Source: an uncultured cyanobacterium (GTDB taxonomy: Bacteria > Cyanobacteriota > Cyanobacteriia > Pseudanabaenales > Pseudanabaenaceae). From it: a DNA stretch of 64,000 nucleotides. The notes under the pieces were generated by a model. That model did no database searches. It had not been told where the DNA came from and saw nothing but the letters and a program-made list of their open reading frames with translations. The translations under genes were made by a program, and so were the position numbers. Position 1 is the stretch's first letter. Each line of letters starts with the position of its first letter. Location: assembly GCA_963703315.1 (NCBI GenBank), contig OY969811.1, forward strand, positions 2,528,001 through 2,592,000, read 5' to 3'. This document shows, piece by piece, positions 1 to 64,000 of the stretch.

Positions 1-315
1 CCATGCGAGGTCATAGCCTAACCAACCTAAATATCCCCCTGTAAATGGTAAATGATCGGGTAAATCTTGAGAACTGGGTGCAGATAGCATTCGAGATCGC
101 AATTGTTCCAGACATGGCAAAATCTCACCAACTTCAGGAGTCCAAACTTGACGTGGTTTACCTGCGGCGATCGAATAGCGGGCGAGTTTTGAAGGAACTT
201 GAGATGGACTTTCTAGCAAAACCGTAATCGGTTCATCAGCATAGAGCGATTCCCATAGATCTGCTCCTGTGATGTCAGTAGGTAGCGATCGCTGAAGCCA
301 CAACCAATCGGTCAT
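1..315 (-). CDS. Anthranilate synthase component I / aminodeoxychorismate synthase (TrpE/PabB family), 5' part; runs off the window start
   Basis: Hand translation from ATG at 315: MTDWLWLQRSLP...VLLESP...LARYSIAAG...LPFTGGYLGWLGYDLAW; LLES, RYS and PFxGGxxGxxGYD are N-terminal motifs of this family. Not in the ORF track because it is truncated. Confidence 0.85.
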   Translation of the reverse strand, partial: MTDWLWLQRSLPTDITGADLWESLYADEPITVLLESPSQVPSKLARYSIAAGKPRQVWTPEVGEILPCLEQLRSRMLSAPSSQDLPDHLPFTGGYLGWLGYDLAW

Positions 316-333
316 AGAAATATTCAATAGTTC

Positions 334-395
334 AGTACGGTCTTATTATAGAGAAGTGCCGCTTGAGGCTACTTTTCTATAATTAAGACCGTACT
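334..395. repeat. Long imperfect intergenic inverted repeat
   Basis: AGTACGGTCTTATTATAGAGAAGT...ACTTTTCTATAATTAAGACCGTACT. Confidence 0.7.
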
Positions 396-411
396 TAATC
401 ATCAAAAAACT

Positions 412-600
412 ATGAATCGCACCTTATTTATTGGAATTCTCGTTGTTATTGGGCTAATGGTATTGGCGAGTTCGTTACCAAATAGGTTCTATGGGGCAAG
501 CGATCGCAAATTTATCGTGATTACAGTCATTACCTGTATTGTTTCGGCGATCGGTTTAGCTGTATTTTTCAGCATTCCCTTTTTGACAGCAAAAGGCTAA
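412..600 (+). CDS. Small membrane protein with two hydrophobic segments
   Basis: 62-aa ORF, two TM-like stretches, fills the gap between flanking genes. Confidence 0.55.
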   Translation: MNRTLFIGILVVIGLMVLASSLPNRFYGASDRKFIVITVITCIVSAIGLAVFFSIPFLTAKG

Positions 601-935
601 TACTTTGCCATACTGGAATCAATTGAGTATGCATAGGCATCAATACCACCACCGATATTTTTGACATTAGTAAATCCTTGGTTTACTAGCCATTGGCACA
701 TTTGCGCCGATCGCATTCCGTGATGACACAACACTAAGGTTTCGGCATGGGGATCAAATTTTTCTTTAAAATCTACTTCCCACTGGTCATATTCACTGAG
801 TGGTAAAACTGTAAAGCCATCGATCGCTGCAATATCCACCTCATCCCGTTCACGCACATCAATTAGTTGCAGATTTTGACAATCATCAGCCAAACGTTCA
901 GCTAGTTCTTGGACAGTAATTTGTATGATAGACAT
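597..935 (-). CDS. Single-domain rhodanese
   Basis: LIDVRE and active-site loop CHHGMRS, GGIDAY. Confidence 0.92.
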   Translation of the reverse strand: MSIIQITVQELAERLADDCQNLQLIDVRERDEVDIAAIDGFTVLPLSEYDQWEVDFKEKFDPHAETLVLCHHGMRSAQMCQWLVNQGFTNVKNIGGGIDAYAYSIDSSMAKY

Positions 936-1045
936 ACGAGTAAAATATCTCTTAGGTATGAGTTAAAAACCTAGCACAAGTACTGCTTTTAGCTCAAACT
1001 TTAGGTATCGCAGTTTCCCATTATTAACGAATACTGTCTAGACCA

Positions 1046-1513
1046 ATGAGCCAGCCCATCGAAGAATTGTTGCAAGACCTCAAGAGTGAGCATGAAGATA
1101 TCCGCGATCGTGCTACTCAGGGGCTATGGGAAATGTGGTTTATGCAAAAGGGAATGCAAGGGTTGCAGGTCTTGCGCCAAAGCCAAATGATGGCCGATAG
1201 TGGCAATATCCGACAGGCGGAGTTAATGCTGACCCAATTAATTCATGCTCAGCCAGATTTTGTGGAAGCATGGAATCGGCGGGCGGTTTTGTTTTATATG
1301 CAAGGGGATTACAAACGCTCGATCAAAGATTGCCAAAAGGCGATCGCCCTCAATCCTTATCATTTTGGCGCAGTGCATGGTTTGGGTTTATGTTATGCCG
1401 CGATCGGCAACTATCACGAGGCGATCGCCACTTTCCGCCGCGCCTTAGAAATTCAACCCTATTCCCTCACCAATCAAAAACTAATTCTCGAATGTACTGC
1501 CATGCTTAACTAA
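1046..1513 (+). CDS. TPR-repeat protein
   Basis: AWNRRA..YMQGDY..SIKD...AIALNPYHFGA; GLGLCY..IGNY.EAI..F.RALEIQP. Confidence 0.9.
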   Translation: MSQPIEELLQDLKSEHEDIRDRATQGLWEMWFMQKGMQGLQVLRQSQMMADSGNIRQAELMLTQLIHAQPDFVEAWNRRAVLFYMQGDYKRSIKDCQKAIALNPYHFGAVHGLGLCYAAIGNYHEAIATFRRALEIQPYSLTNQKLILECTAMLN

Positions 1514-1863
1514 CTGTTTATTTTGAGAACAACAGCTAAAGCTTTTCCAATTCTTTCCATAGTTTGTTCTGATAATCTGCCAATTTGTCTAACAAGTCTT
1601 TCCTGTGAAACTGAGCGCACTTGAAATGTATCGGCTGCTGATCGCTTGCTTAAACCATTGTCCTGATCTGGATCAATCTGTACCATCCACGCAACTCTTC
1701 CAAAAACCTCTTGCCATCTTGTAATTGGCACAACTACTTTTAGCCGTAAAACCCCAATTTCGTCATTATTCACAATCACAGCAGGGCGGATTTTGCCAAT
1801 TTCATCACCTATAGTCGGATCAGCACTATATAGCCAGACTTGCCTTCTACGCATATTCTTCAT
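1510..1863 (-). CDS. PemK/MazF-family toxin (start 1863 or 1854)
   Basis: DPTIGDEIGKIRPAVIV, VVVPIT, NGLSKRSAADTFQVRSVS. Confidence 0.9.
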   Translation of the reverse strand: MKNMRRRQVWLYSADPTIGDEIGKIRPAVIVNNDEIGVLRLKVVVPITRWQEVFGRVAWMVQIDPDQDNGLSKRSAADTFQVRSVSQERLVRQIGRLSEQTMERIGKALAVVLKINS

Positions 1864-2095
1864 ACTCGTAAAAGTCTTCTTGACATAGATCGCTAAATTC
1901 GGTGAGTGCATTCCCTCCTGCATAGTAGGAACGCATCATTTCTGCCGCATCCTCTAAACTTAGTTGTTGAACTTGTTGCTCTAGATTAGGTTTCGTCATT
2001 TCTTCACGGATCAGGCGCAGCGTAAATTCTACAATTTCTAAGCGATCTACAGGCTGCATTAGGCGAATTTCTTCTAATATCTGAAATTTTGTCAT
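1847..2095 (-). CDS. Probable antitoxin of the MazF-like toxin
   Basis: 82 aa, acidic C-terminus, upstream of and overlapping the toxin start. Confidence 0.7.
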   Translation of the reverse strand: MTKFQILEEIRLMQPVDRLEIVEFTLRLIREEMTKPNLEQQVQQLSLEDAAEMMRSYYAGGNALTEFSDLCQEDFYEYEEYA

Positions 2096-2116
2096 GACTT
2101 TGAGTATTTAAAGCAT

Positions 2117-3544
2117 TTAGTAATTGATATTCCAGAGGGGAGTACGGCGGACAAAGGCGAGGATGCATACACCGATAGTAATGCTTAGCCATCCGCAGAT
2201 TAAAGTTATTAAGGGCAAGGCTTGATTTAAGGTAACGAGAGAGGCGATTTTGCTGGGGGTGAGAAAAGCACTGATTAATAATAAAGCCGTACCAATTTCC
2301 CAAGGTTGTAAATGGGTTTTGAGATGATGGGGGCGATCGCTTTGCAAACTATTGGGCGCAACTAATTTTAAGAAAAATCTGGCGATCGCGGGACTAACGA
2401 TGCAAACACCGAGCCAAGCGATCGCATTACTCACCATGAGTTTTGGAGGGAGAGGAAATATAAACAAAAGCAACCCGCCAATAGCTGCGAAGGCAGTACC
2501 AGCTAAAATTCCTGCCCCCTGTGGTAGTAAGACATGAGCTAGACCGAGACTGTCTTGTTCAGTCTCTTGCTTAGCCAGATGAAACTCTTCCCGTAATGTT
2601 TGCCCTAATTGATCATTTTGATTAGTACTTTCCTTAGTTTGTCCCGTCATCATGGTCATCGCTAAGGGAATTGTGATTTCGCTATTGTTTCCTGCTAGCT
2701 GCATCCAACTTAACTCACCACTTGCCTCTTGCAATTTGATCACTGACAACCGCGAAAAAGGACGTAAATCAATTGTATAAGTCGATTCAATTCCCCATAA
2801 GCCACTAAACCGCAGTTCCAAAATTCTTTCGGGCGATCGCAACTGCGCTTGCCATGTAAAAAAACCAGTGAGTCCCGTAGATGTGAAAGCGATCGCGGCG
2901 ATCGCTCGAATATTGCTAGAAAAGTCAAGCATCATCCAAAAGAACAGTCCTAAAGTGATCAATACCAAACTATTAAACTGTCGTGGTTGTTGACCTAAAG
3001 CAGAGGGGCTGACCATTACTGTTTGATCAGAATAGGTAACTACATTCAAAACATCAGCACTTACTGTTTCTATGGTTTTCCTTTTGTCTAATGCCAACTT
3101 TTCCTTAGTTGATCGCAAACCTAGAGCGCTAGCTAAGCCTATAAAAATAGCGGCAGGTAGAATCCACCAGAGTGCTACTAAAACCTTAGTAAAGTCTTCA
3201 TTAGGGACTTCTGAAGATATACTCATTCCTGCAATTAAAACTAGCCAATAAGCAGTGATTCCCATCAATTGCCATTGTGAGAATATATATTCCGAATTTT
3301 GGCGACAAACCTCAACAACAGATTTCGCAGTATAGATGCCGATTAAAAAACCGACAAACAGGCAAATACAGGCGATCGCGAAAACATTTAGTTCACTTTG
3401 TCCTAACTGCCTGATCGCTACTACCAGCATTAAAAAGCCAGCAAACCCAAAATTCACCGAAATAGGATAAGTTGCTTGCCGCCAACCCCACCCAACTTTA
3501 CCTGACACTAATTGTCTTTGTGTGTGGGAAGGGGAAACTTGCAT
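2117..3544 (-). CDS. Multi-pass membrane protein of unknown function (start probably 3544)
   Basis: Long ORF with about 10 hydrophobic segments; the upstream extension overlaps the previous gene and a heptamer repeat. Confidence 0.75.
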   Translation of the reverse strand: MQVSPSHTQRQLVSGKVGWGWRQATYPISVNFGFAGFLMLVVAIRQLGQSELNVFAIACICLFVGFLIGIYTAKSVVEVCRQNSEYIFSQWQLMGITAYWLVLIAGMSISSEVPNEDFTKVLVALWWILPAAIFIGLASALGLRSTKEKLALDKRKTIETVSADVLNVVTYSDQTVMVSPSALGQQPRQFNSLVLITLGLFFWMMLDFSSNIRAIAAIAFTSTGLTGFFTWQAQLRSPERILELRFSGLWGIESTYTIDLRPFSRLSVIKLQEASGELSWMQLAGNNSEITIPLAMTMMTGQTKESTNQNDQLGQTLREEFHLAKQETEQDSLGLAHVLLPQGAGILAGTAFAAIGGLLLFIFPLPPKLMVSNAIAWLGVCIVSPAIARFFLKLVAPNSLQSDRPHHLKTHLQPWEIGTALLLISAFLTPSKIASLVTLNQALPLITLICGWLSITIGVCILAFVRRTPLWNINY

Positions 3545-3581
3545 AGGTGATGGGTAATTGGTAATCGGTAATTGAGAAATT

Positions 3582-4658
3582 CTAAACCGCCGCGATCGCC
3601 TCATGACGTGCAAAAATCATCCGACCTGCGGAAGTTTGCAAAGCGCTGGTAACAATCACAATAATTTGTTTGCCAAGATATTCGCGCCCCTCTTCAATTA
3701 CCACCATCGTGCCATCTTCGAGATAGCCAATCCCTTGAGAAGCTTCTTTACCTTCCTTCAATACCTTAATCTCGATCAGATCCCCAGGTAAATAAGTTGG
3801 GCGCAGAGCTTGGGCAAGATCGTTAATATTTAAAACTTCTACCTGTTGCAAATTGGCAACTTTATTGAGGTTGTAGTCGTTGGTGATTAAGGTACAGCTT
3901 AGCTCTTGAGCCAAACGCACTAACTTGGCATCAACGGTATGCAAATCTTCGTAATCGGCAGAATGAATCGTAATGCGATCGCTAAATTCATCGCGCATCG
4001 TATTGAGAATATCTAGTCCTCGGCGACCACGTACTCGTTTTTGATCATTAGAGCTATCAGCGATCGTCTGCAATTCTTGAATCACAAAATGGGGGATCAA
4101 TAATTGCCCTTCTAAGAATCCTGTCTCCATCAAGGTCTGAATGCGACCATCGATCACTGTACTCGTATCCAAAATTTTGGCTGATGCTGTCCGTAGAGTT
4201 CCATCAGCGAGGAGGCTACTTTCGACATTATTGGGATTAATTAACCGCAATAGCGCTCGTCCATGAGTATCGGAAAGGGTCATGCCCGAATAGGCAAAGA
4301 TAATACTTACTAAAATTGCGGTAAGTGGCTTAATAAAAGCAAAGTCGTCAGGAATAGGAATTAAAAATAGTGGCGCAAGCATCAAGTTAGCTACCAATAG
4401 CCCAAATACTAAACCTACGGCTCGACCCAAAATCGTTTCCAGTGGCATTGACCTGACATTGGATTCAATACGCCGATAGGTATTTTGAACGATTAATCCT
4501 GCAACTAGTCCGATAAATGAGCCAACCCCAAGGGTTACCCAGCGAAAGCTCTGGACATCTAGGTTCGCAATTGTTTCAGGCGGCAAAAAGTCGATGCCAT
4601 GGAAGCCAGTACCTGCTCCCGCCAGAATGAATGTGAAAATGATAATAGCGTCAATCAT
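3582..4658 (-). CDS. Membrane-anchored PIN/TRAM-domain protein (YacL-like)
   Basis: N-terminal TMs; KILDTSTVIDGR, RGRRGLDIL, TNDYNL; TRAM GIGYLEDGTMVV..QTSAGRMIFA. Confidence 0.93.
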   Translation of the reverse strand: MIDAIIIFTFILAGAGTGFHGIDFLPPETIANLDVQSFRWVTLGVGSFIGLVAGLIVQNTYRRIESNVRSMPLETILGRAVGLVFGLLVANLMLAPLFLIPIPDDFAFIKPLTAILVSIIFAYSGMTLSDTHGRALLRLINPNNVESSLLADGTLRTASAKILDTSTVIDGRIQTLMETGFLEGQLLIPHFVIQELQTIADSSNDQKRVRGRRGLDILNTMRDEFSDRITIHSADYEDLHTVDAKLVRLAQELSCTLITNDYNLNKVANLQQVEVLNINDLAQALRPTYLPGDLIEIKVLKEGKEASQGIGYLEDGTMVVIEEGREYLGKQIIVIVTSALQTSAGRMIFARHEAIAAV

Positions 4659-4810
4659 ATTGCGGGACTCCGCTTGGACGAATAAATATAAGAATTTGAG
4701 ATAGATACCAAATAATCTCTAGCGTAAGACCTTAATTACGTCCTAGATGATTCTCTTCCAACTTTCTCAACTCTTTCCTTACAATTCTACACAACTCTAA
4801 CAAGCCTTGT

Positions 4811-5209
4811 TTATTTTGTGGGTTGGGGACAGCCTTCAGTAGATTTTTTGCCATCGGGCATGATTGCTCCACAGAAGTTAGTTTCAGAAATGTAGGCGCT
4901 GGTCAAATCTGCACCTGTGAGATCGGCTCCACGTAGATCTGCACGATCAAGAATTGCGCCAATTAGGTTTGCTTCTCGCAAGTCAGCTAGTTTGAGATCG
5001 GCAGAAAAGAGATTAGCATTGCGTAAATCTGCTCCTCTAAGATTTGCAAAACTTAATTTTGTACGGGACAGATCGCATCCTTGACATTCTCTAGTTTGCA
5101 AAACTTGGCGGAGTTGATTTGGGTCAGCAAGGGTAGATTCTGTCCAACATGAGGCGATCGCCCCGATAAGTCCTGAGATTACCAAACAAGATTTGATTGC
5201 AGCTTTCAT
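4811..5209 (-). CDS. Secreted pentapeptide-repeat protein
   Basis: Signal-like N-terminus, CQGCDLS, A(D/N)LxG repeats. Confidence 0.92.
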   Translation of the reverse strand: MKAAIKSCLVISGLIGAIASCWTESTLADPNQLRQVLQTRECQGCDLSRTKLSFANLRGADLRNANLFSADLKLADLREANLIGAILDRADLRGADLTGADLTSAYISETNFCGAIMPDGKKSTEGCPQPTK

Positions 5210-5489
5210 TTTTGAGACTTGATTTGTTTAGCCTATTATCAACCAAGCCCTGCATCACGATGAAATGCGATCGCAATCACAAGGGTAGAGATCCGATGTC
5301 ACTGGTGATTCTGGGGAAAAGATAGATGATGTTTTCATTGAGTTAATTGCTTACCAGTTAAAACTCACCCAATCGGTTGAATTGATAGCAGGAAGTAGCG
5401 ATCGCTACTTTTAGCAGATAATTAAATTATAGAAGTTTCAGCTTCTAGTTCATTGAAACGCGGTTAGAGAAAGCAGCATAGAGGCAGTC

Positions 5490-5840
5490 ATGAAAAATAC
5501 AGTTCTCGCCACATTATTAGCTATTTCGGGTTTCGCCATTTCAGGTTTTGCAAGCATTACTCCAGCAAACGCCCAAACCGCGATTGTTGCTGCACTTTAT
5601 CAAAACCCTACTGCTCCTCAAACAGAAGTTCGCTATGAAAGTGCAGATGTTCATCGCAATCAGATTATCCTTGCGATGAATACCACGCCCGAAGTATTGG
5701 CGATCGCGGAAAACCTGATGACAGGTGATAGTTATGATCGGATTGTCACTGTGAGCCGCAAAGATAATTTGGCTTGTTTAGTTAGTGGTCAAGGTTCTGC
5801 CGATGGTGCTGTGACCTGTGGATTGATTGACTATGAATAA
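5490..5840 (+). CDS. Secreted hypothetical protein
   Basis: Signal peptide ending PANA|Q; followed by a hairpin. Confidence 0.75.
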   Translation: MKNTVLATLLAISGFAISGFASITPANAQTAIVAALYQNPTAPQTEVRYESADVHRNQIILAMNTTPEVLAIAENLMTGDSYDRIVTVSRKDNLACLVSGQGSADGAVTCGLIDYE

Positions 5841-5917
5841 GAAAAGGGACGCTTTGCGTCCCTTTTCCAATAGTGATAAAAAAGCCCAAAATGGCTACGC
5901 CATTTTGGGCTTTTTTA
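5841..5917. terminator. Two hairpins between convergent genes (bidirectional terminator / REP-like)
   Basis: AAAAGGGACGC-TTT-GCGTCCCTTTT and AAAAAGCCCAAAATGGC-TAC-GCCATTTTGGGCTTTTT. Confidence 0.65.
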
Positions 5918-5939
5918 TTGATTAGTGGTGCTGCAAATA

Positions 5940-6443
5940 TTAGGCAATATTGGCATTATTTTTAACTTCATTTAGCTTTTGCAAGCTAAATTGAGCGCGT
6001 TTAATTTGCTTCTCGCATAATGCTTCAATATCAGTACGCACTATCTCAATGCCATGTTGTGTATCGGTGGCGCGATCAAAAAATACAATGCTATCGACTT
6101 GCTTCATCCCAATGAGACGAAACAACATATCAATTACGTTATATTCACCGCATTCAAGGTTTTCGTCATTTAACTTCAATCGGTCAATATTGGCAGGTGT
6201 GCGATCGCAATACGCATAGATCGTGATCTTTTCAACTTCAGGATTATCATGATTGCTAAGCGGTGTGAGTAACCAACCACCTTCGAGATCTTGAATTACA
6301 AAATAAGTTGTATGTCTTAAATTTTGGGCGATCGCTTTGAGTACCGAGGCAATTAATCTTACGGCACTAGCCGTTTCTTCATCGGGCGTACTTTGGACTA
6401 ATAAATTTACTTGATAATCAAGGGTTTGGTCTTTAGTTAACAT
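5940..6443 (-). CDS. Hypothetical protein
   Basis: 167-aa ORF starting 6 bp after the upstream ORF ends. Confidence 0.75.
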   Translation of the reverse strand: MLTKDQTLDYQVNLLVQSTPDEETASAVRLIASVLKAIAQNLRHTTYFVIQDLEGGWLLTPLSNHDNPEVEKITIYAYCDRTPANIDRLKLNDENLECGEYNVIDMLFRLIGMKQVDSIVFFDRATDTQHGIEIVRTDIEALCEKQIKRAQFSLQKLNEVKNNANIA

Positions 6444-6449
6444 TGAGGT

Positions 6450-7193
6450 CTAATTTTTATTGACAGATCGCTTCAGTGCAGGTTGCGCCGTAATCGATTG
6501 CAATGATTCTAACGTCTCGAAGATTGCTTCGCGGGTGGTGGGTTCTGTCTCTCGGTTTAGTAATACCTGACAATAATCAGCGATCGCTTTTTCTTGAGCC
6601 GTAGGTAACTGATTTTCCTGCACATACTGATTAATTTGCTTAATCGCCATTAATCTCGATAAATCATCAGTCAGATCGTTATTGGCAGTAAGCTGCGAGA
6701 TTAATTGATCAAAATTATTTTGTTGACGCTGTAGCCATTGGCTAAAAGCTTGACGAACAAGGATGGCAAAAATCCCTAAAATGGCACCTAGCTGCAAAAT
6801 ATTCGCGAAGCCTAGCCAATGGTTTTCTTGATTTGACCATATAGCAAGGATTGTATAGGTCAATAAAACTGTAACTGTGCCACTAGCGACAGATAGAGGT
6901 AAATGCCGATAGGGGCTTTGGAGAAACTTCTGAAGCCGCCATAGGATCACATTCCAGTTCCAATCCTGCATGACATAAACGGCAATCATTACGAAGATCC
7001 CTATACTCGTCGCCGCAATTAATTGCCAGTTCCAAACCAGCAGCAACACCCCAAAAATTGCTAACAAAGCCCATACTGGTAATCCTTGCTCACGGGAAAG
7101 TCCCAACCAAAGCGATCGCAGAAATTGCTGAGATGTTTGCCGAGGTTGTGATGCTGTTGTTTCTTGCTCTTGATAGCGTGAATTCTTAACCAC
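6450..7193 (-). CDS. Hypothetical membrane protein with helical C-terminal domain
   Basis: 247-aa ORF, four hydrophobic segments. Confidence 0.75.
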   Translation of the reverse strand: MVKNSRYQEQETTASQPRQTSQQFLRSLWLGLSREQGLPVWALLAIFGVLLLVWNWQLIAATSIGIFVMIAVYVMQDWNWNVILWRLQKFLQSPYRHLPLSVASGTVTVLLTYTILAIWSNQENHWLGFANILQLGAILGIFAILVRQAFSQWLQRQQNNFDQLISQLTANNDLTDDLSRLMAIKQINQYVQENQLPTAQEKAIADYCQVLLNRETEPTTREAIFETLESLQSITAQPALKRSVNKN

Positions 7194-7263
7194 TTTGTAT
7201 CCCTAAGGACTCTAATAGCTACTTTACAGGATCTTGGATAGATGTTGCCACTACAAAACAAGG

Positions 7264-7332
7264 TAAGTAGCTGGGCATAATTAAAAACCAAAACCTGTGG
7301 CGCACGCGCAGCGTGCGCCACAGGTTTTGGTT
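7264..7332. repeat. TAAGTAGCTGGGCA-end palindromic element (family A)
   Basis: Hairpin TGTGGCGCACGC-GCA-GCGTGCGCCACA; related copies at 18464-18567 and ~32025-32109. Confidence 0.75.
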
Positions 7333-7357
7333 CTGGTTTTTAATAAGGAATTATCTC

Positions 7358-9109
7358 TTACTTTGCGGGTTTTTTATACATATTTTGTAAGCTTAATAGC
7401 CCGACTCCAACCGTGACCAAAAACACTCCAAATATCTGCATCGGATCTAGTTTGTCTCCCAAAATTGTGAATGCTAAAAATGTAGTAAACACAGGACCAC
7501 TAGCACTAATAATTGATGCTTGGGCAGCACCCATGAGCTTTGTACCAAAACTGGTTAATAAATAACCACCTAAAGTGGTTATCGAAATCAAGAAGCACAT
7601 GAATACTAGCGAACTATTGAGAGAAATTGAAGCTAAGGTGAAGGGTAATGTACCGAGGCAAAGCAACAAAATGATGGCAAAGTTAATAGACGTAAATGAA
7701 ACGGGATTTAGTTGTTTAAAACAAGCCTGTGAGGTGATGATATATCCTGCAAACGCCACACCTGAAGATACTGCCGAAATTATGCCCCATGTATCAGGCT
7801 TAATGCCACCAAAAATATTATTGGTCAGCATGATCCCCAAATAGATCACGCCAATGACCAACCAACGCTCCTTACTAGGGCGATCGCCAAATAGGAACCA
7901 AGCCATCAAAACGGTAACAGTTGGGAAAATAAAGAATAAAGTTACAGCCAGACTCGGCTTCAAAATGCCTAGAGCAAGGTAAATAAATGCAAAGGAGGCA
8001 AATTGTAACAACGCACTAAAGGAAACCCGCCAGAACAATAATCTGCGGCTAGGGGTGAGTAGTTGCTGAAAGTCTCGTAATACATCTACCCGAAAAATAA
8101 ACTTAGCCACCATCCACATAATCGGTGTCGCAAACAACATTCGCAACAGCAACAACATGAAGGAGTTGGGGATGCTTGGTTTAATCAATCCCCCAAAATT
8201 AAATATTCCCAAAATATTGGAGTTAGAGAAAATTACTCTTACCAAAATATTCTGTAATGACAAAACCACTGAAGCCCCTAAAACTAGAACAAACCCTAAC
8301 CACCAATCATTGAGATGTTTAGTTGATTGAACTGGTGTGGTTGGCTCTGGGGAAGGAAGAGGTGCAGTGGGATCGGCGTAGGGACGGGTGTCATTTTGGT
8401 CGTACTGCCGCGCTTGACCAATACCACTGTTAAAAGATGGAATCTGAATTTGGCTGTAGCCGTTAATATTGCCGTTGCCATTAGGCTGAAGGACATTATT
8501 ACCATTGCCATTAATGCCGATCGCCCCTGTAAAGTTTGATGTTGGTGATGATGTTGTTGGTAGATTTGCACCCCCATAGCGATCGCCCGAAGATCGGCGT
8601 AAATATTCATCAATTCTTTCCACCAAAGCGGACAGCATTAGCTCGCCTTGTTGTCTCTGGGTATACATCCGTTGCATTTGATCATCAAGATCGCGCTGGT
8701 AAGTATCCACATCGCTTTGCAACGATTGAAATGTTGTCCGAATCGCACTATCAAGATTGAGCATCAATTGCTCAAAATTCTGCGAATGATCATTCAGCAC
8801 CTGTGAATTAGTCACGATGACATCATTTTTGAGGTGATAAGTAATTGATTGGGCAAGTTGTTCGATCCATTGCTGTCTCTGGATTTCTTGCTGATTCATC
8901 CCCTGTTGAGCAACGGTTAGTACCTCTAGCTCTTTACGTTGAGACTGGAGTCTCTGAATATCATCAGTTAGAGCATTTTTTTGGGCTTGTAAAATCAAAA
9001 TTTCGCGGCTGAGCTTGCCTAAGATATTTGCCCGCAAATCTGATAAGTCCTTGGTGACTCCTGCAAGGGTCTGCTCGTAAGAACTACTACGAATATTATT
9101 ACTCTCCAT
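7358..9109 (-). CDS. sepJ: SepJ/FraG-like septal junction protein (coiled coil + low-complexity linker + EamA/DMT permease)
   Basis: About 170-aa coiled-coil N-terminus, G/N/P/T-rich linker, C-terminal 10-TM DMT permease (LFFIFPTVTV.., GAAQASII.., GDKL): the SepJ architecture. Confidence 0.75.
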   Translation of the reverse strand: MESNNIRSSSYEQTLAGVTKDLSDLRANILGKLSREILILQAQKNALTDDIQRLQSQRKELEVLTVAQQGMNQQEIQRQQWIEQLAQSITYHLKNDVIVTNSQVLNDHSQNFEQLMLNLDSAIRTTFQSLQSDVDTYQRDLDDQMQRMYTQRQQGELMLSALVERIDEYLRRSSGDRYGGANLPTTSSPTSNFTGAIGINGNGNNVLQPNGNGNINGYSQIQIPSFNSGIGQARQYDQNDTRPYADPTAPLPSPEPTTPVQSTKHLNDWWLGFVLVLGASVVLSLQNILVRVIFSNSNILGIFNFGGLIKPSIPNSFMLLLLRMLFATPIMWMVAKFIFRVDVLRDFQQLLTPSRRLLFWRVSFSALLQFASFAFIYLALGILKPSLAVTLFFIFPTVTVLMAWFLFGDRPSKERWLVIGVIYLGIMLTNNIFGGIKPDTWGIISAVSSGVAFAGYIITSQACFKQLNPVSFTSINFAIILLLCLGTLPFTLASISLNSSLVFMCFLISITTLGGYLLTSFGTKLMGAAQASIISASGPVFTTFLAFTILGDKLDPMQIFGVFLVTVGVGLLSLQNMYKKPAK

Positions 9110-9261
9110 TTAAGAAATCACCTCGTAACAATGCCATCTGTAATAACTCTAGGGACTAAGGTTGGCACTAGCTTTTTAATTGGCTTAATTTGGTTGTGTC
9201 TAGTTTGCGAACTTTATAACACTATTTTGAGCATCTGACATACTTTGTTTTGTTGTGTTAC

Positions 9262-9419
9262 ACCAAACCCAAGAGAGGTTGCGGCGCGGAGCGCCGTAAC
9301 CTCTCTTGGGTTTGGTTTTCAATTCACGAAAGGGTTGTCACGCTTTCGTGAATTGAAAACCAAACCCAGTAAGGGTTTTTAAAGCTAAAAATGGCGTAGC
9401 CATTTTTAGCTTTGATATT
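9262..9419. repeat. Composite of three hairpins, including an intact family-D element (9316-9419)
   Basis: GGTTGCGGCGC..GCGCCGTAACC, AATTCACGAAAG..CTTTCGTGAATT, AAAGCTAAAAATGGC..GCCATTTTTAGCTTT; reverse-complement homologue at 47258-47518. Confidence 0.75.
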
Positions 9420-9864
9420 AGGAGCCTTTGGAAGCTTGTAACTCGTTGATTTGTATATTTTGAGTGCGAATTCGACGAGATAATAAACGGATAATATTTA
9501 CGGCAATATCAGGAGTTTCATCGATCGCCTCATATAGTTGTTGCTGGGTTAATACTAGACAATCACAATTAGAAATCGCCGTGACTGATGCTGATCGCGG
9601 CTCGGCATCAAACAGTGACATTTCGCCAAAGCAGCTACCTTTCTCTAAAATTGCCAGATCTTTATCACCGATATGCACACGCACCTTACCCGCAGTCACA
9701 ATATATAGCGATCGCCCTTCTTGACCTTGAGCAAAGATCATTTTATTAGAAGGGTAGGATACTTCATTCATGATTGAAGCTAGACGCACCAAAAATTCAT
9801 CCCGCAATTCCTTAAAAATCGGAACTCCTCTTACCAATAGCAATCGCTCAATACTGGTTAGCAT
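9418..9864 (-). CDS. Stand-alone cyclic-nucleotide-binding domain protein
   Basis: IFAQGQEG..LYIV..GKV, FGEMSLFDAEPRSASV. Confidence 0.93.
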   Translation of the reverse strand: MLTSIERLLLVRGVPIFKELRDEFLVRLASIMNEVSYPSNKMIFAQGQEGRSLYIVTAGKVRVHIGDKDLAILEKGSCFGEMSLFDAEPRSASVTAISNCDCLVLTQQQLYEAIDETPDIAVNIIRLLSRRIRTQNIQINELQASKGS

Positions 9865-9867
9865 TGC

Positions 9868-12800
9868 CTAAGACTCCCCATATCCATTTGGTTTGCCGCC
9901 CATTCTGGCTTTTATCTCAGTATCTATATCCTTGTTGTCATGGGAATTATCACTTAGATTTAGGGTGTTTTTCCCATTATTTTGAAAATAGTAGGAAATT
10001 GCCCTTGCTTGAGCAAGTACCAAAGAATCTCGATCTTTTAATAGGCGTGGCAAAACCTTGATCAGCGATCGCGGTGAAGCGATCTGCAAATAAGAGATCA
10101 CAGCCTCCCTGACAAAGCCTGTAGGGTGTTCTAAGGAATTTAGCATTACTTCAGCAGGCAAGCTCCAAAACCGCGTTCTCGCGAGATGAAAACAGCAAGC
10201 TAAAGTCCAATCTGAAAGACAATAGCGTAACTCCACAAGCTGGTGTAAACGGTTAAGTGGTGTTAAAGGGGTATAGGAAAAAATGGTAGAGAGAATGTTT
10301 AACTTGTCAGCGATCGAGCGATTGTCAATTACCGACAAAATAATTTGCTTAACGCTTAAATCAACGGTATTGTCCAAAATCTCGATACCACGAGCAAGGC
10401 TGCCCTTAGAACCAGACAGAATATTAAAAGAAGCTGCTTGAATCGCCGATGAAGGATACAGCAATTTCATCAGCAGAAAAATTCTTTCTAAAGCATTGAT
10501 TGACTCATTCTGTAAAGACTCTATCAATAAACCGACTTCTGTAGATGTAACATTATCTTCGGAAATATCTCCAGAAATATCCGCAATTCCCGACCAAGCT
10601 TCATGCATTATGTTCAGTTCTTGCTTCACCATTTTTTCAACGCCACTACGCCCGATCATTTCCAGAATTATTTCAATCCCCTGTTCTTGAGGAATCCGAA
10701 TGAGGGTACGCAAAATTTGCCGCCGATGTTTACCCCAAGAGGTTTCTAAGTTACTAGCGAGTACTGAGATAGAAGCTTGGGTTCCGATTTCTCCCAAAAT
10801 GTCCCATGCTTGGATGCGGACATTATCAGGACTGCGATCGCTACGGGTAAACTCTAGCAGTGAAGTAATCGCATCATCACCAAGAGTGACTAGAGCCTCA
10901 TGGGCAGCCTTGCGGGTGGCTTTGTAATGTAAGCCACGAATAACCGATGGGAAATATTCACTAGCACGAGTAGCAGCGATCGCTCTGAGTAAGGCGCAAC
11001 GCACCTCAATCGAGGGATCTTGCAATAACTGCGGTACATAAAACCGCAAAGACTGCATAAAAGCGGCTTCTGCTAAAGCTCGGCAGCCCAATACCCTTTC
11101 AGGCTGAGAGGAACTAGTGATCATGTGCCGCAAAGTATTCGTCGCCTCAGCCACCTGTGTCGGATCTCCTAGCCGCATCATCAAAGCCACTGCTGTGCCG
11201 CGAATAATCGGATTTTGCTCAGGACCAAGATATTTCCGCAAGCTATTAATATCACGATTTTTTTCATCAGCAATTAATACATAACGCAAACATAAAGCCT
11301 GCACCTGTGGTGAAGCATTGGGCGATTGCATTACTTCATGAATATAGGGTAAATACTTGGCATCAGGATTTTCCAGCATGGCATCCAGACTTTGTGACTG
11401 CAAGTCTGGAGTCATCTGGGACAACATGGGCGCAAGGGACTCACTTACATTCTGCGGGGCAATTTGGATCAGCAGATCAATATAAACTGATTGCTCGGTT
11501 TGCGTTTCTGCCCTTGACATGGATTCTGATACTGCCCGTCTCAGTTCGCGAGTATCGACAGTCATTAAGCTGAGCTGTCCGCGCTCTACACTCTGAATCA
11601 AGAGATCGAGATAGCCGCGTCTTAGTAACCAAATAATTACGACCCAGACCACCGCAACTAAGACAATTACGGCAGCAAACCAATGGGGATTAATGCCTAT
11701 GGATTTAAAAGGAACACCTGCAAACCACTGAAAGAAAATATCAGAACTAATCGCCCTTGCTTTAAAAAATTCCCCGACCACTAAAATTAATAGTCCTGCC
11801 CCACCAGTTGCCAAAGGGTCAGCGATGCCTCTGACAAAGGATTGGATTTGACTACGAAACTGATCTGGCAATGCCTGAAATAGAGTTGGGGCAGTCGCTG
11901 CGACGATGGTAAACCGAAATAATTCGTCAAAGAACTTGAGGATGACAAAGCCCCACAACAATCCCAAGGGAGCTAATCCCGCGAGTGTACCTGTAATGAT
12001 GATGCCAATCGGGGGCATTAGTACCGCAAAAAATACACCAATCCGCTCAATCAGACGACTAGAGCCAAAAAGCTGGAGAGCCAGCTTAAAAACTCCCATA
12101 ATTCCGCCAAAAATGCCTAAAAAGCTACCGATCGCTGCTTCAGTTTTTAGATGAAATTCGAGTTGTGCCTGATACTGAAACTCGATCATAAAAAACAAAA
12201 CTTGGGCTGCCACAAAAAATCCAAACAAGAGCCAGACGTATTTACGCAGGTTGCCTTGTAATGGACGCTTAGCAATTTCGCTATCTTCGCCACTGTTATA
12301 TACAGAATTAGGAAATGCTTGGCGATAGCGCGTACTTAGGTAAAAGAGTACACATGACCCAGTTAACAGCATTAAACAAGTCGCGAGGGTCATATTGGCA
12401 ACTCCTCCCAAAGTCACCAAAAAAGGGTAGGAAAAACCGCCGATAATCTCAGCAACGATAATGCCTGTACTAATTAATGGAAATGCTCGTTTAATTTCAC
12501 GGATATTAAATAATTGGTTGGCGGCAATGTCATTATTGATATTACTAAGTACATAAATGCCCTCAACCCATAGGCGAATACCAAATACTGCGGCTAAGTA
12601 TACCCATTGACCTTTTTGCATCAGTCCCATCCATGCAAGGGGCAGGGGCAATGCTAATAGTATGGAAATGCCCAACATGACCCACCGCAAAGGAAACAGC
12701 TTTTGCAACCATGAGTAAAAAACTCCAAAAGCAGTAATTACGAAAGCCGTTGCCATGTAAACCCAAGTGAGATTTTCGGCTTTATAGGCTTCAAGGAATA

Positions 12801-12960
12801 AGGTGGAACTAGAATATTCGAGCCATACTGCTCCAATCGATGTTGCGCCGTAAAATAAAAACATCAAAAGTGTGCGTTCAGCTTCATCTGGACGCAGGTT
12901 GATGATTTTTAAGAATCGACGCATTACAGAATTAGAGTCGGGAATGGCAGATGCATTCAT
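9868..12960 (-). CDS. MFS/NTT(TLC)-like transporter fused to HEAT repeats
   Basis: About 12 TMs (NQLFNIREIKRAFPLI) followed by a helical HEAT-like region; 3 bp upstream of the cNMP gene. Confidence 0.85.
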   Translation of the reverse strand: MNASAIPDSNSVMRRFLKIINLRPDEAERTLLMFLFYGATSIGAVWLEYSSSTLFLEAYKAENLTWVYMATAFVITAFGVFYSWLQKLFPLRWVMLGISILLALPLPLAWMGLMQKGQWVYLAAVFGIRLWVEGIYVLSNINNDIAANQLFNIREIKRAFPLISTGIIVAEIIGGFSYPFLVTLGGVANMTLATCLMLLTGSCVLFYLSTRYRQAFPNSVYNSGEDSEIAKRPLQGNLRKYVWLLFGFFVAAQVLFFMIEFQYQAQLEFHLKTEAAIGSFLGIFGGIMGVFKLALQLFGSSRLIERIGVFFAVLMPPIGIIITGTLAGLAPLGLLWGFVILKFFDELFRFTIVAATAPTLFQALPDQFRSQIQSFVRGIADPLATGGAGLLILVVGEFFKARAISSDIFFQWFAGVPFKSIGINPHWFAAVIVLVAVVWVVIIWLLRRGYLDLLIQSVERGQLSLMTVDTRELRRAVSESMSRAETQTEQSVYIDLLIQIAPQNVSESLAPMLSQMTPDLQSQSLDAMLENPDAKYLPYIHEVMQSPNASPQVQALCLRYVLIADEKNRDINSLRKYLGPEQNPIIRGTAVALMMRLGDPTQVAEATNTLRHMITSSSQPERVLGCRALAEAAFMQSLRFYVPQLLQDPSIEVRCALLRAIAATRASEYFPSVIRGLHYKATRKAAHEALVTLGDDAITSLLEFTRSDRSPDNVRIQAWDILGEIGTQASISVLASNLETSWGKHRRQILRTLIRIPQEQGIEIILEMIGRSGVEKMVKQELNIMHEAWSGIADISGDISEDNVTSTEVGLLIESLQNESINALERIFLLMKLLYPSSAIQAASFNILSGSKGSLARGIEILDNTVDLSVKQIILSVIDNRSIADKLNILSTIFSYTPLTPLNRLHQLVELRYCLSDWTLACCFHLARTRFWSLPAEVMLNSLEHPTGFVREAVISYLQIASPRSLIKVLPRLLKDRDSLVLAQARAISYYFQNNGKNTLNLSDNSHDNKDIDTEIKARMGGKPNGYGES

Positions 12961-12984
12961 AGGTGAGGGCGATCGTTTGACGAT

Positions 12985-13815
12985 ATGGTACTACAAGAAC
13001 GCAAATCTACAATGACAGCTATTTTGCCAATCACCTCAATTTCTCAAGGACATCTCAATGTCTGGGAAACTTGTCAGCGTAAGTATCAATATAGTTTTTT
13101 AGAGGAGTTGAGTTTACCTGAAGCCGATTTGCAGCATAAAAAAAATTTGTTGTTAGGGGCAAATTTTCACTTACTGATGCAGCAAAAAGAGCTAGGGCTA
13201 GATGTATTTGACTTAGCAAGTAGTGAGGCTAAGTTACAGTCATGGCTAACCGCTTTTGACAATCAACCACCACAGATGATTGACGGCGATCGCCTCTGTG
13301 AGCATCGACGTACGTTAGAAGTTACGTTAGAAAATAACTTAGAAACGTCGCTGCATCATAGTGACAATCAAAATTTTGGTCAAGGGTATTTTGTCTTAAC
13401 TGCCATCTATGACTTTTTGATTTTGGGCGATCGCCAAGCGCAAATCCTTGATTGGAAAACCCATCAAGTGGCGATCGCTGAAGATAAGTTAAAACTCAAC
13501 TGGCAAACCCGTCTTTATCTATATTTATTAGCTAAAACAACTAATTACGCACCTGAGCAGTTATCGATGACCTATTGGTTTGCGAATACTGCCAAATCCG
13601 TAATTATTTCTTATACTCAAGCTGAGCATGATCGTACTGAAAAGAGATTACGGCAAATTTTGACAGAAATTGCCCAGTCTCAGGAATACTCAAAATTAGA
13701 GCTTCACAATTCCACTTGTAAAAATTGTGAATTTCGCGATCGCTGCGATCGGGGGAATATATTCACTAGTTCTATAGCCAGCAATATCGAAGATATTCCC
13801 GAAGTCACAATCTGA
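12985..13815 (+). CDS. PD-(D/E)XK nuclease, AddB/RecB-like, with 4 Cys (Fe-S staple)
   Basis: TCQRKY, LGANFH, YDFL, ILDWKT, QTRLY, C-terminal CKNCEFRDRC. Confidence 0.88.
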   Translation: MVLQERKSTMTAILPITSISQGHLNVWETCQRKYQYSFLEELSLPEADLQHKKNLLLGANFHLLMQQKELGLDVFDLASSEAKLQSWLTAFDNQPPQMIDGDRLCEHRRTLEVTLENNLETSLHHSDNQNFGQGYFVLTAIYDFLILGDRQAQILDWKTHQVAIAEDKLKLNWQTRLYLYLLAKTTNYAPEQLSMTYWFANTAKSVIISYTQAEHDRTEKRLRQILTEIAQSQEYSKLELHNSTCKNCEFRDRCDRGNIFTSSIASNIEDIPEVTI

Positions 13816-14001
13816 AGTATAGAGGGTTTTATTTTGCCTAAGGCAAAATAAAACCCTCTATACCTTTACTGGGACTGATTTTTTGTTTTCCAATGATTAC
13901 GCAATCATTGGAAAATCGCTACGAGCAAAAATTCTTGATCAGCAAGATGTTATTTTTTCGGTAATCTGGAGGATCTACCAAAAAAATTAAATCGAGGTGC
14001 A

Positions 14002-15759
14002 TTGTTGACAACGCCCCCATCTGCCCCATTTGCTCTTGCCCCACGCCCTCATGGATTAGCACGATTTCTCCCAATTATTGTTGTGTTGAGGAATTACAAA
14101 CTTCCTTGGCTCATGCAAGATATTAGTGCTGGTCTAGTATTGACTGCAATTCTCATACCCGCAGGTATGGGTTATGCCACCGCCGCAGGATTACCAGCCA
14201 TTTATGGACTATATGCCACGATTGTTCCTTTAATTGCCTATGCTATTTTTGGTCCTAGTCGGATTTTGGTTTTAGGTCCAGACTCAGCGCTCATTCCTCT
14301 AATTGCTGCCACAGTCTTACCCTTAGCCAATGGTGATCCGATTAGAGCGATCGCGATCGCAGGGATGCTTTCAATTCTGTCGGGGGGAATGTGTATTATT
14401 GCGGGTATTGCCAGATTTGGATTTATTACAGAATTACTATCTAAGCCAATTCGTTATGGATATCTTAATGGAATTGCACTGACAGTCTTAATTGGACAAT
14501 TGCCTAAGATTTTTGGATTTTCCGTAGATGGCAATACGATTTGGGAAGAATTAGTTGATTTTGTGCAAGGTGTGAATAGTGGCAAAACTAACATCACTGC
14601 CTTAGCGATCGGTTTGTCTTGCTTGACGGTAATCCTAGTTTTGAAACGATTGGCTCCGAAAGTTTCGGGAGTATTGATTGCAGTGGTTGGCGCAACTGTA
14701 GTTAGTTCTCTCTTCGATCTATCGCATCGAACGGGCATCTCTGTCATTGGAGTTTTACCCCAAGGCTTACCCACTTTTCAAATTCCGAATATTGCGCCAT
14801 TAGAATTTAAGACCTTGCTTTCTAGTGCCTTGGCGATCGCCTTAGTATCTTTTGCGGATTTGAGTGTATTGTCGCGGACTTTTGCCATACGGGGAGGCTA
14901 CAAAGTTGATCGCAATCAAGAACTAATTGCTCTTGGCATTGCTAACATTGCATCGGGATTATTTCAAGGATTTTCCGTTAGTAGCAGCGCATCACGGACA
15001 CCCGTTGCTGAGGCAGCAGGTTCAAAAACTCAAATTACGGGAGTTGTAGGAGCAATTTGTATTGCTTTAGTTTTACTATTTGCGCCAAGTCTGTTACAAA
15101 ATCTGCCTCAATCGGCTTTGAGTGCTGTAGTTATTTCCGCAGGATTAGCGATTTTTGAAATCTGGGGGACGTTGCGCCTATACCAATTGCGACGATTTGA
15201 GTTTGTGCTATCGCTTGTCTGTTTTGTCGGTGTGGCATTACTAGGTGTCATCCAAGGAATATTCGGGGCAGTGGGTTTAGCATTTTTTGCCTTTGTCTGG
15301 AGTGCATGGCGACCGCACTATGCCGTACTTGGTCGTGTTGATGGCATTAAGGGCTATCACGATGTTTCGCGTCATCCTGAAGCGAGACGCATCCCTGGAT
15401 TAGTAATTTTTCGTTGGGATGCACCGTTGTTTTTTGCAAATGCGGAAATTTTTTGTGAAAGTTTAATGCGAGCCGTTGTCACTGCACCCACCATGACTAA
15501 CTGGGTATTAGTGGCGGCTGAGCCTGTGACAGATATTGATCTGACGGCGGCAGATGCGATCGCCGAACTCGATAAAACCCTCTGTCAAGCGGGAATAGAG
15601 TTATGTTTTGCGGAAATGAAGGGACCAAGTAAAGATCGCCTCAAACGTTACGGCTTATTTACTAAATTAGGAACTGAGAGTTTTTTCCCGACGATTGGGC
15701 AGGCGGTTGATGCTTATTTGGCTATCAATAAAGTTGAATGGAAAGATTGGGATGAATAG
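14002..15759 (+). CDS. SulP/SLC26 anion transporter with STAS domain
   Basis: DISAGL..IPAGMGYA..AGLP..GLY; DAPLFFAN; STAS C-terminus. Confidence 0.95.
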   Translation: MLTTPPSAPFALAPRPHGLARFLPIIVVLRNYKLPWLMQDISAGLVLTAILIPAGMGYATAAGLPAIYGLYATIVPLIAYAIFGPSRILVLGPDSALIPLIAATVLPLANGDPIRAIAIAGMLSILSGGMCIIAGIARFGFITELLSKPIRYGYLNGIALTVLIGQLPKIFGFSVDGNTIWEELVDFVQGVNSGKTNITALAIGLSCLTVILVLKRLAPKVSGVLIAVVGATVVSSLFDLSHRTGISVIGVLPQGLPTFQIPNIAPLEFKTLLSSALAIALVSFADLSVLSRTFAIRGGYKVDRNQELIALGIANIASGLFQGFSVSSSASRTPVAEAAGSKTQITGVVGAICIALVLLFAPSLLQNLPQSALSAVVISAGLAIFEIWGTLRLYQLRRFEFVLSLVCFVGVALLGVIQGIFGAVGLAFFAFVWSAWRPHYAVLGRVDGIKGYHDVSRHPEARRIPGLVIFRWDAPLFFANAEIFCESLMRAVVTAPTMTNWVLVAAEPVTDIDLTAADAIAELDKTLCQAGIELCFAEMKGPSKDRLKRYGLFTKLGTESFFPTIGQAVDAYLAINKVEWKDWDE

Positions 15760-15810
15760 TTATGGATGGTGCTTTGCATCATCCATAACTATTAGGAAGG
15801 CTTAATTATT

Positions 15811-15887
15811 TGTAGGATGCGTTAGTGCAACGTAACGCATAAATTGGGTAAAGATGATGGGTTACGCTAGCGCTAACCCATCCTACA
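15811..15887. repeat. GTAG-type REP doublet (REPIN-like)
   Basis: TGTAGGATGCGTTAG..TAACGCAT spacer ATGGGTTACGC..GCTAACCCATCCTACA. Confidence 0.7.
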
Positions 15888-15901
15888 TTTAATTCTAACT
15901 A

Positions 15902-16108
15902 TTAGGACTTAATGGTAATCCAATCTTTTTTTAGTAAAGCCCGAAAGGTGGTGATGCCCTTAGAAAAGCCTTCGGGATCTTGTAGAGCATATTCGGGAAA
16001 TTCTTCGTAGTGTCGCCATTGTTCGGATGGGTCATGGCGTAAGTGGAGAACGCGATCGCTACCTTCTAATCTCCAAAGCATTTGACCACCACTATTCATA
16101 TCAGACAT
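15902..16108 (-). CDS. Small hypothetical protein
   Basis: 68 aa, preceded by AGGAGA RBS. Confidence 0.75.
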   Translation of the reverse strand: MSDMNSGGQMLWRLEGSDRVLHLRHDPSEQWRHYEEFPEYALQDPEGFSKGITTFRALLKKDWITIKS

Positions 16109-16366
16109 AATCTCCTCCTATTTGCTTAAACGAGAGAGCATTTAGCAATGGCATGATGAGCTACCGATTGCTAGCTCAATTTTGACGATCCCAATATTAA
16201 ATTCTGTAAAGATTGTTACTTTTAATATCGACTTTGTTGCCGAAATATTGTAGGCATAGCGATCGCTATATGGTAATGCAAGTTTTACTTAAGTGGCGGC
16301 GAGAAGTGCCGCCACTCATATTTAGTGTCAAAATAAATTCTAACGTTGCGAGATTGAGGCAAAACG

Positions 16367-18427
16367 ATGTCACTAAAAGCTGCTAAAGAGGCATTGTTGC
16401 GAAAACACTATACCGAAGCGATCGCGATCTTGACTGAATATAGCCAAGCAAATACCGATCAAACCAGTAAAGATTACGTGCAAGCGCAAATTTGGCTAGT
16501 GTCAGCCTATAAAAAAACAGGACGTGCTGATAAAGCGATCGCCATCTGTGAAGGTTTGGCAGCATCTTCTGATCCGCAGTTGCAAAAGTGGGCGCAGAAA
16601 TCCTTGACAACCCTGAGCGCACTGTTGGATGCACCCCCTGATGATCGGATCAAGCGCAATGAAGATGTTGATTCGGTCGTCAAGTCTGATCCTCGTCGCT
16701 ATCGCAAAAAGAACGTTAGCTTAGCCCTTCCCTCCCGTTACAGCTATTTTCTCATCGCGTCAATTATCGTTACGATTCTCACAGTGATTGGTTTACAGTT
16801 TTTAATTGGCTATGGAATTTCCAGAATTTTTACAGATTTCTTTTCGGCAGCTTGGTTCAATACAACGGCGATCGCCACAGGGGTATTGAGCATCTTGGGA
16901 TTTTTCATGTCACCTTGGATTATCGACATTACCCAAAGACAATATCACCGCATTCAATGGATTACCCTTGCTGATTTAGATGAGAAGAGTCCTGAATCAG
17001 TGGAAATCATTGAAGATTTTTGTGAGAAATACAATATTTTTGTACCGCGTTTGGGATGGATTGAAGACGATGCTCCTGTGGCTTTTACCTACGGAGTCAT
17101 TTCCAATTCGACCAGAATTGTCGTCAGTCGTGGTTTATTTGAATGTCTAGATGATGATGAAATTGCGGCGGTTTATGCTTATCAACTAGGGCGGATTCGG
17201 AATAAGAGTTTTGCCGTTTTGACCTTTGTTTCTGCCCCTGTCCAAGTTCTCTATTACATCTATGTATTACTGAGTCGTCAAAGTTATCGGGCTAAAAGCA
17301 TCAAACAAGTGTGGCAAATCGCAGCGACCTTTGCCAATGTTCTTTATTCCTTGAGTAACTATTTACTGATTTGGCTTTCCCATGCAAGTACGATTTTGAG
17401 CGATCGCTTTGCTTCAGAAATCACAGGCAATCCTAATGCTTTAGCCCGTGCCTTACCCAAGATGGCGCGACAAATGCTGCCCTACAATCAGCCCGCCATG
17501 CCCACCAATCGGCTTTTAGAATCAACTAGAGCCTTAGGTATTTGCGATCGCCAAACGATGATAGCGATCGGTTTAGCTATGGAAATCGCCCATGTTGGAC
17601 AAACTGATCAAAATCCCTATCGTGTATTTCTATGGGAAATGTTTAATCCTTGGCGGCGTTGGCTAGAGATTCATTCGACCCATCCCCTAGTTGGCAAGCG
17701 CCTGAGATTTCTGTCAGGATATTCTAAACAATTAGGGCTGGCAACAGAATATGATTTTGCGGAATTATTAAAAGAAGAGAGAAAACTCGATAAAAAACGT
17801 TTGTATGGTAGCTTTTGGCGGGATTTATTAATTCAAATTGCCCCAGTTCTTGGTATAGCGATCGCCGTGATTGTTGCGGTTCTTTTTTCGCAACTATATA
17901 ACCGATGGTTACTGCTAAGCCTATCGATGATTGGCTTAGGTTTAGGTTTTATGTTTCAAGGTAGTCTCCGCTATCCAGACTTTCGCCGCGTGGCTGATAC
18001 GGATTTGGTCAGCCTCTTAATCGATCCCTATGCTAGTTATGTGCAAGGCGCTCCTGTGCAAATTCCGGGAGAACTGCTCGGTTATGGGACTGATGATTTC
18101 TATATTGGCTATGCAGTACGTTTAGAAGATCAAGGCGGCTTAGCTTTTCTCAACTACATTCCCAATTTCCGTCAATGGCTGATTGATCCTTCCAATACAA
18201 TTAAAAATCTGGAAATGCTATGCGATCGCTCAGTAATTGCTTCAGGATGGTTTCGACGTGGTAAAGTCCCCGTTATCGATCTATCAACATTGCAACCAAT
18301 TACAGAAGATCGCCCTAAACAACGCGCTTCTCTCACCAGCTATCACCAATTTTGGAATAATATTGGTAGTTCCATCCTAGTTTTATTAGGGCTATCGATT
18401 TTACTTCTAACCTCAAGGCTGTTCTAG
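16367..18427 (+). CDS. HtpX/M48-family membrane protein with N-terminal TPR-like region; zinc motif degenerate
   Basis: PVAFTYG, IVVSRGL, EIAAVYAYQLGRI (HExxH position), HSTHP. Confidence 0.85.
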   Translation: MSLKAAKEALLRKHYTEAIAILTEYSQANTDQTSKDYVQAQIWLVSAYKKTGRADKAIAICEGLAASSDPQLQKWAQKSLTTLSALLDAPPDDRIKRNEDVDSVVKSDPRRYRKKNVSLALPSRYSYFLIASIIVTILTVIGLQFLIGYGISRIFTDFFSAAWFNTTAIATGVLSILGFFMSPWIIDITQRQYHRIQWITLADLDEKSPESVEIIEDFCEKYNIFVPRLGWIEDDAPVAFTYGVISNSTRIVVSRGLFECLDDDEIAAVYAYQLGRIRNKSFAVLTFVSAPVQVLYYIYVLLSRQSYRAKSIKQVWQIAATFANVLYSLSNYLLIWLSHASTILSDRFASEITGNPNALARALPKMARQMLPYNQPAMPTNRLLESTRALGICDRQTMIAIGLAMEIAHVGQTDQNPYRVFLWEMFNPWRRWLEIHSTHPLVGKRLRFLSGYSKQLGLATEYDFAELLKEERKLDKKRLYGSFWRDLLIQIAPVLGIAIAVIVAVLFSQLYNRWLLLSLSMIGLGLGFMFQGSLRYPDFRRVADTDLVSLLIDPYASYVQGAPVQIPGELLGYGTDDFYIGYAVRLEDQGGLAFLNYIPNFRQWLIDPSNTIKNLEMLCDRSVIASGWFRRGKVPVIDLSTLQPITEDRPKQRASLTSYHQFWNNIGSSILVLLGLSILLLTSRLF

Positions 18428-18463
18428 CGCAAGGTTAGGACTTATGCAAACTAACTTTGGTAT

Positions 18464-18567
18464 TAAGTAGCTAGGCATAGTTAAAACCCAAAACCAGAGA
18501 TTGTGCCGCCCGCTACGCGGGCGGCACAATCTTCTAGGTTTTAAGTTTACTTATGCCTAGCTACTTA
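18464..18567. mobile_element. MITE-like element (family A) with 16-bp terminal inverted repeats
   Basis: TAAGTAGCTAGGCATA ... TATGCCTAGCTACTTA around a central GC hairpin; the right end supplies the helicase stop codon. Confidence 0.7.
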
Positions 18568-20877
18568 CCATGAGACTAATTCAGGAAATTTCTTCGCTAG
18601 TTCTGTAATTGCAGGACAAATTGCGGCATTTTCAGTGCGATTCTCTAAGGTATTCCAACTAAAGGGAGCCGATTGTGCTGCTGAGAGCCAAAGTAATCTT
18701 TTAGCACGAGTCATCCCTACATAGAGCAAGCGAAACTCTTCCGCTTGTTTGAGATAGTTACATTGTTTCCACGCTTCCTCCGCATTCGGCAAGCGATCGC
18801 TATGCACGATCGCTCTGATCTGCGCCCGAGTCACTTCAGGCAATCCAAAATCTCCCAAAAACTTGACGGATTCAGGAATATAGGCTTCCCCTGGACAGAT
18901 CCGTTTGTGGAGAAAAGGCATAAATACCACATCCCAATCGAGTCCTTTGGCTTTGTGCAAACTAATAATCGTTAACTGTCCGCCCGTCATATAGCGACCT
19001 TCGAGATTTTCATCTTCCACTGCTTCAAAATTCTCGGACTCGACAATATCTTTAAGAGAACTAATCACGGTTTGCATGGAATAGTTGCCAATCAATTCTT
19101 GATTAAGGCGATCGCCTAGTTTATCGGCAGTGGCTAATAGTCCCGCCTCTTCGTCATAGAGGGTAAAGGCAATAAATGGAATCAAGTTATATAAAGGAAG
19201 TTCGATTTTAGCGCGAAGTAAGCCGATACATTTAGCTTGAGTTTCTTGAGCAATTTGCGATAAAGCAGGATCTAGCAAAGTTGGATAGAGAAATTTTTCG
19301 GGATTACTGGCGAGAGCGTTCAGATCCTGTTGTGATGAGATTTTCTGCCGATCCTTGAGAACTTCCAATGCTGATTTGAGATTGTCAGGGGAATGAGGAC
19401 GTTCCATAAATTGCAAGATTGCTAACATATCCATCGGCACACGCGATCGCCGATCGCTTTGTTCTACATCATAGATGGGAATATTATGCTCTTTAGTCAA
19501 CCATGCTAAGGACTCCGCCACAAACCGCCCCTGATTATGTTGACGTACTAAAATCGCCATACTTAACTTGGGATCTTGAGCATTTAGCTGTTTAATGCGA
19601 TCGCCGATCATCTCAATTTCATGCTCAATATCATCAACGGTATTGGGTAAATAGATTTCGACACCATTCCCAATTGCTTCAGGATTAGCATTCGGTTGTG
19701 GGTCATCAGCACCCACAGGACGAATTCTCTGATCACGAAATGGCTTCTCAATCTTGGCATATTCCGAATGATTGACCCAGTGCAGCACATAATTAGCGGC
19801 TCGCATCACATTGCGGGTACTACGTCCTGCTTGGTCAAGAATTGAGAGATGTGAGAATTCCTGACAGCGATCGCAAAATTCATTAAAAAAGCGCGGATCA
19901 GCAGGGGTAAAAGTAGAATTAATTGCCTGATTCGGATCTCCGACACGCATGAGGTTTTTAAGACCCTCACCCCCAACCCCTCTCCCTGAGGGAGAGAGGA
20001 GCCAGATTCCTTGCTCCCCCTCTCCCTCAGGGAGAGGGGGGGTGAGGGCAAGAATCTCCAACAACCTAGTTTGTAATGGCGAAGAATCCTGTGCTTCATC
20101 TTCAAAAACTGCAAAAATCCGCTCTTGCCAATATTGCTGCACTCCTGCATTTTGCAGCACCCGCAACGCACCCAAAATCATATCGTCATAATCGATCGCC
20201 CCTTCTTGTCGCAATAACCTCTCATAGGTTTCATAGAGTCCTGCGGCGATCGCCAAAATAAAACCACCATCGGGAGCTTCTGTTTCCCTCAACTGAGCAG
20301 AACTTAAGCCTGAACTTTTTGCCGTAGCGATCGCCTCCCTTGCGAGACTTGGTAACACATCGGTTCGCAATACTGTTTGTCTTCGTAAGCGTTCCGTATC
20401 TTCACCATCGAAGTTCCGACCTTCGAGAAGCAAATCATACAATTTAGGATTTTCCTTCACCCAAATATTCGTAGCATTGCGAATCAACCGTTGCTTCTGC
20501 GATTCCGAAACAATGGTGGTTTCTCCTGCGCCAAATCCTGATAGTTCTCGATGATTGCTGGCAATGGTATAAGCCAAGCTGTGCAAAGTACTGACAGTAA
20601 AAGAACTCTGTGGTAAACGCAGATTTTTTAAATGTTCTGATACTTTTTTGCGAATGTTACTGACAGCCGAACGAGTAAAGGTGACGATTACCAGTTGTTT
20701 TTGGCGATGCAGTTGAAATTTAGAAATAGCGATCGCCGCCGCTACTGCCATGCCCGTTGATTTCCCTGCCCCTGGAACTGCCGAAACCGCCAACTCGCCG
20801 CCCTGCCAGTCCGCCATTGTTTGCTGCCCATTGCGGAGTGTTTTGCGTAATTCATTGAGAGCTTCGGGCGAGACCAT
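18565..20877 (-). CDS. UvrD/REP-family SF1 helicase
   Basis: AVPGAGKS, VTFTRSA, DEAQD, VGDPNQAI, SLHKAKGLDW, LLYVGMTRAK. Confidence 0.95.
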   Translation of the reverse strand: MVSPEALNELRKTLRNGQQTMADWQGGELAVSAVPGAGKSTGMAVAAAIAISKFQLHRQKQLVIVTFTRSAVSNIRKKVSEHLKNLRLPQSSFTVSTLHSLAYTIASNHRELSGFGAGETTIVSESQKQRLIRNATNIWVKENPKLYDLLLEGRNFDGEDTERLRRQTVLRTDVLPSLAREAIATAKSSGLSSAQLRETEAPDGGFILAIAAGLYETYERLLRQEGAIDYDDMILGALRVLQNAGVQQYWQERIFAVFEDEAQDSSPLQTRLLEILALTPPLPEGEGEQGIWLLSPSGRGVGGEGLKNLMRVGDPNQAINSTFTPADPRFFNEFCDRCQEFSHLSILDQAGRSTRNVMRAANYVLHWVNHSEYAKIEKPFRDQRIRPVGADDPQPNANPEAIGNGVEIYLPNTVDDIEHEIEMIGDRIKQLNAQDPKLSMAILVRQHNQGRFVAESLAWLTKEHNIPIYDVEQSDRRSRVPMDMLAILQFMERPHSPDNLKSALEVLKDRQKISSQQDLNALASNPEKFLYPTLLDPALSQIAQETQAKCIGLLRAKIELPLYNLIPFIAFTLYDEEAGLLATADKLGDRLNQELIGNYSMQTVISSLKDIVESENFEAVEDENLEGRYMTGGQLTIISLHKAKGLDWDVVFMPFLHKRICPGEAYIPESVKFLGDFGLPEVTRAQIRAIVHSDRLPNAEEAWKQCNYLKQAEEFRLLYVGMTRAKRLLWLSAAQSAPFSWNTLENRTENAAICPAITELAKKFPELVSW
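19964..20048. repeat. CCCTCACCCC/GGAGAGGG palindromic element inserted in frame within the helicase
   Basis: Double-hairpin element; homologous intergenic copy at 53652-53745. Confidence 0.85.
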
Positions 20878-20935
20878 AGACTATTGTGGCAAATATTATT
20901 GCAAATTTATGTTTAATGCTTGCTTAAGTAGTTGT

Positions 20936-21012
20936 CCAAAGAAATTTTTGAAAGCGCGGCAGAGCCGCGCTTTCAAAAATTTCTTTGGGTTTTAATTTAG
21001 CGCAAAGCGCTG
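20936..21012. repeat. Palindromic element (family B)
   Basis: AAGAAATTTTTGAAAGCGCGGC-AGA-GCCGCGCTTTCAAAAATTTCTT; inverted copy at 34968-35041. Confidence 0.8.
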
Positions 21013-21051
21013 CAACAAAAAAGCCCAACCAATTGGCTGGGCTTTTTGTTG
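21013..21051 (-). terminator. Probable intrinsic terminator of rpmI-rplT
   Basis: AAAAAAGCCCAACC-AATT-GGCTGGGCTTTTT just downstream of the rplT stop. Confidence 0.6.
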
Positions 21052-21059
21052 AATTTAGT

Positions 21060-21413
21060 TTAAGCGATCGCTTTAGCTTTTTCGACAATCGCCGTAAATG
21101 CTTCGGGGTCAAGAATCGCAATTTGAGAAAGCATCTTCCGATTGATCTCAATATTAGATTTTTTCAGGAGACCTGCAAACTTGCTATAGCTCAGACCCTG
21201 TTGGCGAGCCGCAGCATTAATGCGGGTAATCCAGAGACTACGGAAATCGCGCTTCTTCTTGCGGCGATCGCGGTAGGCATTACGCAGAGCTTTCATTACC
21301 TGCTGGTTAGCAGTGCGGAACAGCTTGGAGTGCGATCCGCGAAAGCCTTTGGCTAATTTTAGTACTTTGTTGCGGCGCTTCCTAGCTACGTTACCGCGTT
21401 TTACTCTGGTCAT
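21060..21413 (-). CDS. rplT: 50S ribosomal protein L20
   Basis: [41 protein letters not shown]. Confidence 0.99.
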
Positions 21414-21486
21414 GGCAGTTCGTTATTATCGTGAGTGTATTTATCTAATTTTTTTAGAGCGCTAAGCGCCCTAAAAAAGCTTTAAT

Positions 21487-21684
21487 TTAGGCGTAAGGCA
21501 TCATTGCGCTTACTCTGTCATTATCAGTCTCATCAACTATAGCCATCTGACCCAATCTGGTCTTACGAACAGTTGGTTTATGCTCTAGTAGGTGGTTGCG
21601 ACCAGCGTGGCGGCGAGCAAACTTGCCGCTACCCGTCACCTTGAATCGCTTGGCGGCAGATTTACGAGTTTTGAGCTTAGGCAC
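21487..21684 (-). CDS. rpmI: 50S ribosomal protein L35
   Basis: [21 protein letters not shown]. Confidence 0.99.
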
Positions 21685-21794
21685 TTCTTTCTAGTCCAAA
21701 TTTTTGACCTTTACGAGTGTACCATAAGTAAATGCGTTACAGCGCATTTGGTGTGAAATTCAAATATTTTATGGAATCTAGTTTGGAAATCAAA

Positions 21795-22952
21795 ATGAAA
21801 CGCCGCATATTTATTAGTACAGGGGAAGTTTCAGGCGACTGGCATGGGGCGATTTTGATTGAGGCTTTGCATGAGCGGGCGGCTCTGAAGGGCATTGAGT
21901 TAGAGATTGTGGGACTAGGCGGCGATCGCATGGCAAAGGTGGGCGCAAATCTACTCGGCAATACGGTAGGTATCGGCTCAATTGGCGCAACTGAAGCATT
22001 GCCTTACATCTTGCCAACGCTGCGAGTACAAGAGATTGCCAAAAAATGGTTGAAAAAATCACCGCCCGATGTAGCCGTATTAATTGACTACATGATGCCC
22101 AATCAAGGCATCGGCTACTTTGCCAAGAACATCCTGAAAATTCCTGTCATTTATTACATTGCGCCACAGGAATGGGTGTGGTCAGTCAATGATAAGAATA
22201 CTAAGGCGATCGCCTCTTTTACGGACAAACTGCTCGCGATTTTTCCCGAAGAAGCTACTTATTACCAAAAACAAGGTACAAATGTGCAATGGGTAGGGCA
22301 TCCCTTTATAGACTTAATGGCGAAGATTCCCGATCGCCTTGCCGCACGACAACAACTTGGGATTGCCGATGACGACTTAGTAGTGACGTTACTTCCTGCT
22401 TCACGGACTCAAGAACTGCGATCGGTCATGCCGATTATTCTCGAAACCGCGAAAATCATTCAAACTAAACTCCCCCATGTCAAATTTTTGTTACCACTAT
22501 CCTTAGAGCGCTATCGTGCTGAAGTAGAGAGATTACTTGCAAAATACAACATCAAAGCCACAATTGTTGATGGTCAGTCTCAAACTGCGATTAGTGCGGC
22601 TGATTTGGTGTTAAGCAAGTCAGGTACTGTTAATTTGGAAGCGGCATTGTTGAATGTGCCACAGGTGATTTTATATCGAGTCAGTGCGGTTACTGCTTGG
22701 GTAGCACGTTACATTTTGAGGTTGCAATTACCATTTATTTCGCCAGTCAATTTAGTGAATATGGAATCAGTCATCCCTGAGTTTGTGCAGAATGATGCGG
22801 TTCCTGAAGCGATCGCCGAATGTGGCTTAAATCTATTGACTAATGCTGAAGTAAGACAAACTATGCTTGATGGCTATGCTCGCATGAGAGCAAGTTTAGG
22901 CGAAAAAGGCGCGATTAACCGTGTTGCTGACGCAATCATTGATTATTTATAG
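21795..22952 (+). CDS. lpxB: Lipid-A-disaccharide synthase (start 21771 or 21795)
   Basis: STGEVSGD, YYIAPQEWVW, WVGHP, LLPASR, KSGTVNLE. Confidence 0.95.
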   Translation: MKRRIFISTGEVSGDWHGAILIEALHERAALKGIELEIVGLGGDRMAKVGANLLGNTVGIGSIGATEALPYILPTLRVQEIAKKWLKKSPPDVAVLIDYMMPNQGIGYFAKNILKIPVIYYIAPQEWVWSVNDKNTKAIASFTDKLLAIFPEEATYYQKQGTNVQWVGHPFIDLMAKIPDRLAARQQLGIADDDLVVTLLPASRTQELRSVMPIILETAKIIQTKLPHVKFLLPLSLERYRAEVERLLAKYNIKATIVDGQSQTAISAADLVLSKSGTVNLEAALLNVPQVILYRVSAVTAWVARYILRLQLPFISPVNLVNMESVIPEFVQNDAVPEAIAECGLNLLTNAEVRQTMLDGYARMRASLGEKGAINRVADAIIDYL

Positions 22953-23016
22953 CGTTTCATAGTCTAGTGAAGTACGGGATTGTTTTCCCGCCGAAGGCGG
23001 GAAAACAATCTTCTGT
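22948..23016. mobile_element. Truncated TATAGCG-end MITE-like element (family C)
   Basis: TATAGCGTTTCATAGTCTAGTGAA..GATTGTTTTCCCGCC-GAA-GGCGGGAAAACAATC; full copy at 32108-32202, variants at 23971-24013 and 44872-44950. Confidence 0.7.
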
Positions 23017-23022
23017 TTGTGT

Positions 23023-23451
23023 TCACTTTAGATATTTCAATAAAACATCAGTGATATGACCTTGAAACAAATCTATACCTAATGCCGATTTAATCAGGTA
23101 GAGAATTAAAACTGTAATTGCACTAATCAGAAAACTCATCGCAATAATCAATAAAATTGCTGCAATTATATTGGCAATTTTAGTAATCCTATTGACTGGA
23201 TATTGTCTTTGTTTTTTACGCATATCCTTCCCAATTAATAACACGACAAAAAACCGTGTAATAATCAGATCGACAATAAAACGTAAATCGATGATTTTGG
23301 GTGATGGTTTAGGAATAGCAACAGAAAAAATAGATTTTAGATTGTCTCTATCTTCTATATTTAACTTTTCCAAAATATGTAATGGGATTTGATGCATATA
23401 ATAATCTGCATCTTTGTCAAGATAGTTTTTAGTCGATTGATGCATATTCAT
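23023..23451 (-). CDS. Hypothetical membrane protein
   Basis: 142-aa AT-rich ORF, C-terminal TM, KSALGIDLF ending. Confidence 0.75.
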   Translation of the reverse strand: MNMHQSTKNYLDKDADYYMHQIPLHILEKLNIEDRDNLKSIFSVAIPKPSPKIIDLRFIVDLIITRFFVVLLIGKDMRKKQRQYPVNRITKIANIIAAILLIIAMSFLISAITVLILYLIKSALGIDLFQGHITDVLLKYLK

Positions 23452-23463
23452 AATCTATAATCA

Positions 23464-23907
23464 TCAAGCTGAAATCCATTGATAGATATACCAACCAATC
23501 GCCATTGCACCCCAACTAATGAATATTAGTCCATAGGTAGATCTATCTTTGTCTAGACCTAATGCAGACATTCTTGGTTGAGCAAAAGCTAGTAAAAAAA
23601 CAATGCTAATTGCCAGTGTCCAGCATAACAATAGCAATGAAGCGACTTTTTGTGCGTTCATTGCTCCTAAGCTCAAAGGAGTTGCCCATGCAAAAGCACT
23701 GCCCCAAAACCATATCGAAATCCAAGCGATCGCTAAAGTAATTGATGAGCTTCCTGTCTGCGATAGCCTCAAAGTAGCAATACAATTTCCTATTAAGATA
23801 AAGTAATTAACTTTGTATAGTGCTAATAAATAACCACCAAGTATATATCCTCCAAATAAAACTATTAGATAAATAATTGCATCATAGGGGATATATCGGA
23901 GTTTCAT
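23464..23907 (-). CDS. Hypothetical membrane protein
   Basis: 147 aa, 4-5 hydrophobic segments, 12 bp upstream of the next ORF. Confidence 0.7.
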   Translation of the reverse strand: MKLRYIPYDAIIYLIVLFGGYILGGYLLALYKVNYFILIGNCIATLRLSQTGSSSITLAIAWISIWFWGSAFAWATPLSLGAMNAQKVASLLLLCWTLAISIVFLLAFAQPRMSALGLDKDRSTYGLIFISWGAMAIGWYIYQWISA

Positions 23908-24173
23908 AACTTTAATACAGAGTCTAAAAATGCACAGGCTAAAAATAGATAATGACTACCTTTGGTAATATATAGCGTTTCACAATCCAGTACTTCGCTT
24001 GAAAAGCGCTATAACACACAACCAGAAGACGAGTTGCGGCGCTTCGCGCCGCAACTCGCTTCTTGGTTTCGTGATTTTTCCTAATGTAAAGGGCGACAGC
24101 TATAATATTGCGCTAAAGTTAAACCTGATGCCGAAAGCCCGATCGCAGAACGTCATAATCGCAAATATTACCT

Positions 24174-25157
24174 ATGAATATTACCGTCAAGCTTCGCCGC
24201 CAAAAATCACGCACTAGCGAACCCACCGATCACACCTTTCAAATCGAAGCCGATCCTACTCGCACGACTGTACTTGACGTATTAATCAAAATTCAAAGCG
24301 AACAGGATGGTTCTATCGGTTTTCGGCGCAACTGTCGCAATGCCATTTGTGGATCTTGTGCGATGCGAATTAATGGGCGATCGGGATTAGCTTGTCAGAA
24401 GCACGTTAGTGAAGTGATGGGAGAGCATGATACCGAACTAGTAATCGAGCCGATGCAAAATCTTCCCGTGATCAAAGATTTAATTGTGGACATGACTAAA
24501 TTTTGGGATAACCTCCACAAAGTCGATCCTTATGTTTCAACGGCATCGCGACAAATCAGCAAAACTGAATATCTGCAAACTCCAGCCCAACGCGCCAAAC
24601 TGCAAGCTGCGGCTAATTGTATTCTCTGCGGTTCTTGCTATTCTGAATGTAACTCTGCGGCTGTAAGCGATAGCTTTGTTGGTCCTCACGCCTTAGCCAA
24701 AGCCTATCGCGTCATGGCAGACAATCGTGATGATCGCACTGAGGAACGGGTCGAGAAATATAACGAATCAGGTTTTGTCTGGGACTGCACACGCTGCTAT
24801 AACTGTAATGAAGTCTGTCCAGTGGAAGTGCAACCTCTCGATCGCATTTCCCAAATCAAGCATGAGATTCTCGCTAATCGTGATTTACCAGAATCGATGC
24901 CACAGCGTCATCGCCATACATTGCTCGATCTCGTGAAGGAAGATGGCTGGATTGATGAAAGTAAATTTGCAGTGCGACTCGTCAGCGATGATTTCAAAGA
25001 TTTAAAAGCATTGCTGAGTATCTTTCCTGTTGGCATTCGGATGCTTTTAAGTGGCAAAATCCCCTATCCGTGGCAATTCAAAAAATCAGAAGGTGCAGCC
25101 GAAGCTAAAGCTTTGATAGAGGCGATCGCCTCTGCCAAAAGCGAGCATGAACGATAA
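24174..25157 (+). CDS. sdhB: Succinate dehydrogenase/fumarate reductase iron-sulfur subunit
   Basis: CRNAICGSCAMRING..LAC; CILCGSCYSEC; CTRCYNCNEVCP. Confidence 0.95.
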   Translation: MNITVKLRRQKSRTSEPTDHTFQIEADPTRTTVLDVLIKIQSEQDGSIGFRRNCRNAICGSCAMRINGRSGLACQKHVSEVMGEHDTELVIEPMQNLPVIKDLIVDMTKFWDNLHKVDPYVSTASRQISKTEYLQTPAQRAKLQAAANCILCGSCYSECNSAAVSDSFVGPHALAKAYRVMADNRDDRTEERVEKYNESGFVWDCTRCYNCNEVCPVEVQPLDRISQIKHEILANRDLPESMPQRHRHTLLDLVKEDGWIDESKFAVRLVSDDFKDLKALLSIFPVGIRMLLSGKIPYPWQFKKSEGAAEAKALIEAIASAKSEHER

Positions 25158-25324
25158 AGAATGCTATTTTCTACATCAATGCCGCAGGGTGTGCGTTATG
25201 ATTCACATCCTCTTGAACCGTCTTGCTTTGCTATATATTAGGACTTGAGCAATTCTGATATATTTACGGAAATCGCAATTCTTGCAAAGCAGATCTTTAA
25301 CTTCAGTCAGTTAACCCAAACTTC

Positions 25325-27550
25325 ATGGCTCTATCCTTTGTCGGTCAAGACTTGCGTAATCGCTCCTTTCGTGGACGTAAGGACTTAGCAGGTGCAGATT
25401 TTACAGATGCAGATCTGCGAGGTTGTGATTTTCGAGACACTATCCTAACGGATGCTAATTTTACAAATGTTATAACTGGTCAAAGTTATACAAAGTTAAT
25501 TATTGCGATATTATCAGCACTTATTAGTTCAGCTACTTTTGCTTCTAATTTTGCAATTGCTTTTACACTTAGTTTTAATGATATAGATATATCTTCAGCT
25601 AATTTTTTAGTTGCATTTACAGTATCTTTTTTGATTTCTATAATATCTATATATAGCAATATTCTATATATAGATGTATTGATTTTTTTAAATTCATTTA
25701 TTATTGTAATATTGCTTATTTCTCAATCATTTACTGCTTTTCTTGGTGGTAACATTATTTGGGGAGTATCAAATATTATTTTTAGCCTATCTTTGTTGGT
25801 TTTTGTAAAACATATATTTAGATCACTTAGAGATAATCCGCTAAATATTCAAAGCGCAGTAGGAACAGATTTTCGTTCCGCGAATCTAACTGGTGCAACA
25901 TTTGCTAATGCAAAGTTAAGACTTGTCGATTTTACAGATACGAAACATGACTTAGTTAATTGGCAAGGAGCATATACTTATTGGTGTAAATTACCATACT
26001 ATCTTAATGATAGCAAAACCAAATATTTATATCTCAATCCAGAAAAATGTAGAGCAAAAAATTATATATCAGCTAACTTTTCCAAAGCATACTTACAAAA
26101 TGCTGATCTTATTGATGCTAACTTGCTTGGCTGTCTTTTTGTGGGTACTGACTTACGTAATTCTCTGCTTGTAAATGCAAACCTAAAAAATTCAATATTA
26201 AAGGATGCTAATCTAAGTAATGCCAATCTAAGCTATACAAATCTACAAAGTACAATGTTAAATAATGCGAATTTGAATACTGTAGATCTAAGTTATTCAA
26301 ATCTACAGTATTCAAATTTAAAAGATTCAGATATATGTACTGCAAATCTTAGTAATGCAAACTTGAAAAATTCAAGTTTAAATAATACAAACTTATATGG
26401 AGCGAATCTTACAAATGCCAATCTACAAAACACTAATCTAAATAATGCAAATTTTCAATATGCTAATCTTAGTAATGCCAATCTTAGTAACACACAAGTC
26501 TTAGGCACTAACTTTACAAGTGCAAACTTAACAGGGGCTTGCATTGAAAATTGGTGGTTCAGTCCCAGTACTAAATTTGATAATGTTACTTGTGATTATA
26601 TATTTCTCAGCCAAAAGATTGATGAAAATGGTAATATCGTATATAACTCTGATAGCCGTAAGCCAGCTAATGGCAATTTTCAGCAAGGCGATTTTACTAA
26701 ACTAATTCGTCAATATTTAGATGGCTTAGACCTAATTTTTCGTGGCGACGATGATCCAAAATCTTTTGCTTTTGCTTTACAGAAGTTACTTAGCGAATAT
26801 GAAGATGCTCAAATTCAATTTGGCTCTTTGCAAAACTTAGGAGATGGTGACATTGTTTTGCGTCTTACAGTTGGAAATCCACAAGTACCTAAATCCAAGT
26901 TGCAAGCCTTCTTTACTGAGACTAAAAAAATCGCTCAATTATTTTTTTCTCAAGGAGAAAATCAAAACTTGCAAAAACTAGAAAGTGAAATTAATCGACT
27001 AAAGAAAGACCTAGCGGATAAGAATCGGCAGTTAGAGAGTAGTTTAGTAAGGACAAAACACTCCCCATCAGATAATGCTAAAGTAGGGAATAATTTCAGC
27101 CTAATTAGCGTAATTGTGCAGGACTCTATGTTTGGGAAAAAGACTGATATTAAAGCAGGTGGCGATGTTTCAGGTGTTGCAGACGGAAACATCTCAGGAG
27201 TTGCAGGTAAAGACTTAAAAGGAGTAGCAGGTAGAGATATTAGCGGACAAGTTACTATCACAATTCAAGAACTCCGTGATAGCGATACTCCCGAAGCACC
27301 AAAACTCGCTGATCTCCTGACTGACTTACAAAAAGTAATTAGCGAATCCACCGAATTAGCAGAACCTGACAAAGAAAAAGCTCTGAAATATCTGGATAAG
27401 ATTGGCAAACTTGCCAACGACAAAGAATGCGATCGCGACATGATTAGCATGGCGATCGATGGCATTCTCAACGTTGTTAGCAAAGCCGCAAAATTACTTA
27501 CCCCCGTCCAAGCGATCGCCGATGGGTTGCGAAAGATTCTACAGCTATGA
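25325..27550 (+). CDS. Membrane-anchored pentapeptide-repeat protein with coiled coil and C-terminal helical domain
   Basis: Pentapeptide blocks either side of about 3 TMs; ANLTGACIENW; GDVSGVA-type repeats. Confidence 0.88.
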   Translation: MALSFVGQDLRNRSFRGRKDLAGADFTDADLRGCDFRDTILTDANFTNVITGQSYTKLIIAILSALISSATFASNFAIAFTLSFNDIDISSANFLVAFTVSFLISIISIYSNILYIDVLIFLNSFIIVILLISQSFTAFLGGNIIWGVSNIIFSLSLLVFVKHIFRSLRDNPLNIQSAVGTDFRSANLTGATFANAKLRLVDFTDTKHDLVNWQGAYTYWCKLPYYLNDSKTKYLYLNPEKCRAKNYISANFSKAYLQNADLIDANLLGCLFVGTDLRNSLLVNANLKNSILKDANLSNANLSYTNLQSTMLNNANLNTVDLSYSNLQYSNLKDSDICTANLSNANLKNSSLNNTNLYGANLTNANLQNTNLNNANFQYANLSNANLSNTQVLGTNFTSANLTGACIENWWFSPSTKFDNVTCDYIFLSQKIDENGNIVYNSDSRKPANGNFQQGDFTKLIRQYLDGLDLIFRGDDDPKSFAFALQKLLSEYEDAQIQFGSLQNLGDGDIVLRLTVGNPQVPKSKLQAFFTETKKIAQLFFSQGENQNLQKLESEINRLKKDLADKNRQLESSLVRTKHSPSDNAKVGNNFSLISVIVQDSMFGKKTDIKAGGDVSGVADGNISGVAGKDLKGVAGRDISGQVTITIQELRDSDTPEAPKLADLLTDLQKVISESTELAEPDKEKALKYLDKIGKLANDKECDRDMISMAIDGILNVVSKAAKLLTPVQAIADGLRKILQL

Positions 27551-27585
27551 GAGCCAGAGATTTGCAGTGAGTTGAGATAGGTTCA

Positions 27586-28283
27586 CTAGCCTCTGCTTTT
27601 GACCTCATTTTTGATCGCCTGCAAAGTATCATTCAAAGCATCTTTGAAAATTCCATAAAATGCGTCAGTAGGTGTGCCATCATTGGGCTGAGCATTGACC
27701 GTGTAAGTAATCAAAACCTGATTGGCAGGACGATTCGGCACAGAAGAGACAGGTTCCATTTTCCAGTAACCTTCCATTTTGGCAAGGTCGCCATCGAGGA
27801 GACGGAAATCAATCTGTTTGCGATCGGTTTCTTCAATTGCAAGCTTAGTACGCGAAACGATCGAAATGACAAAGACTTGGCGCGTATCTACTTGCTCAAT
27901 CACCTTGCGATTACCATAACTTTCAAGAACCTTGCTAGAAGTCATGTTGGGAATGAACTTGTAAAGATTGGCATAATCAGTCAAAACTTTCCAAACTGCA
28001 TCAGGGGAAGCATTAACTAATACCATCGCCACATATTTACCCTTTTCGCCAGTAACTACCGTTTGCCCATTCCGCAAGGAGTCACGCTGGATTGATGGTA
28101 AGCGATCGACGGGACCATCAAAGAGAGAGGCACGGGCAGGCAGCGATGGTGTGCAGCAAGCGATCGCGATCGCCATGACCACAGCCGAGCCTGAAGAAAG
28201 TTTTGTCATAAATTGTGAGGCTAATTTCTGGACTGATTTTGGTTGAGACTGCATAGAATTTGGATAGGATGGATACTTTGTCA
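27586..28283 (-). CDS. SRPBCC/START (polyketide cyclase-like) protein; start approximate
   Basis: VWKVLTDYANLYKFIPNM..S, GDLAKMEGYW. Confidence 0.85.
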
Positions 28284-28303
28284 TGAAATTTGCGACTGGC
28301 TGT

Positions 28304-28939
28304 ATGTATATCAAAATTTGCGGCATTACGAAACTCGATCAAGCCCAAGAGATCGCCCAAATGGGAGTGGATGCGATCGGTTTTATTTGCGTACCAGCTT
28401 CACCACGATATATCAGCAACTTAGCAATTGGTCAGATTAGCTCTAATTTAACAAAGTCGCTCGATTTAGTGGGGGTATTTCTCAATGCCAGTACGGCGGA
28501 AATTTGTGAAACTGTGCAGCAGGGTGGACTCAATGCTGTGCAGTTACATGGTGATGAATCTCCAGAATTTTGTCGTGAGGTGCGATCGCATTTAGATCAG
28601 ATCAAGCCGAACATTAAACTCATAAAAGCATTACGAGTGAAAGATCAAATTGGATTAGATCAAGCTCGATTATTTAGTGATGCTGTGGATGTAGTTCTGC
28701 TTGATGCTTACGATCCGCACCTAGCAGGAGGCACTGGCAAAACGATCGACTGGCAAATGTTGCGCGAATTTCGTCCCAATTGTGACTGGTGGTTAGCAGG
28801 AGGGCTATCACCTGAAAATGTGGAACAAGCGATCGCGTTAGTAAGTCCAACTGGCTTAGACGTATCCAGTGGGGTAGAACGTTCCGCAGGGGACAAAGAT
28901 CTATCTAAAGTTAGGAAATTTGTGGCGATCGCCAAATAA
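28304..28939 (+). CDS. trpF: Phosphoribosylanthranilate isomerase
   Basis: IKICGIT, VQLHGDE, GGTGKTIDW, LAGGLSPEN, DVSSGVE. Confidence 0.97.
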   Translation: MYIKICGITKLDQAQEIAQMGVDAIGFICVPASPRYISNLAIGQISSNLTKSLDLVGVFLNASTAEICETVQQGGLNAVQLHGDESPEFCREVRSHLDQIKPNIKLIKALRVKDQIGLDQARLFSDAVDVVLLDAYDPHLAGGTGKTIDWQMLREFRPNCDWWLAGGLSPENVEQAIALVSPTGLDVSSGVERSAGDKDLSKVRKFVAIAK

Positions 28940-29083
28940 AGCCAAAAGCGAGTAGCGGTGCGAAGCGCCGCTACTCGCTTTTGGCAAGCAATAAACGCGA
29001 TAAAATAGATCAAGGAGCTAATTCACGTTGGTTTGCGTCAAGAAAATTAGGCAAACCTTAGTCAACGTTGAGGAGCAAAAATT

Positions 29084-29680
29084 ATGAAACTTCCAGTTTT
29101 AAATAAAAGTACTTGGTTCGGGCTTGTGGCGGTTGCTGTAGTCGGGGGCGCTGGTGCAGCAGTGCTAATCAATGGCACGTTTAATAATCAACCCAATCCC
29201 CAATCATCTGCCCCAGCCTCGATCAATCAAGTTACCCAATCTCCACCTGCGACTAGAGCCGTAGATGGTCAGTTGGCAGTGTATTGGATTGAATCCAAAC
29301 AAAATAAACTGATTGCTGTGCCGATCGCTGTCAAAGCCAAGAGTAATGATGAGGCGATCGCTACGGTAATTAACACTTTAATAGCCGAAAAGCCGCCTGA
29401 ATCCGAGCTTTATAGCGCCATTCCTGCCAATACTAAGGTTTTGAGTGCTGCAACGAAAAACAAGGAAATTCGCCTGAATTTATCGAAAGACTTTACTAAG
29501 GGTGGTGGATCGGCTTCGATGCAAGGACGCATTATTCAGGTTTTATACACAGCTACTAGTCTCGAACCTGACGCAAAAGTATTTTTGTCCGTTGAAGGTA
29601 AACCTCTCAAATATATTGGTGGTGAAGGTTTAGAAGTACCGCAACCGATGACACGTAAAGATTTTGCGCTAGAGTTTTAA
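29084..29680 (+). CDS. GerMN-domain exported protein
   Basis: N-terminal TM; SAIPANT.., GGGSASMQGR..QVLYTAT. Confidence 0.9.
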   Translation: MKLPVLNKSTWFGLVAVAVVGGAGAAVLINGTFNNQPNPQSSAPASINQVTQSPPATRAVDGQLAVYWIESKQNKLIAVPIAVKAKSNDEAIATVINTLIAEKPPESELYSAIPANTKVLSAATKNKEIRLNLSKDFTKGGGSASMQGRIIQVLYTATSLEPDAKVFLSVEGKPLKYIGGEGLEVPQPMTRKDFALEF

Positions 29681-29738
29681 TGACGTGCGTTGCACATTTG
29701 CACATCATTAAAACAAAACAAAACATTTTTAGTTAATT

Positions 29739-31316
29739 ATGCCGCCGATCAAATTGCCTGACCTTTTGCCTGATATTGACAGCCTAAGTCTGATTGAGCA
29801 AGTCTCGCAAATGCTAGTGGTGCGTACCTGTGGGATGTTGTATGACCATCAGATTCAATATCCACAATGGGAATTGCCCAATGCTGCTTTAAAAACTCTG
29901 ATCGGTGAATATGGTGTCGGCGGCGTAATTTTACTTGGTGGCAGTGCTGCGGAAATTGCTTTAAAAACTCAACAAATGCAGTCATGGGCAAAAGTGCCAT
30001 TACTGATTGCGGCGGATATTGAAGAAGGCGTGGGACAGCGCTTTAGCGGCGCAACATGGTTTCCGCCACCAATGGCTTTACAAGAAGTGGTGATGAAATA
30101 TGCCGAAGATATGGGCAGAATTACGGCTGAGGAAGCTCTGGCGATCGGCATCAATTGGCTGCTTGCGCCGATTGTCGATGTGAATAATAATCCTGAAAAC
30201 CCTGTGATCAACGTACGGGCTTTTGGGATTACCGTCGGTGAGGTGATGGGGGCAACGCGAGGTTTTATTGCAGGAGCCAAGCAATATCCTGTACTGACGA
30301 CGGCGAAGCATTTTCCTGGACATGGTGATACCTCCGTGGATTCGCACTTGCAGACCCCGACCCTGACTCACGATCGCCAACGATTTGATAATGTCGAGTT
30401 TCCGCCTTTCATCAATGCGATCGCCGCAGGGGTGGATGCCGTAATGAGCGCCCATATTTTTGTGCCAGAACTCGATCCGCAAAATATTGCCACGTTGTCA
30501 CCGCATATTCTCACAGATATTTTGCGAAATGAATTGGGCTTTGAAGGTCTCATTAGCACCGATGCCCTGATCATGTCAGGTGTAGCCAATTTGGCGAGTC
30601 CTGAAGCGATCGCCGTGCAAGCAGTCAAAGCTGGTGCAGATATTTTGTTAATGCCCGTTGACCCGATCGCTACGATTCACGCGGTATGTACTGCGGTAGA
30701 GTCGGGGGAAATTAGCCGCGATCGTATTCGTGCATCAGTACAACGGATTTGGAAAGCCAAACAAAAGGTATGTGGCATTCCTAACGATTTGAGCAAACTG
30801 GGTAATCCTAAGAATATGGAAGTTGCTAAGGAGATAGCGACAAAAGCAATTAGCGTATACTCGACAATCCCAGATCTACAATCACGCGATCGCCCAAGTT
30901 CCTTAGTCAAGAATTATCTAAATTTAATCATTGTCGATGACCCGCTTACCTGTACCGAATTTCTCAACGCGCGATCGCCTGCGGTGTTGCTGCCCAAAAA
31001 CAAGAATTATCAGCGTATAGTTGCCGATGGACTAACCCTCGCCAATTTGCAATGCGATCGCTTTGCCCATATATTTATGCAAATTTTTAGCCGAGGCAAT
31101 CCCTTTCGCGGTAGTACGAATCTGCATGAACAGACTCTCAAGTTAGTCCAAGATCTATTAACAGAGAATAAACTCGAAGCGATCGTTGTCTATGGTAGTC
31201 CCTACGCTTTGGATCAATTTTTACCAATTTTGCCACCAACGATACCTTGGGGCTTTGCCTATAGTCAGCAACCAGAAGCACAGACAAAGGTTTTACAAAA
31301 ATTAGGATTTGGATAA
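29739..31316 (+). CDS. nagZ: GH3 beta-N-acetylglucosaminidase
   Basis: ADIEEGVG, KHFPGHGDTSVDSH (NagZ signature), STDALIM. Confidence 0.88.
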   Translation: MPPIKLPDLLPDIDSLSLIEQVSQMLVVRTCGMLYDHQIQYPQWELPNAALKTLIGEYGVGGVILLGGSAAEIALKTQQMQSWAKVPLLIAADIEEGVGQRFSGATWFPPPMALQEVVMKYAEDMGRITAEEALAIGINWLLAPIVDVNNNPENPVINVRAFGITVGEVMGATRGFIAGAKQYPVLTTAKHFPGHGDTSVDSHLQTPTLTHDRQRFDNVEFPPFINAIAAGVDAVMSAHIFVPELDPQNIATLSPHILTDILRNELGFEGLISTDALIMSGVANLASPEAIAVQAVKAGADILLMPVDPIATIHAVCTAVESGEISRDRIRASVQRIWKAKQKVCGIPNDLSKLGNPKNMEVAKEIATKAISVYSTIPDLQSRDRPSSLVKNYLNLIIVDDPLTCTEFLNARSPAVLLPKNKNYQRIVADGLTLANLQCDRFAHIFMQIFSRGNPFRGSTNLHEQTLKLVQDLLTENKLEAIVVYGSPYALDQFLPILPPTIPWGFAYSQQPEAQTKVLQKLGFG

Positions 31317-31324
31317 AGCCAGTT

Positions 31325-31990
31325 ATGGCAAATTTATTGCGAGCAAATTTACTTAAGTTAATCTTGATTGCAGCGCTCACAACATTAACGTTATGGTCGT
31401 GCAGTCCTCTCTTTTTTAAAAATTCATCTTCACAACAACCTAAACCTCCAGAAAATATCACAATTCCACCAATTGCCAATATTGTTCCTAAAGACAGCCA
31501 ACCAGAACGGCTGCCTGATGCCCCCTATCTGCAAACTCCTGATGAAGCTGTGATTAAAATGCTGGAGATGGCACAGGTAAGAGCAAATGATGTTGTTTAC
31601 GATCTCGGTAGTGGCAATGGCAAAATTGTGATTGCGGCGGCTCAGAAGTTTGGAGCCAAGGCGATCGGCATTGAAATTGATCCTGAATTAATCAGGGAAT
31701 CCGAGCGCGAATTAAAAGCAGCGATCGCTAAAACCCCCGAAATTCGCGATCAGATTAAGTTTATCAAACAAGATCTTTTTAAATCAGATTTAAATGACGC
31801 TACGGTAATTACACTCTATTTACTGCCACAGGCAAATCTGCGAGTACGTTCCGAAATTCTACCTAAATTAAAATCAGGAACGCGAATAGTTTCATATAAA
31901 TACGATTTGGGAGACTTAGCTGCGAAACAAATTCAAAAAATCAAAATCGGCGATCAAGAACATCCCATTTATCAATGGATTTTAAATTAG
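31325..31990 (+). CDS. Class I SAM-dependent methyltransferase with lipoprotein-like leader
   Basis: VVYDLGSGNG, GIEID, ATVITLYL. Confidence 0.9.
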   Translation: MANLLRANLLKLILIAALTTLTLWSCSPLFFKNSSSQQPKPPENITIPPIANIVPKDSQPERLPDAPYLQTPDEAVIKMLEMAQVRANDVVYDLGSGNGKIVIAAAQKFGAKAIGIEIDPELIRESERELKAAIAKTPEIRDQIKFIKQDLFKSDLNDATVITLYLLPQANLRVRSEILPKLKSGTRIVSYKYDLGDLAAKQIQKIKIGDQEHPIYQWILN

Positions 31991-32024
31991 TAAACTAAAT
32001 CACTCCCTCTTCTTGGAGCAGAAT

Positions 32025-32202
32025 AAGTAAACCCAGAAAGCTGTGGCGCGCACGCGCAGCGTGCGCCACAGCTTTCTGGGTTTTATATTTAATTGCGCCC
32101 AGCTACTTATAGTGTTTCACAGTCTAGTGAAATATGGGATTGTTTTCCCGCCAAAGGCGGGAAAACAATCCTCTGTACCTCGCTTGCTTGAAAAGCGCTA
32201 TA
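32025..32202. mobile_element. Abutting family-A and complete family-C MITE-like elements
   Basis: ..CCCAGCTACTTA directly followed by TATAGTGTTT...AAAAGCGCTATA. Confidence 0.7.
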
Positions 32203-32246
32203 TTAGGCTTACTATGTTAGTCTATTAACCTTCTTGTTCTAGTTAA

Positions 32247-33716
32247 TTGATTCCATTGAGAAACACAATATTTACCGAGATTGCTTTAGTTGTAATTTCT
32301 CTAGCAGCAATACTTCCTGCTCAGGCAAATAGCGATCAAATCTGCACTGATCAATTACAAAATGAAGTTGCAAAAGTTGCTCAATCACCAAAATTACAAG
32401 CATCAAGAGTTGGTGTATTTGTGCAAACTAATGAGACTAATCCCAAAACATTAGCTAGTCTTGATGGCGATCGCTATTTTATTCCTGCCTCAAATGCCAA
32501 GCTATTTACAACGGCGATCGCTTTAAAAACATTGGGTGCAGACTATCGCTTTACCACAAGGCTAATGTCGAGTCATTTACCTAATGCCAAAGGCGAATTG
32601 GAACATGGACTTTGGTTAATTGGCTCAGGCGATCCCAGCTTTAGCTCCGCAACTGGATTGAAATCTCTAGTTACCCAACTCAAAAATAAAGGCGTAAAGA
32701 AGATCAATGGGGGAATTTGGACTTTAACATCTCGCAAAGGTGCAGAAATTGCCGATAGTTGGGAATGGTCGGATTTACAAGAATATTATGCAGCGATCGC
32801 TTCGACCTTTACGATTAATGAGAATTCTTTAAATTGGACAATTAGTCCGTCCCAGCTTGGCAAACCACCAATCTTTGAATGGGACAATCCTGCCTTAGCT
32901 AGTGGTTGGCGCGTTCAAAATCAAGCAATTACAGTTAGTGCCAACGCTGAATTTGACTTAAAAGTTTTCCGCCCTGATCATCAAAAAGTGCTGATTATCA
33001 CTGGACAGATACCTGAAAAATCAGAGCCAGAACTCGGCGGTGTTGCTATTCCTGATCCAGAAGCCAACTTTTTAGATTTGCTGCGTCAAGAACTAATTGC
33101 CCAAGGTATTGAAATCGCACCAGATATTGCTAATTCTAAACAAAAGCTACCACCGATCCAAGACCTCGCGATCGCCTTTTCGCCAGCACTTTCAGAACTG
33201 ATCGTCACTACAAATAAAGACAGCAACAATCTCTATGCCGAATTATTACTCAGAGCTTTAGGCGATCGATTTCATGAAGTTCTGCCCGATGACAGTGTGA
33301 AAGGTGGCATGATTGCGATTAATAAATATTTGCAATCTATCAATATTTCTCCTAACTCGGTCTTACTAGCTGATGGTTCTGGGCTATCGCGGCACAATTT
33401 AACTACACCTAGAGCGATCGTCCAACTATTACAAACCGTTGCCAGCGATCGCAATTTTCGGAGATCTTTATCCATCTCCAATGTTGATGGAACCTTAAGC
33501 AATCGCTTTAAAAATAGTCAAGCTCAAGGGTTACTCCAAGCCAAGACAGGGACATTAACAGGCACAATTGCATTGTCAGGATACGCCAATCCTCCCAGTT
33601 ATCGCGAAGTTATTTTCAGTATCATGATCAATAACAGCAATCTGCCTACCAGAGAGTTGCAACAATATATTGATGCGATCGCCTTACTCTTAACACGCCT
33701 TAAATCCTGTCCATAG
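32247..33716 (+). CDS. dacB: D-Ala-D-Ala carboxypeptidase/endopeptidase (PBP4, S13)
   Basis: PASNAK, GSGDP, SNN, DGSGLSR, KTGT. Confidence 0.95.
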   Translation: MIPLRNTIFTEIALVVISLAAILPAQANSDQICTDQLQNEVAKVAQSPKLQASRVGVFVQTNETNPKTLASLDGDRYFIPASNAKLFTTAIALKTLGADYRFTTRLMSSHLPNAKGELEHGLWLIGSGDPSFSSATGLKSLVTQLKNKGVKKINGGIWTLTSRKGAEIADSWEWSDLQEYYAAIASTFTINENSLNWTISPSQLGKPPIFEWDNPALASGWRVQNQAITVSANAEFDLKVFRPDHQKVLIITGQIPEKSEPELGGVAIPDPEANFLDLLRQELIAQGIEIAPDIANSKQKLPPIQDLAIAFSPALSELIVTTNKDSNNLYAELLLRALGDRFHEVLPDDSVKGGMIAINKYLQSINISPNSVLLADGSGLSRHNLTTPRAIVQLLQTVASDRNFRRSLSISNVDGTLSNRFKNSQAQGLLQAKTGTLTGTIALSGYANPPSYREVIFSIMINNSNLPTRELQQYIDAIALLLTRLKSCP

Positions 33717-33717
33717 A

Positions 33718-34215
33718 ATGAAAAAGTGGCTTACTTCCAACCATAAATTCATCGTCACATCAGCGATCGTCTCAGCGATCGTCTTAATGCTAGGCAGCAT
33801 TTTGATACTCACGACGATTTTTTGGTCTAAGCCCACAGTTTCATCATCATCAAATCTCTCTTTGTGTTCCCCACCAATGACAGAAATCTCCAATGTACGC
33901 CCTAGTCTACAGTTTCATCCAATTAAAATCGTAGCTGAGCCTTGGCAAGGCAAGCATAAAGTTTACGCCGTATTTGCACTGCCCTTGGCATATAAAGATA
34001 TTTACTATCAATCACACTTGCTAGTCAAAGGCTCAGACACAGTTTGGAATGTCACACCCACTGATGGACGTAAATACGGAGTCTCTACAATTCCTGATGG
34101 CAAATTTTTGGTGATTGGCTTTTTTCGGACTCGGCTAGCCCTGTTGTATTTAATCAGTGGGAAGTTTAGTGACCTTACAGACCCTTGCAATTGGATACTC
34201 TATTTTTTTCCTTAA
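33718..34215 (+). CDS. Hypothetical protein with N-terminal TM
   Basis: 165-aa ORF starting 1 bp after dacB. Confidence 0.7.
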   Translation: MKKWLTSNHKFIVTSAIVSAIVLMLGSILILTTIFWSKPTVSSSSNLSLCSPPMTEISNVRPSLQFHPIKIVAEPWQGKHKVYAVFALPLAYKDIYYQSHLLVKGSDTVWNVTPTDGRKYGVSTIPDGKFLVIGFFRTRLALLYLISGKFSDLTDPCNWILYFFP

Positions 34216-34364
34216 AATATAGACATCCTAAAGCCCGTAAAGCTGCTCCCCTGCGGGGAGCAGCTTTACGGGCTTTAGGAATTTATTTTGCTTAGGATCA
34301 TCAAAAAATGAGTGGCGGCGCAAAGCGCCGCCACTCATTTTTTGGATTTTGGTTTGCTATACAA

Positions 34365-34808
34365 TTACTTACTTTCAGATTTCTTAGTTACGCTATTGAA
34401 ATATTCCTTAGCTTTAGTGAAAGCGTACTTAACTTTATCGCCAATAGTTGGCTCAGGCAAAACTGCAACCGTAATTTCTTCATCAGGAAACTCTTTCAGA
34501 CGATAGCCATATTCCAAATTATCTTTGAACTTCCTCAAGATCGGATACAAACGGATTGCTCCCTTCAATAATTCTGCTTCCTGTTGGAAGATAGCGCGAC
34601 TAATGAGATTGCTGCGTTCTACTGCCATCGAACCCGCAGGAACCCATTCCTTCCCTTTGATGCGGATAAAAATGTTGAACTCAGGTAAACCCTTGTCCTT
34701 CATCTCATCATATCTACTCGCAGCTACCTCACGTTTGTTAGGAGCTTTTTTCTTCTTTTTCGACTGACCCGAACCACCCGCAAATCCCGTCGCCTTAGTT
34801 GCACTCAT
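34365..34808 (-). CDS. HHL1-like protein
   Basis: W.PAGSMAVERS..I.RAIF..E..LLKGA.RLYP..LEYGYRLKEFPDE. Confidence 0.75.
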   Translation of the reverse strand: MSATKATGFAGGSGQSKKKKKAPNKREVAASRYDEMKDKGLPEFNIFIRIKGKEWVPAGSMAVERSNLISRAIFQQEAELLKGAIRLYPILRKFKDNLEYGYRLKEFPDEEITVAVLPEPTIGDKVKYAFTKAKEYFNSVTKKSESK

Positions 34809-34967
34809 CGCTTTACCTTTGATTTTTTAAAAAATTTTTAGATATTTAATACGCAATGCAGAGCAGCGCATATCAAATTTTTGTAGTTATTAAATGTGTT
34901 AACAAAAGTTTACTTTAGTCGATGACGCAAACACAATCATTCTTTAGTTAAACAGTTGTGGGACTTA

Positions 34968-35201
34968 CAGCGCTTTGCGCTAAATTAACCCCCAAAGAAA
35001 TTTTTGAAAGCGCGGCAAAGCCGCGCTTTCAAAAATTTCTTAACAGCCTGTATATAGCAAAGCAAGTTTTGCTTAGGACATAAAACCAGAAGATGAGTTG
35101 CGGCGCTTCGCGCCGCAACTCGCTTCTTGGGTTTTGGTTGGTACTAGCTAACTCTTTTTTTGCTATAGCAATGTAAGTTTTGCTTAGGACATAAAAACCC
35201 A
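34968..35201. repeat. Cluster of palindromic elements and a direct repeat
   Basis: Family-B hairpin, GAGTTGCGGCGC-TTC-GCGCCGCAACTC (also at 24031), and duplicated TATAGCAA..AAGTTTTGCTTAGGACATAAAA. Confidence 0.7.
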
Positions 35202-35205
35202 AACA

Positions 35206-36594
35206 TCAAAAAACACCTGCGGATTCGTAGAGGCGACGAATGAGGGCGAGGATTTTGCGATCGTAGAGAGGATCGATCGCCCAGCGTCCTGTGAGTTGAC
35301 TTAAGACTGGGGCAACACCTCGCGCCACTAAATGGAATCGCGGCGCAACTACGGGTTGAAATAGAGGTGCATTGCTAGCATAGGCTTTGAGATGTTGGAT
35401 ATGCGCTCTTACCCCTGTCCGTTGATCGGGAAAACTTGCACCTGTGCCTTTTTCCGTCGAACTGTTAGCGGCTCCGAGACTAGCAAAATTATTTTGTTCA
35501 GGCTCAATACCTCTGCCAAATCTGAGAAATCCTGTCTCAATACACATTTGGCAGAAAGCAATATCGTGATTTACGCCTTCAATCTCGGCTTCTTCACGAT
35601 ATATGTGAGGTAAATCGCCATAGTTTGTAAGTGCATTCTCATTATTATTCTTGAGGAACATCAGCAACTGTACTGCGGAAGCATTGCCCACGCCCATAAT
35701 CTGATTGATTTGCCCCGTAAATACTTTAAAAATCGTTTTCAGATAAAGAGTGCGCGTGGTGCTATCCCAAGATACGGAAGTATTTAATTCCCGCAGGGCG
35801 ATCGCCTGTACATAGACAATACTTTGATAACGCAGACGGCAGTTTAAAGGAATCTGACTCAGATCAAAACCGAGGCGATCGACTAAATCGGCGGGAACTA
35901 ACACATTCCCCGAAACTAGAATCCCTTTTTCCTCATAGCTTTGTCCATTGAGATTGATATTAATCTCTGGATAGGTAACGGGCTTAGTCGCAGGTAAACG
36001 ATTTGCTGGTGTAAAGACAGGAATCGTCGTTGCCGTTTCATTAATCCATGCCTGTATACCATCGGCAAGTCCGATCGCATAGTCACGTCGTCTTGTTTGC
36101 ATCAGCAAGCGATCCTGTGAATTATTGGCAAATACTAATTCCAGCAAAATCGAAGGAATAGCAATTTGACGACAGAAACTCAAACTACCAATGCTAGCGA
36201 CTGTATCTGCCTTTGCGCCGCGACTAGTGATTTCAGGCACGCGCTTAGTCAATGCATTGGTGATAATTTCTGCTTGACGTTTACGAATGGCATTATTGGC
36301 AATGTAATAGGCTGTCGCCCCCCGCAATTCTGGTGAAATGACTGTATCAAGATTGAGGGACAGCGCGACATCTTGACTAGTCGCCCGTAAGTTAATCCAT
36401 GCGATCATTTCATCTAAATTCAAGTCATCACTAGGAACGGCGATCGCAATGCCACGCGATCGTAATTCTGCGATTAGCAAATCTCTGGTGGCTACCAACT
36501 CAGCCGTTTCAATCGTTCCACCTACCCCCTCACTGAGATCGCGAAACGAACCTTCAAAAACACTATGACCTGCGGAAATAAATACTTTGCCCAT
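35206..36594 (-). CDS. Amidase_3 + glucosaminidase cell-wall hydrolase (TftA-like)
   Basis: MGKVFISAGH amidase start, SILLEL; C-terminal EAEIEGVNHDIAFCQMCIETG, QNNFA.LG, GRWA. Confidence 0.85.
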   Translation of the reverse strand: MGKVFISAGHSVFEGSFRDLSEGVGGTIETAELVATRDLLIAELRSRGIAIAVPSDDLNLDEMIAWINLRATSQDVALSLNLDTVISPELRGATAYYIANNAIRKRQAEIITNALTKRVPEITSRGAKADTVASIGSLSFCRQIAIPSILLELVFANNSQDRLLMQTRRRDYAIGLADGIQAWINETATTIPVFTPANRLPATKPVTYPEININLNGQSYEEKGILVSGNVLVPADLVDRLGFDLSQIPLNCRLRYQSIVYVQAIALRELNTSVSWDSTTRTLYLKTIFKVFTGQINQIMGVGNASAVQLLMFLKNNNENALTNYGDLPHIYREEAEIEGVNHDIAFCQMCIETGFLRFGRGIEPEQNNFASLGAANSSTEKGTGASFPDQRTGVRAHIQHLKAYASNAPLFQPVVAPRFHLVARGVAPVLSQLTGRWAIDPLYDRKILALIRRLYESAGVF

Positions 36595-36861
36595 ATCTCT
36601 ATCTGCTAGTCAATTTCAGAAAGCAAAAAAGTCTCCGTGAGTGTATCAGCTTTTGTCCTGTTTGACTATTGATTTCTCAACTAGAGATACGGCGCGAAGC
36701 ACCGCCTTCTAGTTATAAACAAGGGGCTTAAGCCCCTTGTTTATATATTCATAGAGTTGCATCGCTTTGCGCCGCAACTCTATGAATGGGTTTAGCAGGA
36801 AAACTGCGATAATTATTGATGCTGATTGATGTGGGCGGGAACTACCCAAAATTACCAAATT

Positions 36862-37266
36862 ATGAAAAAAAGAGTTAACCTAACTTTCCCTAAACGAGCG
36901 ATCAATATTCCCCTCACCTATCGGCTTGCCAAGGATTTTAATATTGCCGCCAATATCATCCGCGCTCAAGTTGCTCCTAATAAAGTCGGCAAAATGGTGT
37001 TAGAGCTATCGGGCGACATTGACCAACTGGAAGAAGCGATGGATTGGATGCGATCGCAAGATATTGAGGTTTCATTACATGGACGGGAAATTGTGATTGA
37101 TGATACTGTATGTGTGGATTGTGGCTTATGTACTGGCGTATGCCCTACCGAAGCATTAACTCTCGATCCTAAAAGCTTTCAACTTACCTTTACGCGATCG
37201 CGCTGTGTCGTTTGCGAACAATGTATTACCGCTTGTCCTGTGAATGCGATCTCGATTAACCTGTAG
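36862..37266 (+). CDS. NIL domain + 2x[4Fe-4S] ferredoxin protein
   Basis: ANIIRA; CVDCGLCTGVCP and CVVCEQCITACP. Confidence 0.92.
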   Translation: MKKRVNLTFPKRAINIPLTYRLAKDFNIAANIIRAQVAPNKVGKMVLELSGDIDQLEEAMDWMRSQDIEVSLHGREIVIDDTVCVDCGLCTGVCPTEALTLDPKSFQLTFTRSRCVVCEQCITACPVNAISINL

Positions 37267-37376
37267 TATAGAAATCGGTACTTGCGATCGGTCAAATTGA
37301 TCAGTTAAAAACAGCCAGAGAGCTTATTAATTCGTCTATTTTTTGACTTGCAAGCGACTATAATGATACAAAAGTT

Positions 37377-37423
37377 AACACTTTTATAAAACACTTTTAT
37401 AAAACACTCTTACAAAACACTTT
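37377..37423 (+). repeat. 13-bp tandem repeat (about 3.6 copies) upstream of dedA
   Basis: AACACTTTTATAA x2, AACACTCTTACAA, AACACTTT. Confidence 0.8.
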
Positions 37424-37450
37424 AGCCCACTAAACTTTGAGTTATAACTC

Positions 37451-38215
37451 ATGCATTTTGAGTTTTTTTCGCTAGAAATTATTCAAGAATGGACGCAACT
37501 GTATGGATACTGGATCGTATTCTTCGGCATTATGCTGGAGAACGCAGGTATCCCATTACCAGGAGAAACCATCACCTTAGTCGGTGGTTTTTTGGCAGGA
37601 AATGGTGAATTGCGATATCCATTGGTTTTGTTATGTACTGTTGCGGGCGCGATTTTAGGAGACAGTGCGGGTTATTGGCTAGGACGTTGGGGTGGTTTGC
37701 CCGTATTAGAAAAAATCGGCAAAGTATTTCGGATGCCTAGTGATGAAATCGAGATTGCCCGTGAGAAATTTCGCGGTAGTGCTGATCGCGCTGTATTTTT
37801 TGGACGCTTTATTGCCATCCTCAGAATTTTTGCAGGTCCAATGGCAGGTCTATCGGGAATGCCCTACCAACGATTTTTATTTTTTAACTCCACAGGTGCA
37901 TTGGTTTGGGGTGTTGTCACCACAGGTGTTGCTTACTATGCAGGCACTCTTATTCCTCTAGAAACTCTGGTTTCTGGAGTTGTAAAAATCAGTTCAATTA
38001 TTTTAAGTGGGGTTGTCTTATGGTTCGCTACCCCACCTGCATTTCGTTGGCTCAAGCAGAAATTTGTGATTTGGTATAGCGCCAAAAAAGCGCAAGATGC
38101 TACACATCCTCATCCGAATCTGCAAGCCGCTCAAGAATCAGCCGTATTATTACCGATCGCTGAAAATCAACTTCAAAATAAAGTCAAGGTTAAACAGGCG
38201 ATCGATAAGGATTAA
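37451..38215 (+). CDS. dedA: DedA family membrane protein
   Basis: LENAGIPLPGE, GDSAGYWLGR, GRFIAILR. Confidence 0.93.
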   Translation: MHFEFFSLEIIQEWTQLYGYWIVFFGIMLENAGIPLPGETITLVGGFLAGNGELRYPLVLLCTVAGAILGDSAGYWLGRWGGLPVLEKIGKVFRMPSDEIEIAREKFRGSADRAVFFGRFIAILRIFAGPMAGLSGMPYQRFLFFNSTGALVWGVVTTGVAYYAGTLIPLETLVSGVVKISSIILSGVVLWFATPPAFRWLKQKFVIWYSAKKAQDATHPHPNLQAAQESAVLLPIAENQLQNKVKVKQAIDKD

Positions 38216-38250
38216 AAAAAGGGTGATGCCTGAAGGCATCACCCTTTTTT
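38214..38250. terminator. Bidirectional intrinsic terminator between dedA and the tRNA
   Basis: AAAAAAAGGGTGATGCC-TGAA-GGCATCACCCTTTTTT. Confidence 0.8.
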
Positions 38251-38253
38251 CTA

Positions 38254-38338
38254 CGGAGAGAGAGGGATTCGAACCCTCGGTTGCTTTCACAACATTCGAT
38301 TTCAAGTCGAACGCATTCGACCACTCTGCCATCTCTCC
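38254..38338 (-). tRNA. tRNA-Ser(TGA), CCA not encoded
   Basis: GGAGAGA acceptor stem, anticodon arm TTCGA-CTTGAAA-TCGAA, long variable arm, GGTTCGAATCC T-loop. Confidence 0.97.
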
Positions 38339-38460
38339 AGCTTTGTTATCTTAAAGCATCAATATGCACTAACACAAGTACAAAAAAAGAGATGTCGCAA
38401 AGCGACATCTCTTTTTTTGTATAAAAGCGCAAAATGGCTATGCCATTTTGCGCTTTGGGA

Positions 38461-39579
38461 TTATGGCTTAATCAAAGAAATCGATAGGGTATAGTAGCCT
38501 AGCTGATTAGGAACTCTCTCCCACTTACCGTCTAATTTGCCCTTTGACAAGTTTTTGGTGACGCGATCCTTAGCTTGACGGAAATTCTCAACCGATAGAT
38601 CGCCGTACAGTGCCTTGACCACACTATCCGCATTCACAAATTCGCCTTTACGCTCTTGTAATACCTTCTCGATCGCATCAGTTAAAGTATTGCCCTGATA
38701 GAGAGGACGAAAAGCTAGAGAACTAGAACGACCTGACTTCTTAGGCTGAGGTGATTTAGCTGCAACTGCTTCAGCTTTCTTGGAAGCTTTGGCAGTTGTC
38801 TTTGCGGCTGCAACCGCAGCTTTAGGAGCAGCCTTAGTTGCTTTAGGAGCAGCCTTAGTCTTAGCAGCAGCCTTAGGAGCTTTAGGAGCAGCTTTAGGAG
38901 CTTTAGGAGCAGCTTTAGTCTTAGGAGTAGCTTCAGTCTTGACAGATGCGGCTCTTCCTCTCTTGATAGTTGATGTAGGGATGGTCTTTAATGTCTCAAG
39001 AGATAGGGTGTAATAGCCAAGTTGGTTAGGAACACGCTTCCATCTATTTTCACCTTTACCTTTGGATAGATTTTTGGTGACACGCTCTTTCGCAACTCGG
39101 AAAACAGTTTCTGTAAGCTCTCCGTAAAGAATATTTACAACATCATCAGCATTAATTGCTTGCCCTTGGCGTTCATTCAAAATCTTGGCGATCGCTTCGG
39201 TGAGGGTGAGACCTTCATAGGCAGGACGAGTTGTCAAAGAACCACGACGATGACCTCTTCCTCTTCCCTTTGATACAGGAGCAGGAGCTACCTCAGCCTT
39301 GGCTTTAGGTTTACGACCTTTGGTAGGCGCTGGTGGAGCTTCAACAATAACAGGAAGGACTGGTACAACAGCCGCTACAGCTTCTTTCTTTTTACCTTTA
39401 GCCTTAGGAGCTTCAGCAGGTAAGCTTCCTAGAAGGGCTTCAACGTGAGCGAGTTGGGCGCGAGCTTGAGCAACTTTATCTTCGTATTCAGCGAGAAATC
39501 CTTGCAAATGGGATTGTAAAGCTTGTAGAGACGCGCCAAAACCGTCTGGCTGTAAACTTACAGGTAGATCTATACTCAT
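38461..39579 (-). CDS. Basic protein: N-terminal coiled coil, two homologous globular (probably winged-helix) domains, H1-like K/A/P linker
   Basis: Repeats at aa ~114-194 and ~287-367; KAAPKAPK repeats between them. Confidence 0.85.
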   Translation of the reverse strand: MSIDLPVSLQPDGFGASLQALQSHLQGFLAEYEDKVAQARAQLAHVEALLGSLPAEAPKAKGKKKEAVAAVVPVLPVIVEAPPAPTKGRKPKAKAEVAPAPVSKGRGRGHRRGSLTTRPAYEGLTLTEAIAKILNERQGQAINADDVVNILYGELTETVFRVAKERVTKNLSKGKGENRWKRVPNQLGYYTLSLETLKTIPTSTIKRGRAASVKTEATPKTKAAPKAPKAAPKAPKAAAKTKAAPKATKAAPKAAVAAAKTTAKASKKAEAVAAKSPQPKKSGRSSSLAFRPLYQGNTLTDAIEKVLQERKGEFVNADSVVKALYGDLSVENFRQAKDRVTKNLSKGKLDGKWERVPNQLGYYTLSISLIKP

Positions 39580-39863
39580 ACTATGGGAACCAAAAAAATA
39601 ATGATTGATTGATGTGATGAGTTTACTTCCTCATGGTTTTTCTAATGATGGAAGAAACTCATCATTTCGTTCTATCACGTTTTGAGAGAACTCGCAATAG
39701 TTTAGAAAGAATTCTCACCATTATCTATTTTTTTATGGCAACTTTTAAACGAGTGGCTGCTCTTGAGAAAGCTGGAAATTGTTTCTAGTAAAGCTTTATA
39801 GCCTTCAAACCACCTAGATATAGCTAAAAGACAGAAAGAGACGAATATTGTCCCTTTCTGTCT

Positions 39864-42221
39864 TTATTTCTTGAGGTCTACCAGAAATTTGGCTTCGGCA
39901 GCGCGATCGCTATTGGGATATCTCTCCAACAGCCTTTGCAAATAGCGTGGTTGCTCACTGAGAAAGAAACTAGAAAATAGTAAGTCATCAATATATTGAC
40001 TCTGAGGAAACTTCACCTGTAATTCAGTGATAATGCTATCTATGCGCCTTTGATAGTCAGATAGCATAATCTTTTCGCGCTGTTCATAATCTTGGTAAGC
40101 ATAGCTACGTCTACTACTGCTGAGTTGGCGATATTGTCCACTAGCAGTCAATCCTGTGGGAGGATGGATACGTTGGGTTTCTGCGAAAGTGTGGTTTTCC
40201 CACTGGGCAAGTAGGGTCATGGCAACCATGTATAGAGATTTTTCGCGAAGTACAGGAGAGAGATTTTTGTCGTCGAGTAAATTTTGATAGAGGGAAAGGG
40301 CGATCGCATTTTGACTGCCGCCTTGATATTTAGCCAAAATCTCCGCACTACTGCGTTTAGATTCATCGCATACCCACCACTCACGACAATTCCAGTCCAT
40401 AGGGAGGCGATAGGTGCGAAATCCATCCCAGATGGGTAAATAACCATTTTTCCATCCACCCATTCCTGCCCAGTCTGCGGCAATTTGATAGCGAGATTCA
40501 GGCGTATTTTCGATTTGCCATTGTCGTAACTTTTGCCAACGCAGTTTTTGTTCGCTCAGTAATTCTTGAGCTTCTTTTTTAAAATCGACCACCCGATTAT
40601 CCTCCTGCCACCAACGACCTTGGGGATAGTAGTAGTCTGTGAGGACGCTGTCGGGGATTGTATCCAAATTTAAGTTGGTAGAAATTTCTAGAGCTTTAGC
40701 ATAATTGTGCGATCGCGCATATTGAATAGCGATCGCATACTTGAGGAGTGGTGCGAGGGCTTGACTATCTGGTTCTTGCAAAAGGGTTTGCATTTGTTCG
40801 ATAGACAAACCAACATCGAGGAGAGTCCGCACATGGGGAAATGCGAGATAAAGAGCATCGCGATCGCCCATAGGTTGCGCCATGATTTTGATCCAGAGCC
40901 GCATTGCCCCAACGATGTCGTTATTGTCTTGCAGACTGAGAGCAAGGAAATAGTTGGCATCATCGGCTCCCGCATGATCAGGATATTTCTTGAGCCAGTC
41001 TTGCCATGCATTAAGGCGTTCTTTTTCGGTGCGGTTGGCATTGCGTGTGAGGATCGCTTGTGGACGCTCCTCGCCGTTAAAATAGGAGCGTCCTGTTAAA
41101 TCTCCATACTCACGACAGGCGATCGCAAATTTGGATTGCGGATATTTCGTCACCATTCCCAACAGTAGGTAATAGGCATAGTCACCCTTTCGCGCAAAAT
41201 TTTCGTAACTCACGATTTTGGAGAGGGAATAAAGCTGGGAGAGATCTTTATTCAAAATATTTTGAAGGAGTTCTGTCCCTTGAGCATCTCCATGTCGATC
41301 TAGTTCGGCGATCGCCCAGATTCGATCATTAGAATTCGGTTCATTAATCAAATAACGGAAAAAGGAACGAACAGATGGAGTAAGCTCTCCTGCTTTGATC
41401 GCTCCAAGACGCTCAACTAAGATATATTCCTGAGCATCAGTTGGCAATTTTTGATAGAGAGCGATCGCTGCTTTAATTTGGCTGTCTGTTGGTTTTGATA
41501 ACTGCTCATAGTTCATCCATTCCGATAAACCTGCGAAGTTCTTATCTTTTTCATATCGAGATTTGCCATACACCGCGTCATAGCCTAGTAACCTAATTAA
41601 AAAATCTAGATTGAATTGACTGTAATATTGCGGAGAATTCTTTGGTTCGAGATTAGCTTTCGCAAGATTGATTAGCTCTGTTCGGACTTGAGGATCATCT
41701 AAACCAAAATCTTTCTCCCAATCTTTGTTTTGAGTCTCAGAGATATAGGGAGCGACATCATAAAAACTCGGATAGGTCAAACGCCTTTGGATCTGTCCAC
41801 GTAGCCATATTGTTGTGTAGGGTTTGCCAAGATTGCGAATACCTTCAATACCATACTTCTGTCTAGTTTCATCGCGAGAACGCGCATAATAACTCAACAA
41901 TGGATATGCCTTAGCTCCATACTTTTCCCAGACAGGATTGGCTACAGGATCTTTTCCCCATTTGGCAATAATAATATCTTGACGAACGGCTTGAACGATT
42001 TCTTGCCATTGCGGATCGAAGCGGAGGCGATCGCGGAGGACATCATCGATTTCGAGTTGGGAAATCTCTTGAGGGCTGAAGGAGTCAGCTAACTTCGACA
42101 TTTCCGCAGGACTAGGTATTTTGACGGTACGCGATTGAAAGACCTCTGCGGCTTTGAGTGCTACACCACAGGAGGCGATCGCTACAAATATAGACAATAT
42201 ATATAGATGTCGCTTTTGCAT
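39864..42221 (-). CDS. Large exported alpha-helical (HEAT/TPR-like) protein
   Basis: Signal-like N-terminus from ATG 42221; YPDHAGADDA and YPNSDRAAEA TPR-like motifs. Confidence 0.75.
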   Translation of the reverse strand: MQKRHLYILSIFVAIASCGVALKAAEVFQSRTVKIPSPAEMSKLADSFSPQEISQLEIDDVLRDRLRFDPQWQEIVQAVRQDIIIAKWGKDPVANPVWEKYGAKAYPLLSYYARSRDETRQKYGIEGIRNLGKPYTTIWLRGQIQRRLTYPSFYDVAPYISETQNKDWEKDFGLDDPQVRTELINLAKANLEPKNSPQYYSQFNLDFLIRLLGYDAVYGKSRYEKDKNFAGLSEWMNYEQLSKPTDSQIKAAIALYQKLPTDAQEYILVERLGAIKAGELTPSVRSFFRYLINEPNSNDRIWAIAELDRHGDAQGTELLQNILNKDLSQLYSLSKIVSYENFARKGDYAYYLLLGMVTKYPQSKFAIACREYGDLTGRSYFNGEERPQAILTRNANRTEKERLNAWQDWLKKYPDHAGADDANYFLALSLQDNNDIVGAMRLWIKIMAQPMGDRDALYLAFPHVRTLLDVGLSIEQMQTLLQEPDSQALAPLLKYAIAIQYARSHNYAKALEISTNLNLDTIPDSVLTDYYYPQGRWWQEDNRVVDFKKEAQELLSEQKLRWQKLRQWQIENTPESRYQIAADWAGMGGWKNGYLPIWDGFRTYRLPMDWNCREWWVCDESKRSSAEILAKYQGGSQNAIALSLYQNLLDDKNLSPVLREKSLYMVAMTLLAQWENHTFAETQRIHPPTGLTASGQYRQLSSSRRSYAYQDYEQREKIMLSDYQRRIDSIITELQVKFPQSQYIDDLLFSSFFLSEQPRYLQRLLERYPNSDRAAEAKFLVDLKK

Positions 42222-42349
42222 ATTGCTCTCCAAAATCCAAGCTATGTCTCCTATCATTAAACGTGATTTAGGTGAGACAGAAAGACTTCTCAGCAATTTG
42301 CAACAAACAGCTCTTTAAAAAAGAGGCGGCGCATCGCTCCGCCTCTTTT

Positions 42350-43066
42350 TTAAAAGAATAAATGGCTTTCAGGTTGAATGTTGATTTCCATCGGTACGGC
42401 TTGTGGATCGGCAGAGAGTGCAAACATAATTGCATTTGCCGCAGTTTCAGTTGTTAGCATCTTACTGCGATCGACTTTCAGACTGACATTATCCCAGAAT
42501 GGTGAATCAATTCCCCCAAAGTAAAAGAGAGTCACCTTAATTCCAAAGCGGCGCAATTCATCCGCCATACATTTGCTAAAACCGACGGCTCCAAATTTAG
42601 AAGCACAGTATGCTGCCGCCATTGCCATCGGATGTTTACCCAGAATCCCAATCACATTACAGATATGACCAATCTTGCGATCCTTCATCACATTAGCAAC
42701 TAACTGACTCGTATAAAAATTCCCCTTGAGATTAAGATCGAGCAGATAATCAAGTTCCTGTGGTTCAATGCGGTTAAATTGCTTGAGAACACCTGCACCT
42801 GCGGCATTCACCAAGACATCAATCTGTCCAAACTGCGCGATCGCCCGTTGTACCATTCCTTCAACTTGAGTGTATTTCGTAATATCGGTAGGAATAGCGA
42901 TCGCCTCAGCATCGTAAGCATCTTCGAGATTGTTAACCAGTTCTTCTAATTTATGGATATCTCTCGCTACAAGAACTAATTTTGCACCTGCTTCGGCTAA
43001 TTTTGGGATAAGTGCTGAACCGATCCCACCTGTTGCTCCGACAACGACAACAACTTTATTTTGCAT
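42350..43066 (-). CDS. SDR oxidoreductase
   Basis: GATGGIG, NAAG, YCASK. Confidence 0.95.
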   Translation of the reverse strand: MQNKVVVVVGATGGIGSALIPKLAEAGAKLVLVARDIHKLEELVNNLEDAYDAEAIAIPTDITKYTQVEGMVQRAIAQFGQIDVLVNAAGAGVLKQFNRIEPQELDYLLDLNLKGNFYTSQLVANVMKDRKIGHICNVIGILGKHPMAMAAAYCASKFGAVGFSKCMADELRRFGIKVTLFYFGGIDSPFWDNVSLKVDRSKMLTTETAANAIMFALSADPQAVPMEINIQPESHLFF

Positions 43067-43197
43067 CTTGTTTTGCTTTTTAAAAGTAAAGTATTTATGC
43101 TTGAATTTCTTTACAATACTTTATTTTTGTTTACATAACTATAAACCCCAATAGAGAGTTGCGCTGTAACTCTCTATTGGGGTTTATGCTTGCAATT

Positions 43198-43578
43198 TTA
43201 TGCAGCAATAGTTAGTGCTTCATGGGCTTCAATTTCAGAAGTATCTTCGCCAAATTCTTGAATTTCTGCTTCTTTAGCTGATGTTACTGTGAGTTTTAAG
43301 CCTAATCCTTTTAACCAATCCGCTAAACCATAGATTGCTTCTACACCTTGTTTTTGTAGGATTGTTTCGAGAGTTTCGGTATGCATTGCTAGTTGCTCTG
43401 GTGCAAGAGCTTCGGCAACATTGCTGAGGGCTAGTTTAAGTAGATTGGTTTCAATATCTAATGGTTCATGATCTTCAAGATGAACTTCGAGATAGACGGC
43501 GGCATAGTTAATATCTTGCAATTCTTTGATGTGATACTCATGATAGCTATCACTAGCTGGGGTTTGTCCGTTGTTCAT
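43198..43578 (-). CDS. Addiction-module antitoxin (probably DNA-binding)
   Basis: Downstream of and overlapping a RelE/HigB toxin; AAVYLE...LKGLGLKL pattern. Confidence 0.75.
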   Translation of the reverse strand: MNNGQTPASDSYHEYHIKELQDINYAAVYLEVHLEDHEPLDIETNLLKLALSNVAEALAPEQLAMHTETLETILQKQGVEAIYGLADWLKGLGLKLTVTSAKEAEIQEFGEDTSEIEAHEALTIAA

Positions 43579-43894
43579 AATCTCTCCAATATTCTTTTGC
43601 TTTACGAATATCTTTGTTTTGGCTACTTTTGTCACCACCGCATAACAGCAATATTACAACCGAACCAACTTGACCGAAATAAATGCGATAGCCGCCGCCA
43701 TAATCAATTCGCAATTCATACACACCATCACCCACAAATTTATAATCGCCTAAATTGCCTGTTTGTAAGCGATCAAGCCTTTGGCTGATCTTTGATTTTG
43801 CTCGCAGATCTCTAAGTGAAGCAGTCCATTCCAAAATCGGAATTTTGCCATCTGGTGTAATGTATCGGTTAATCTTTCTCGGTTGTGCGGTCAT
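43553..43894 (-). CDS. RelE/HigB-type toxin (addiction-module killer protein)
   Basis: GNLGDYKFVGDGVYELRIDYGGGYRIYF..LLCGGDKSSQ..DI..AK. Confidence 0.93.
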   Translation of the reverse strand: MTAQPRKINRYITPDGKIPILEWTASLRDLRAKSKISQRLDRLQTGNLGDYKFVGDGVYELRIDYGGGYRIYFGQVGSVVILLLCGGDKSSQNKDIRKAKEYWRDYEQRTNPS

Positions 43895-44010
43895 TTATGA
43901 CTCTAATGATTTTGCCATTTTATATAGTTAACCTACTCGTCACGACAAAAAAAGTCAGAATAGCGGCTTCAAATTCCCAAAGAGTGCCATGCACTCTTTG
44001 GGATAATTAT

Positions 44011-44841
44011 TTAAACTCCGTTTTGCTTGAACCAAGCTGTTAGACATTTCCAAGCATCCTCAGCTTCTTGTTTGCGGTAAGCAGGACGATAATCGGCATG
44101 GAATGCATGGGGAGCTTCAGGATAAACCACAATCTCTGAGTTTGCACTACAGCCTTTAAGTTTCTCCCGCATTTGCTCAACCGTATCTAAAGGAATGCCC
44201 GTATCCTTACCACCATAAAGTCCTAGCACGGGAACTCGTAGACTCTGAGCAATATCAACAGGATGCTTTGGTGTGAGTTCTGTTGATTCGCCAACGAGTC
44301 TGCCATACCAAGCTACTCCTGCTTTCACTTGAGGATTGTGCGCTGCATAGAGCCATGTAATTCTACCGCCCCAACAGAAACCCGTAATCCCTAGTTTCTG
44401 AATATTACCTTTCGCGGATTTGGCTGCCCACTCTACAGTTGCATCAAGGTCAGCAAATACCTGAGCATCAGGAACCTTGCTCACAATCGGACGGATTTGA
44501 GCAATATCCGTTAGCTTTGACACATCACCTTGACGGTAAAACATTTCGGGGGCGATCGCCAGATATCCTAATTTGGCTAAACGGCGGCAGACATCTTGAA
44601 TATAAGCATGGACACCAAAAATTTCTTGGATTACTAAAATCACAGGAAAATTTGTGCCTTGATTGGGCATTGCTCGATAGGCAGGAATTGTGCCATCTTT
44701 AACAGGGATTTTTACTTCACCTGCAATCAGCCCCTTGCTATCAGTGGTAATAGTTTTGGCAGAAATTGGCTGCACAGCGATCGCAAATCCCGCCGTCAGA
44801 CTACTAACCGCAATAAATTCGCGTCTGGTAAGTTTGGACAT
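44011..44841 (-). CDS. Dienelactone hydrolase family protein (Tat-like leader)
   Basis: TRREF; QEIFGV, GFCWGG, HAF.ADYR. Confidence 0.94.
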
Positions 44842-45026
44842 TCAAGTTATCTCTCAAGGTTTTTCACAATATATAGCGCTTTGGATTGTTTCCCCGCCGA
44901 AGGCGGGGAAACAATCCTTTGTATCTCGCTTGCTTGAAAAGCGCCATATATATTGTGCCTATTCAAAACGAAAGTTGATGTGTTTACAGTAAATTAAAGG
45001 CTGACAAGCAAGACAACCGTAACTCA

Positions 45027-45776
45027 ATGCTAGATTTTTGGACAAAAACCAGTGGAACTTGGATTAATGTTTTAGCGATCGCCTTTGGTACATTCTTAGG
45101 ACTCATTCTGCGCGGAAGATTTCTTTCGCAAGTTTTGCCGATACTTAAACAGGCGATCGGGCTAATCACCATGTTTGTCAGCATTAACATGGCAAATAGC
45201 TTACTCAAAGTTAAAGCTGGTGCTTTGGATGGCATCATCCTATCGCTGCTTGCCTTAATCATTGGTGGGATCATTGGTGAGTTAACTCAGATTGAGAAAC
45301 ATCTAGAATCTCTTGGTGATTGGCTAAAAGCCAAATTTAAGGGAAAGGGTAAATTTACTGAAGGTTTTGTGGCGGCGAGCCTTTTGTTTTGCATTGGTCC
45401 CATGGCGATTATTGGTAGCCTCAATAACGGACTGATCGGCGATAACAATCTCTTGGCTCTCAAATCTTCGCTTGATGGATTTATTTCCATTGTGTTTGCG
45501 AGTACCTATGGGATCGGTGTAGGATTCTCGGCTCTACCTGTAGCAATTTATCAAGGCAGTTTGTCACTTTTAGCAGGCAATCTCTCGCAAAGCCTCCCCG
45601 ATCCAGTGAATGCTCAACCAGTCCTGATCATTACAGGAGTTGGTGGCTTGATGCTGTTGGGTCTCGGTTTAAATTTATTAGAGTTAGCGAAAGTACGAGT
45701 CGCCTCCTTTCTCCCCGCCTTAGCGATCGCGCCTTTAGTCTATTGGCTAGCCACCATCCTCACGAAGAACCTATAA
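45027..45776 (+). CDS. DUF554 membrane protein
   Basis: GF..ASLLFCIGPMAI.GS, KSSLDG, YQG. Confidence 0.88.
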   Translation: MLDFWTKTSGTWINVLAIAFGTFLGLILRGRFLSQVLPILKQAIGLITMFVSINMANSLLKVKAGALDGIILSLLALIIGGIIGELTQIEKHLESLGDWLKAKFKGKGKFTEGFVAASLLFCIGPMAIIGSLNNGLIGDNNLLALKSSLDGFISIVFASTYGIGVGFSALPVAIYQGSLSLLAGNLSQSLPDPVNAQPVLIITGVGGLMLLGLGLNLLELAKVRVASFLPALAIAPLVYWLATILTKNL

Positions 45777-46763
45777 CAATGCTCCACCGCAACTAGAGCC
45801 ACTCCCTGCGGTGCAACCATAGCAATAGTCAGCCGTTTGAATTTCTTGAATGATATCTAAAGTTCCATATTCGAGGATTTTCGCAACGGTAAGCAATTCA
45901 CCATCAAGCGATCGCGCTGGAAGATTTTCCATTTGATTAAAATCGCAATCATAGATATTACCTTGATAGTCCACCGAAAGCTGATTACGACACATCAAGT
46001 GTTCAAGGGTGATGGAATTAAAATGCGTTTCCAAAAAAGACGTATATTCTTCTTCTAGTTTACGATGTTGCAAATGGAACTTACTTCTGCCGATGGGAAG
46101 ATTGGTAATTGTAAAGAGGTTATTAAATACGATGCCAAAATGCTCTTGTAAATGGGCTTTGTAGGCTACTTGTAATCCCTCTTGATTAGGCGCAAGGGAA
46201 AATTTATGAGAAGTAGGAAGTTGAGGATTGTATACCAAATCTAAAACTAACTGGGGATTACTACCATAACCTAATCGATTTAGCCATTGCAGCGCTTGAA
46301 CTGACTGATCAAATACTCCTTTACCACGCATCTTGTCCACATTGTCTTCAAGATAACAGGGTAATGAAGCGACAACCCGCACTTGGTGCTGAGCAAAGAA
46401 TTCGGGAATATCTTCATAGCCTCGCTCAAAATAAATTGTCAAATTAGAACGAGCGATCGCTTCTTTACCTTGTTCTCTCGCCGCTTGAATCAATGGACGG
46501 AATCCATACAGCATCTCTGGCGCTCCCCCCGTGAGATCCACCGTCTGAATTTGCGGAAATCGTTGAATTATATCGATTAGTTGCTGACAAACCTCGGTCG
46601 ATAACTCCTCTGTACGATGGGGACTTGCCTCCACATGACAATGACTACAAGCTAGATTGCAGATCCTGCCCAAATTAATCTGCAATACCGAAATATTATG
46701 TTTTATAAGGGGGGCTTGCAGTTTTTGAGAAAATGGCGTAACCGCGATCGAAGGAACTGACAT
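45771..46763 (-). CDS. arsS: ArsS-like radical SAM protein (DUF3641 C-terminus); start approximate
   Basis: LQINLG.ICNLACSHCHV, DLTGGAPE, YDCDFNQ, CYGCTAGSGSSCGG. Confidence 0.85.
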   Translation of the reverse strand: MSVPSIAVTPFSQKLQAPLIKHNISVLQINLGRICNLACSHCHVEASPHRTEELSTEVCQQLIDIIQRFPQIQTVDLTGGAPEMLYGFRPLIQAAREQGKEAIARSNLTIYFERGYEDIPEFFAQHQVRVVASLPCYLEDNVDKMRGKGVFDQSVQALQWLNRLGYGSNPQLVLDLVYNPQLPTSHKFSLAPNQEGLQVAYKAHLQEHFGIVFNNLFTITNLPIGRSKFHLQHRKLEEEYTSFLETHFNSITLEHLMCRNQLSVDYQGNIYDCDFNQMENLPARSLDGELLTVAKILEYGTLDIIQEIQTADYCYGCTAGSGSSCGGALL

Positions 46764-46791
46764 ATATAGACAATCCAAGTCAACTTCCCAT

Positions 46792-47223
46792 TTATTTTGC
46801 CATAAACTCAATCACAATCCCTTGAATTGACTTAATCACTTCTTCATATTCCTCAGTTAGCGCTTTCAAAAGTTGCGGTGTAATTGTTAGATTTCCTGTT
46901 GTACAAACTTGTTCAAAATACTTACACAAGTATGACAATCGCATTGCCCCGATACTAGCACTAGTTGATTTGAGCGAATGGGATGCGAGACCAACTTTGT
47001 GAGCATCTTGACTCTCAAACGCTAGCTGAATTTCCTCAAGCAAATTTTCAGCAGAACTAAGATATATTGTCACTAAGTCAGAGAATACAAGATCATCCTC
47101 AATTGATTCTCGTAAACCTTGAAATGTATCAATATCAATAGTTTGCAAATTCACAAATTCTGGATATTTTTTAACTATTTCTGATATATCAGCGATCGCC
47201 TTAGATTGGATAGTCTCAAGCAT
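46792..47223 (-). CDS. Stand-alone Hpt (histidine phosphotransfer) protein
   Basis: SHSLKSTSASIGA..L..LC. Confidence 0.9.
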   Translation of the reverse strand: MLETIQSKAIADISEIVKKYPEFVNLQTIDIDTFQGLRESIEDDLVFSDLVTIYLSSAENLLEEIQLAFESQDAHKVGLASHSLKSTSASIGAMRLSYLCKYFEQVCTTGNLTITPQLLKALTEEYEEVIKSIQGIVIEFMAK

Positions 47224-47257
47224 AGTCGTAATCCTATTCCTAGAGGTTTATCTATTT

Positions 47258-47618
47258 AATACCAAAACTAAAAATGGCATAGCCATTTTTAGTTTTAAAA
47301 ACTCTGACTGGGTTAGGACTTACGCAGTAGCCCTGCAATAAATTGCGGGCTGAAAGCTTAAACCCGTTGAAACGGATTGAGTCAGAGTAACCTTTTTAGT
47401 CTGCTAAAGCAGACTTTAGCTTTAAGCCAAGAACTTGAGTTCTTGGTTAGTTTGCGTCAGTCCTATGGGTTTAGGTTTTAATCCACAAAAGTGTTGTCAC
47501 ACTTTTGTGGATTGGTATAAGACTTACGCGGAATGGCGAAACTTAGGGATAATTCATGAATTGCCCCTACCCTGAAATCAGGTTTTCGAGACATTTTTGC
47601 GTAAGGTCTAACTACTTA
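47258..47618. mobile_element. Nested MITE/REP cluster
   Basis: Family-D element (47258-47518) interrupted by a TAGGACTTACGCA...TGCGTCAGTCCTA element (47314-47465) with TGGGT duplicated on both sides; second related element at 47518-47610. Confidence 0.8.
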
Positions 47619-48800
47619 TAGTTTCAGTTTACGCAAATTATTGACCGCTAATGCAATCGTGCTATCTTTCTTTGCAAAGCAGAATCTCAAACCATTTACT
47701 TGTTGGCGATCGGGCTGACTAAAGCAAGTTCCTGGAACAGCCGCAACTAAAGCTTCCTTGGCTAGTCGAAATGCCGCAGTTTCTGCATCCTGTGCGATCG
47801 CCGAACTATCCGTCCAGATGTAGTATGCGCCTTTAGGAAGTACTGGTGATAAGCCCAATTCGACTAAGGCAGGATAGAGCAGATCGCGCTTACGTTTGTA
47901 ATCTAATGCCATATTTGTGAAATATTCACGTCCAAACTGCATGGCGGTAAGGGCGGCGTGTTGCAAAGGTGCAGGGGCGCAAATGGTAATAAAGTCATGA
48001 ATTCTTCGCATGGCAGCAGTTAATTCGGGATTTGCCACTGTGTAGCCCAAGCGCCAGCCTGTAATACAAAAGGTTTTCGAGAAGCCATTCACTACAATCG
48101 TGCGATCGCGCATTCCCTCAATGCTCATCAGGCTAATATGCTCTTCTTCATAAATGATGTATTCGTAAATTTCATCAGTAATTGCATAAACATCATACTG
48201 CTGACAGAGTTTGGTGATTAGTTCCAATTCTGTTCTTGTCCATACTTTACCTGTGGGATTAGCAGGGCTATTGATGATCACCGCCTTAATCCCTTTCTTA
48301 AAAGCAGGTTCAAGGATTTCTTGCGTGATTTCCCACTGCGGTGGTTGCAAAGTAATGAATTCAGGGATACCGCCAACAGTAGCCAAATTGGGAATGTAGT
48401 TTTCGTAGAATGGCTCAAAAATTAAAACGCGATCGCCTTGATCAATCAATGACATCAAGGCAATATTTAGCCCTTCCGTTGCGCCGCAACATACCGTAAC
48501 TTCAGTTTCGGGATCAACGGTAATCTGGTTATCGCGTTGCATTTTGTCAGCGATCGCCCATCGTAACTTGTCCCAGCCCCAACTATCTGCATATTGATTA
48601 AAATCTGATGCGATCGCGGCTCTTGCAGACTCTTTGAGAGCTTCTGGTGCAGGGAAATCGGGCAATCCTTGGGCGAGATTAATAGCTCCAAACTTTTCAC
48701 AATAACGGGAGGCTTCACGAATTTGTGATTCTTTAATTTGAATGGCACGTTGGGATAGCGAAACAGTAGTCAAGGGAAATATCTCTAAGCTTAGGTACAA
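47616..48800 (-). CDS. PLP-dependent aminotransferase class I/II
   Basis: INLAQGLPD, NSPANPTG, TDEIY, SKTFCITGWRLG. Confidence 0.95.
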   Translation of the reverse strand: MYLSLEIFPLTTVSLSQRAIQIKESQIREASRYCEKFGAINLAQGLPDFPAPEALKESARAAIASDFNQYADSWGWDKLRWAIADKMQRDNQITVDPETEVTVCCGATEGLNIALMSLIDQGDRVLIFEPFYENYIPNLATVGGIPEFITLQPPQWEITQEILEPAFKKGIKAVIINSPANPTGKVWTRTELELITKLCQQYDVYAITDEIYEYIIYEEEHISLMSIEGMRDRTIVVNGFSKTFCITGWRLGYTVANPELTAAMRRIHDFITICAPAPLQHAALTAMQFGREYFTNMALDYKRKRDLLYPALVELGLSPVLPKGAYYIWTDSSAIAQDAETAAFRLAKEALVAAVPGTCFSQPDRQQVNGLRFCFAKKDSTIALAVNNLRKLKL

Positions 48801-48888
48801 AACGCCTACGGCGCTGCATATAATATAGCAATAAGCCTTTATCCATTGATATAGCAGTTTTCATTTTGCCTACGGCAAAATGCATAAG

Positions 48889-49050
48889 TTACCAGATTCT
48901 CGGTTGTAAATTTCGACTATTGGCAATAATGACAGAATCTCCTGCGGGTTCAATTAGAAATAGTCCTTCTTGGGTAGCATATTCATCGGCTTTTTCATCG
49001 ATTTTTATTCCTGCTACGGCTCCATAAACTTTATAGTTTTGGGTAAGAAA
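48889..49050 (-). pseudogene. C-terminal remnant of a DUF3782-like/PD-(D/E)XK protein
   Basis: Hand translation YKVYGAVAGIKIDEKADEYATQEGLFLIEPAGDSVIIAN..QPRIW*; no start codon, directly behind the TGA of the next gene. Confidence 0.6.
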
Positions 49051-49851
49051 TCAATGGGTTGAATCGAAGACCTCAATCTCTATTAAATCTCTTAAAAAGT
49101 CCACGAAAGATTGAATTTTAGGGAGCTGAGCAGTATTGTCACTAATCCATTTGTCATCAGAAATACTTGTGGTATTGGTTTTACCAGGTTTAAGAACACT
49201 TGCTACTGTTGCTATAGTTGCCTTATCTTTGTCAAATCTCTTCCACTTTATCTCAGAGAACTGATTGATATAATCCTTAGCTCTTTGCATATAAACAGGA
49301 TAGGCAACCTCGCCGCACTCACAAATCAAAGTATCTAATACACCCTGATCTGAATTGTTTGGCAGTATGTATAGTCCTAAATTCGGTGAACCTTTCACTA
49401 CAGTGCCAGCCTGATCGGGAAAGTTCGGGAAATATTCTTTTAATTTATCGCAATATGTTTTAGCTATTTTATCAGGAGCATCTTTGTCAGCATCTAGAAC
49501 AATTCCAAAACCTGCAAAAGCCTCAGGATCAATATTTGATAGAGCATCACTTATGTTTTGAAGAACGCTATTATCTTCTCCAATCAAGTGTTGGATTAGG
49601 TTACTACCTTCCCCAACATAGATAGCTATTGACAAATCATCAGTATTCAAAATAGTTGGCATATTCAGCCTTGTGTAATACTTTTTTGTCTTTCTAGGAT
49701 TGTAAGAAGGAACAAGTGCTTGCCATAAAGATTCTAGTGGTTCTATTTCCTGATCCCAAGGAAAAAAATTTAGTAATTTACGAAAAACTCTTGCTACAAA
49801 GGCTTGGTCATGGTTACCCTCAACCACTAACAAAACACATCGCCGATTCAT
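49051..49851 (-). CDS. DUF3226-like TOPRIM-fold protein
   Basis: LLVVEGNHD, GIVLDAD, ILPNN..QG.LDTL. Confidence 0.8.
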   Translation of the reverse strand: MNRRCVLLVVEGNHDQAFVARVFRKLLNFFPWDQEIEPLESLWQALVPSYNPRKTKKYYTRLNMPTILNTDDLSIAIYVGEGSNLIQHLIGEDNSVLQNISDALSNIDPEAFAGFGIVLDADKDAPDKIAKTYCDKLKEYFPNFPDQAGTVVKGSPNLGLYILPNNSDQGVLDTLICECGEVAYPVYMQRAKDYINQFSEIKWKRFDKDKATIATVASVLKPGKTNTTSISDDKWISDNTAQLPKIQSFVDFLRDLIEIEVFDSTH

Positions 49852-51017
49852 TAACGAACCTCCATACCCAAATTTTCTCTAAGACGCTTCAATCTACTCC
49901 AATCATGTCGGACAACTTTTGTTTTTGTCTCTTTGGATTCAAGTCTGTAAAGCACTAAATCTGATGGGTTTTCATTTACAGCCAATAAAGCATCAACAGC
50001 CTCAAGGCTATGGGTAGTTGCAAAGATTTGTACATTCATTTCTTTGCTCCATTTGGCTAACCATTGAAAAGAATTTTGTAGGGCTTCAGTGTGAATAGTT
50101 GATTCGAGTTCATCAATTAGTAAAACACCACCTTTTACACTAGCAAGTTTCAGAGCAATATGAAGTAATCGACGGACACCATCACCAAATGCACTAATAG
50201 GAGTAAGTCCCAGATTTTTATGTTCAATATAAATATTGAAACGAGAAGAATTTGATTCAGGAGATAAGAGGATCGTTACATCAGATATATTTTGATCCAT
50301 CTGACTCAATAAATCTAAAACATCAGACTTAAAATCATGAAAATGAGCTTCGGAAAGCAAGCGAATTTGTCCAATATTTGAACGATATGAAGTTGGCGTA
50401 ACAATAGAAACAAGCAATCTAGGCTCTCTTTTGGCTGGTATTCGTTTAGATAAATTATTTTCCCAAAGATGATAGACTTCAGTGAAATCGGGAACCTCAC
50501 TACCAAACAGATCAAACAGTTGAGGCTGACTATCGTATAGTTCAATTCTTAAATCTAGTCCTTTTCGTATTTCTAAATTATCTTCGTCTCCAATAATTTG
50601 TTCATCTTCATCTTCACTAATCTGTTCGTCCATAAAAATGAATTGCTTTTTTCTTTCAGGAAGAAACATCTCCTCAATATCATCGTACATTGCTTTCATT
50701 TTTTTAATCGCAAATGAACCATTTCCAGATATAAGGATAGTACCTGTGTGAGCTTTTTCTTTATTAAACAGCCATCTTAGGGCATCAAGTTGTGGGGTAC
50801 GAGCATTACTATAAACATCCTCTCTTTGTCTTGCAGTGATGAGCCAAGTTCTTATGTCTAAAGGATCACAATAAATTGATAGAGCTTCAAGAACACTAGT
50901 TTTTCCTGAATTATTATCACCAACAAGCAAATTAATTTGTCCGAGGTCTTTTAATTCCAGTTCTTTTAGACCTCGGAATTGATGAATTGTGATGTTTTCT
51001 AGATTTCTAGTAGTCAT
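49851..51017 (-). CDS. ABC-type AAA_15/AAA_21 ATPase
   Basis: FRGL, NLLVGDNNSGKTSVLEAL, FGDG signature, LLIDELES..H, ATTHS; TAATG stop/start overlap with the downstream gene. Confidence 0.92.
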   Translation of the reverse strand: MTTRNLENITIHQFRGLKELELKDLGQINLLVGDNNSGKTSVLEALSIYCDPLDIRTWLITARQREDVYSNARTPQLDALRWLFNKEKAHTGTILISGNGSFAIKKMKAMYDDIEEMFLPERKKQFIFMDEQISEDEDEQIIGDEDNLEIRKGLDLRIELYDSQPQLFDLFGSEVPDFTEVYHLWENNLSKRIPAKREPRLLVSIVTPTSYRSNIGQIRLLSEAHFHDFKSDVLDLLSQMDQNISDVTILLSPESNSSRFNIYIEHKNLGLTPISAFGDGVRRLLHIALKLASVKGGVLLIDELESTIHTEALQNSFQWLAKWSKEMNVQIFATTHSLEAVDALLAVNENPSDLVLYRLESKETKTKVVRHDWSRLKRLRENLGMEVR

Positions 51018-51050
51018 TGGCTTATTTTAATGCAGCAAGACTTTTCTAAC

Positions 51051-52415
51051 TTATATCTTTTTGAGAAAGGCGATCGCCTCAACATGAGAGGTCTGTGGGA
51101 AGAAATCAATGGGTTGAAGACGGGTGAGTTGATAGCGATCGCCTTCGCATAATAATTTTAAATCTCTGGCTTGGGTGGCGGGATTACAACTGACATAGAC
51201 AAGGCGATCGGGAGCAGCCTCACGCAGATAGTTAATTACTTCGGGTTCGCAACCTTTGCGGGGTGGATCGAGGATGACGATATCGGGCTGTAAATTGAGG
51301 GTACTGATTAGCTCTTCGACTTTGCCCGTATGGAACACCACATTATCAATACCATTGAGTTCTGCGGTAAGCTTACCCTGTGCTGTTGCCTGAGGTTGAA
51401 CTTCGATCGCAATTACCTGTTTGACCTGTTCAGCTAGTGGCAAAGCGATCGTGCCAATCCCTGCGTAAGCATCTACGAGAACTTCTATGCCTTCTAATTC
51501 CAATTCTGATTCGATAATATTGAGCATCTTCTCTGCTTGCTCTGTATAGACCTGAAAGAAGGTATCGCCACGGAGACGGAAGGTTAAGCCCGCAAATTTT
51601 TCTAAGAGATAATCTTTACCCGCAATACAACGGCTTTCGCGACCGAAGATTGCATTAGTTTTATCAGGGTTGCAATTGAGGATTACACCCACAACCTTGT
51701 CGTAGCGCTCTAGCCATGTCTGAGCAAACACTCCTAAATTCGGTACGTCCCAATCACGGGTGACTAGCGTAATCAAAATTTCGCCCGTATGTCTGCCGAT
51801 ACGCAGTCCTAAATGGCGCAGTAAACCTGTGTGGGTTTTCTCATCATAGATTTCCCAACATTGGTTATGGATATCCATTTTTAGCTCTGCCAACATCGGA
51901 TCGAGGCGTTCATCTTGAGCAGGGCATTGATTGAGATTGACAATTTTATGGCTTCCCTTTTGGTAATATCCTGCTTTGAGGTTGCCATCTCGACCAGTGG
52001 CAAGGGGATAGGTAACTTTATTGCGATAGTGCAAGCTATCCTTTGCGCCAACGATAGGAGAGATTAGTTCTTCTAAAAGGTCAGCATCAAAGCCGCCGAT
52101 CCTTTGTAATGCTTGAAGAACGATGTTTTGTTTGGTTCTCAATTGGGCGGGATAGCTGACGGCTTGCCACTGACAACCGCCACATTTGTCAGCAACGATG
52201 CAGCTAGGACGGACGCGATCGCTTGATGGCGTAAGAATCTTCTCAATGCTGGCATGGGCAAAATTCTTTTTCACAAACTCTAGCTTGGCGGCAATGCGAT
52301 CGCCAGGGACAGTATTAGGGACAAAGATGGCGATATTTTCATAACGTCCCACGCCATCGCCACTATCAGCGAGGTCATCAATGGTGAGCGTAATTTTTTG
52401 TCCCTGTTGCAGCAT
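51051..52415 (-). CDS. rlmD: 23S rRNA m5U1939 methyltransferase
   Basis: TRAM N-terminus, CGGCQWQ, FFQV, DPPRKG, YVSCNPATQARD, DFFPQT.HVE. Confidence 0.95.
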   Translation of the reverse strand: MLQQGQKITLTIDDLADSGDGVGRYENIAIFVPNTVPGDRIAAKLEFVKKNFAHASIEKILTPSSDRVRPSCIVADKCGGCQWQAVSYPAQLRTKQNIVLQALQRIGGFDADLLEELISPIVGAKDSLHYRNKVTYPLATGRDGNLKAGYYQKGSHKIVNLNQCPAQDERLDPMLAELKMDIHNQCWEIYDEKTHTGLLRHLGLRIGRHTGEILITLVTRDWDVPNLGVFAQTWLERYDKVVGVILNCNPDKTNAIFGRESRCIAGKDYLLEKFAGLTFRLRGDTFFQVYTEQAEKMLNIIESELELEGIEVLVDAYAGIGTIALPLAEQVKQVIAIEVQPQATAQGKLTAELNGIDNVVFHTGKVEELISTLNLQPDIVILDPPRKGCEPEVINYLREAAPDRLVYVSCNPATQARDLKLLCEGDRYQLTRLQPIDFFPQTSHVEAIAFLKKI

Positions 52416-52443
52416 GGTTTCCTAGATTATATGATTTATAGCT

Positions 52444-53619
52444 ATGCTAATTCGACTATTTCAAAAACAAGACAGCGATCGCATTGCACAGCTATTCCAT
52501 GATACTGTGCGCGAGGTGAATATTCGTGATTATTCGCCTGAACAGGTGAAAGCTTGGGCTCCCGATGATTTATATTTCACTGACTGGACAGAGGACTGCA
52601 CTAACAGCTTTACCTATGTTGCGGAAGAAGCGGGTGAAATAATTGGCTTTGCTCAACTAGAAGCCAATGGTCATATTGATTGTTTTTTTTGCCATAAAGA
52701 TTATCAGCGCTGTGGTGTGGGAACAAGGCTATATCGCGCCATTGAAGCAAAGGCTCTGGAATTAAAAATTGATCGCTTATTTGTGGAAGTGAGCATTACT
52801 GCGAGGGCATTTTTTAAAAGTCGTGGCTTTAAGGTAGTTAAGGAGCAGCAAGTTGCTTGTCGTGGCGAGAAGTTAACTAATTTTGTAATGGACAAGTCTC
52901 TAACAAAATATCTAGAGAAGCCTGAGCATTTTGTGGTGGCGACTTTCTATCACTTTGCTGATTTAGCTGATTATCGAGAAATGCGATCGCCTATTACGGA
53001 TTTTTGTAATCGTCACGAACTCAAGGGCGTAATTTTACTCGCACCAGAAGGGATTAATTCGACTATTGCGGGTAGTCGTGAAGGCATTGAGGCGCTACTA
53101 AGTTATCTACGTTCCGATGCACGTTTGCAAAATTTGGAGCATAAAGAGACGACCTCTGATGTCATTCCCTATAACAAGTTAAGGGTACGCCTCAAAAAAG
53201 AATTGGTAAAGTTTGGTGTATCAGGCATCGATCCTAGTAAAGAAGTAGGAACATATATCGATCCTAAAGATTGGAATGCCTTAATTTCTGATCCAGAAGT
53301 AATAGTTATTGATACGCGCAATATTTATGAAGTGGAGTTTGGGACTTTTAAAGGAGCGATCGATCCTAATTTAGATTTCTTCCATGAATTTCCTAAATAT
53401 GTCGAGGAAAATTTAAGCGATCGCAAGCAGCAAAAAATCGCCATGTTTTGTACAGGTGGTATCCGTTGCGAGAAAGCAAGTGCCTATATGTTAGCGCAAG
53501 GATTTGATCAGGTTTACCATCTTAAAGGTGGTATTCTCAAATATTTAGCAGAAGTTCCTCCCGAAGAAAGTCTTTGGGAAGGCGAATGTTTTGTCTTTGA
53601 CGATCGCATTGCCCTTTAA
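52444..53619 (+). CDS. Fusion of a GNAT acetyltransferase (YafP-like) and a TrhO/YceA-type tRNA U34 hydroxylase
   Basis: aa 1-153 GNAT (QRCGVGTRL, ARAFFKSRGF); then FYHF, EGINST, DTRN.YE..GTF, CTGGIRCEKAS, W.G.CFVFDDR. Confidence 0.88.
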   Translation: MLIRLFQKQDSDRIAQLFHDTVREVNIRDYSPEQVKAWAPDDLYFTDWTEDCTNSFTYVAEEAGEIIGFAQLEANGHIDCFFCHKDYQRCGVGTRLYRAIEAKALELKIDRLFVEVSITARAFFKSRGFKVVKEQQVACRGEKLTNFVMDKSLTKYLEKPEHFVVATFYHFADLADYREMRSPITDFCNRHELKGVILLAPEGINSTIAGSREGIEALLSYLRSDARLQNLEHKETTSDVIPYNKLRVRLKKELVKFGVSGIDPSKEVGTYIDPKDWNALISDPEVIVIDTRNIYEVEFGTFKGAIDPNLDFFHEFPKYVEENLSDRKQQKIAMFCTGGIRCEKASAYMLAQGFDQVYHLKGGILKYLAEVPPEESLWEGECFVFDDRIAL

Positions 53620-53625
53620 AATAGT

Positions 53626-53769
53626 TAGGACTGACGCAGAAGTTGATAAAACCCTCACCCCTAGTCCCTCTCCCTGTGGGAGAGGGGAACAAGATTTCTT
53701 ACTCCCCTTCTCCCTCTCTGGGAGAAGGGGTTGGAGGATGAGGGCAGTTTTTAATTTGCATAAGTCCTA
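53626..53769. mobile_element. TAGGACT-end MITE-like element enclosing a CCCTCACCCC palindromic repeat
   Basis: TAGGACTGACGCA ... TGCATAAGTCCTA ends; interior homologous to 19964-20048. Confidence 0.75.
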
Positions 53770-53806
53770 AGCGTTTAATAACTTATTAAATTCTCCCAAC
53801 AAGAAA

Positions 53807-55186
53807 ATGGTCGTCACAAATCATGATTCTCCTGCAATAGAACTGAGCGATTGGACAACAGATCGAGTATTGTCTCTAGCGCCCGATCCTGCCTCTGCTA
53901 AGAATGGTAAAGGTTTGGCAACATTAAATAAATGGAGTAACTTGGGTAAAGAGCAGCAGATCATTTGGGGTGAATGCCAAGGTAGTGGGAAAGATCCCTA
54001 TCGTACACAGATAGACTTATCTGAGCCAGCATTTCGTTGTAGCTGTCCTAGTCGGAAATTTCCTTGCAAGCATGGTTTGGGACTATTGTTTCTCGTAGTC
54101 AGCCAACCTACAGTTTTAGCTAATGGAACTCCGCCTGACTGGGTAACTGATTGGATCTCCTCACGAGCTAAAAGGGAAGAGAAACAAAAGCAAAAACTGA
54201 ATCAACCTGACAAGGTGCTTGACTCAGAGGCTCAGGCAAAACGGACTAATGCGAGACTGAATAAAGTCAAGGCGGGAGTACAGGATTTACAGATTTGGCT
54301 ACATGATTTAATCCGTCAAGGTTTAACTTCAGTAAGCACAGAATCCTATAAATTTTGGGAGCAACCTGCGGCAAGGATGGTTGATGCTCAAGCTCCTAGT
54401 TTAGCAAGGCAATTGCGTGATATTCCTAGTGTTATTGCGTCTGGTGCAGGATGGCAGGAACGATTGTTACAGAAATTAGGCAAGTTGCATTTGCTATTGG
54501 AAGGATTTCAGCGTCTGGATGATTTGCCTATGGGAATTCAGGCAGATATTCGCACGCAAATTGGTTGGACCCAAAATCAAGCAGAACTAACGGAATCGGG
54601 AAATGAAAAAGCTTCTAATCATTTAGTTCAAGATGTTTGGTTAGTAATGGGACAGCAAGTAGAAACAGAAGAACGCTTACGAGTTAGTCGAACTTGGTTA
54701 TGGGGAAAAAGTAGCGATCGCTATGCCTTATATTTACAGTTTGCTCATGGTACACAACCCTTTGAGCATAATTTCATGTTAGGAACTTCTCTAGAAGCAG
54801 AACTTGCTTTTTTTGAAAGTGCTTATCCGCTTAGAGCCATCATTACCAATCGACAGAGTTCTCCATCCTCTATATCAATTCTAGACAATGGGGGATCGGA
54901 AACTATTGATTTAGCGATCGCCTCTTACAGCAATGCCTTAGTTCAAAATCCTTGGTTAGAGCGATTTCCCTTCACTCTTCAGCAGGTGATCCCCGTTCAC
55001 AAAGAGGGCAAATGGTTTATTCGCGATCGCGCCGCCCATCTGTTACCAGTATCGTCACGGTTTGAGCGTGGTTGGACGCTCTTAGCTCTAAGTGGTGGTC
55101 ATCCTGTAACCATTTTTGGCGAGTGGCATGGCAGTGATTTTTATCCTTTGAGTATTTGGGCTGAAGGGAAATTTCATGTCATTTAA
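53807..55186 (+). CDS. SWIM zinc-finger protein (YehQ-like, DUF5691-cluster type)
   Basis: WGECQGSGKDPY, CSCPSRKFPCKH, ARMVDAQAP. Confidence 0.9.
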   Translation: MVVTNHDSPAIELSDWTTDRVLSLAPDPASAKNGKGLATLNKWSNLGKEQQIIWGECQGSGKDPYRTQIDLSEPAFRCSCPSRKFPCKHGLGLLFLVVSQPTVLANGTPPDWVTDWISSRAKREEKQKQKLNQPDKVLDSEAQAKRTNARLNKVKAGVQDLQIWLHDLIRQGLTSVSTESYKFWEQPAARMVDAQAPSLARQLRDIPSVIASGAGWQERLLQKLGKLHLLLEGFQRLDDLPMGIQADIRTQIGWTQNQAELTESGNEKASNHLVQDVWLVMGQQVETEERLRVSRTWLWGKSSDRYALYLQFAHGTQPFEHNFMLGTSLEAELAFFESAYPLRAIITNRQSSPSSISILDNGGSETIDLAIASYSNALVQNPWLERFPFTLQQVIPVHKEGKWFIRDRAAHLLPVSSRFERGWTLLALSGGHPVTIFGEWHGSDFYPLSIWAEGKFHVI

Positions 55187-55222
55187 GAAGTGATATATTT
55201 GTACATCTATAAATGGGATGTA

Positions 55223-58096
55223 ATGGCTACTAACCGCGAGAAAATTTTTGAATTTATTAACTTCTGCCGATCGCATATTCAAGGCAGAGAGCGCGGTGAT
55301 GCTCAGCCATTTTTAGGAGAATTTTTTAAGGCGTTTGGCTATGAGGGAGCCTTACAAGCAGGGGCAAAGTTTGAGTTGCCAATTCCCAAATCGAGTTTAC
55401 GGGGAAATACGGGCTTTGCCGATTTGTGGTGGGAACGTCCCCAAAGTTTTGGCAGCATTATCATTGAGATGAAGTCTAAAGGCGTAAATCTGACTCAGCA
55501 TTACTCACAGGCTTGGGAATATGCTAACCATACTTATCCATCGCCAAAATATGTAATTTTGTGCAATTTTGATGAGTTTTGGATTTATGACTTTCAATCG
55601 CAAATTAATACACCCGTTGATAAAATTCGGCTGATAGATTTGGCAGATCGGTTGGATGCGTTTACCTTCATGGAATATACTACCGAAGCCCCAAAATTTC
55701 GCGATTATCAGTTACCCGTGACTTTGCGAACGGCTCAGCGTATGGGCGATTTGTTTCGGTTGCTGAAGGCGCGATCGCAAAGGGATAAGTTTAAAGAATT
55801 GGATGCTCAGTTATTGGTTTTGCAATGCGTGATGGCAATGTTTGCCGAGGATCGTAAGCTCTTACCAGAGAATATGTTTTTGGAATGTTTGCAAAGATGT
55901 TTAGGCGGAGAGAGTAGCTATGATATTTTAGGGAATCTGCTGTTTCGAGAGATGAACCAAACGGGAATCACGCCATTGGGCAAATGTAAGGGTGTGGATT
56001 ATTTTAATGGCGGCTTATTTGCGAAAACTCCAGCGATCGAGCTAAATCGTGAGGAACTGGAACTGTTGCAATTATCGGCTCAGGATGACTGGAGTAAGGT
56101 TCGTCCTGCGATTTTCGGGAGCATTTTTGAAAGTACGGTCAATGAAGCGGTGCGCCATGCGGGAGGGATTCATTTTACTTCTGAAAATGACATTATGAAG
56201 ATTGTGCGCCCAACGATTAGTCGTTATTGGGAAGAAAGAATTGAAGTTGCGAGTACAAAAGAAGAGTTGAATTCACTACAATTGGAAATGCAGAACTATC
56301 GTGTGCTTGACCCTGCTTGTGGTTCAGGAAATTTCTTGTATATGGCATATCAGGAATTAAAACAAAATGAACAGGCTTTATTAGAAAAAATTGCCAAGTT
56401 GAACAAATCGGATCAAATTGGCTTGAGTTTCGTTACGCCCTTGCAATTTTTTGGAATCGATCGCAATCCTTTTGCAGTAGAACTAGCGCGAGTGACACTG
56501 TTGATTGCTCGAAAAGTAGCGATCGATGATTTGGGGTTAAATGAACGCGCTTTACCGTTGGATACGCTCGATCAAAATATTCGTTGTCAAGATGCACTGT
56601 TGAGTGAATGGAGTCCTGCGAATGCGATTATTGGCAATCCGCCTTTCCAATCTAAAAACAAGATGCAGCAAGAGTTTGGGGCAAGTTATGTGCAGCAAAT
56701 TCGCGCTAAATATCCTGAAATATCAGGTAGAGCCGATTATTGTGTGTATTGGTTCCGTAAGGCGCATGACCATTTGCCTGAAGGTGGTCGCGCTGGCTTA
56801 GTTGGTACAAATACAATCCGTCAAAACTATTCGCGGCAAAGTGGTTTGGAATATATCGTTAAGCATGGCGGCACGATTACGGAAGCGGTATCGAGTCAGG
56901 TTTGGTCTGGTGAGGCGGTAGTTCATGTTTCGATCGCCAATTGGGTGAAGGGGCAACAATCAGGTAAGAAAAAGCTCTATCGCCAGTTGGGGGATTCGGT
57001 TGATAGCGATTGGCAAGTAACGGAACTGGATGAGATTAATTCGGCTTTGTCGGAAGAGATTGATGTCAGTGAGGCTGTGGTAATACAGGCAAATGTAACA
57101 TCAGGGGCTTGCTATCAGGGACAAACACATGGACATGAGGGATTTTTATTAAGCCATGATGAAGCATCACAAATATTAGAGTTACATCCCAATTACAAAC
57201 AAGTTCTCTTTCCATACTTGACTGGTGACGAGCTTTTATCATCGTTTCCATCAATGCCACAGCGCTATGTGATTGATTTTTATCCTAAAACTTTGGAACA
57301 AGCTAAGCGCTATAAATTGTTGTTTCAACGGATAAAAGAGATGGTTCTACCGACTAGGGAATCGGCTGCGAAAGCTGAACTAGAGCGTAACCAAGAAACT
57401 CTGAAAAATAGTCCTAAAGCTAAAGTCAATCGACATCATCAAAACTTTTTGGCGAAATGGTGGCAACTCTCCTATCCTCGTGGTGAGATGATTCAAAAAA
57501 TATCGGCAATTCCGCGTTATATCGTTTGCTGTCAAGTTACCAAACGTCCTATTTTTGAGTTTATCGAATCGGCAATCCGCCCAAATGCTGCTTTAATTGT
57601 TTTTCCTTTACCAGATGATTATTCCTTTGGAATTTTGAATTCAAGCTTGCATTGGCAATGGTTTATGGTGCGTTGTTCAACCATGAAAAAAGATTTTCGT
57701 TATACCTCAGACACGGTATTTGACACTTTTCCATTTCCCCAATCTCCAAATTTAGAAACTATGCGAGAAATTGCTAGCGCTTCCGTAAATTTACGCGCTA
57801 TCCGTCATCAAATTATGCAACAAAAAAACTGGAATCTGCGCGAGCTATACCGATCACTAGAGCAAGGAACCTGTGAACCTTTACAAATCGCTCAACAAAA
57901 ATTAGATCATGCTGTGAGATCGCTCTATGGCATCACTGAAAATCAAGATCTCTTAAAATTTTTGCTAGATTTAAACTTAGAAGTGGCGATCGCTGAAGAG
58001 CGAGGTGAACCAGTAATTAAAGCAGGATTTCCTGAAATATTTCAAGAGGCGATCGCTGAATTTATTACCAATGACTGTGTAAAAATGCCAACCTAA
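55223..58096 (+). CDS. MmeI-like type IIL/IIG restriction-modification enzyme (nuclease + amino-MTase + TRD)
   Basis: FADL..IIEMKS nuclease motif, YFNGGLF, LDPACGSGNFL, IGNPPF, RYTSDTVFDTFPFP. Confidence 0.9.
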   Translation: MATNREKIFEFINFCRSHIQGRERGDAQPFLGEFFKAFGYEGALQAGAKFELPIPKSSLRGNTGFADLWWERPQSFGSIIIEMKSKGVNLTQHYSQAWEYANHTYPSPKYVILCNFDEFWIYDFQSQINTPVDKIRLIDLADRLDAFTFMEYTTEAPKFRDYQLPVTLRTAQRMGDLFRLLKARSQRDKFKELDAQLLVLQCVMAMFAEDRKLLPENMFLECLQRCLGGESSYDILGNLLFREMNQTGITPLGKCKGVDYFNGGLFAKTPAIELNREELELLQLSAQDDWSKVRPAIFGSIFESTVNEAVRHAGGIHFTSENDIMKIVRPTISRYWEERIEVASTKEELNSLQLEMQNYRVLDPACGSGNFLYMAYQELKQNEQALLEKIAKLNKSDQIGLSFVTPLQFFGIDRNPFAVELARVTLLIARKVAIDDLGLNERALPLDTLDQNIRCQDALLSEWSPANAIIGNPPFQSKNKMQQEFGASYVQQIRAKYPEISGRADYCVYWFRKAHDHLPEGGRAGLVGTNTIRQNYSRQSGLEYIVKHGGTITEAVSSQVWSGEAVVHVSIANWVKGQQSGKKKLYRQLGDSVDSDWQVTELDEINSALSEEIDVSEAVVIQANVTSGACYQGQTHGHEGFLLSHDEASQILELHPNYKQVLFPYLTGDELLSSFPSMPQRYVIDFYPKTLEQAKRYKLLFQRIKEMVLPTRESAAKAELERNQETLKNSPKAKVNRHHQNFLAKWWQLSYPRGEMIQKISAIPRYIVCCQVTKRPIFEFIESAIRPNAALIVFPLPDDYSFGILNSSLHWQWFMVRCSTMKKDFRYTSDTVFDTFPFPQSPNLETMREIASASVNLRAIRHQIMQQKNWNLRELYRSLEQGTCEPLQIAQQKLDHAVRSLYGITENQDLLKFLLDLNLEVAIAEERGEPVIKAGFPEIFQEAIAEFITNDCVKMPT

Positions 58097-58098
58097 TC

Positions 58099-59709
58099 AT
58101 GAACGAATCTTCACTATTACAAAATGTTACTGCGATCGCCCTCATCGGAACCCAGAGACAGCCATTTACTCCCATTAGTACTGATGGCAAGCTAGGTCAG
58201 CTACTAGCGAGTGTTGATACCACCAATCAAGAGGCAGCTTTGTTAAGTACTGTGGCGATCGCCACGATGTATCAGCAAGCAGGACAACTACCAATTACGA
58301 ATTACGAATTACGAATTATTGAACCTTGTGAATTAGATGATTTACCTCGTTGTAGCGATCGCACTGGTTACTATCTATCCTTGATGCTCAGTGGTGAACA
58401 TCTGCAACTGCTACCCGAACTGCTCGATTGCCTAGCGGATCTTGGACAAAGAGTTCATGAAACTAGCTTGCCAAGTTTACTGGACTTAGGGAAGAGGCAG
58501 TCGGATGTGTGCGAGGCGATCGCTAAAGTATTGGGTAAGCGTGGGCAATGGTTAGCGGCGCAAAATTCTGAATGGAACTATGTAGCGAGTGAGGATGATT
58601 CGGTATGGGAAACGGGTAGTAAGGCGGCACGGTTAATGTGGCTCTCGCAATTACGTCGTCAAGATCCAGACCAAGCAAGGCAACTGGTAGAGTCAACATG
58701 GAAGCAGGAAAGCGCTAGCGATCGCACTGCATTTTTGGAATCATTCAGCAATAATTTGAGTATGGCGGATGAACCTTTCTTGGAATCATTGCTTGACGAT
58801 CGCAGTAAGGAAGTACGGCGCGTTACCGTTGATTTGCTGACTTGTTTGCCTGAGTCGAGATTTTGCCAAAGAGCGATCGCCAGAGTTCAGGATTTCATCA
58901 AATTACAACGTGAAGGTAATCAGCAATATTTTACGGTTGATTTGCCTGAAGTCCATACGCCTGAAATGCTGAGGGATGGGATTGAGGCGAAAAGTAATGA
59001 TAATCAAATGGGCGATCGCGCTTCGTGGTTATTGAAGATGCTGACATCAACGCCATTATCTTTCTGGAATCAGCCTTTCTGGAATGAACCTTTAGCGATG
59101 TCAATTGAGGATTTAGTGAAGATGGCTAATCATTCCCAAAGCGATCGCTTAATTCTCCAAGGATGGATTGCATCGGCTCAAAAAACAGGAAATTTAGTTT
59201 GGTTGCAAGCCTTAGTTGAGTTTAGCCAAGAGGAGGGGGTTAATCGCATTGCTGGTCAGCCTTTAGCCGATAGTCTCATATTAGACTCTCAACAACAAGC
59301 AGCAGCAATCCATCTGCTCAAAAATCCTGATTTAGCCTTTAGTAATCTTTTTAAGTCGCTTCTCTTTAAGAATAAAACAATCTGGAATGAAGAAGTAAGT
59401 GCGATCGTTCTTGAAATAATTATCACTACTCTAGATCGATTTATCAAAATTTCTCAATTAACGAGTCACTATTGGGGCATCAGTGAATTTATTCGTGATG
59501 CGGCGAAATATATAGCTCCATCGTTGATTCCTGTGGCTAAGGATCAAGCGCTTGCGGTTAGTCAAAGGTTACAGGAGCTTAGCTTGGAATCTGACAACAA
59601 AAAGGAACTTAGGGAATGGGAATATACGCAAACAACATTACATAAATCCATTAAGCAATTCATCGATTTATTGCAAATTAGACAGGAAATGTTAGAGTCA
59701 ATTGTATAA
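58099..59709 (+). CDS. DUF5691-domain protein
   Basis: ALIGTQR, LGKRGQWLAAQNSEW, WETG..R..LRR.DP, DEPFLE.LLDDRSKEVR. Confidence 0.85.
   Translation: MNESSLLQNVTAIALIGTQRQPFTPISTDGKLGQLLASVDTTNQEAALLSTVAIATMYQQAGQLPITNYELRIIEPCELDDLPRCSDRTGYYLSLMLSGEHLQLLPELLDCLADLGQRVHETSLPSLLDLGKRQSDVCEAIAKVLGKRGQWLAAQNSEWNYVASEDDSVWETGSKAARLMWLSQLRRQDPDQARQLVESTWKQESASDRTAFLESFSNNLSMADEPFLESLLDDRSKEVRRVTVDLLTCLPESRFCQRAIARVQDFIKLQREGNQQYFTVDLPEVHTPEMLRDGIEAKSNDNQMGDRASWLLKMLTSTPLSFWNQPFWNEPLAMSIEDLVKMANHSQSDRLILQGWIASAQKTGNLVWLQALVEFSQEEGVNRIAGQPLADSLILDSQQQAAAIHLLKNPDLAFSNLFKSLLFKNKTIWNEEVSAIVLEIIITTLDRFIKISQLTSHYWGISEFIRDAAKYIAPSLIPVAKDQALAVSQRLQELSLESDNKKELREWEYTQTTLHKSIKQFIDLLQIRQEMLESIV
58293..58318 (+). 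repeat. Heptamer short tandem repeat (AATTACG)x3 inside the CDS
   Basis: AATTACGAATTACGAATTACGAATTA. Confidence 0.85.
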
Positions 59710-59756
59710 CTCTTTTTGAAAATATAGATTAGCAATTGCCTTATTTGGCTTATTGG

Positions 59757-59829
59757 AAGTAGTGATATAAATTAGCGATCGCCACATCAAACAATAGTTT
59801 AACTACATCAGCTTTTAAAGCTTTATGCC
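59757..59829 (+). repeat. 73-bp direct repeat, copy 1
   Basis: Matches 60560-60632 with 7 mismatches by hand alignment. Confidence 0.9.
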
Positions 59830-59950
59830 ATAGTTTTGAGAGAACCCATTATAATCTTAAATAAGATTTCAGGAAGTCAGCATGATTGTTGAAACTAGCA
59901 ACGAATGTAGAAGCTTATCAAACATATAAATAATAAATTCGGGTATTATC

Positions 59951-60181
59951 ATGCGTAAACAGATTACTGAATATACATCGCCTCTGGATGCTTTAGTCGC
60001 TTTAACTAAGCAACTATACAGTTATGAGATTAAATATCAAACTGATTCAGCAGACTTTTTTGTGCAGTATCAACAAGGTAAGACGGATGATGATGAAGAT
60101 AAGTTTGATTGGGCGAGTAATTACCGTCATTATCTAGCTTTACGCCAAGAATTAGAGAGCAAGCTAAGAAATGTCGCGTAA
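59951..60181 (+). CDS. TumA-like antitoxin
   Basis: YE.KY..DSADFF.QYQQG..DD..D..DW; overlaps the toxin start. Confidence 0.7.
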   Translation: MRKQITEYTSPLDALVALTKQLYSYEIKYQTDSADFFVQYQQGKTDDDEDKFDWASNYRHYLALRQELESKLRNVA

Positions 60182-60578
60182 TAGTTTTAGGGATTATTTT
60201 GATCAAATAGATCAACTTTTGGAAGCTTATCCTGATGTCTATGTAGAGAATTACAATGCGACAATTCTATCTAGTGAGCGAGCCAATCTCAAACTTCGAT
60301 TGCGTTTTTATTTCCAATATTTACTTTCTATCAGTGAGGCTTTGGTTGTTGTAGATGATCAAATTACGGCGATTGATTATCGCTATCATTTCCAAGATGG
60401 ACAGAACAATCTAGTTTTTCGCTATGACAATACGCCCCATTTCCCCAATTTGTCGAGTTTCCCTCACCACAAGCATTTAGCAAGTCAAGTAATTTCTTGT
60501 AATCAGCCGAGTCTTGAAACTGTTATTCAAGATGCGATCGCTTTTCTTGAGGGATTTGAAAGTAGTGATATAAATTAG
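60171..60578 (+). CDS. DUF6516/TumE-like toxin
   Basis: YRYHFQD..LVFRYDNTPH..FPHHKH. Confidence 0.85.
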   Translation: MSRNSFRDYFDQIDQLLEAYPDVYVENYNATILSSERANLKLRLRFYFQYLLSISEALVVVDDQITAIDYRYHFQDGQNNLVFRYDNTPHFPNLSSFPHHKHLASQVISCNQPSLETVIQDAIAFLEGFESSDIN

Positions 60579-60632
60579 TGATCGCCATATCAGACGATTG
60601 TTTAACTACATCTGCTTTTAAAGATTTATGCC
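60560..60632 (+). repeat. 73-bp direct repeat, copy 2 (contains the toxin stop codon)
   Basis: Matches 59757-59829. Confidence 0.9.
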
Positions 60633-60667
60633 CCGCAGATTGAGCTTTTGCTCATAAAAATATTGAT

Positions 60668-61453
60668 TTAAGAACCTCGCAAGTGGCTAATTATAGGCGC
60701 TAAATGACTTGGCAAATCAACCGCAATAAGATCACTACAAGGTTCTATTGCAAGTCCACTAAGATGTTCAACATCTTGAACTTTTTTCGCGAGTATTTGA
60801 ATTAAAGATGCAGTCTTATCTAATTCAAATATATCCTGTGAATCAAGGACAATAATTGTCTTACCAGTTCTCGCATGAAAAAGAGCTTGTCGCAACCTTG
60901 CATCACCTAGCTTTTGTTGTCGTGATTCCTGACCTCTTTTAGGAAAACCTGAAGCACCATTCAAAGTAAAAAATATTCCTAGTCCAGTAGTACTGGGGAG
61001 ATTAATTTCCATAAGACTACATAATCTTGCAAACTGCTGATCATTTACTTGTGCCTTAGTACACTTAGCTTCAACAACAATATCTCTTTGATTATCTTTC
61101 ATATAAAGAAGTCTATAAAGAATCTCCCAATCTTCAGTATCACCACTTACGAGAAGGTCATACTGACAACTAGCAGAACGAAAACTTTTGATGCTAGTTA
61201 GTCCTCTCAGTCCACAAAATGTAAGAGCTACTATCTTCTCTAATAAATCGCCAGCATTTTTACGTTGTGTCTCTGTTGGGAATTTAATTGATATATAAGT
61301 TTTCAGTTCTTGTAAATATCCTGAAATTCTAGTGTCTGGTACATATAAATAAGATGCTATAGAGCTTCTTGCAATTTCATCTTTTGGATTTAAAACTTTT
61401 ATAGCCTTAAGTAAATTTACAATCAAGGCTCCTTGGTCTAAAGAATCTGACAT
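60668..61453 (-). CDS. Mrr-like PD-(D/E)XK restriction-endonuclease-fold protein
   Basis: GDLLEKIV, QYDLLV, IVVEAK, QFARL, GIFFT..GASG. Confidence 0.75.
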   Translation of the reverse strand: MSDSLDQGALIVNLLKAIKVLNPKDEIARSSIASYLYVPDTRISGYLQELKTYISIKFPTETQRKNAGDLLEKIVALTFCGLRGLTSIKSFRSASCQYDLLVSGDTEDWEILYRLLYMKDNQRDIVVEAKCTKAQVNDQQFARLCSLMEINLPSTTGLGIFFTLNGASGFPKRGQESRQQKLGDARLRQALFHARTGKTIIVLDSQDIFELDKTASLIQILAKKVQDVEHLSGLAIEPCSDLIAVDLPSHLAPIISHLRGS

Positions 61454-61456
61454 ATA

Positions 61457-61819
61457 TTAAATAAACTCAATAGGTTCTTTGGCTATGGCAATTACATCAA
61501 AAGACATTTCATCATAGTCTTCAATAGTTTCTCCACATTCAGGACAAGTCCAAGGTAAGTTAGGGAAACCTATCCCAAAAGGTATTGAACCTACAGATGC
61601 TTCGCTACAACTGTGATAGATAAGAAGACGATTACTGCATAGACCCGACAATCCAAGAGCAATAACAACTGCATAAGCTTGTGGTAGTTTTAATCGGAGA
61701 CTTATAACAAGCTCATGAGGCATTACTTTAGAATTTGGATTTCTAAACTTCTTACTCAGCTTTGTTTTTTGACTAGCGTCTAAGAAATTCAGTTTAGTCT
61801 CACAAGTAAATTGGTTCAT
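61457..61819 (-). CDS. Small protein with probable Zn ribbon
   Basis: HSC ... CPECG; 5-bp and 3-bp gaps to its neighbours. Confidence 0.75.
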   Translation of the reverse strand: MNQFTCETKLNFLDASQKTKLSKKFRNPNSKVMPHELVISLRLKLPQAYAVVIALGLSGLCSNRLLIYHSCSEASVGSIPFGIGFPNLPWTCPECGETIEDYDEMSFDVIAIAKEPIEFI

Positions 61820-61824
61820 ACAAG

Positions 61825-62988
61825 CTACTCTAAATTGAGTTCCGCTAATAAAAACTTTAGCACTCCAGTACTACTTCCACATTCTTGATAACACTTTAGG
61901 TGCTGTAAAGAGTCTTGGTTATTAGAAAGTAGATCTAGTCCCAAATAGCAATGTACACGAAAAAGAGTTTCAACTTTTACTTTGTTTTCAACATCCTTAT
62001 CAATATCAACATCTGGAATAGAGGCTTGTGCATCTGATATCTTTTTAAGTCTAAACTCATAGGATTTAGTTCCCCATTCTCTAATAAGAGTATGTAAAAT
62101 AGCTCTCTCAACTTGAAACAGTTGTTGCGAATCATACGGAAAAGAATAGTTCAATGAATCTAGAGCGGCTTCAGCCAAAGTCCGCGAAAGAACCTTTAAT
62201 CCTGAATCATCGATATCAACTTCATCATCATCCCCACTATGAGCATTTAAAGCTATACCTGATGATTTAGCTCTAACTCTTTTATGACTCCATTTGTATT
62301 GAGGTTTATCATACTTGTCCCAGAGTTTATAAAGAAGAAGATCTTCAAGTTCTGGATGCTCCAATTTAGCTCCAAGAATTGTTTCAAGCTCTTTAAATAC
62401 TCTTTGGATATGTAGCCAAAAAGGGAATTGGCTTCTAGAATCCTTTTTTTCTTCACTTGTATTAGAAAATCCATCCCAACTAAGCGCAACATATTTTTCT
62501 CCAACTTCAGCTATAACTGGCCATCGAATATAAGCAACTTCAAAGGTTTTAGTATTACCTTCTTCACTGTATTCTCTGGGAATAAAATGTTCTACACGAC
62601 AAGTGTAGATGTACCAAACTTTAGAGCTTGCAGGCTCTCTAATTGGTCCATACCATCCTGACTCACCAAAAGAGAAAAGTAAATCTCTAGGATTTTTGAG
62701 TTGAGGTATCTCTGAATGTTTACCTTGCATAAGAGATAGCCAAACTCTTGGTTTCTGTACATATTTAATCAGTAAGTCGTTATAGTCTAGTTCTTTATGT
62801 TCGATTGCTCCAGCTATATTAATTGCATAACCTTCTTTCGTTTTTAAGTCACTTCTTCTAAAAACATTAAAGCTTTTTAGGAAGTCAACCGTAAATTCTG
62901 GACTAGATAAAAATTTTTGACAAAAAGGATAACCTTCTAAATATCCCACATCAAGAAATGCATCTGGATTTTTTAGCTTTACAGTCAT
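61825..62988 (-). CDS. Hypothetical protein (387 aa), first gene of an AT-rich operon
   Basis: Long ORF with no motif I recognise. Confidence 0.8.
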   Translation of the reverse strand: MTVKLKNPDAFLDVGYLEGYPFCQKFLSSPEFTVDFLKSFNVFRRSDLKTKEGYAINIAGAIEHKELDYNDLLIKYVQKPRVWLSLMQGKHSEIPQLKNPRDLLFSFGESGWYGPIREPASSKVWYIYTCRVEHFIPREYSEEGNTKTFEVAYIRWPVIAEVGEKYVALSWDGFSNTSEEKKDSRSQFPFWLHIQRVFKELETILGAKLEHPELEDLLLYKLWDKYDKPQYKWSHKRVRAKSSGIALNAHSGDDDEVDIDDSGLKVLSRTLAEAALDSLNYSFPYDSQQLFQVERAILHTLIREWGTKSYEFRLKKISDAQASIPDVDIDKDVENKVKVETLFRVHCYLGLDLLSNNQDSLQHLKCYQECGSSTGVLKFLLAELNLE

Positions 62989-63175
62989 TTATTAACCACA
63001 TATCTAAATTATTAGCTATATACTAGCTTCTAAGCAAATATTTGACTATAACCAAGAGATTAACTCTTTGAAAATTTAGTTTTAATTTGCAAAGTATCAT
63101 CTTTGGGATTTAAACAAAATTAATCTCTCTGAGATTAAATATAATTTACTCAACCCCAATAACGAGGAGTTACCA

Positions 63176-63364
63176 ATGCAAACAACTAGCGAACAATACA
63201 TTGTTGATGCTCAAGGTCAACGTTTGAGCGTAGTTGTAGAATTTGACTATTATCAAAAACTGCTTGCGCGTCTAGAAGAACTAGAAGAAGTTTATGCCTT
63301 TGACCTAGCCGAAGAATCACAGGACGAAGCTATCCCATTTGCTCAAGCGATCGCTCATAAATAA
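63176..63364 (+). CDS. Orphan antitoxin-like protein, possibly truncated
   Basis: GAGGAG RBS; QYIVD.QG....VV....YQ.LL..LEELE; no toxin follows. Confidence 0.6.
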   Translation: MQTTSEQYIVDAQGQRLSVVVEFDYYQKLLARLEELEEVYAFDLAEESQDEAIPFAQAIAHK

Positions 63365-63369
63365 TCATC

Positions 63370-63642
63370 ATGATCAAACAAATCACTCTAGAAGTCGAAG
63401 CGCCCATCGCCGACGCATCCCAAAATGCCACCCCAGAAAATCGTCAAGCACTACAGGCGATCGTTAGCCTATATCTAAAATCTATATCTATTCCACCTCA
63501 GAAAGAGATTGTACCCAACCAAGATATTCCTAACAAAAAGCCAAAACGCACAACACCAAAGCATCTAGCTGGAAAAATCGAAATTCTAGGCGATATTGTT
63601 AGTCCGATCGTAGATGAAGAGGATTGGGAATGTCTGAAATAG
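63370..63642 (+). CDS. VapB-like antitoxin
   Basis: C-terminal LAGKIEILGDIVSP..DW; overlaps the vapC start. Confidence 0.7.
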   Translation: MIKQITLEVEAPIADASQNATPENRQALQAIVSLYLKSISIPPQKEIVPNQDIPNKKPKRTTPKHLAGKIEILGDIVSPIVDEEDWECLK

Positions 63643-63870
63643 TAATTCTCGATACCCACATCTGGATTTGGTATGTCAACGAAAACTTCGAGCAAATTCC
63701 TACACAGTGGTTAGAACAAATTCGGTAAGCAGATATAGTTGGAGTGTCAGCAATAAAGAGATCCCTTCGATCGCCTAATCATCGCCACTGCCTTAGAATA
63801 TGGCGCAAAACTTGCCAGTGTTGACAGCTTATTTTCTAAATATCCTGAACTTGAGAATTACCTAATGTAA
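63630..63870 (+). pseudogene. VapC/PIN toxin pseudogene
   Basis: MSEIVILDTHIWIW.. then TAA at 63726; after VSAI a deletion/frameshift jumps to RDPFDRLIIATA..LASVD. Confidence 0.85.
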
Positions 63871-63960
63871 ATTAGCAACACTCATGATTCTAAACATTCT
63901 GTTAAAATGAATCAGATCAAAAGACTAAAGGGAACTTAACTCCCTTGATCGTATATTTCT

Positions 63961-64000
63961 ATGAATACGGAAAAACCAGCCAAAACATCTAAAACCGCCA
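63961..64000 (+). CDS. Possible start of the next gene (MNTEKPAKTSKTA...)
   Basis: ATG with an open frame to the window end; only 13 codons visible. Confidence 0.3.
   Translation, partial: MNTEKPAKTSKTA

Follow-up and report, generated by a model that had tools for sequence, protein, structure and literature searches.

GAPS4 is composed of a ring-forming subunit (GAPS4b) and a PD-(D/E)xK subunit (GAPS4a) and senses DNA damage, according to the available text of PMC13748975, in which a non-canonical, N-terminal HGxD-SxK motif is given for GAPS4a. The system is encoded by two genes or by a fusion, comprises no zinc-ribbon protein, methyltransferase or NTPase, and is found in mobile islands. 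Proteins of the RdgC/RexA/Iml3/Chl4 fold form dimers and bind DNA non-specifically, and one of them, RexA, acts as a phage-exclusion sensor (both points from the available text of PMC11077077). Two groups of restriction enzymes are also relevant: (i) R.BspD6I and FokI, whose cleavage subunits lack a DNA-recognition part and which belong to Type IIS restriction-modification (RM) systems that also include methyltransferases and a domain for reading the sequence; and (ii) the Type IV enzymes Mrr, MspJI and AspBHI, single polypeptides in which a PD-(D/E)xK catalytic fold is fused to a modification-reading domain.

Here we describe a cassette of three genes (A, B and C) within a 64,000-nt stretch of DNA from an uncultured cyanobacterium of the Pseudanabaenaceae, which was analysed as a whole and is referred to below as the window. 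The features considered are the following:

61825..62988, minus strand: gene A, 387 aa; no Pfam or NCBIfam model for the family; weak resemblance of the predicted fold to RdgC/CENP-N/Chl4/Iml3 DNA-binding proteins
61457..61819, minus strand: gene B, 120 aa; conserved helical region with MPHxLA..LG, probably a winged helix, and after it an H-x-C ... C-P-x-C metal site
60668..61453, minus strand: gene C, 261 aa; N-terminal helical region, followed by a predicted PD-(D/E)xK nuclease fold (Mrr/FokI/BspD6I type)
59710..63960, no strand: inserted block with TumA/TumE, the C-B-A cassette, a RelB-like ORF and a 90-aa ORF, between the host DUF5691 and AAA_5 genes
59951-60578: TumA/TumE
55190-58096: MmeI-type type IIG/IIL RM gene
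63176-63364: weak RelB-like ORF
from about 63961: start of the AAA_5 ATPase gene, which belongs to the interrupted host operon and not to the cassette
62989..63175, minus strand: upstream intergenic region, presumed promoter region of the A-B-C operon

The cassette resembles GAPS4 in being an operon in which a PD-(D/E)xK subunit is encoded with a larger partner for which a ring around DNA is predicted, in the absence of methyltransferase and NTPase, and in its occurrence in mobile islands. It differs in having three genes, B among them, and in the motif of C, which is canonical (E72/D99/E128-x-K130) and lies in the middle of the protein. Furthermore, the GAPS4 homologues among the listed rows of Dataset S1 (PMC13748975) include one from a cyanobacterium and none from Nostoc, whereas the cassette is common in Nostocales. 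No NCBIfam model matched A or any of 30 distant A relatives, in a library that may lack a GapS4b model. GAPS4 is the nearest functional analogue of the cassette; membership in GAPS4 is not supported. In comparison with R.BspD6I and FokI, A and B, the partners of C, are unrelated to those enzymes, and the cognate methyltransferase expected of a Type II/IIS RM system is absent, none of the three proteins containing a methyltransferase domain. This absence, together with the predicted Mrr-type catalytic fold, is shared with Mrr, MspJI and AspBHI, but in place of a fused reader domain there is only a short, helical N-terminus in C, whose gene is obligatorily linked to those of two partners. The preliminary description of this DNA could not assign the genes to a named system, and indeed no corresponding model is present in PADLOC-DB v2.0.0 (candidate systems included), Pfam, NCBIfam or PHROGs. 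No paper on the cassette was found in the literature searched; the supplementary tables of other defence-discovery papers may list the genes.

Composition and insertion site of the locus

The three genes lie on the minus strand with intergenic gaps of 5 and 3 nt and are flanked by plus-strand genes. Their neighbours are, as had been proposed, an MmeI-type type IIG/IIL RM gene, TumA/TumE and a weak RelB-like ORF, and searches of Pfam, NCBIfam and PADLOC bore out the absence of methyltransferase and NTPase domains from A, B and C. The genes are also AT-rich, as described before, with GC contents of 0.346 (A), 0.358 (B) and 0.349 (C) compared to 0.417 for the window. The reported lack of HIP1 sites was reproduced: the window contains 132 GCGATCGC sites, none of them between 60541 and 63347. 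The resulting gap over the cassette (2813 nt) is the longest of the 133 gaps in the window, but it is suggestive and on its own not decisive, since 0.41 such gaps per window are expected under a Poisson model. Four further HIP1 gaps of 2.2-2.5 kb are present in the window, two of which span the MmeI-type RM gene and a PDC-M38 gene pair.

In the intergenic region upstream of gene A, sigma-70-like hexamers can be read at 63074-63045, and a 9-bp inverted repeat (AGAGATTAA / TTAATCTCT) is located within 63055-63128. A consensus scan returned 10 sites against 10.6 expected, so that the promoter and terminator scan is not above chance. RNA families of Rfam were absent from 59600-64000, and no terminal repeats around the cassette were found within the window. 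Parts of A and B from near-identical relatives are represented in RNA-library contigs of three studies, a weak hint of expression; other parts of the stretch are without cover.

A conserved SWIM-DUF5691-AAA_5-DUF5682 operon is interrupted by a 4.2-kb insertion, and the cassette is contained in this insertion. In a genome of the same genus (G408) this junction is intact, the DUF5691 gene being directly followed by AAA_5 and DUF5682, and in two other genomes (G407 and G406) the same spot is occupied by either another type IIG RM gene or a candidate gene of the PDC-S03 type. The MmeI-type gene near the cassette represents a separate insertion, which is absent from that junction in same-genus relatives. 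Horizontal acquisition of the cassette is supported by these relatives, in which the insertion spot is either empty or filled with other defence genes. The preliminary description had spoken of a recent acquisition; the acquisition itself is upheld by the variability of this spot, but "recent" is doubtful as a general description, since the cassette has a fixed position downstream of alaS across several Nostocales genera, which suggests long retention there.

The three proteins and their linkage

No match to A was obtained in Pfam, NCBIfam, PADLOC or PHROGs. A sequence-profile search of PDB gave nothing meaningful, and Foldseek returned nothing at E 0.001 or better against PDB and nothing significant against viral models. 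For the predicted model of A, the six best VIA-align matches are all members of the RdgC/CENP-N/Chl4/CENP-L family, and RdgC recurs, always below significance, in both Foldseek searches. These comparisons of a predicted model weakly suggest that the fold of A resembles that of the RdgC/RexA/CENP-N DNA-binding proteins. Membership in the RdgC sequence family (PF04381) was not found, Pfam giving no match and hhalign of the A family alignment versus E. coli RdgC a probability of 0.4%; the PF04381 model finds nothing in the whole genome studied here and recovers E. coli rdgC in control genomes. In the protein-language-model Atlas, clusters named "GapS4b family", of whose members 26% carry PF26110, are near A (rank 9, score 0.94, 6 of 30 matches), which is weak evidence because the recognition value of A is low (1738). 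A SAP domain at the N-terminus of A was considered and dropped, as it was sub-threshold in one distant member and found in none of the 43 sequences of the family alignment.

Protein B was likewise without matches in Pfam, NCBIfam, PADLOC and PHROGs. The zinc-site motif noticed earlier proved to be kept throughout the family, H69, C71, C92 and C95 (a His-Cys3 arrangement) being invariant in 30 sequences. Judging from its sequence, the metal site appears zinc-ribbon-like and the N-terminal region is probably a winged helix. Sub-threshold similarity to archaeal TFE-alpha was observed both in NCBIfam (E 0.049, residues 87-118) and in PDB (6kf4_G, E 0.62, residues 25-63). Homology to C2H2 fingers was rejected, the PDB profile match being confined to the "PYxCPxC" knuckle and thus motif-level.

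For protein C, the E...D...ExK motif pointed out before is also kept family-wide, with E72, Q97, D99, E128 and K130 invariant in 42 sequences. The predicted structure has the alpha-beta-beta-beta-alpha-beta core of PD-(D/E)xK proteins, with the acidic residues and the lysine placed on helix 1 and on strands 2 and 3, and most resembles the small subunit of heterodimeric R.BspD6I and the cleavage domain of FokI (PDB 2p14, 2ewf, 2fok), at 10-13% sequence identity. Foldseek versus PDB gave nothing at E 0.001 or better, a PDB sequence-profile search nothing meaningful, and Pfam, NCBIfam and PHROGs no matches; the sole PADLOC match was a chance-level one to Cas5b (E 0.039). Pfam Mrr_cat (PF04471) was not matched at E up to 1, and the similarity to it is at the level of fold and language model only. 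The proposed Mrr-like nuclease is supported by the model, in which a Mrr/FokI-type fold carries intact catalytic residues, and C is a predicted Mrr-type nuclease, yet not a detectable member of Mrr_cat.

A, B and C form one conserved cassette. The order A-B-C on one strand, whose conservation among homologues the preliminary description had suggested checking, is present in 41 of the 46 related loci in which the sequence extends for 1300 nt or more beyond A, and among loci having a near-full A in 34 of 36; the two exceptions among the latter are decayed copies, one with a remnant of C and the other with an IS insertion. The three proteins also co-diverge, as their pairwise distance matrices correlate at r = 0.95-0.96, a value not reached in any of 2000 permutations. 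Decayed copies are common and were recorded at seven loci. The possibility that loci without B or C harbor swapped effectors was rejected, such loci being decayed or IS-disrupted copies. No fused forms of the cassette genes occur among the homologues listed, and the extensions of longer A homologues (428-525 aa) contain no Pfam or NCBIfam domain and therefore provide no informative fusions.

Distribution and genomic context

The cassette is sporadic: A is present in nine out of 401 cyanobacterial genomes, and in a Myxococcota sample of 301 genomes only the seed genome gave a match. Another genome of the same genus (G308) carries a copy that is just 43% identical. A profile search with the A family is sharply bounded (242 matches, 220 of which below 1e-10) and does not merge into a large family, and the unit amounts to approximately 240 clusters at 50% identity. 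The cassette is mostly cyanobacterial and has passed between cyanobacteria, a plasmid, prophages and members of a few further phyla. A mobilizable Nostoc plasmid of 35.8 kb carries it adjoining mobC and a relaxase gene, with ParB/ParA genes nearby; in RefSeq all three genes of this copy are labelled "hypothetical protein". Two prophage-like contigs of IMG/VR carry it with a baseplate gene on one side and an integrase gene on the other, and no homologue of A was found in the 50,697 phage records of INPHARED.

Neighbouring genes in the 20 annotated loci include type I RM, a SMODS+SLATT+Mrr_cat+integrase group, PIN/ParE/MazF toxins, Mob_Pre/NACHT/Cas4-like genes and IS21, and a Dsr1-like gene is also found among the neighbours elsewhere. 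At six of these 20 loci no toxin-antitoxin (TA), RM, defence or mobile-element gene was present among the ORFs scanned, and in six of the 20, in Nostocales, the cassette lies stably downstream of alaS. The genomic context is variable and defence-rich or mobile, and the argument for defence drawn from it is a qualitative one.

Proposed function and rival explanations

We give roughly an even chance to the reading that the cassette is an undescribed nuclease-based defence (exclusion) system directed against incoming DNA. An anti-phage function would follow from the genomic context and from the analogy with GAPS4, while the stable site downstream of alaS also fits a retained cellular function. 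According to the proposed mechanism, A, with a model similar to the RdgC/RexA/CENP-N fold of dimers that encircle DNA, would serve as a DNA-binding sensor or platform, B (small, with a probable winged helix and zinc ribbon) may be an adaptor or a regulator of the operon, and C, once recruited or set free, would cleave either the DNA of the invader or that of its own cell, in an abortive-infection mode. The logic would be the same as that of ring-forming GAPS4b and PD-(D/E)xK GAPS4a, realised with unrelated or very distant parts. A more specific version is put forward only tentatively: an anti-phage system in which A is a dimeric clamp that senses invading or broken DNA, and a TFE-like adaptor B licenses a FokI-like C that is without recognition of its own.

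It is quite unlikely that the cassette is instead a distant three-gene variant of GAPS4, with A as a diverged GAPS4b ring and C as the nuclease, sensing DNA breaks and degrading DNA non-selectively. The Atlas neighbours of A and the common two-part logic of a ring-forming DNA binder and a PD-(D/E)xK subunit (available text of PMC13748975) would agree with such a variant, but the Atlas score is weak, the A family is sharply bounded, NCBIfam matches neither A nor its distant members, the plasmid copy is annotated as hypothetical, and the gene number, the motif of C and the listed rows of Dataset S1 differ as described above. Modification-dependent (Type IV-like) restriction, in which A and/or B would read a modification or sequence and C would cut the marked foreign DNA with no cognate methyltransferase, is in our view unlikely, as neither SRA, YTH, SAD, DUF-type nor other known modification-reader domains were detected in A, B or C, the nearest folds to A are non-specific DNA binders, and C has no match to Mrr_cat.

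Two further explanations dispense with immunity. A role in the maintenance or DNA processing of mobile elements, through addiction (the nuclease being a toxin and A/B its antidote or regulator), control of recombination or repair, or competition between elements, has a small probability in our view. The plasmid copy beside relaxase and ParB/ParA genes, the prophage-like copy beside an integrase, the TA genes that often adjoin the cassette, the decayed copies, and the modulation of recombination by RdgC-fold proteins (available text of PMC11077077) all speak for it. However, most copies are chromosomal, the cassette has neither a recombinase nor terminal repeats in the window, its stable position near alaS across Nostocales genera argues against a purely selfish element, and a three-gene stoichiometry with a conserved 387-aa protein is unusual for TA pairs. 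Most improbable is a lineage-specific housekeeping module for DNA repair or the nucleoid in cyanobacteria: the fixed site beside alaS and the annotation of RdgC as a nucleoid-associated, recombination-related protein would suit it, but the occurrence in so few cyanobacterial genomes, the frequent pseudogenisation, the atypical composition and operon insertion in this genome, and the plasmid and prophage copies do not.

If the cassette is a defence system, nuclease-based immunity would gain a new type of sensor, with an RdgC-like fold, as well as a new architecture of three parts, and this in cyanobacteria, in which defence against phages is less well characterised by experiment. Comparing the cassette with GAPS4 and RexAB would be a natural way to ask how DNA-encircling proteins detect infection. 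Should the clamp version prove true, the GAPS4 principle of a ring plus a PD-(D/E)xK subunit would have been invented independently in the cassette, and the RdgC fold, already used by lambda RexA, would have a part in a second form of bacterial immunity. Enzyme engineers may likewise take an interest in a FokI-like nuclease subunit whose recruitment depends on separate partner proteins.

The cassette and its genomic setting

The three genes under study, here called A, B and C, are minus-strand ORFs separated by gaps of 5 and 3 nt, as the preliminary description had stated, and they are flanked on either side by plus-strand genes. The restriction-modification (RM) gene and toxin-antitoxin (TA) modules proposed nearby were also recognised, one of the TA genes only weakly.

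Cassette genes (from the ORF list) and flanking features
55190–58096, MmeI-type type IIG RM gene
58099–59709, DUF5691 gene
59951–60578, TumA/TumE TA genes, also PADLOC candidate PDC-M44A/B
60668–61453, minus strand, gene C, 261 aa
61457–61819, minus strand, gene B, 120 aa
61825–62988, minus strand, gene A, 387 aa
63176–63364, RelB-like ORF (weak)

The block is AT-rich, with a GC content of 0.346 (A), 0.358 (B) and 0.349 (C) versus 0.417 for the window. HIP1, an octamer abundant in host genes, occurs 132 times in the window against 0.9 expected, and its reported absence from ~60550 to ~63340 was borne out, with no octamer at 60541–63347. The HIP1-free gap over the cassette measures 2813 nt and is the longest of 133 in the window, but it is only suggestive by itself, since 0.41 such gaps per window would be expected under a Poisson model. 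Other long gaps contain the PDC-M38A/B gene pair (48610–51070, GC 0.363) or lie within the MmeI-type RM gene (55771–57986), so that, in this window, long stretches without HIP1 tend to coincide with imported defence genes. The lowest GC content among the long gaps (0.338) was found in a 2.3 kb gap at 25122–27429. The match to the PADLOC candidate PDC-M38B/A, at 49051–51017, consists of a DUF3226 protein and an AAA_21/AAA_15 ATPase, with AbiLi-like similarity.

The surrounding host genes form an operon-like row encoding a SWIM zinc-finger protein, DUF5691, AAA_5 (MoxR-like) and DUF5682. This row (window 53807–64000 and L063:961–4520, L063 being a locus that reaches past the right end of the window) is interrupted twice by imported DNA. 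In G407 and G406, two genomes of the same genus, the SWIM gene directly adjoins DUF5691, and therefore the MmeI-type RM gene represents an extra insert here. In a third genome of the genus, G408, DUF5691 is directly followed by AAA_5 (93.5% identical) and then DUF5682; here, ~4.2 kb comprising TumA/TumE, C-B-A, the RelB-like ORF and a 90-aa ORF separates DUF5691 from AAA_5. In G407 this spot is taken up by another type IIG RM gene and a pair of small ORFs, in G406 by a PDC-S03 candidate along with a protein of 1002 aa. Since different strains carry different defence genes at one spot, the cassette occupies a variable hotspot.

A 77-nt direct repeat with 90% identity (59753–59829 and 60556–60632) brackets TumA/TumE, its second copy overlapping the 3′ end of tumE; G407 has one copy of this sequence, downstream of DUF5691. 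The repeat could have been left behind when TumA/TumE was inserted. No comparable direct repeat brackets A-B-C in the window. Just past the right end of the window (L063:4584–9063), a nucleotidyltransferase/HEPN pair (PDC-S09-like) and, after it, a 1202-aa TPR-CHAT protein are further conflict-type genes adjoining the island.

Conservation, distribution and mobility

Whether homologues keep the three-gene order, as the preliminary description had proposed to check, was investigated in 51 loci from species-representative genomes. Where the sequence extended 1300 nt or more beyond A on its downstream side, 41 of 46 loci had A, B and C in the same order and strand; among the loci with a near-full A, 34 of 36 did. 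Both exceptions in the latter group are decayed, one retaining a 71-aa remnant of C (L040) and the other carrying an IS insertion (L048). At L049, an IS sits between a truncated A and C. In a Microcystis-type locus (L010/L060; 1492–2097 of L010), a truncated A is fused in frame to the C-terminal end of a TnpB-like (IS605 OrfB) protein beside intact B and C, a further case of cassette decay through IS insertion. The pairwise distance matrices of the three proteins correlate at r = 0.95–0.96 across 33 cassettes, a value to which shared ancestry contributes and which none of 2000 permutations reached, so A, B and C are inherited and exchanged together.

Gene A was present in nine of 401 sampled cyanobacterial genomes (eight of 155 genera), and the copy in G308, from the same genus, is just 43% identical. 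In the A tree, the window copy clusters with copies from Pseudanabaenales, Phormidesmis and Synechococcales (support 100/100). Outside the cyanobacteria, three loci come from MAGs, of which two bear the label delta proteobacterium and the third Myxococcota. When 301 Myxococcota genomes were sampled, the sole match was the source genome of that third locus. Among 72,556 plasmids, the cassette was found on one, a mobilizable Nostoc plasmid of 35.8 kb, where it adjoins mobC and a relaxase gene and each of its genes is annotated "hypothetical protein". It was found in none of the 50,697 phage genomes searched. In two IMG/VR contigs (GC 64%), A-B-C is flanked by a baseplate gene and an integrase gene, a position where prophages usually have their accessory genes.

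The neighbourhoods of 20 loci were annotated, and the enrichment in defence and mobile genes is qualitative.

Genes recognised near the cassette at other loci
L023, type I RM
L030, SMODS+SLATT, Mrr_cat, short integrase
L016, L024, L035, L051, PIN, ParE, MazF, Fic
L027, Mob_Pre, DUF4238, Cas4-like gene, NACHT-like ATPase
L045, IS21
L015, IS605 TnpB
L012, integrase, Dsr1-like protein
L028, L038, L044, Uma2

At six of the 20 loci, no TA, RM, defence or mobile-element gene was found among the scanned ORFs. Six Nostocales loci have the cassette immediately downstream of alaS.

Predicted properties of the three proteins

Searches of Pfam, NCBIfam, PADLOC-DB v2 and PHROGs returned no significant match for any of the three proteins, so that the cassette corresponds to no named system in PADLOC-DB v2, and profile searches of PDB sequences gave nothing useful. 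A word-indexed search retrieved 122 homologues of A and 142 of C, nearly all cyanobacterial and all unnamed or "hypothetical"; only 11 were retrieved for B because of the word-index limit, whereas tblastn locates B in almost every case between A and C. Searching 1.84 billion representatives with the A profile yielded 242 proteins at E ≤1e-3, 220 of them below 1e-10, which delimits A as a sharply bounded family of proteins of 350–420 aa.

The Mrr-like E...D...ExK motif read in C was upheld by alignment and by an AlphaFold model built from 42 sequences (pLDDT 86.6, pTM 0.82): E72 on helix 61–80, and D99, E128 and K130 on strands 98–104 and 124–130, are invariant and occupy canonical PD-(D/E)xK positions. 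In a protein-language-model search, 23 of the 30 nearest clusters belonged to Mrr_cat-bearing groups. C is therefore, very probably, a catalytically active Mrr/FokI-type nuclease, with just a short helical region at its N-terminus and no recognisable DNA-reading domain.

The Foldseek searches that had been suggested gave no significant match for either C or A. For the A model (43 sequences; pLDDT 90, pTM 0.88), the best PDB matches were CENP-N (E 0.012) and RdgC (E 0.09), and phage RdgC models recur among its weak matches in a viral-model library. PMC11077077 assigns RdgC, lambda RexA, Iml3 and Chl4 to one common fold whose dimers, shaped as rings or horseshoes, bind DNA non-specifically, RexA being the component that binds DNA in a two-part phage-exclusion system. 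An RdgC/CENP-N type fold is moderately supported for A by its model, and A may bind DNA. A is no sequence relative of RdgC: hhalign of its profile against the E. coli protein gave 0.4% probability, and a Pfam RdgC search of this genome found nothing. Near its C-terminus (residues 346–366), A carries a conserved cluster, H346-C347-Y348 ... D359 ... H363 ... C366, which might be a metal site; both cysteines are substituted in a few members.

Across 30 aligned B sequences, the segment "MPHxLA..LG......A..IL..L" is conserved and is followed by "LLIYHxC ... LPWxCPxC ... FD". The proposed HxC...CPxC motif is sustained, as H69, C71, C92 and C95 are invariant and form a predicted four-ligand metal site. 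Archaeal TFE-alpha consists of a winged helix and a zinc ribbon. Two independent, sub-threshold matches to it, of residues 87–118 to the NCBIfam model (E 0.049) and of residues 25–63 to PDB 6kf4_G (E 0.62), suggest that B is a small winged-helix/zinc-ribbon protein. A perfect 9-bp inverted repeat, AGAGATTAA ... TTAATCTCT (63055–63128), lies on both sides of a candidate promoter upstream of A and could be an operator for B.

Relation to GAPS4 and proposed function

PMC13748975 describes the anti-phage system GAPS4 as a two-gene system with 2:2 stoichiometry and DNA damage as trigger, in which GAPS4a is a PD-(D/E)xK enzyme and GAPS4b, by prediction, encircles dsDNA as a ring. This logic is strikingly similar to that of A-B-C, and a language-model search with A placed "GapS4b family" clusters at rank 9 (score 0.94, with a low recognition value). 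Membership of A-B-C in GAPS4 is nevertheless unsupported, because GAPS4a has a non-canonical HGxD-SxK motif whereas that of C is canonical, A-B-C has a third gene, A and its relatives are left unnamed by NCBIfam and RefSeq annotation, in the profile search the A family stays separate from any larger family, and the portion of that paper's homologue table that was searched lists one cyanobacterium and no Nostoc.

A-B-C is a co-inherited operon with an intact nuclease site in C, found in mobile and hotspot contexts. In three studies, contigs from RNA libraries match portions of A and B from relatives 95–99% identical, which hints weakly at expression of the operon in nature. The interpretation in the preliminary description, a novel sensor/adaptor/nuclease defence module, is plausible and has partial support, and the cassette is conserved and undescribed. 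We class it as being of the sensor-plus-nuclease kind, put the chances that it serves in defence at about even, and are less sure of the part played by each protein. Dimers of A would bind DNA, and B would link A to C or regulate the operon. C would cut solely when brought to DNA or released, as the R.BspD6I small subunit and the FokI cleavage domain do, and what it cuts may be foreign DNA or, under an abortive-infection mode, all of the DNA.
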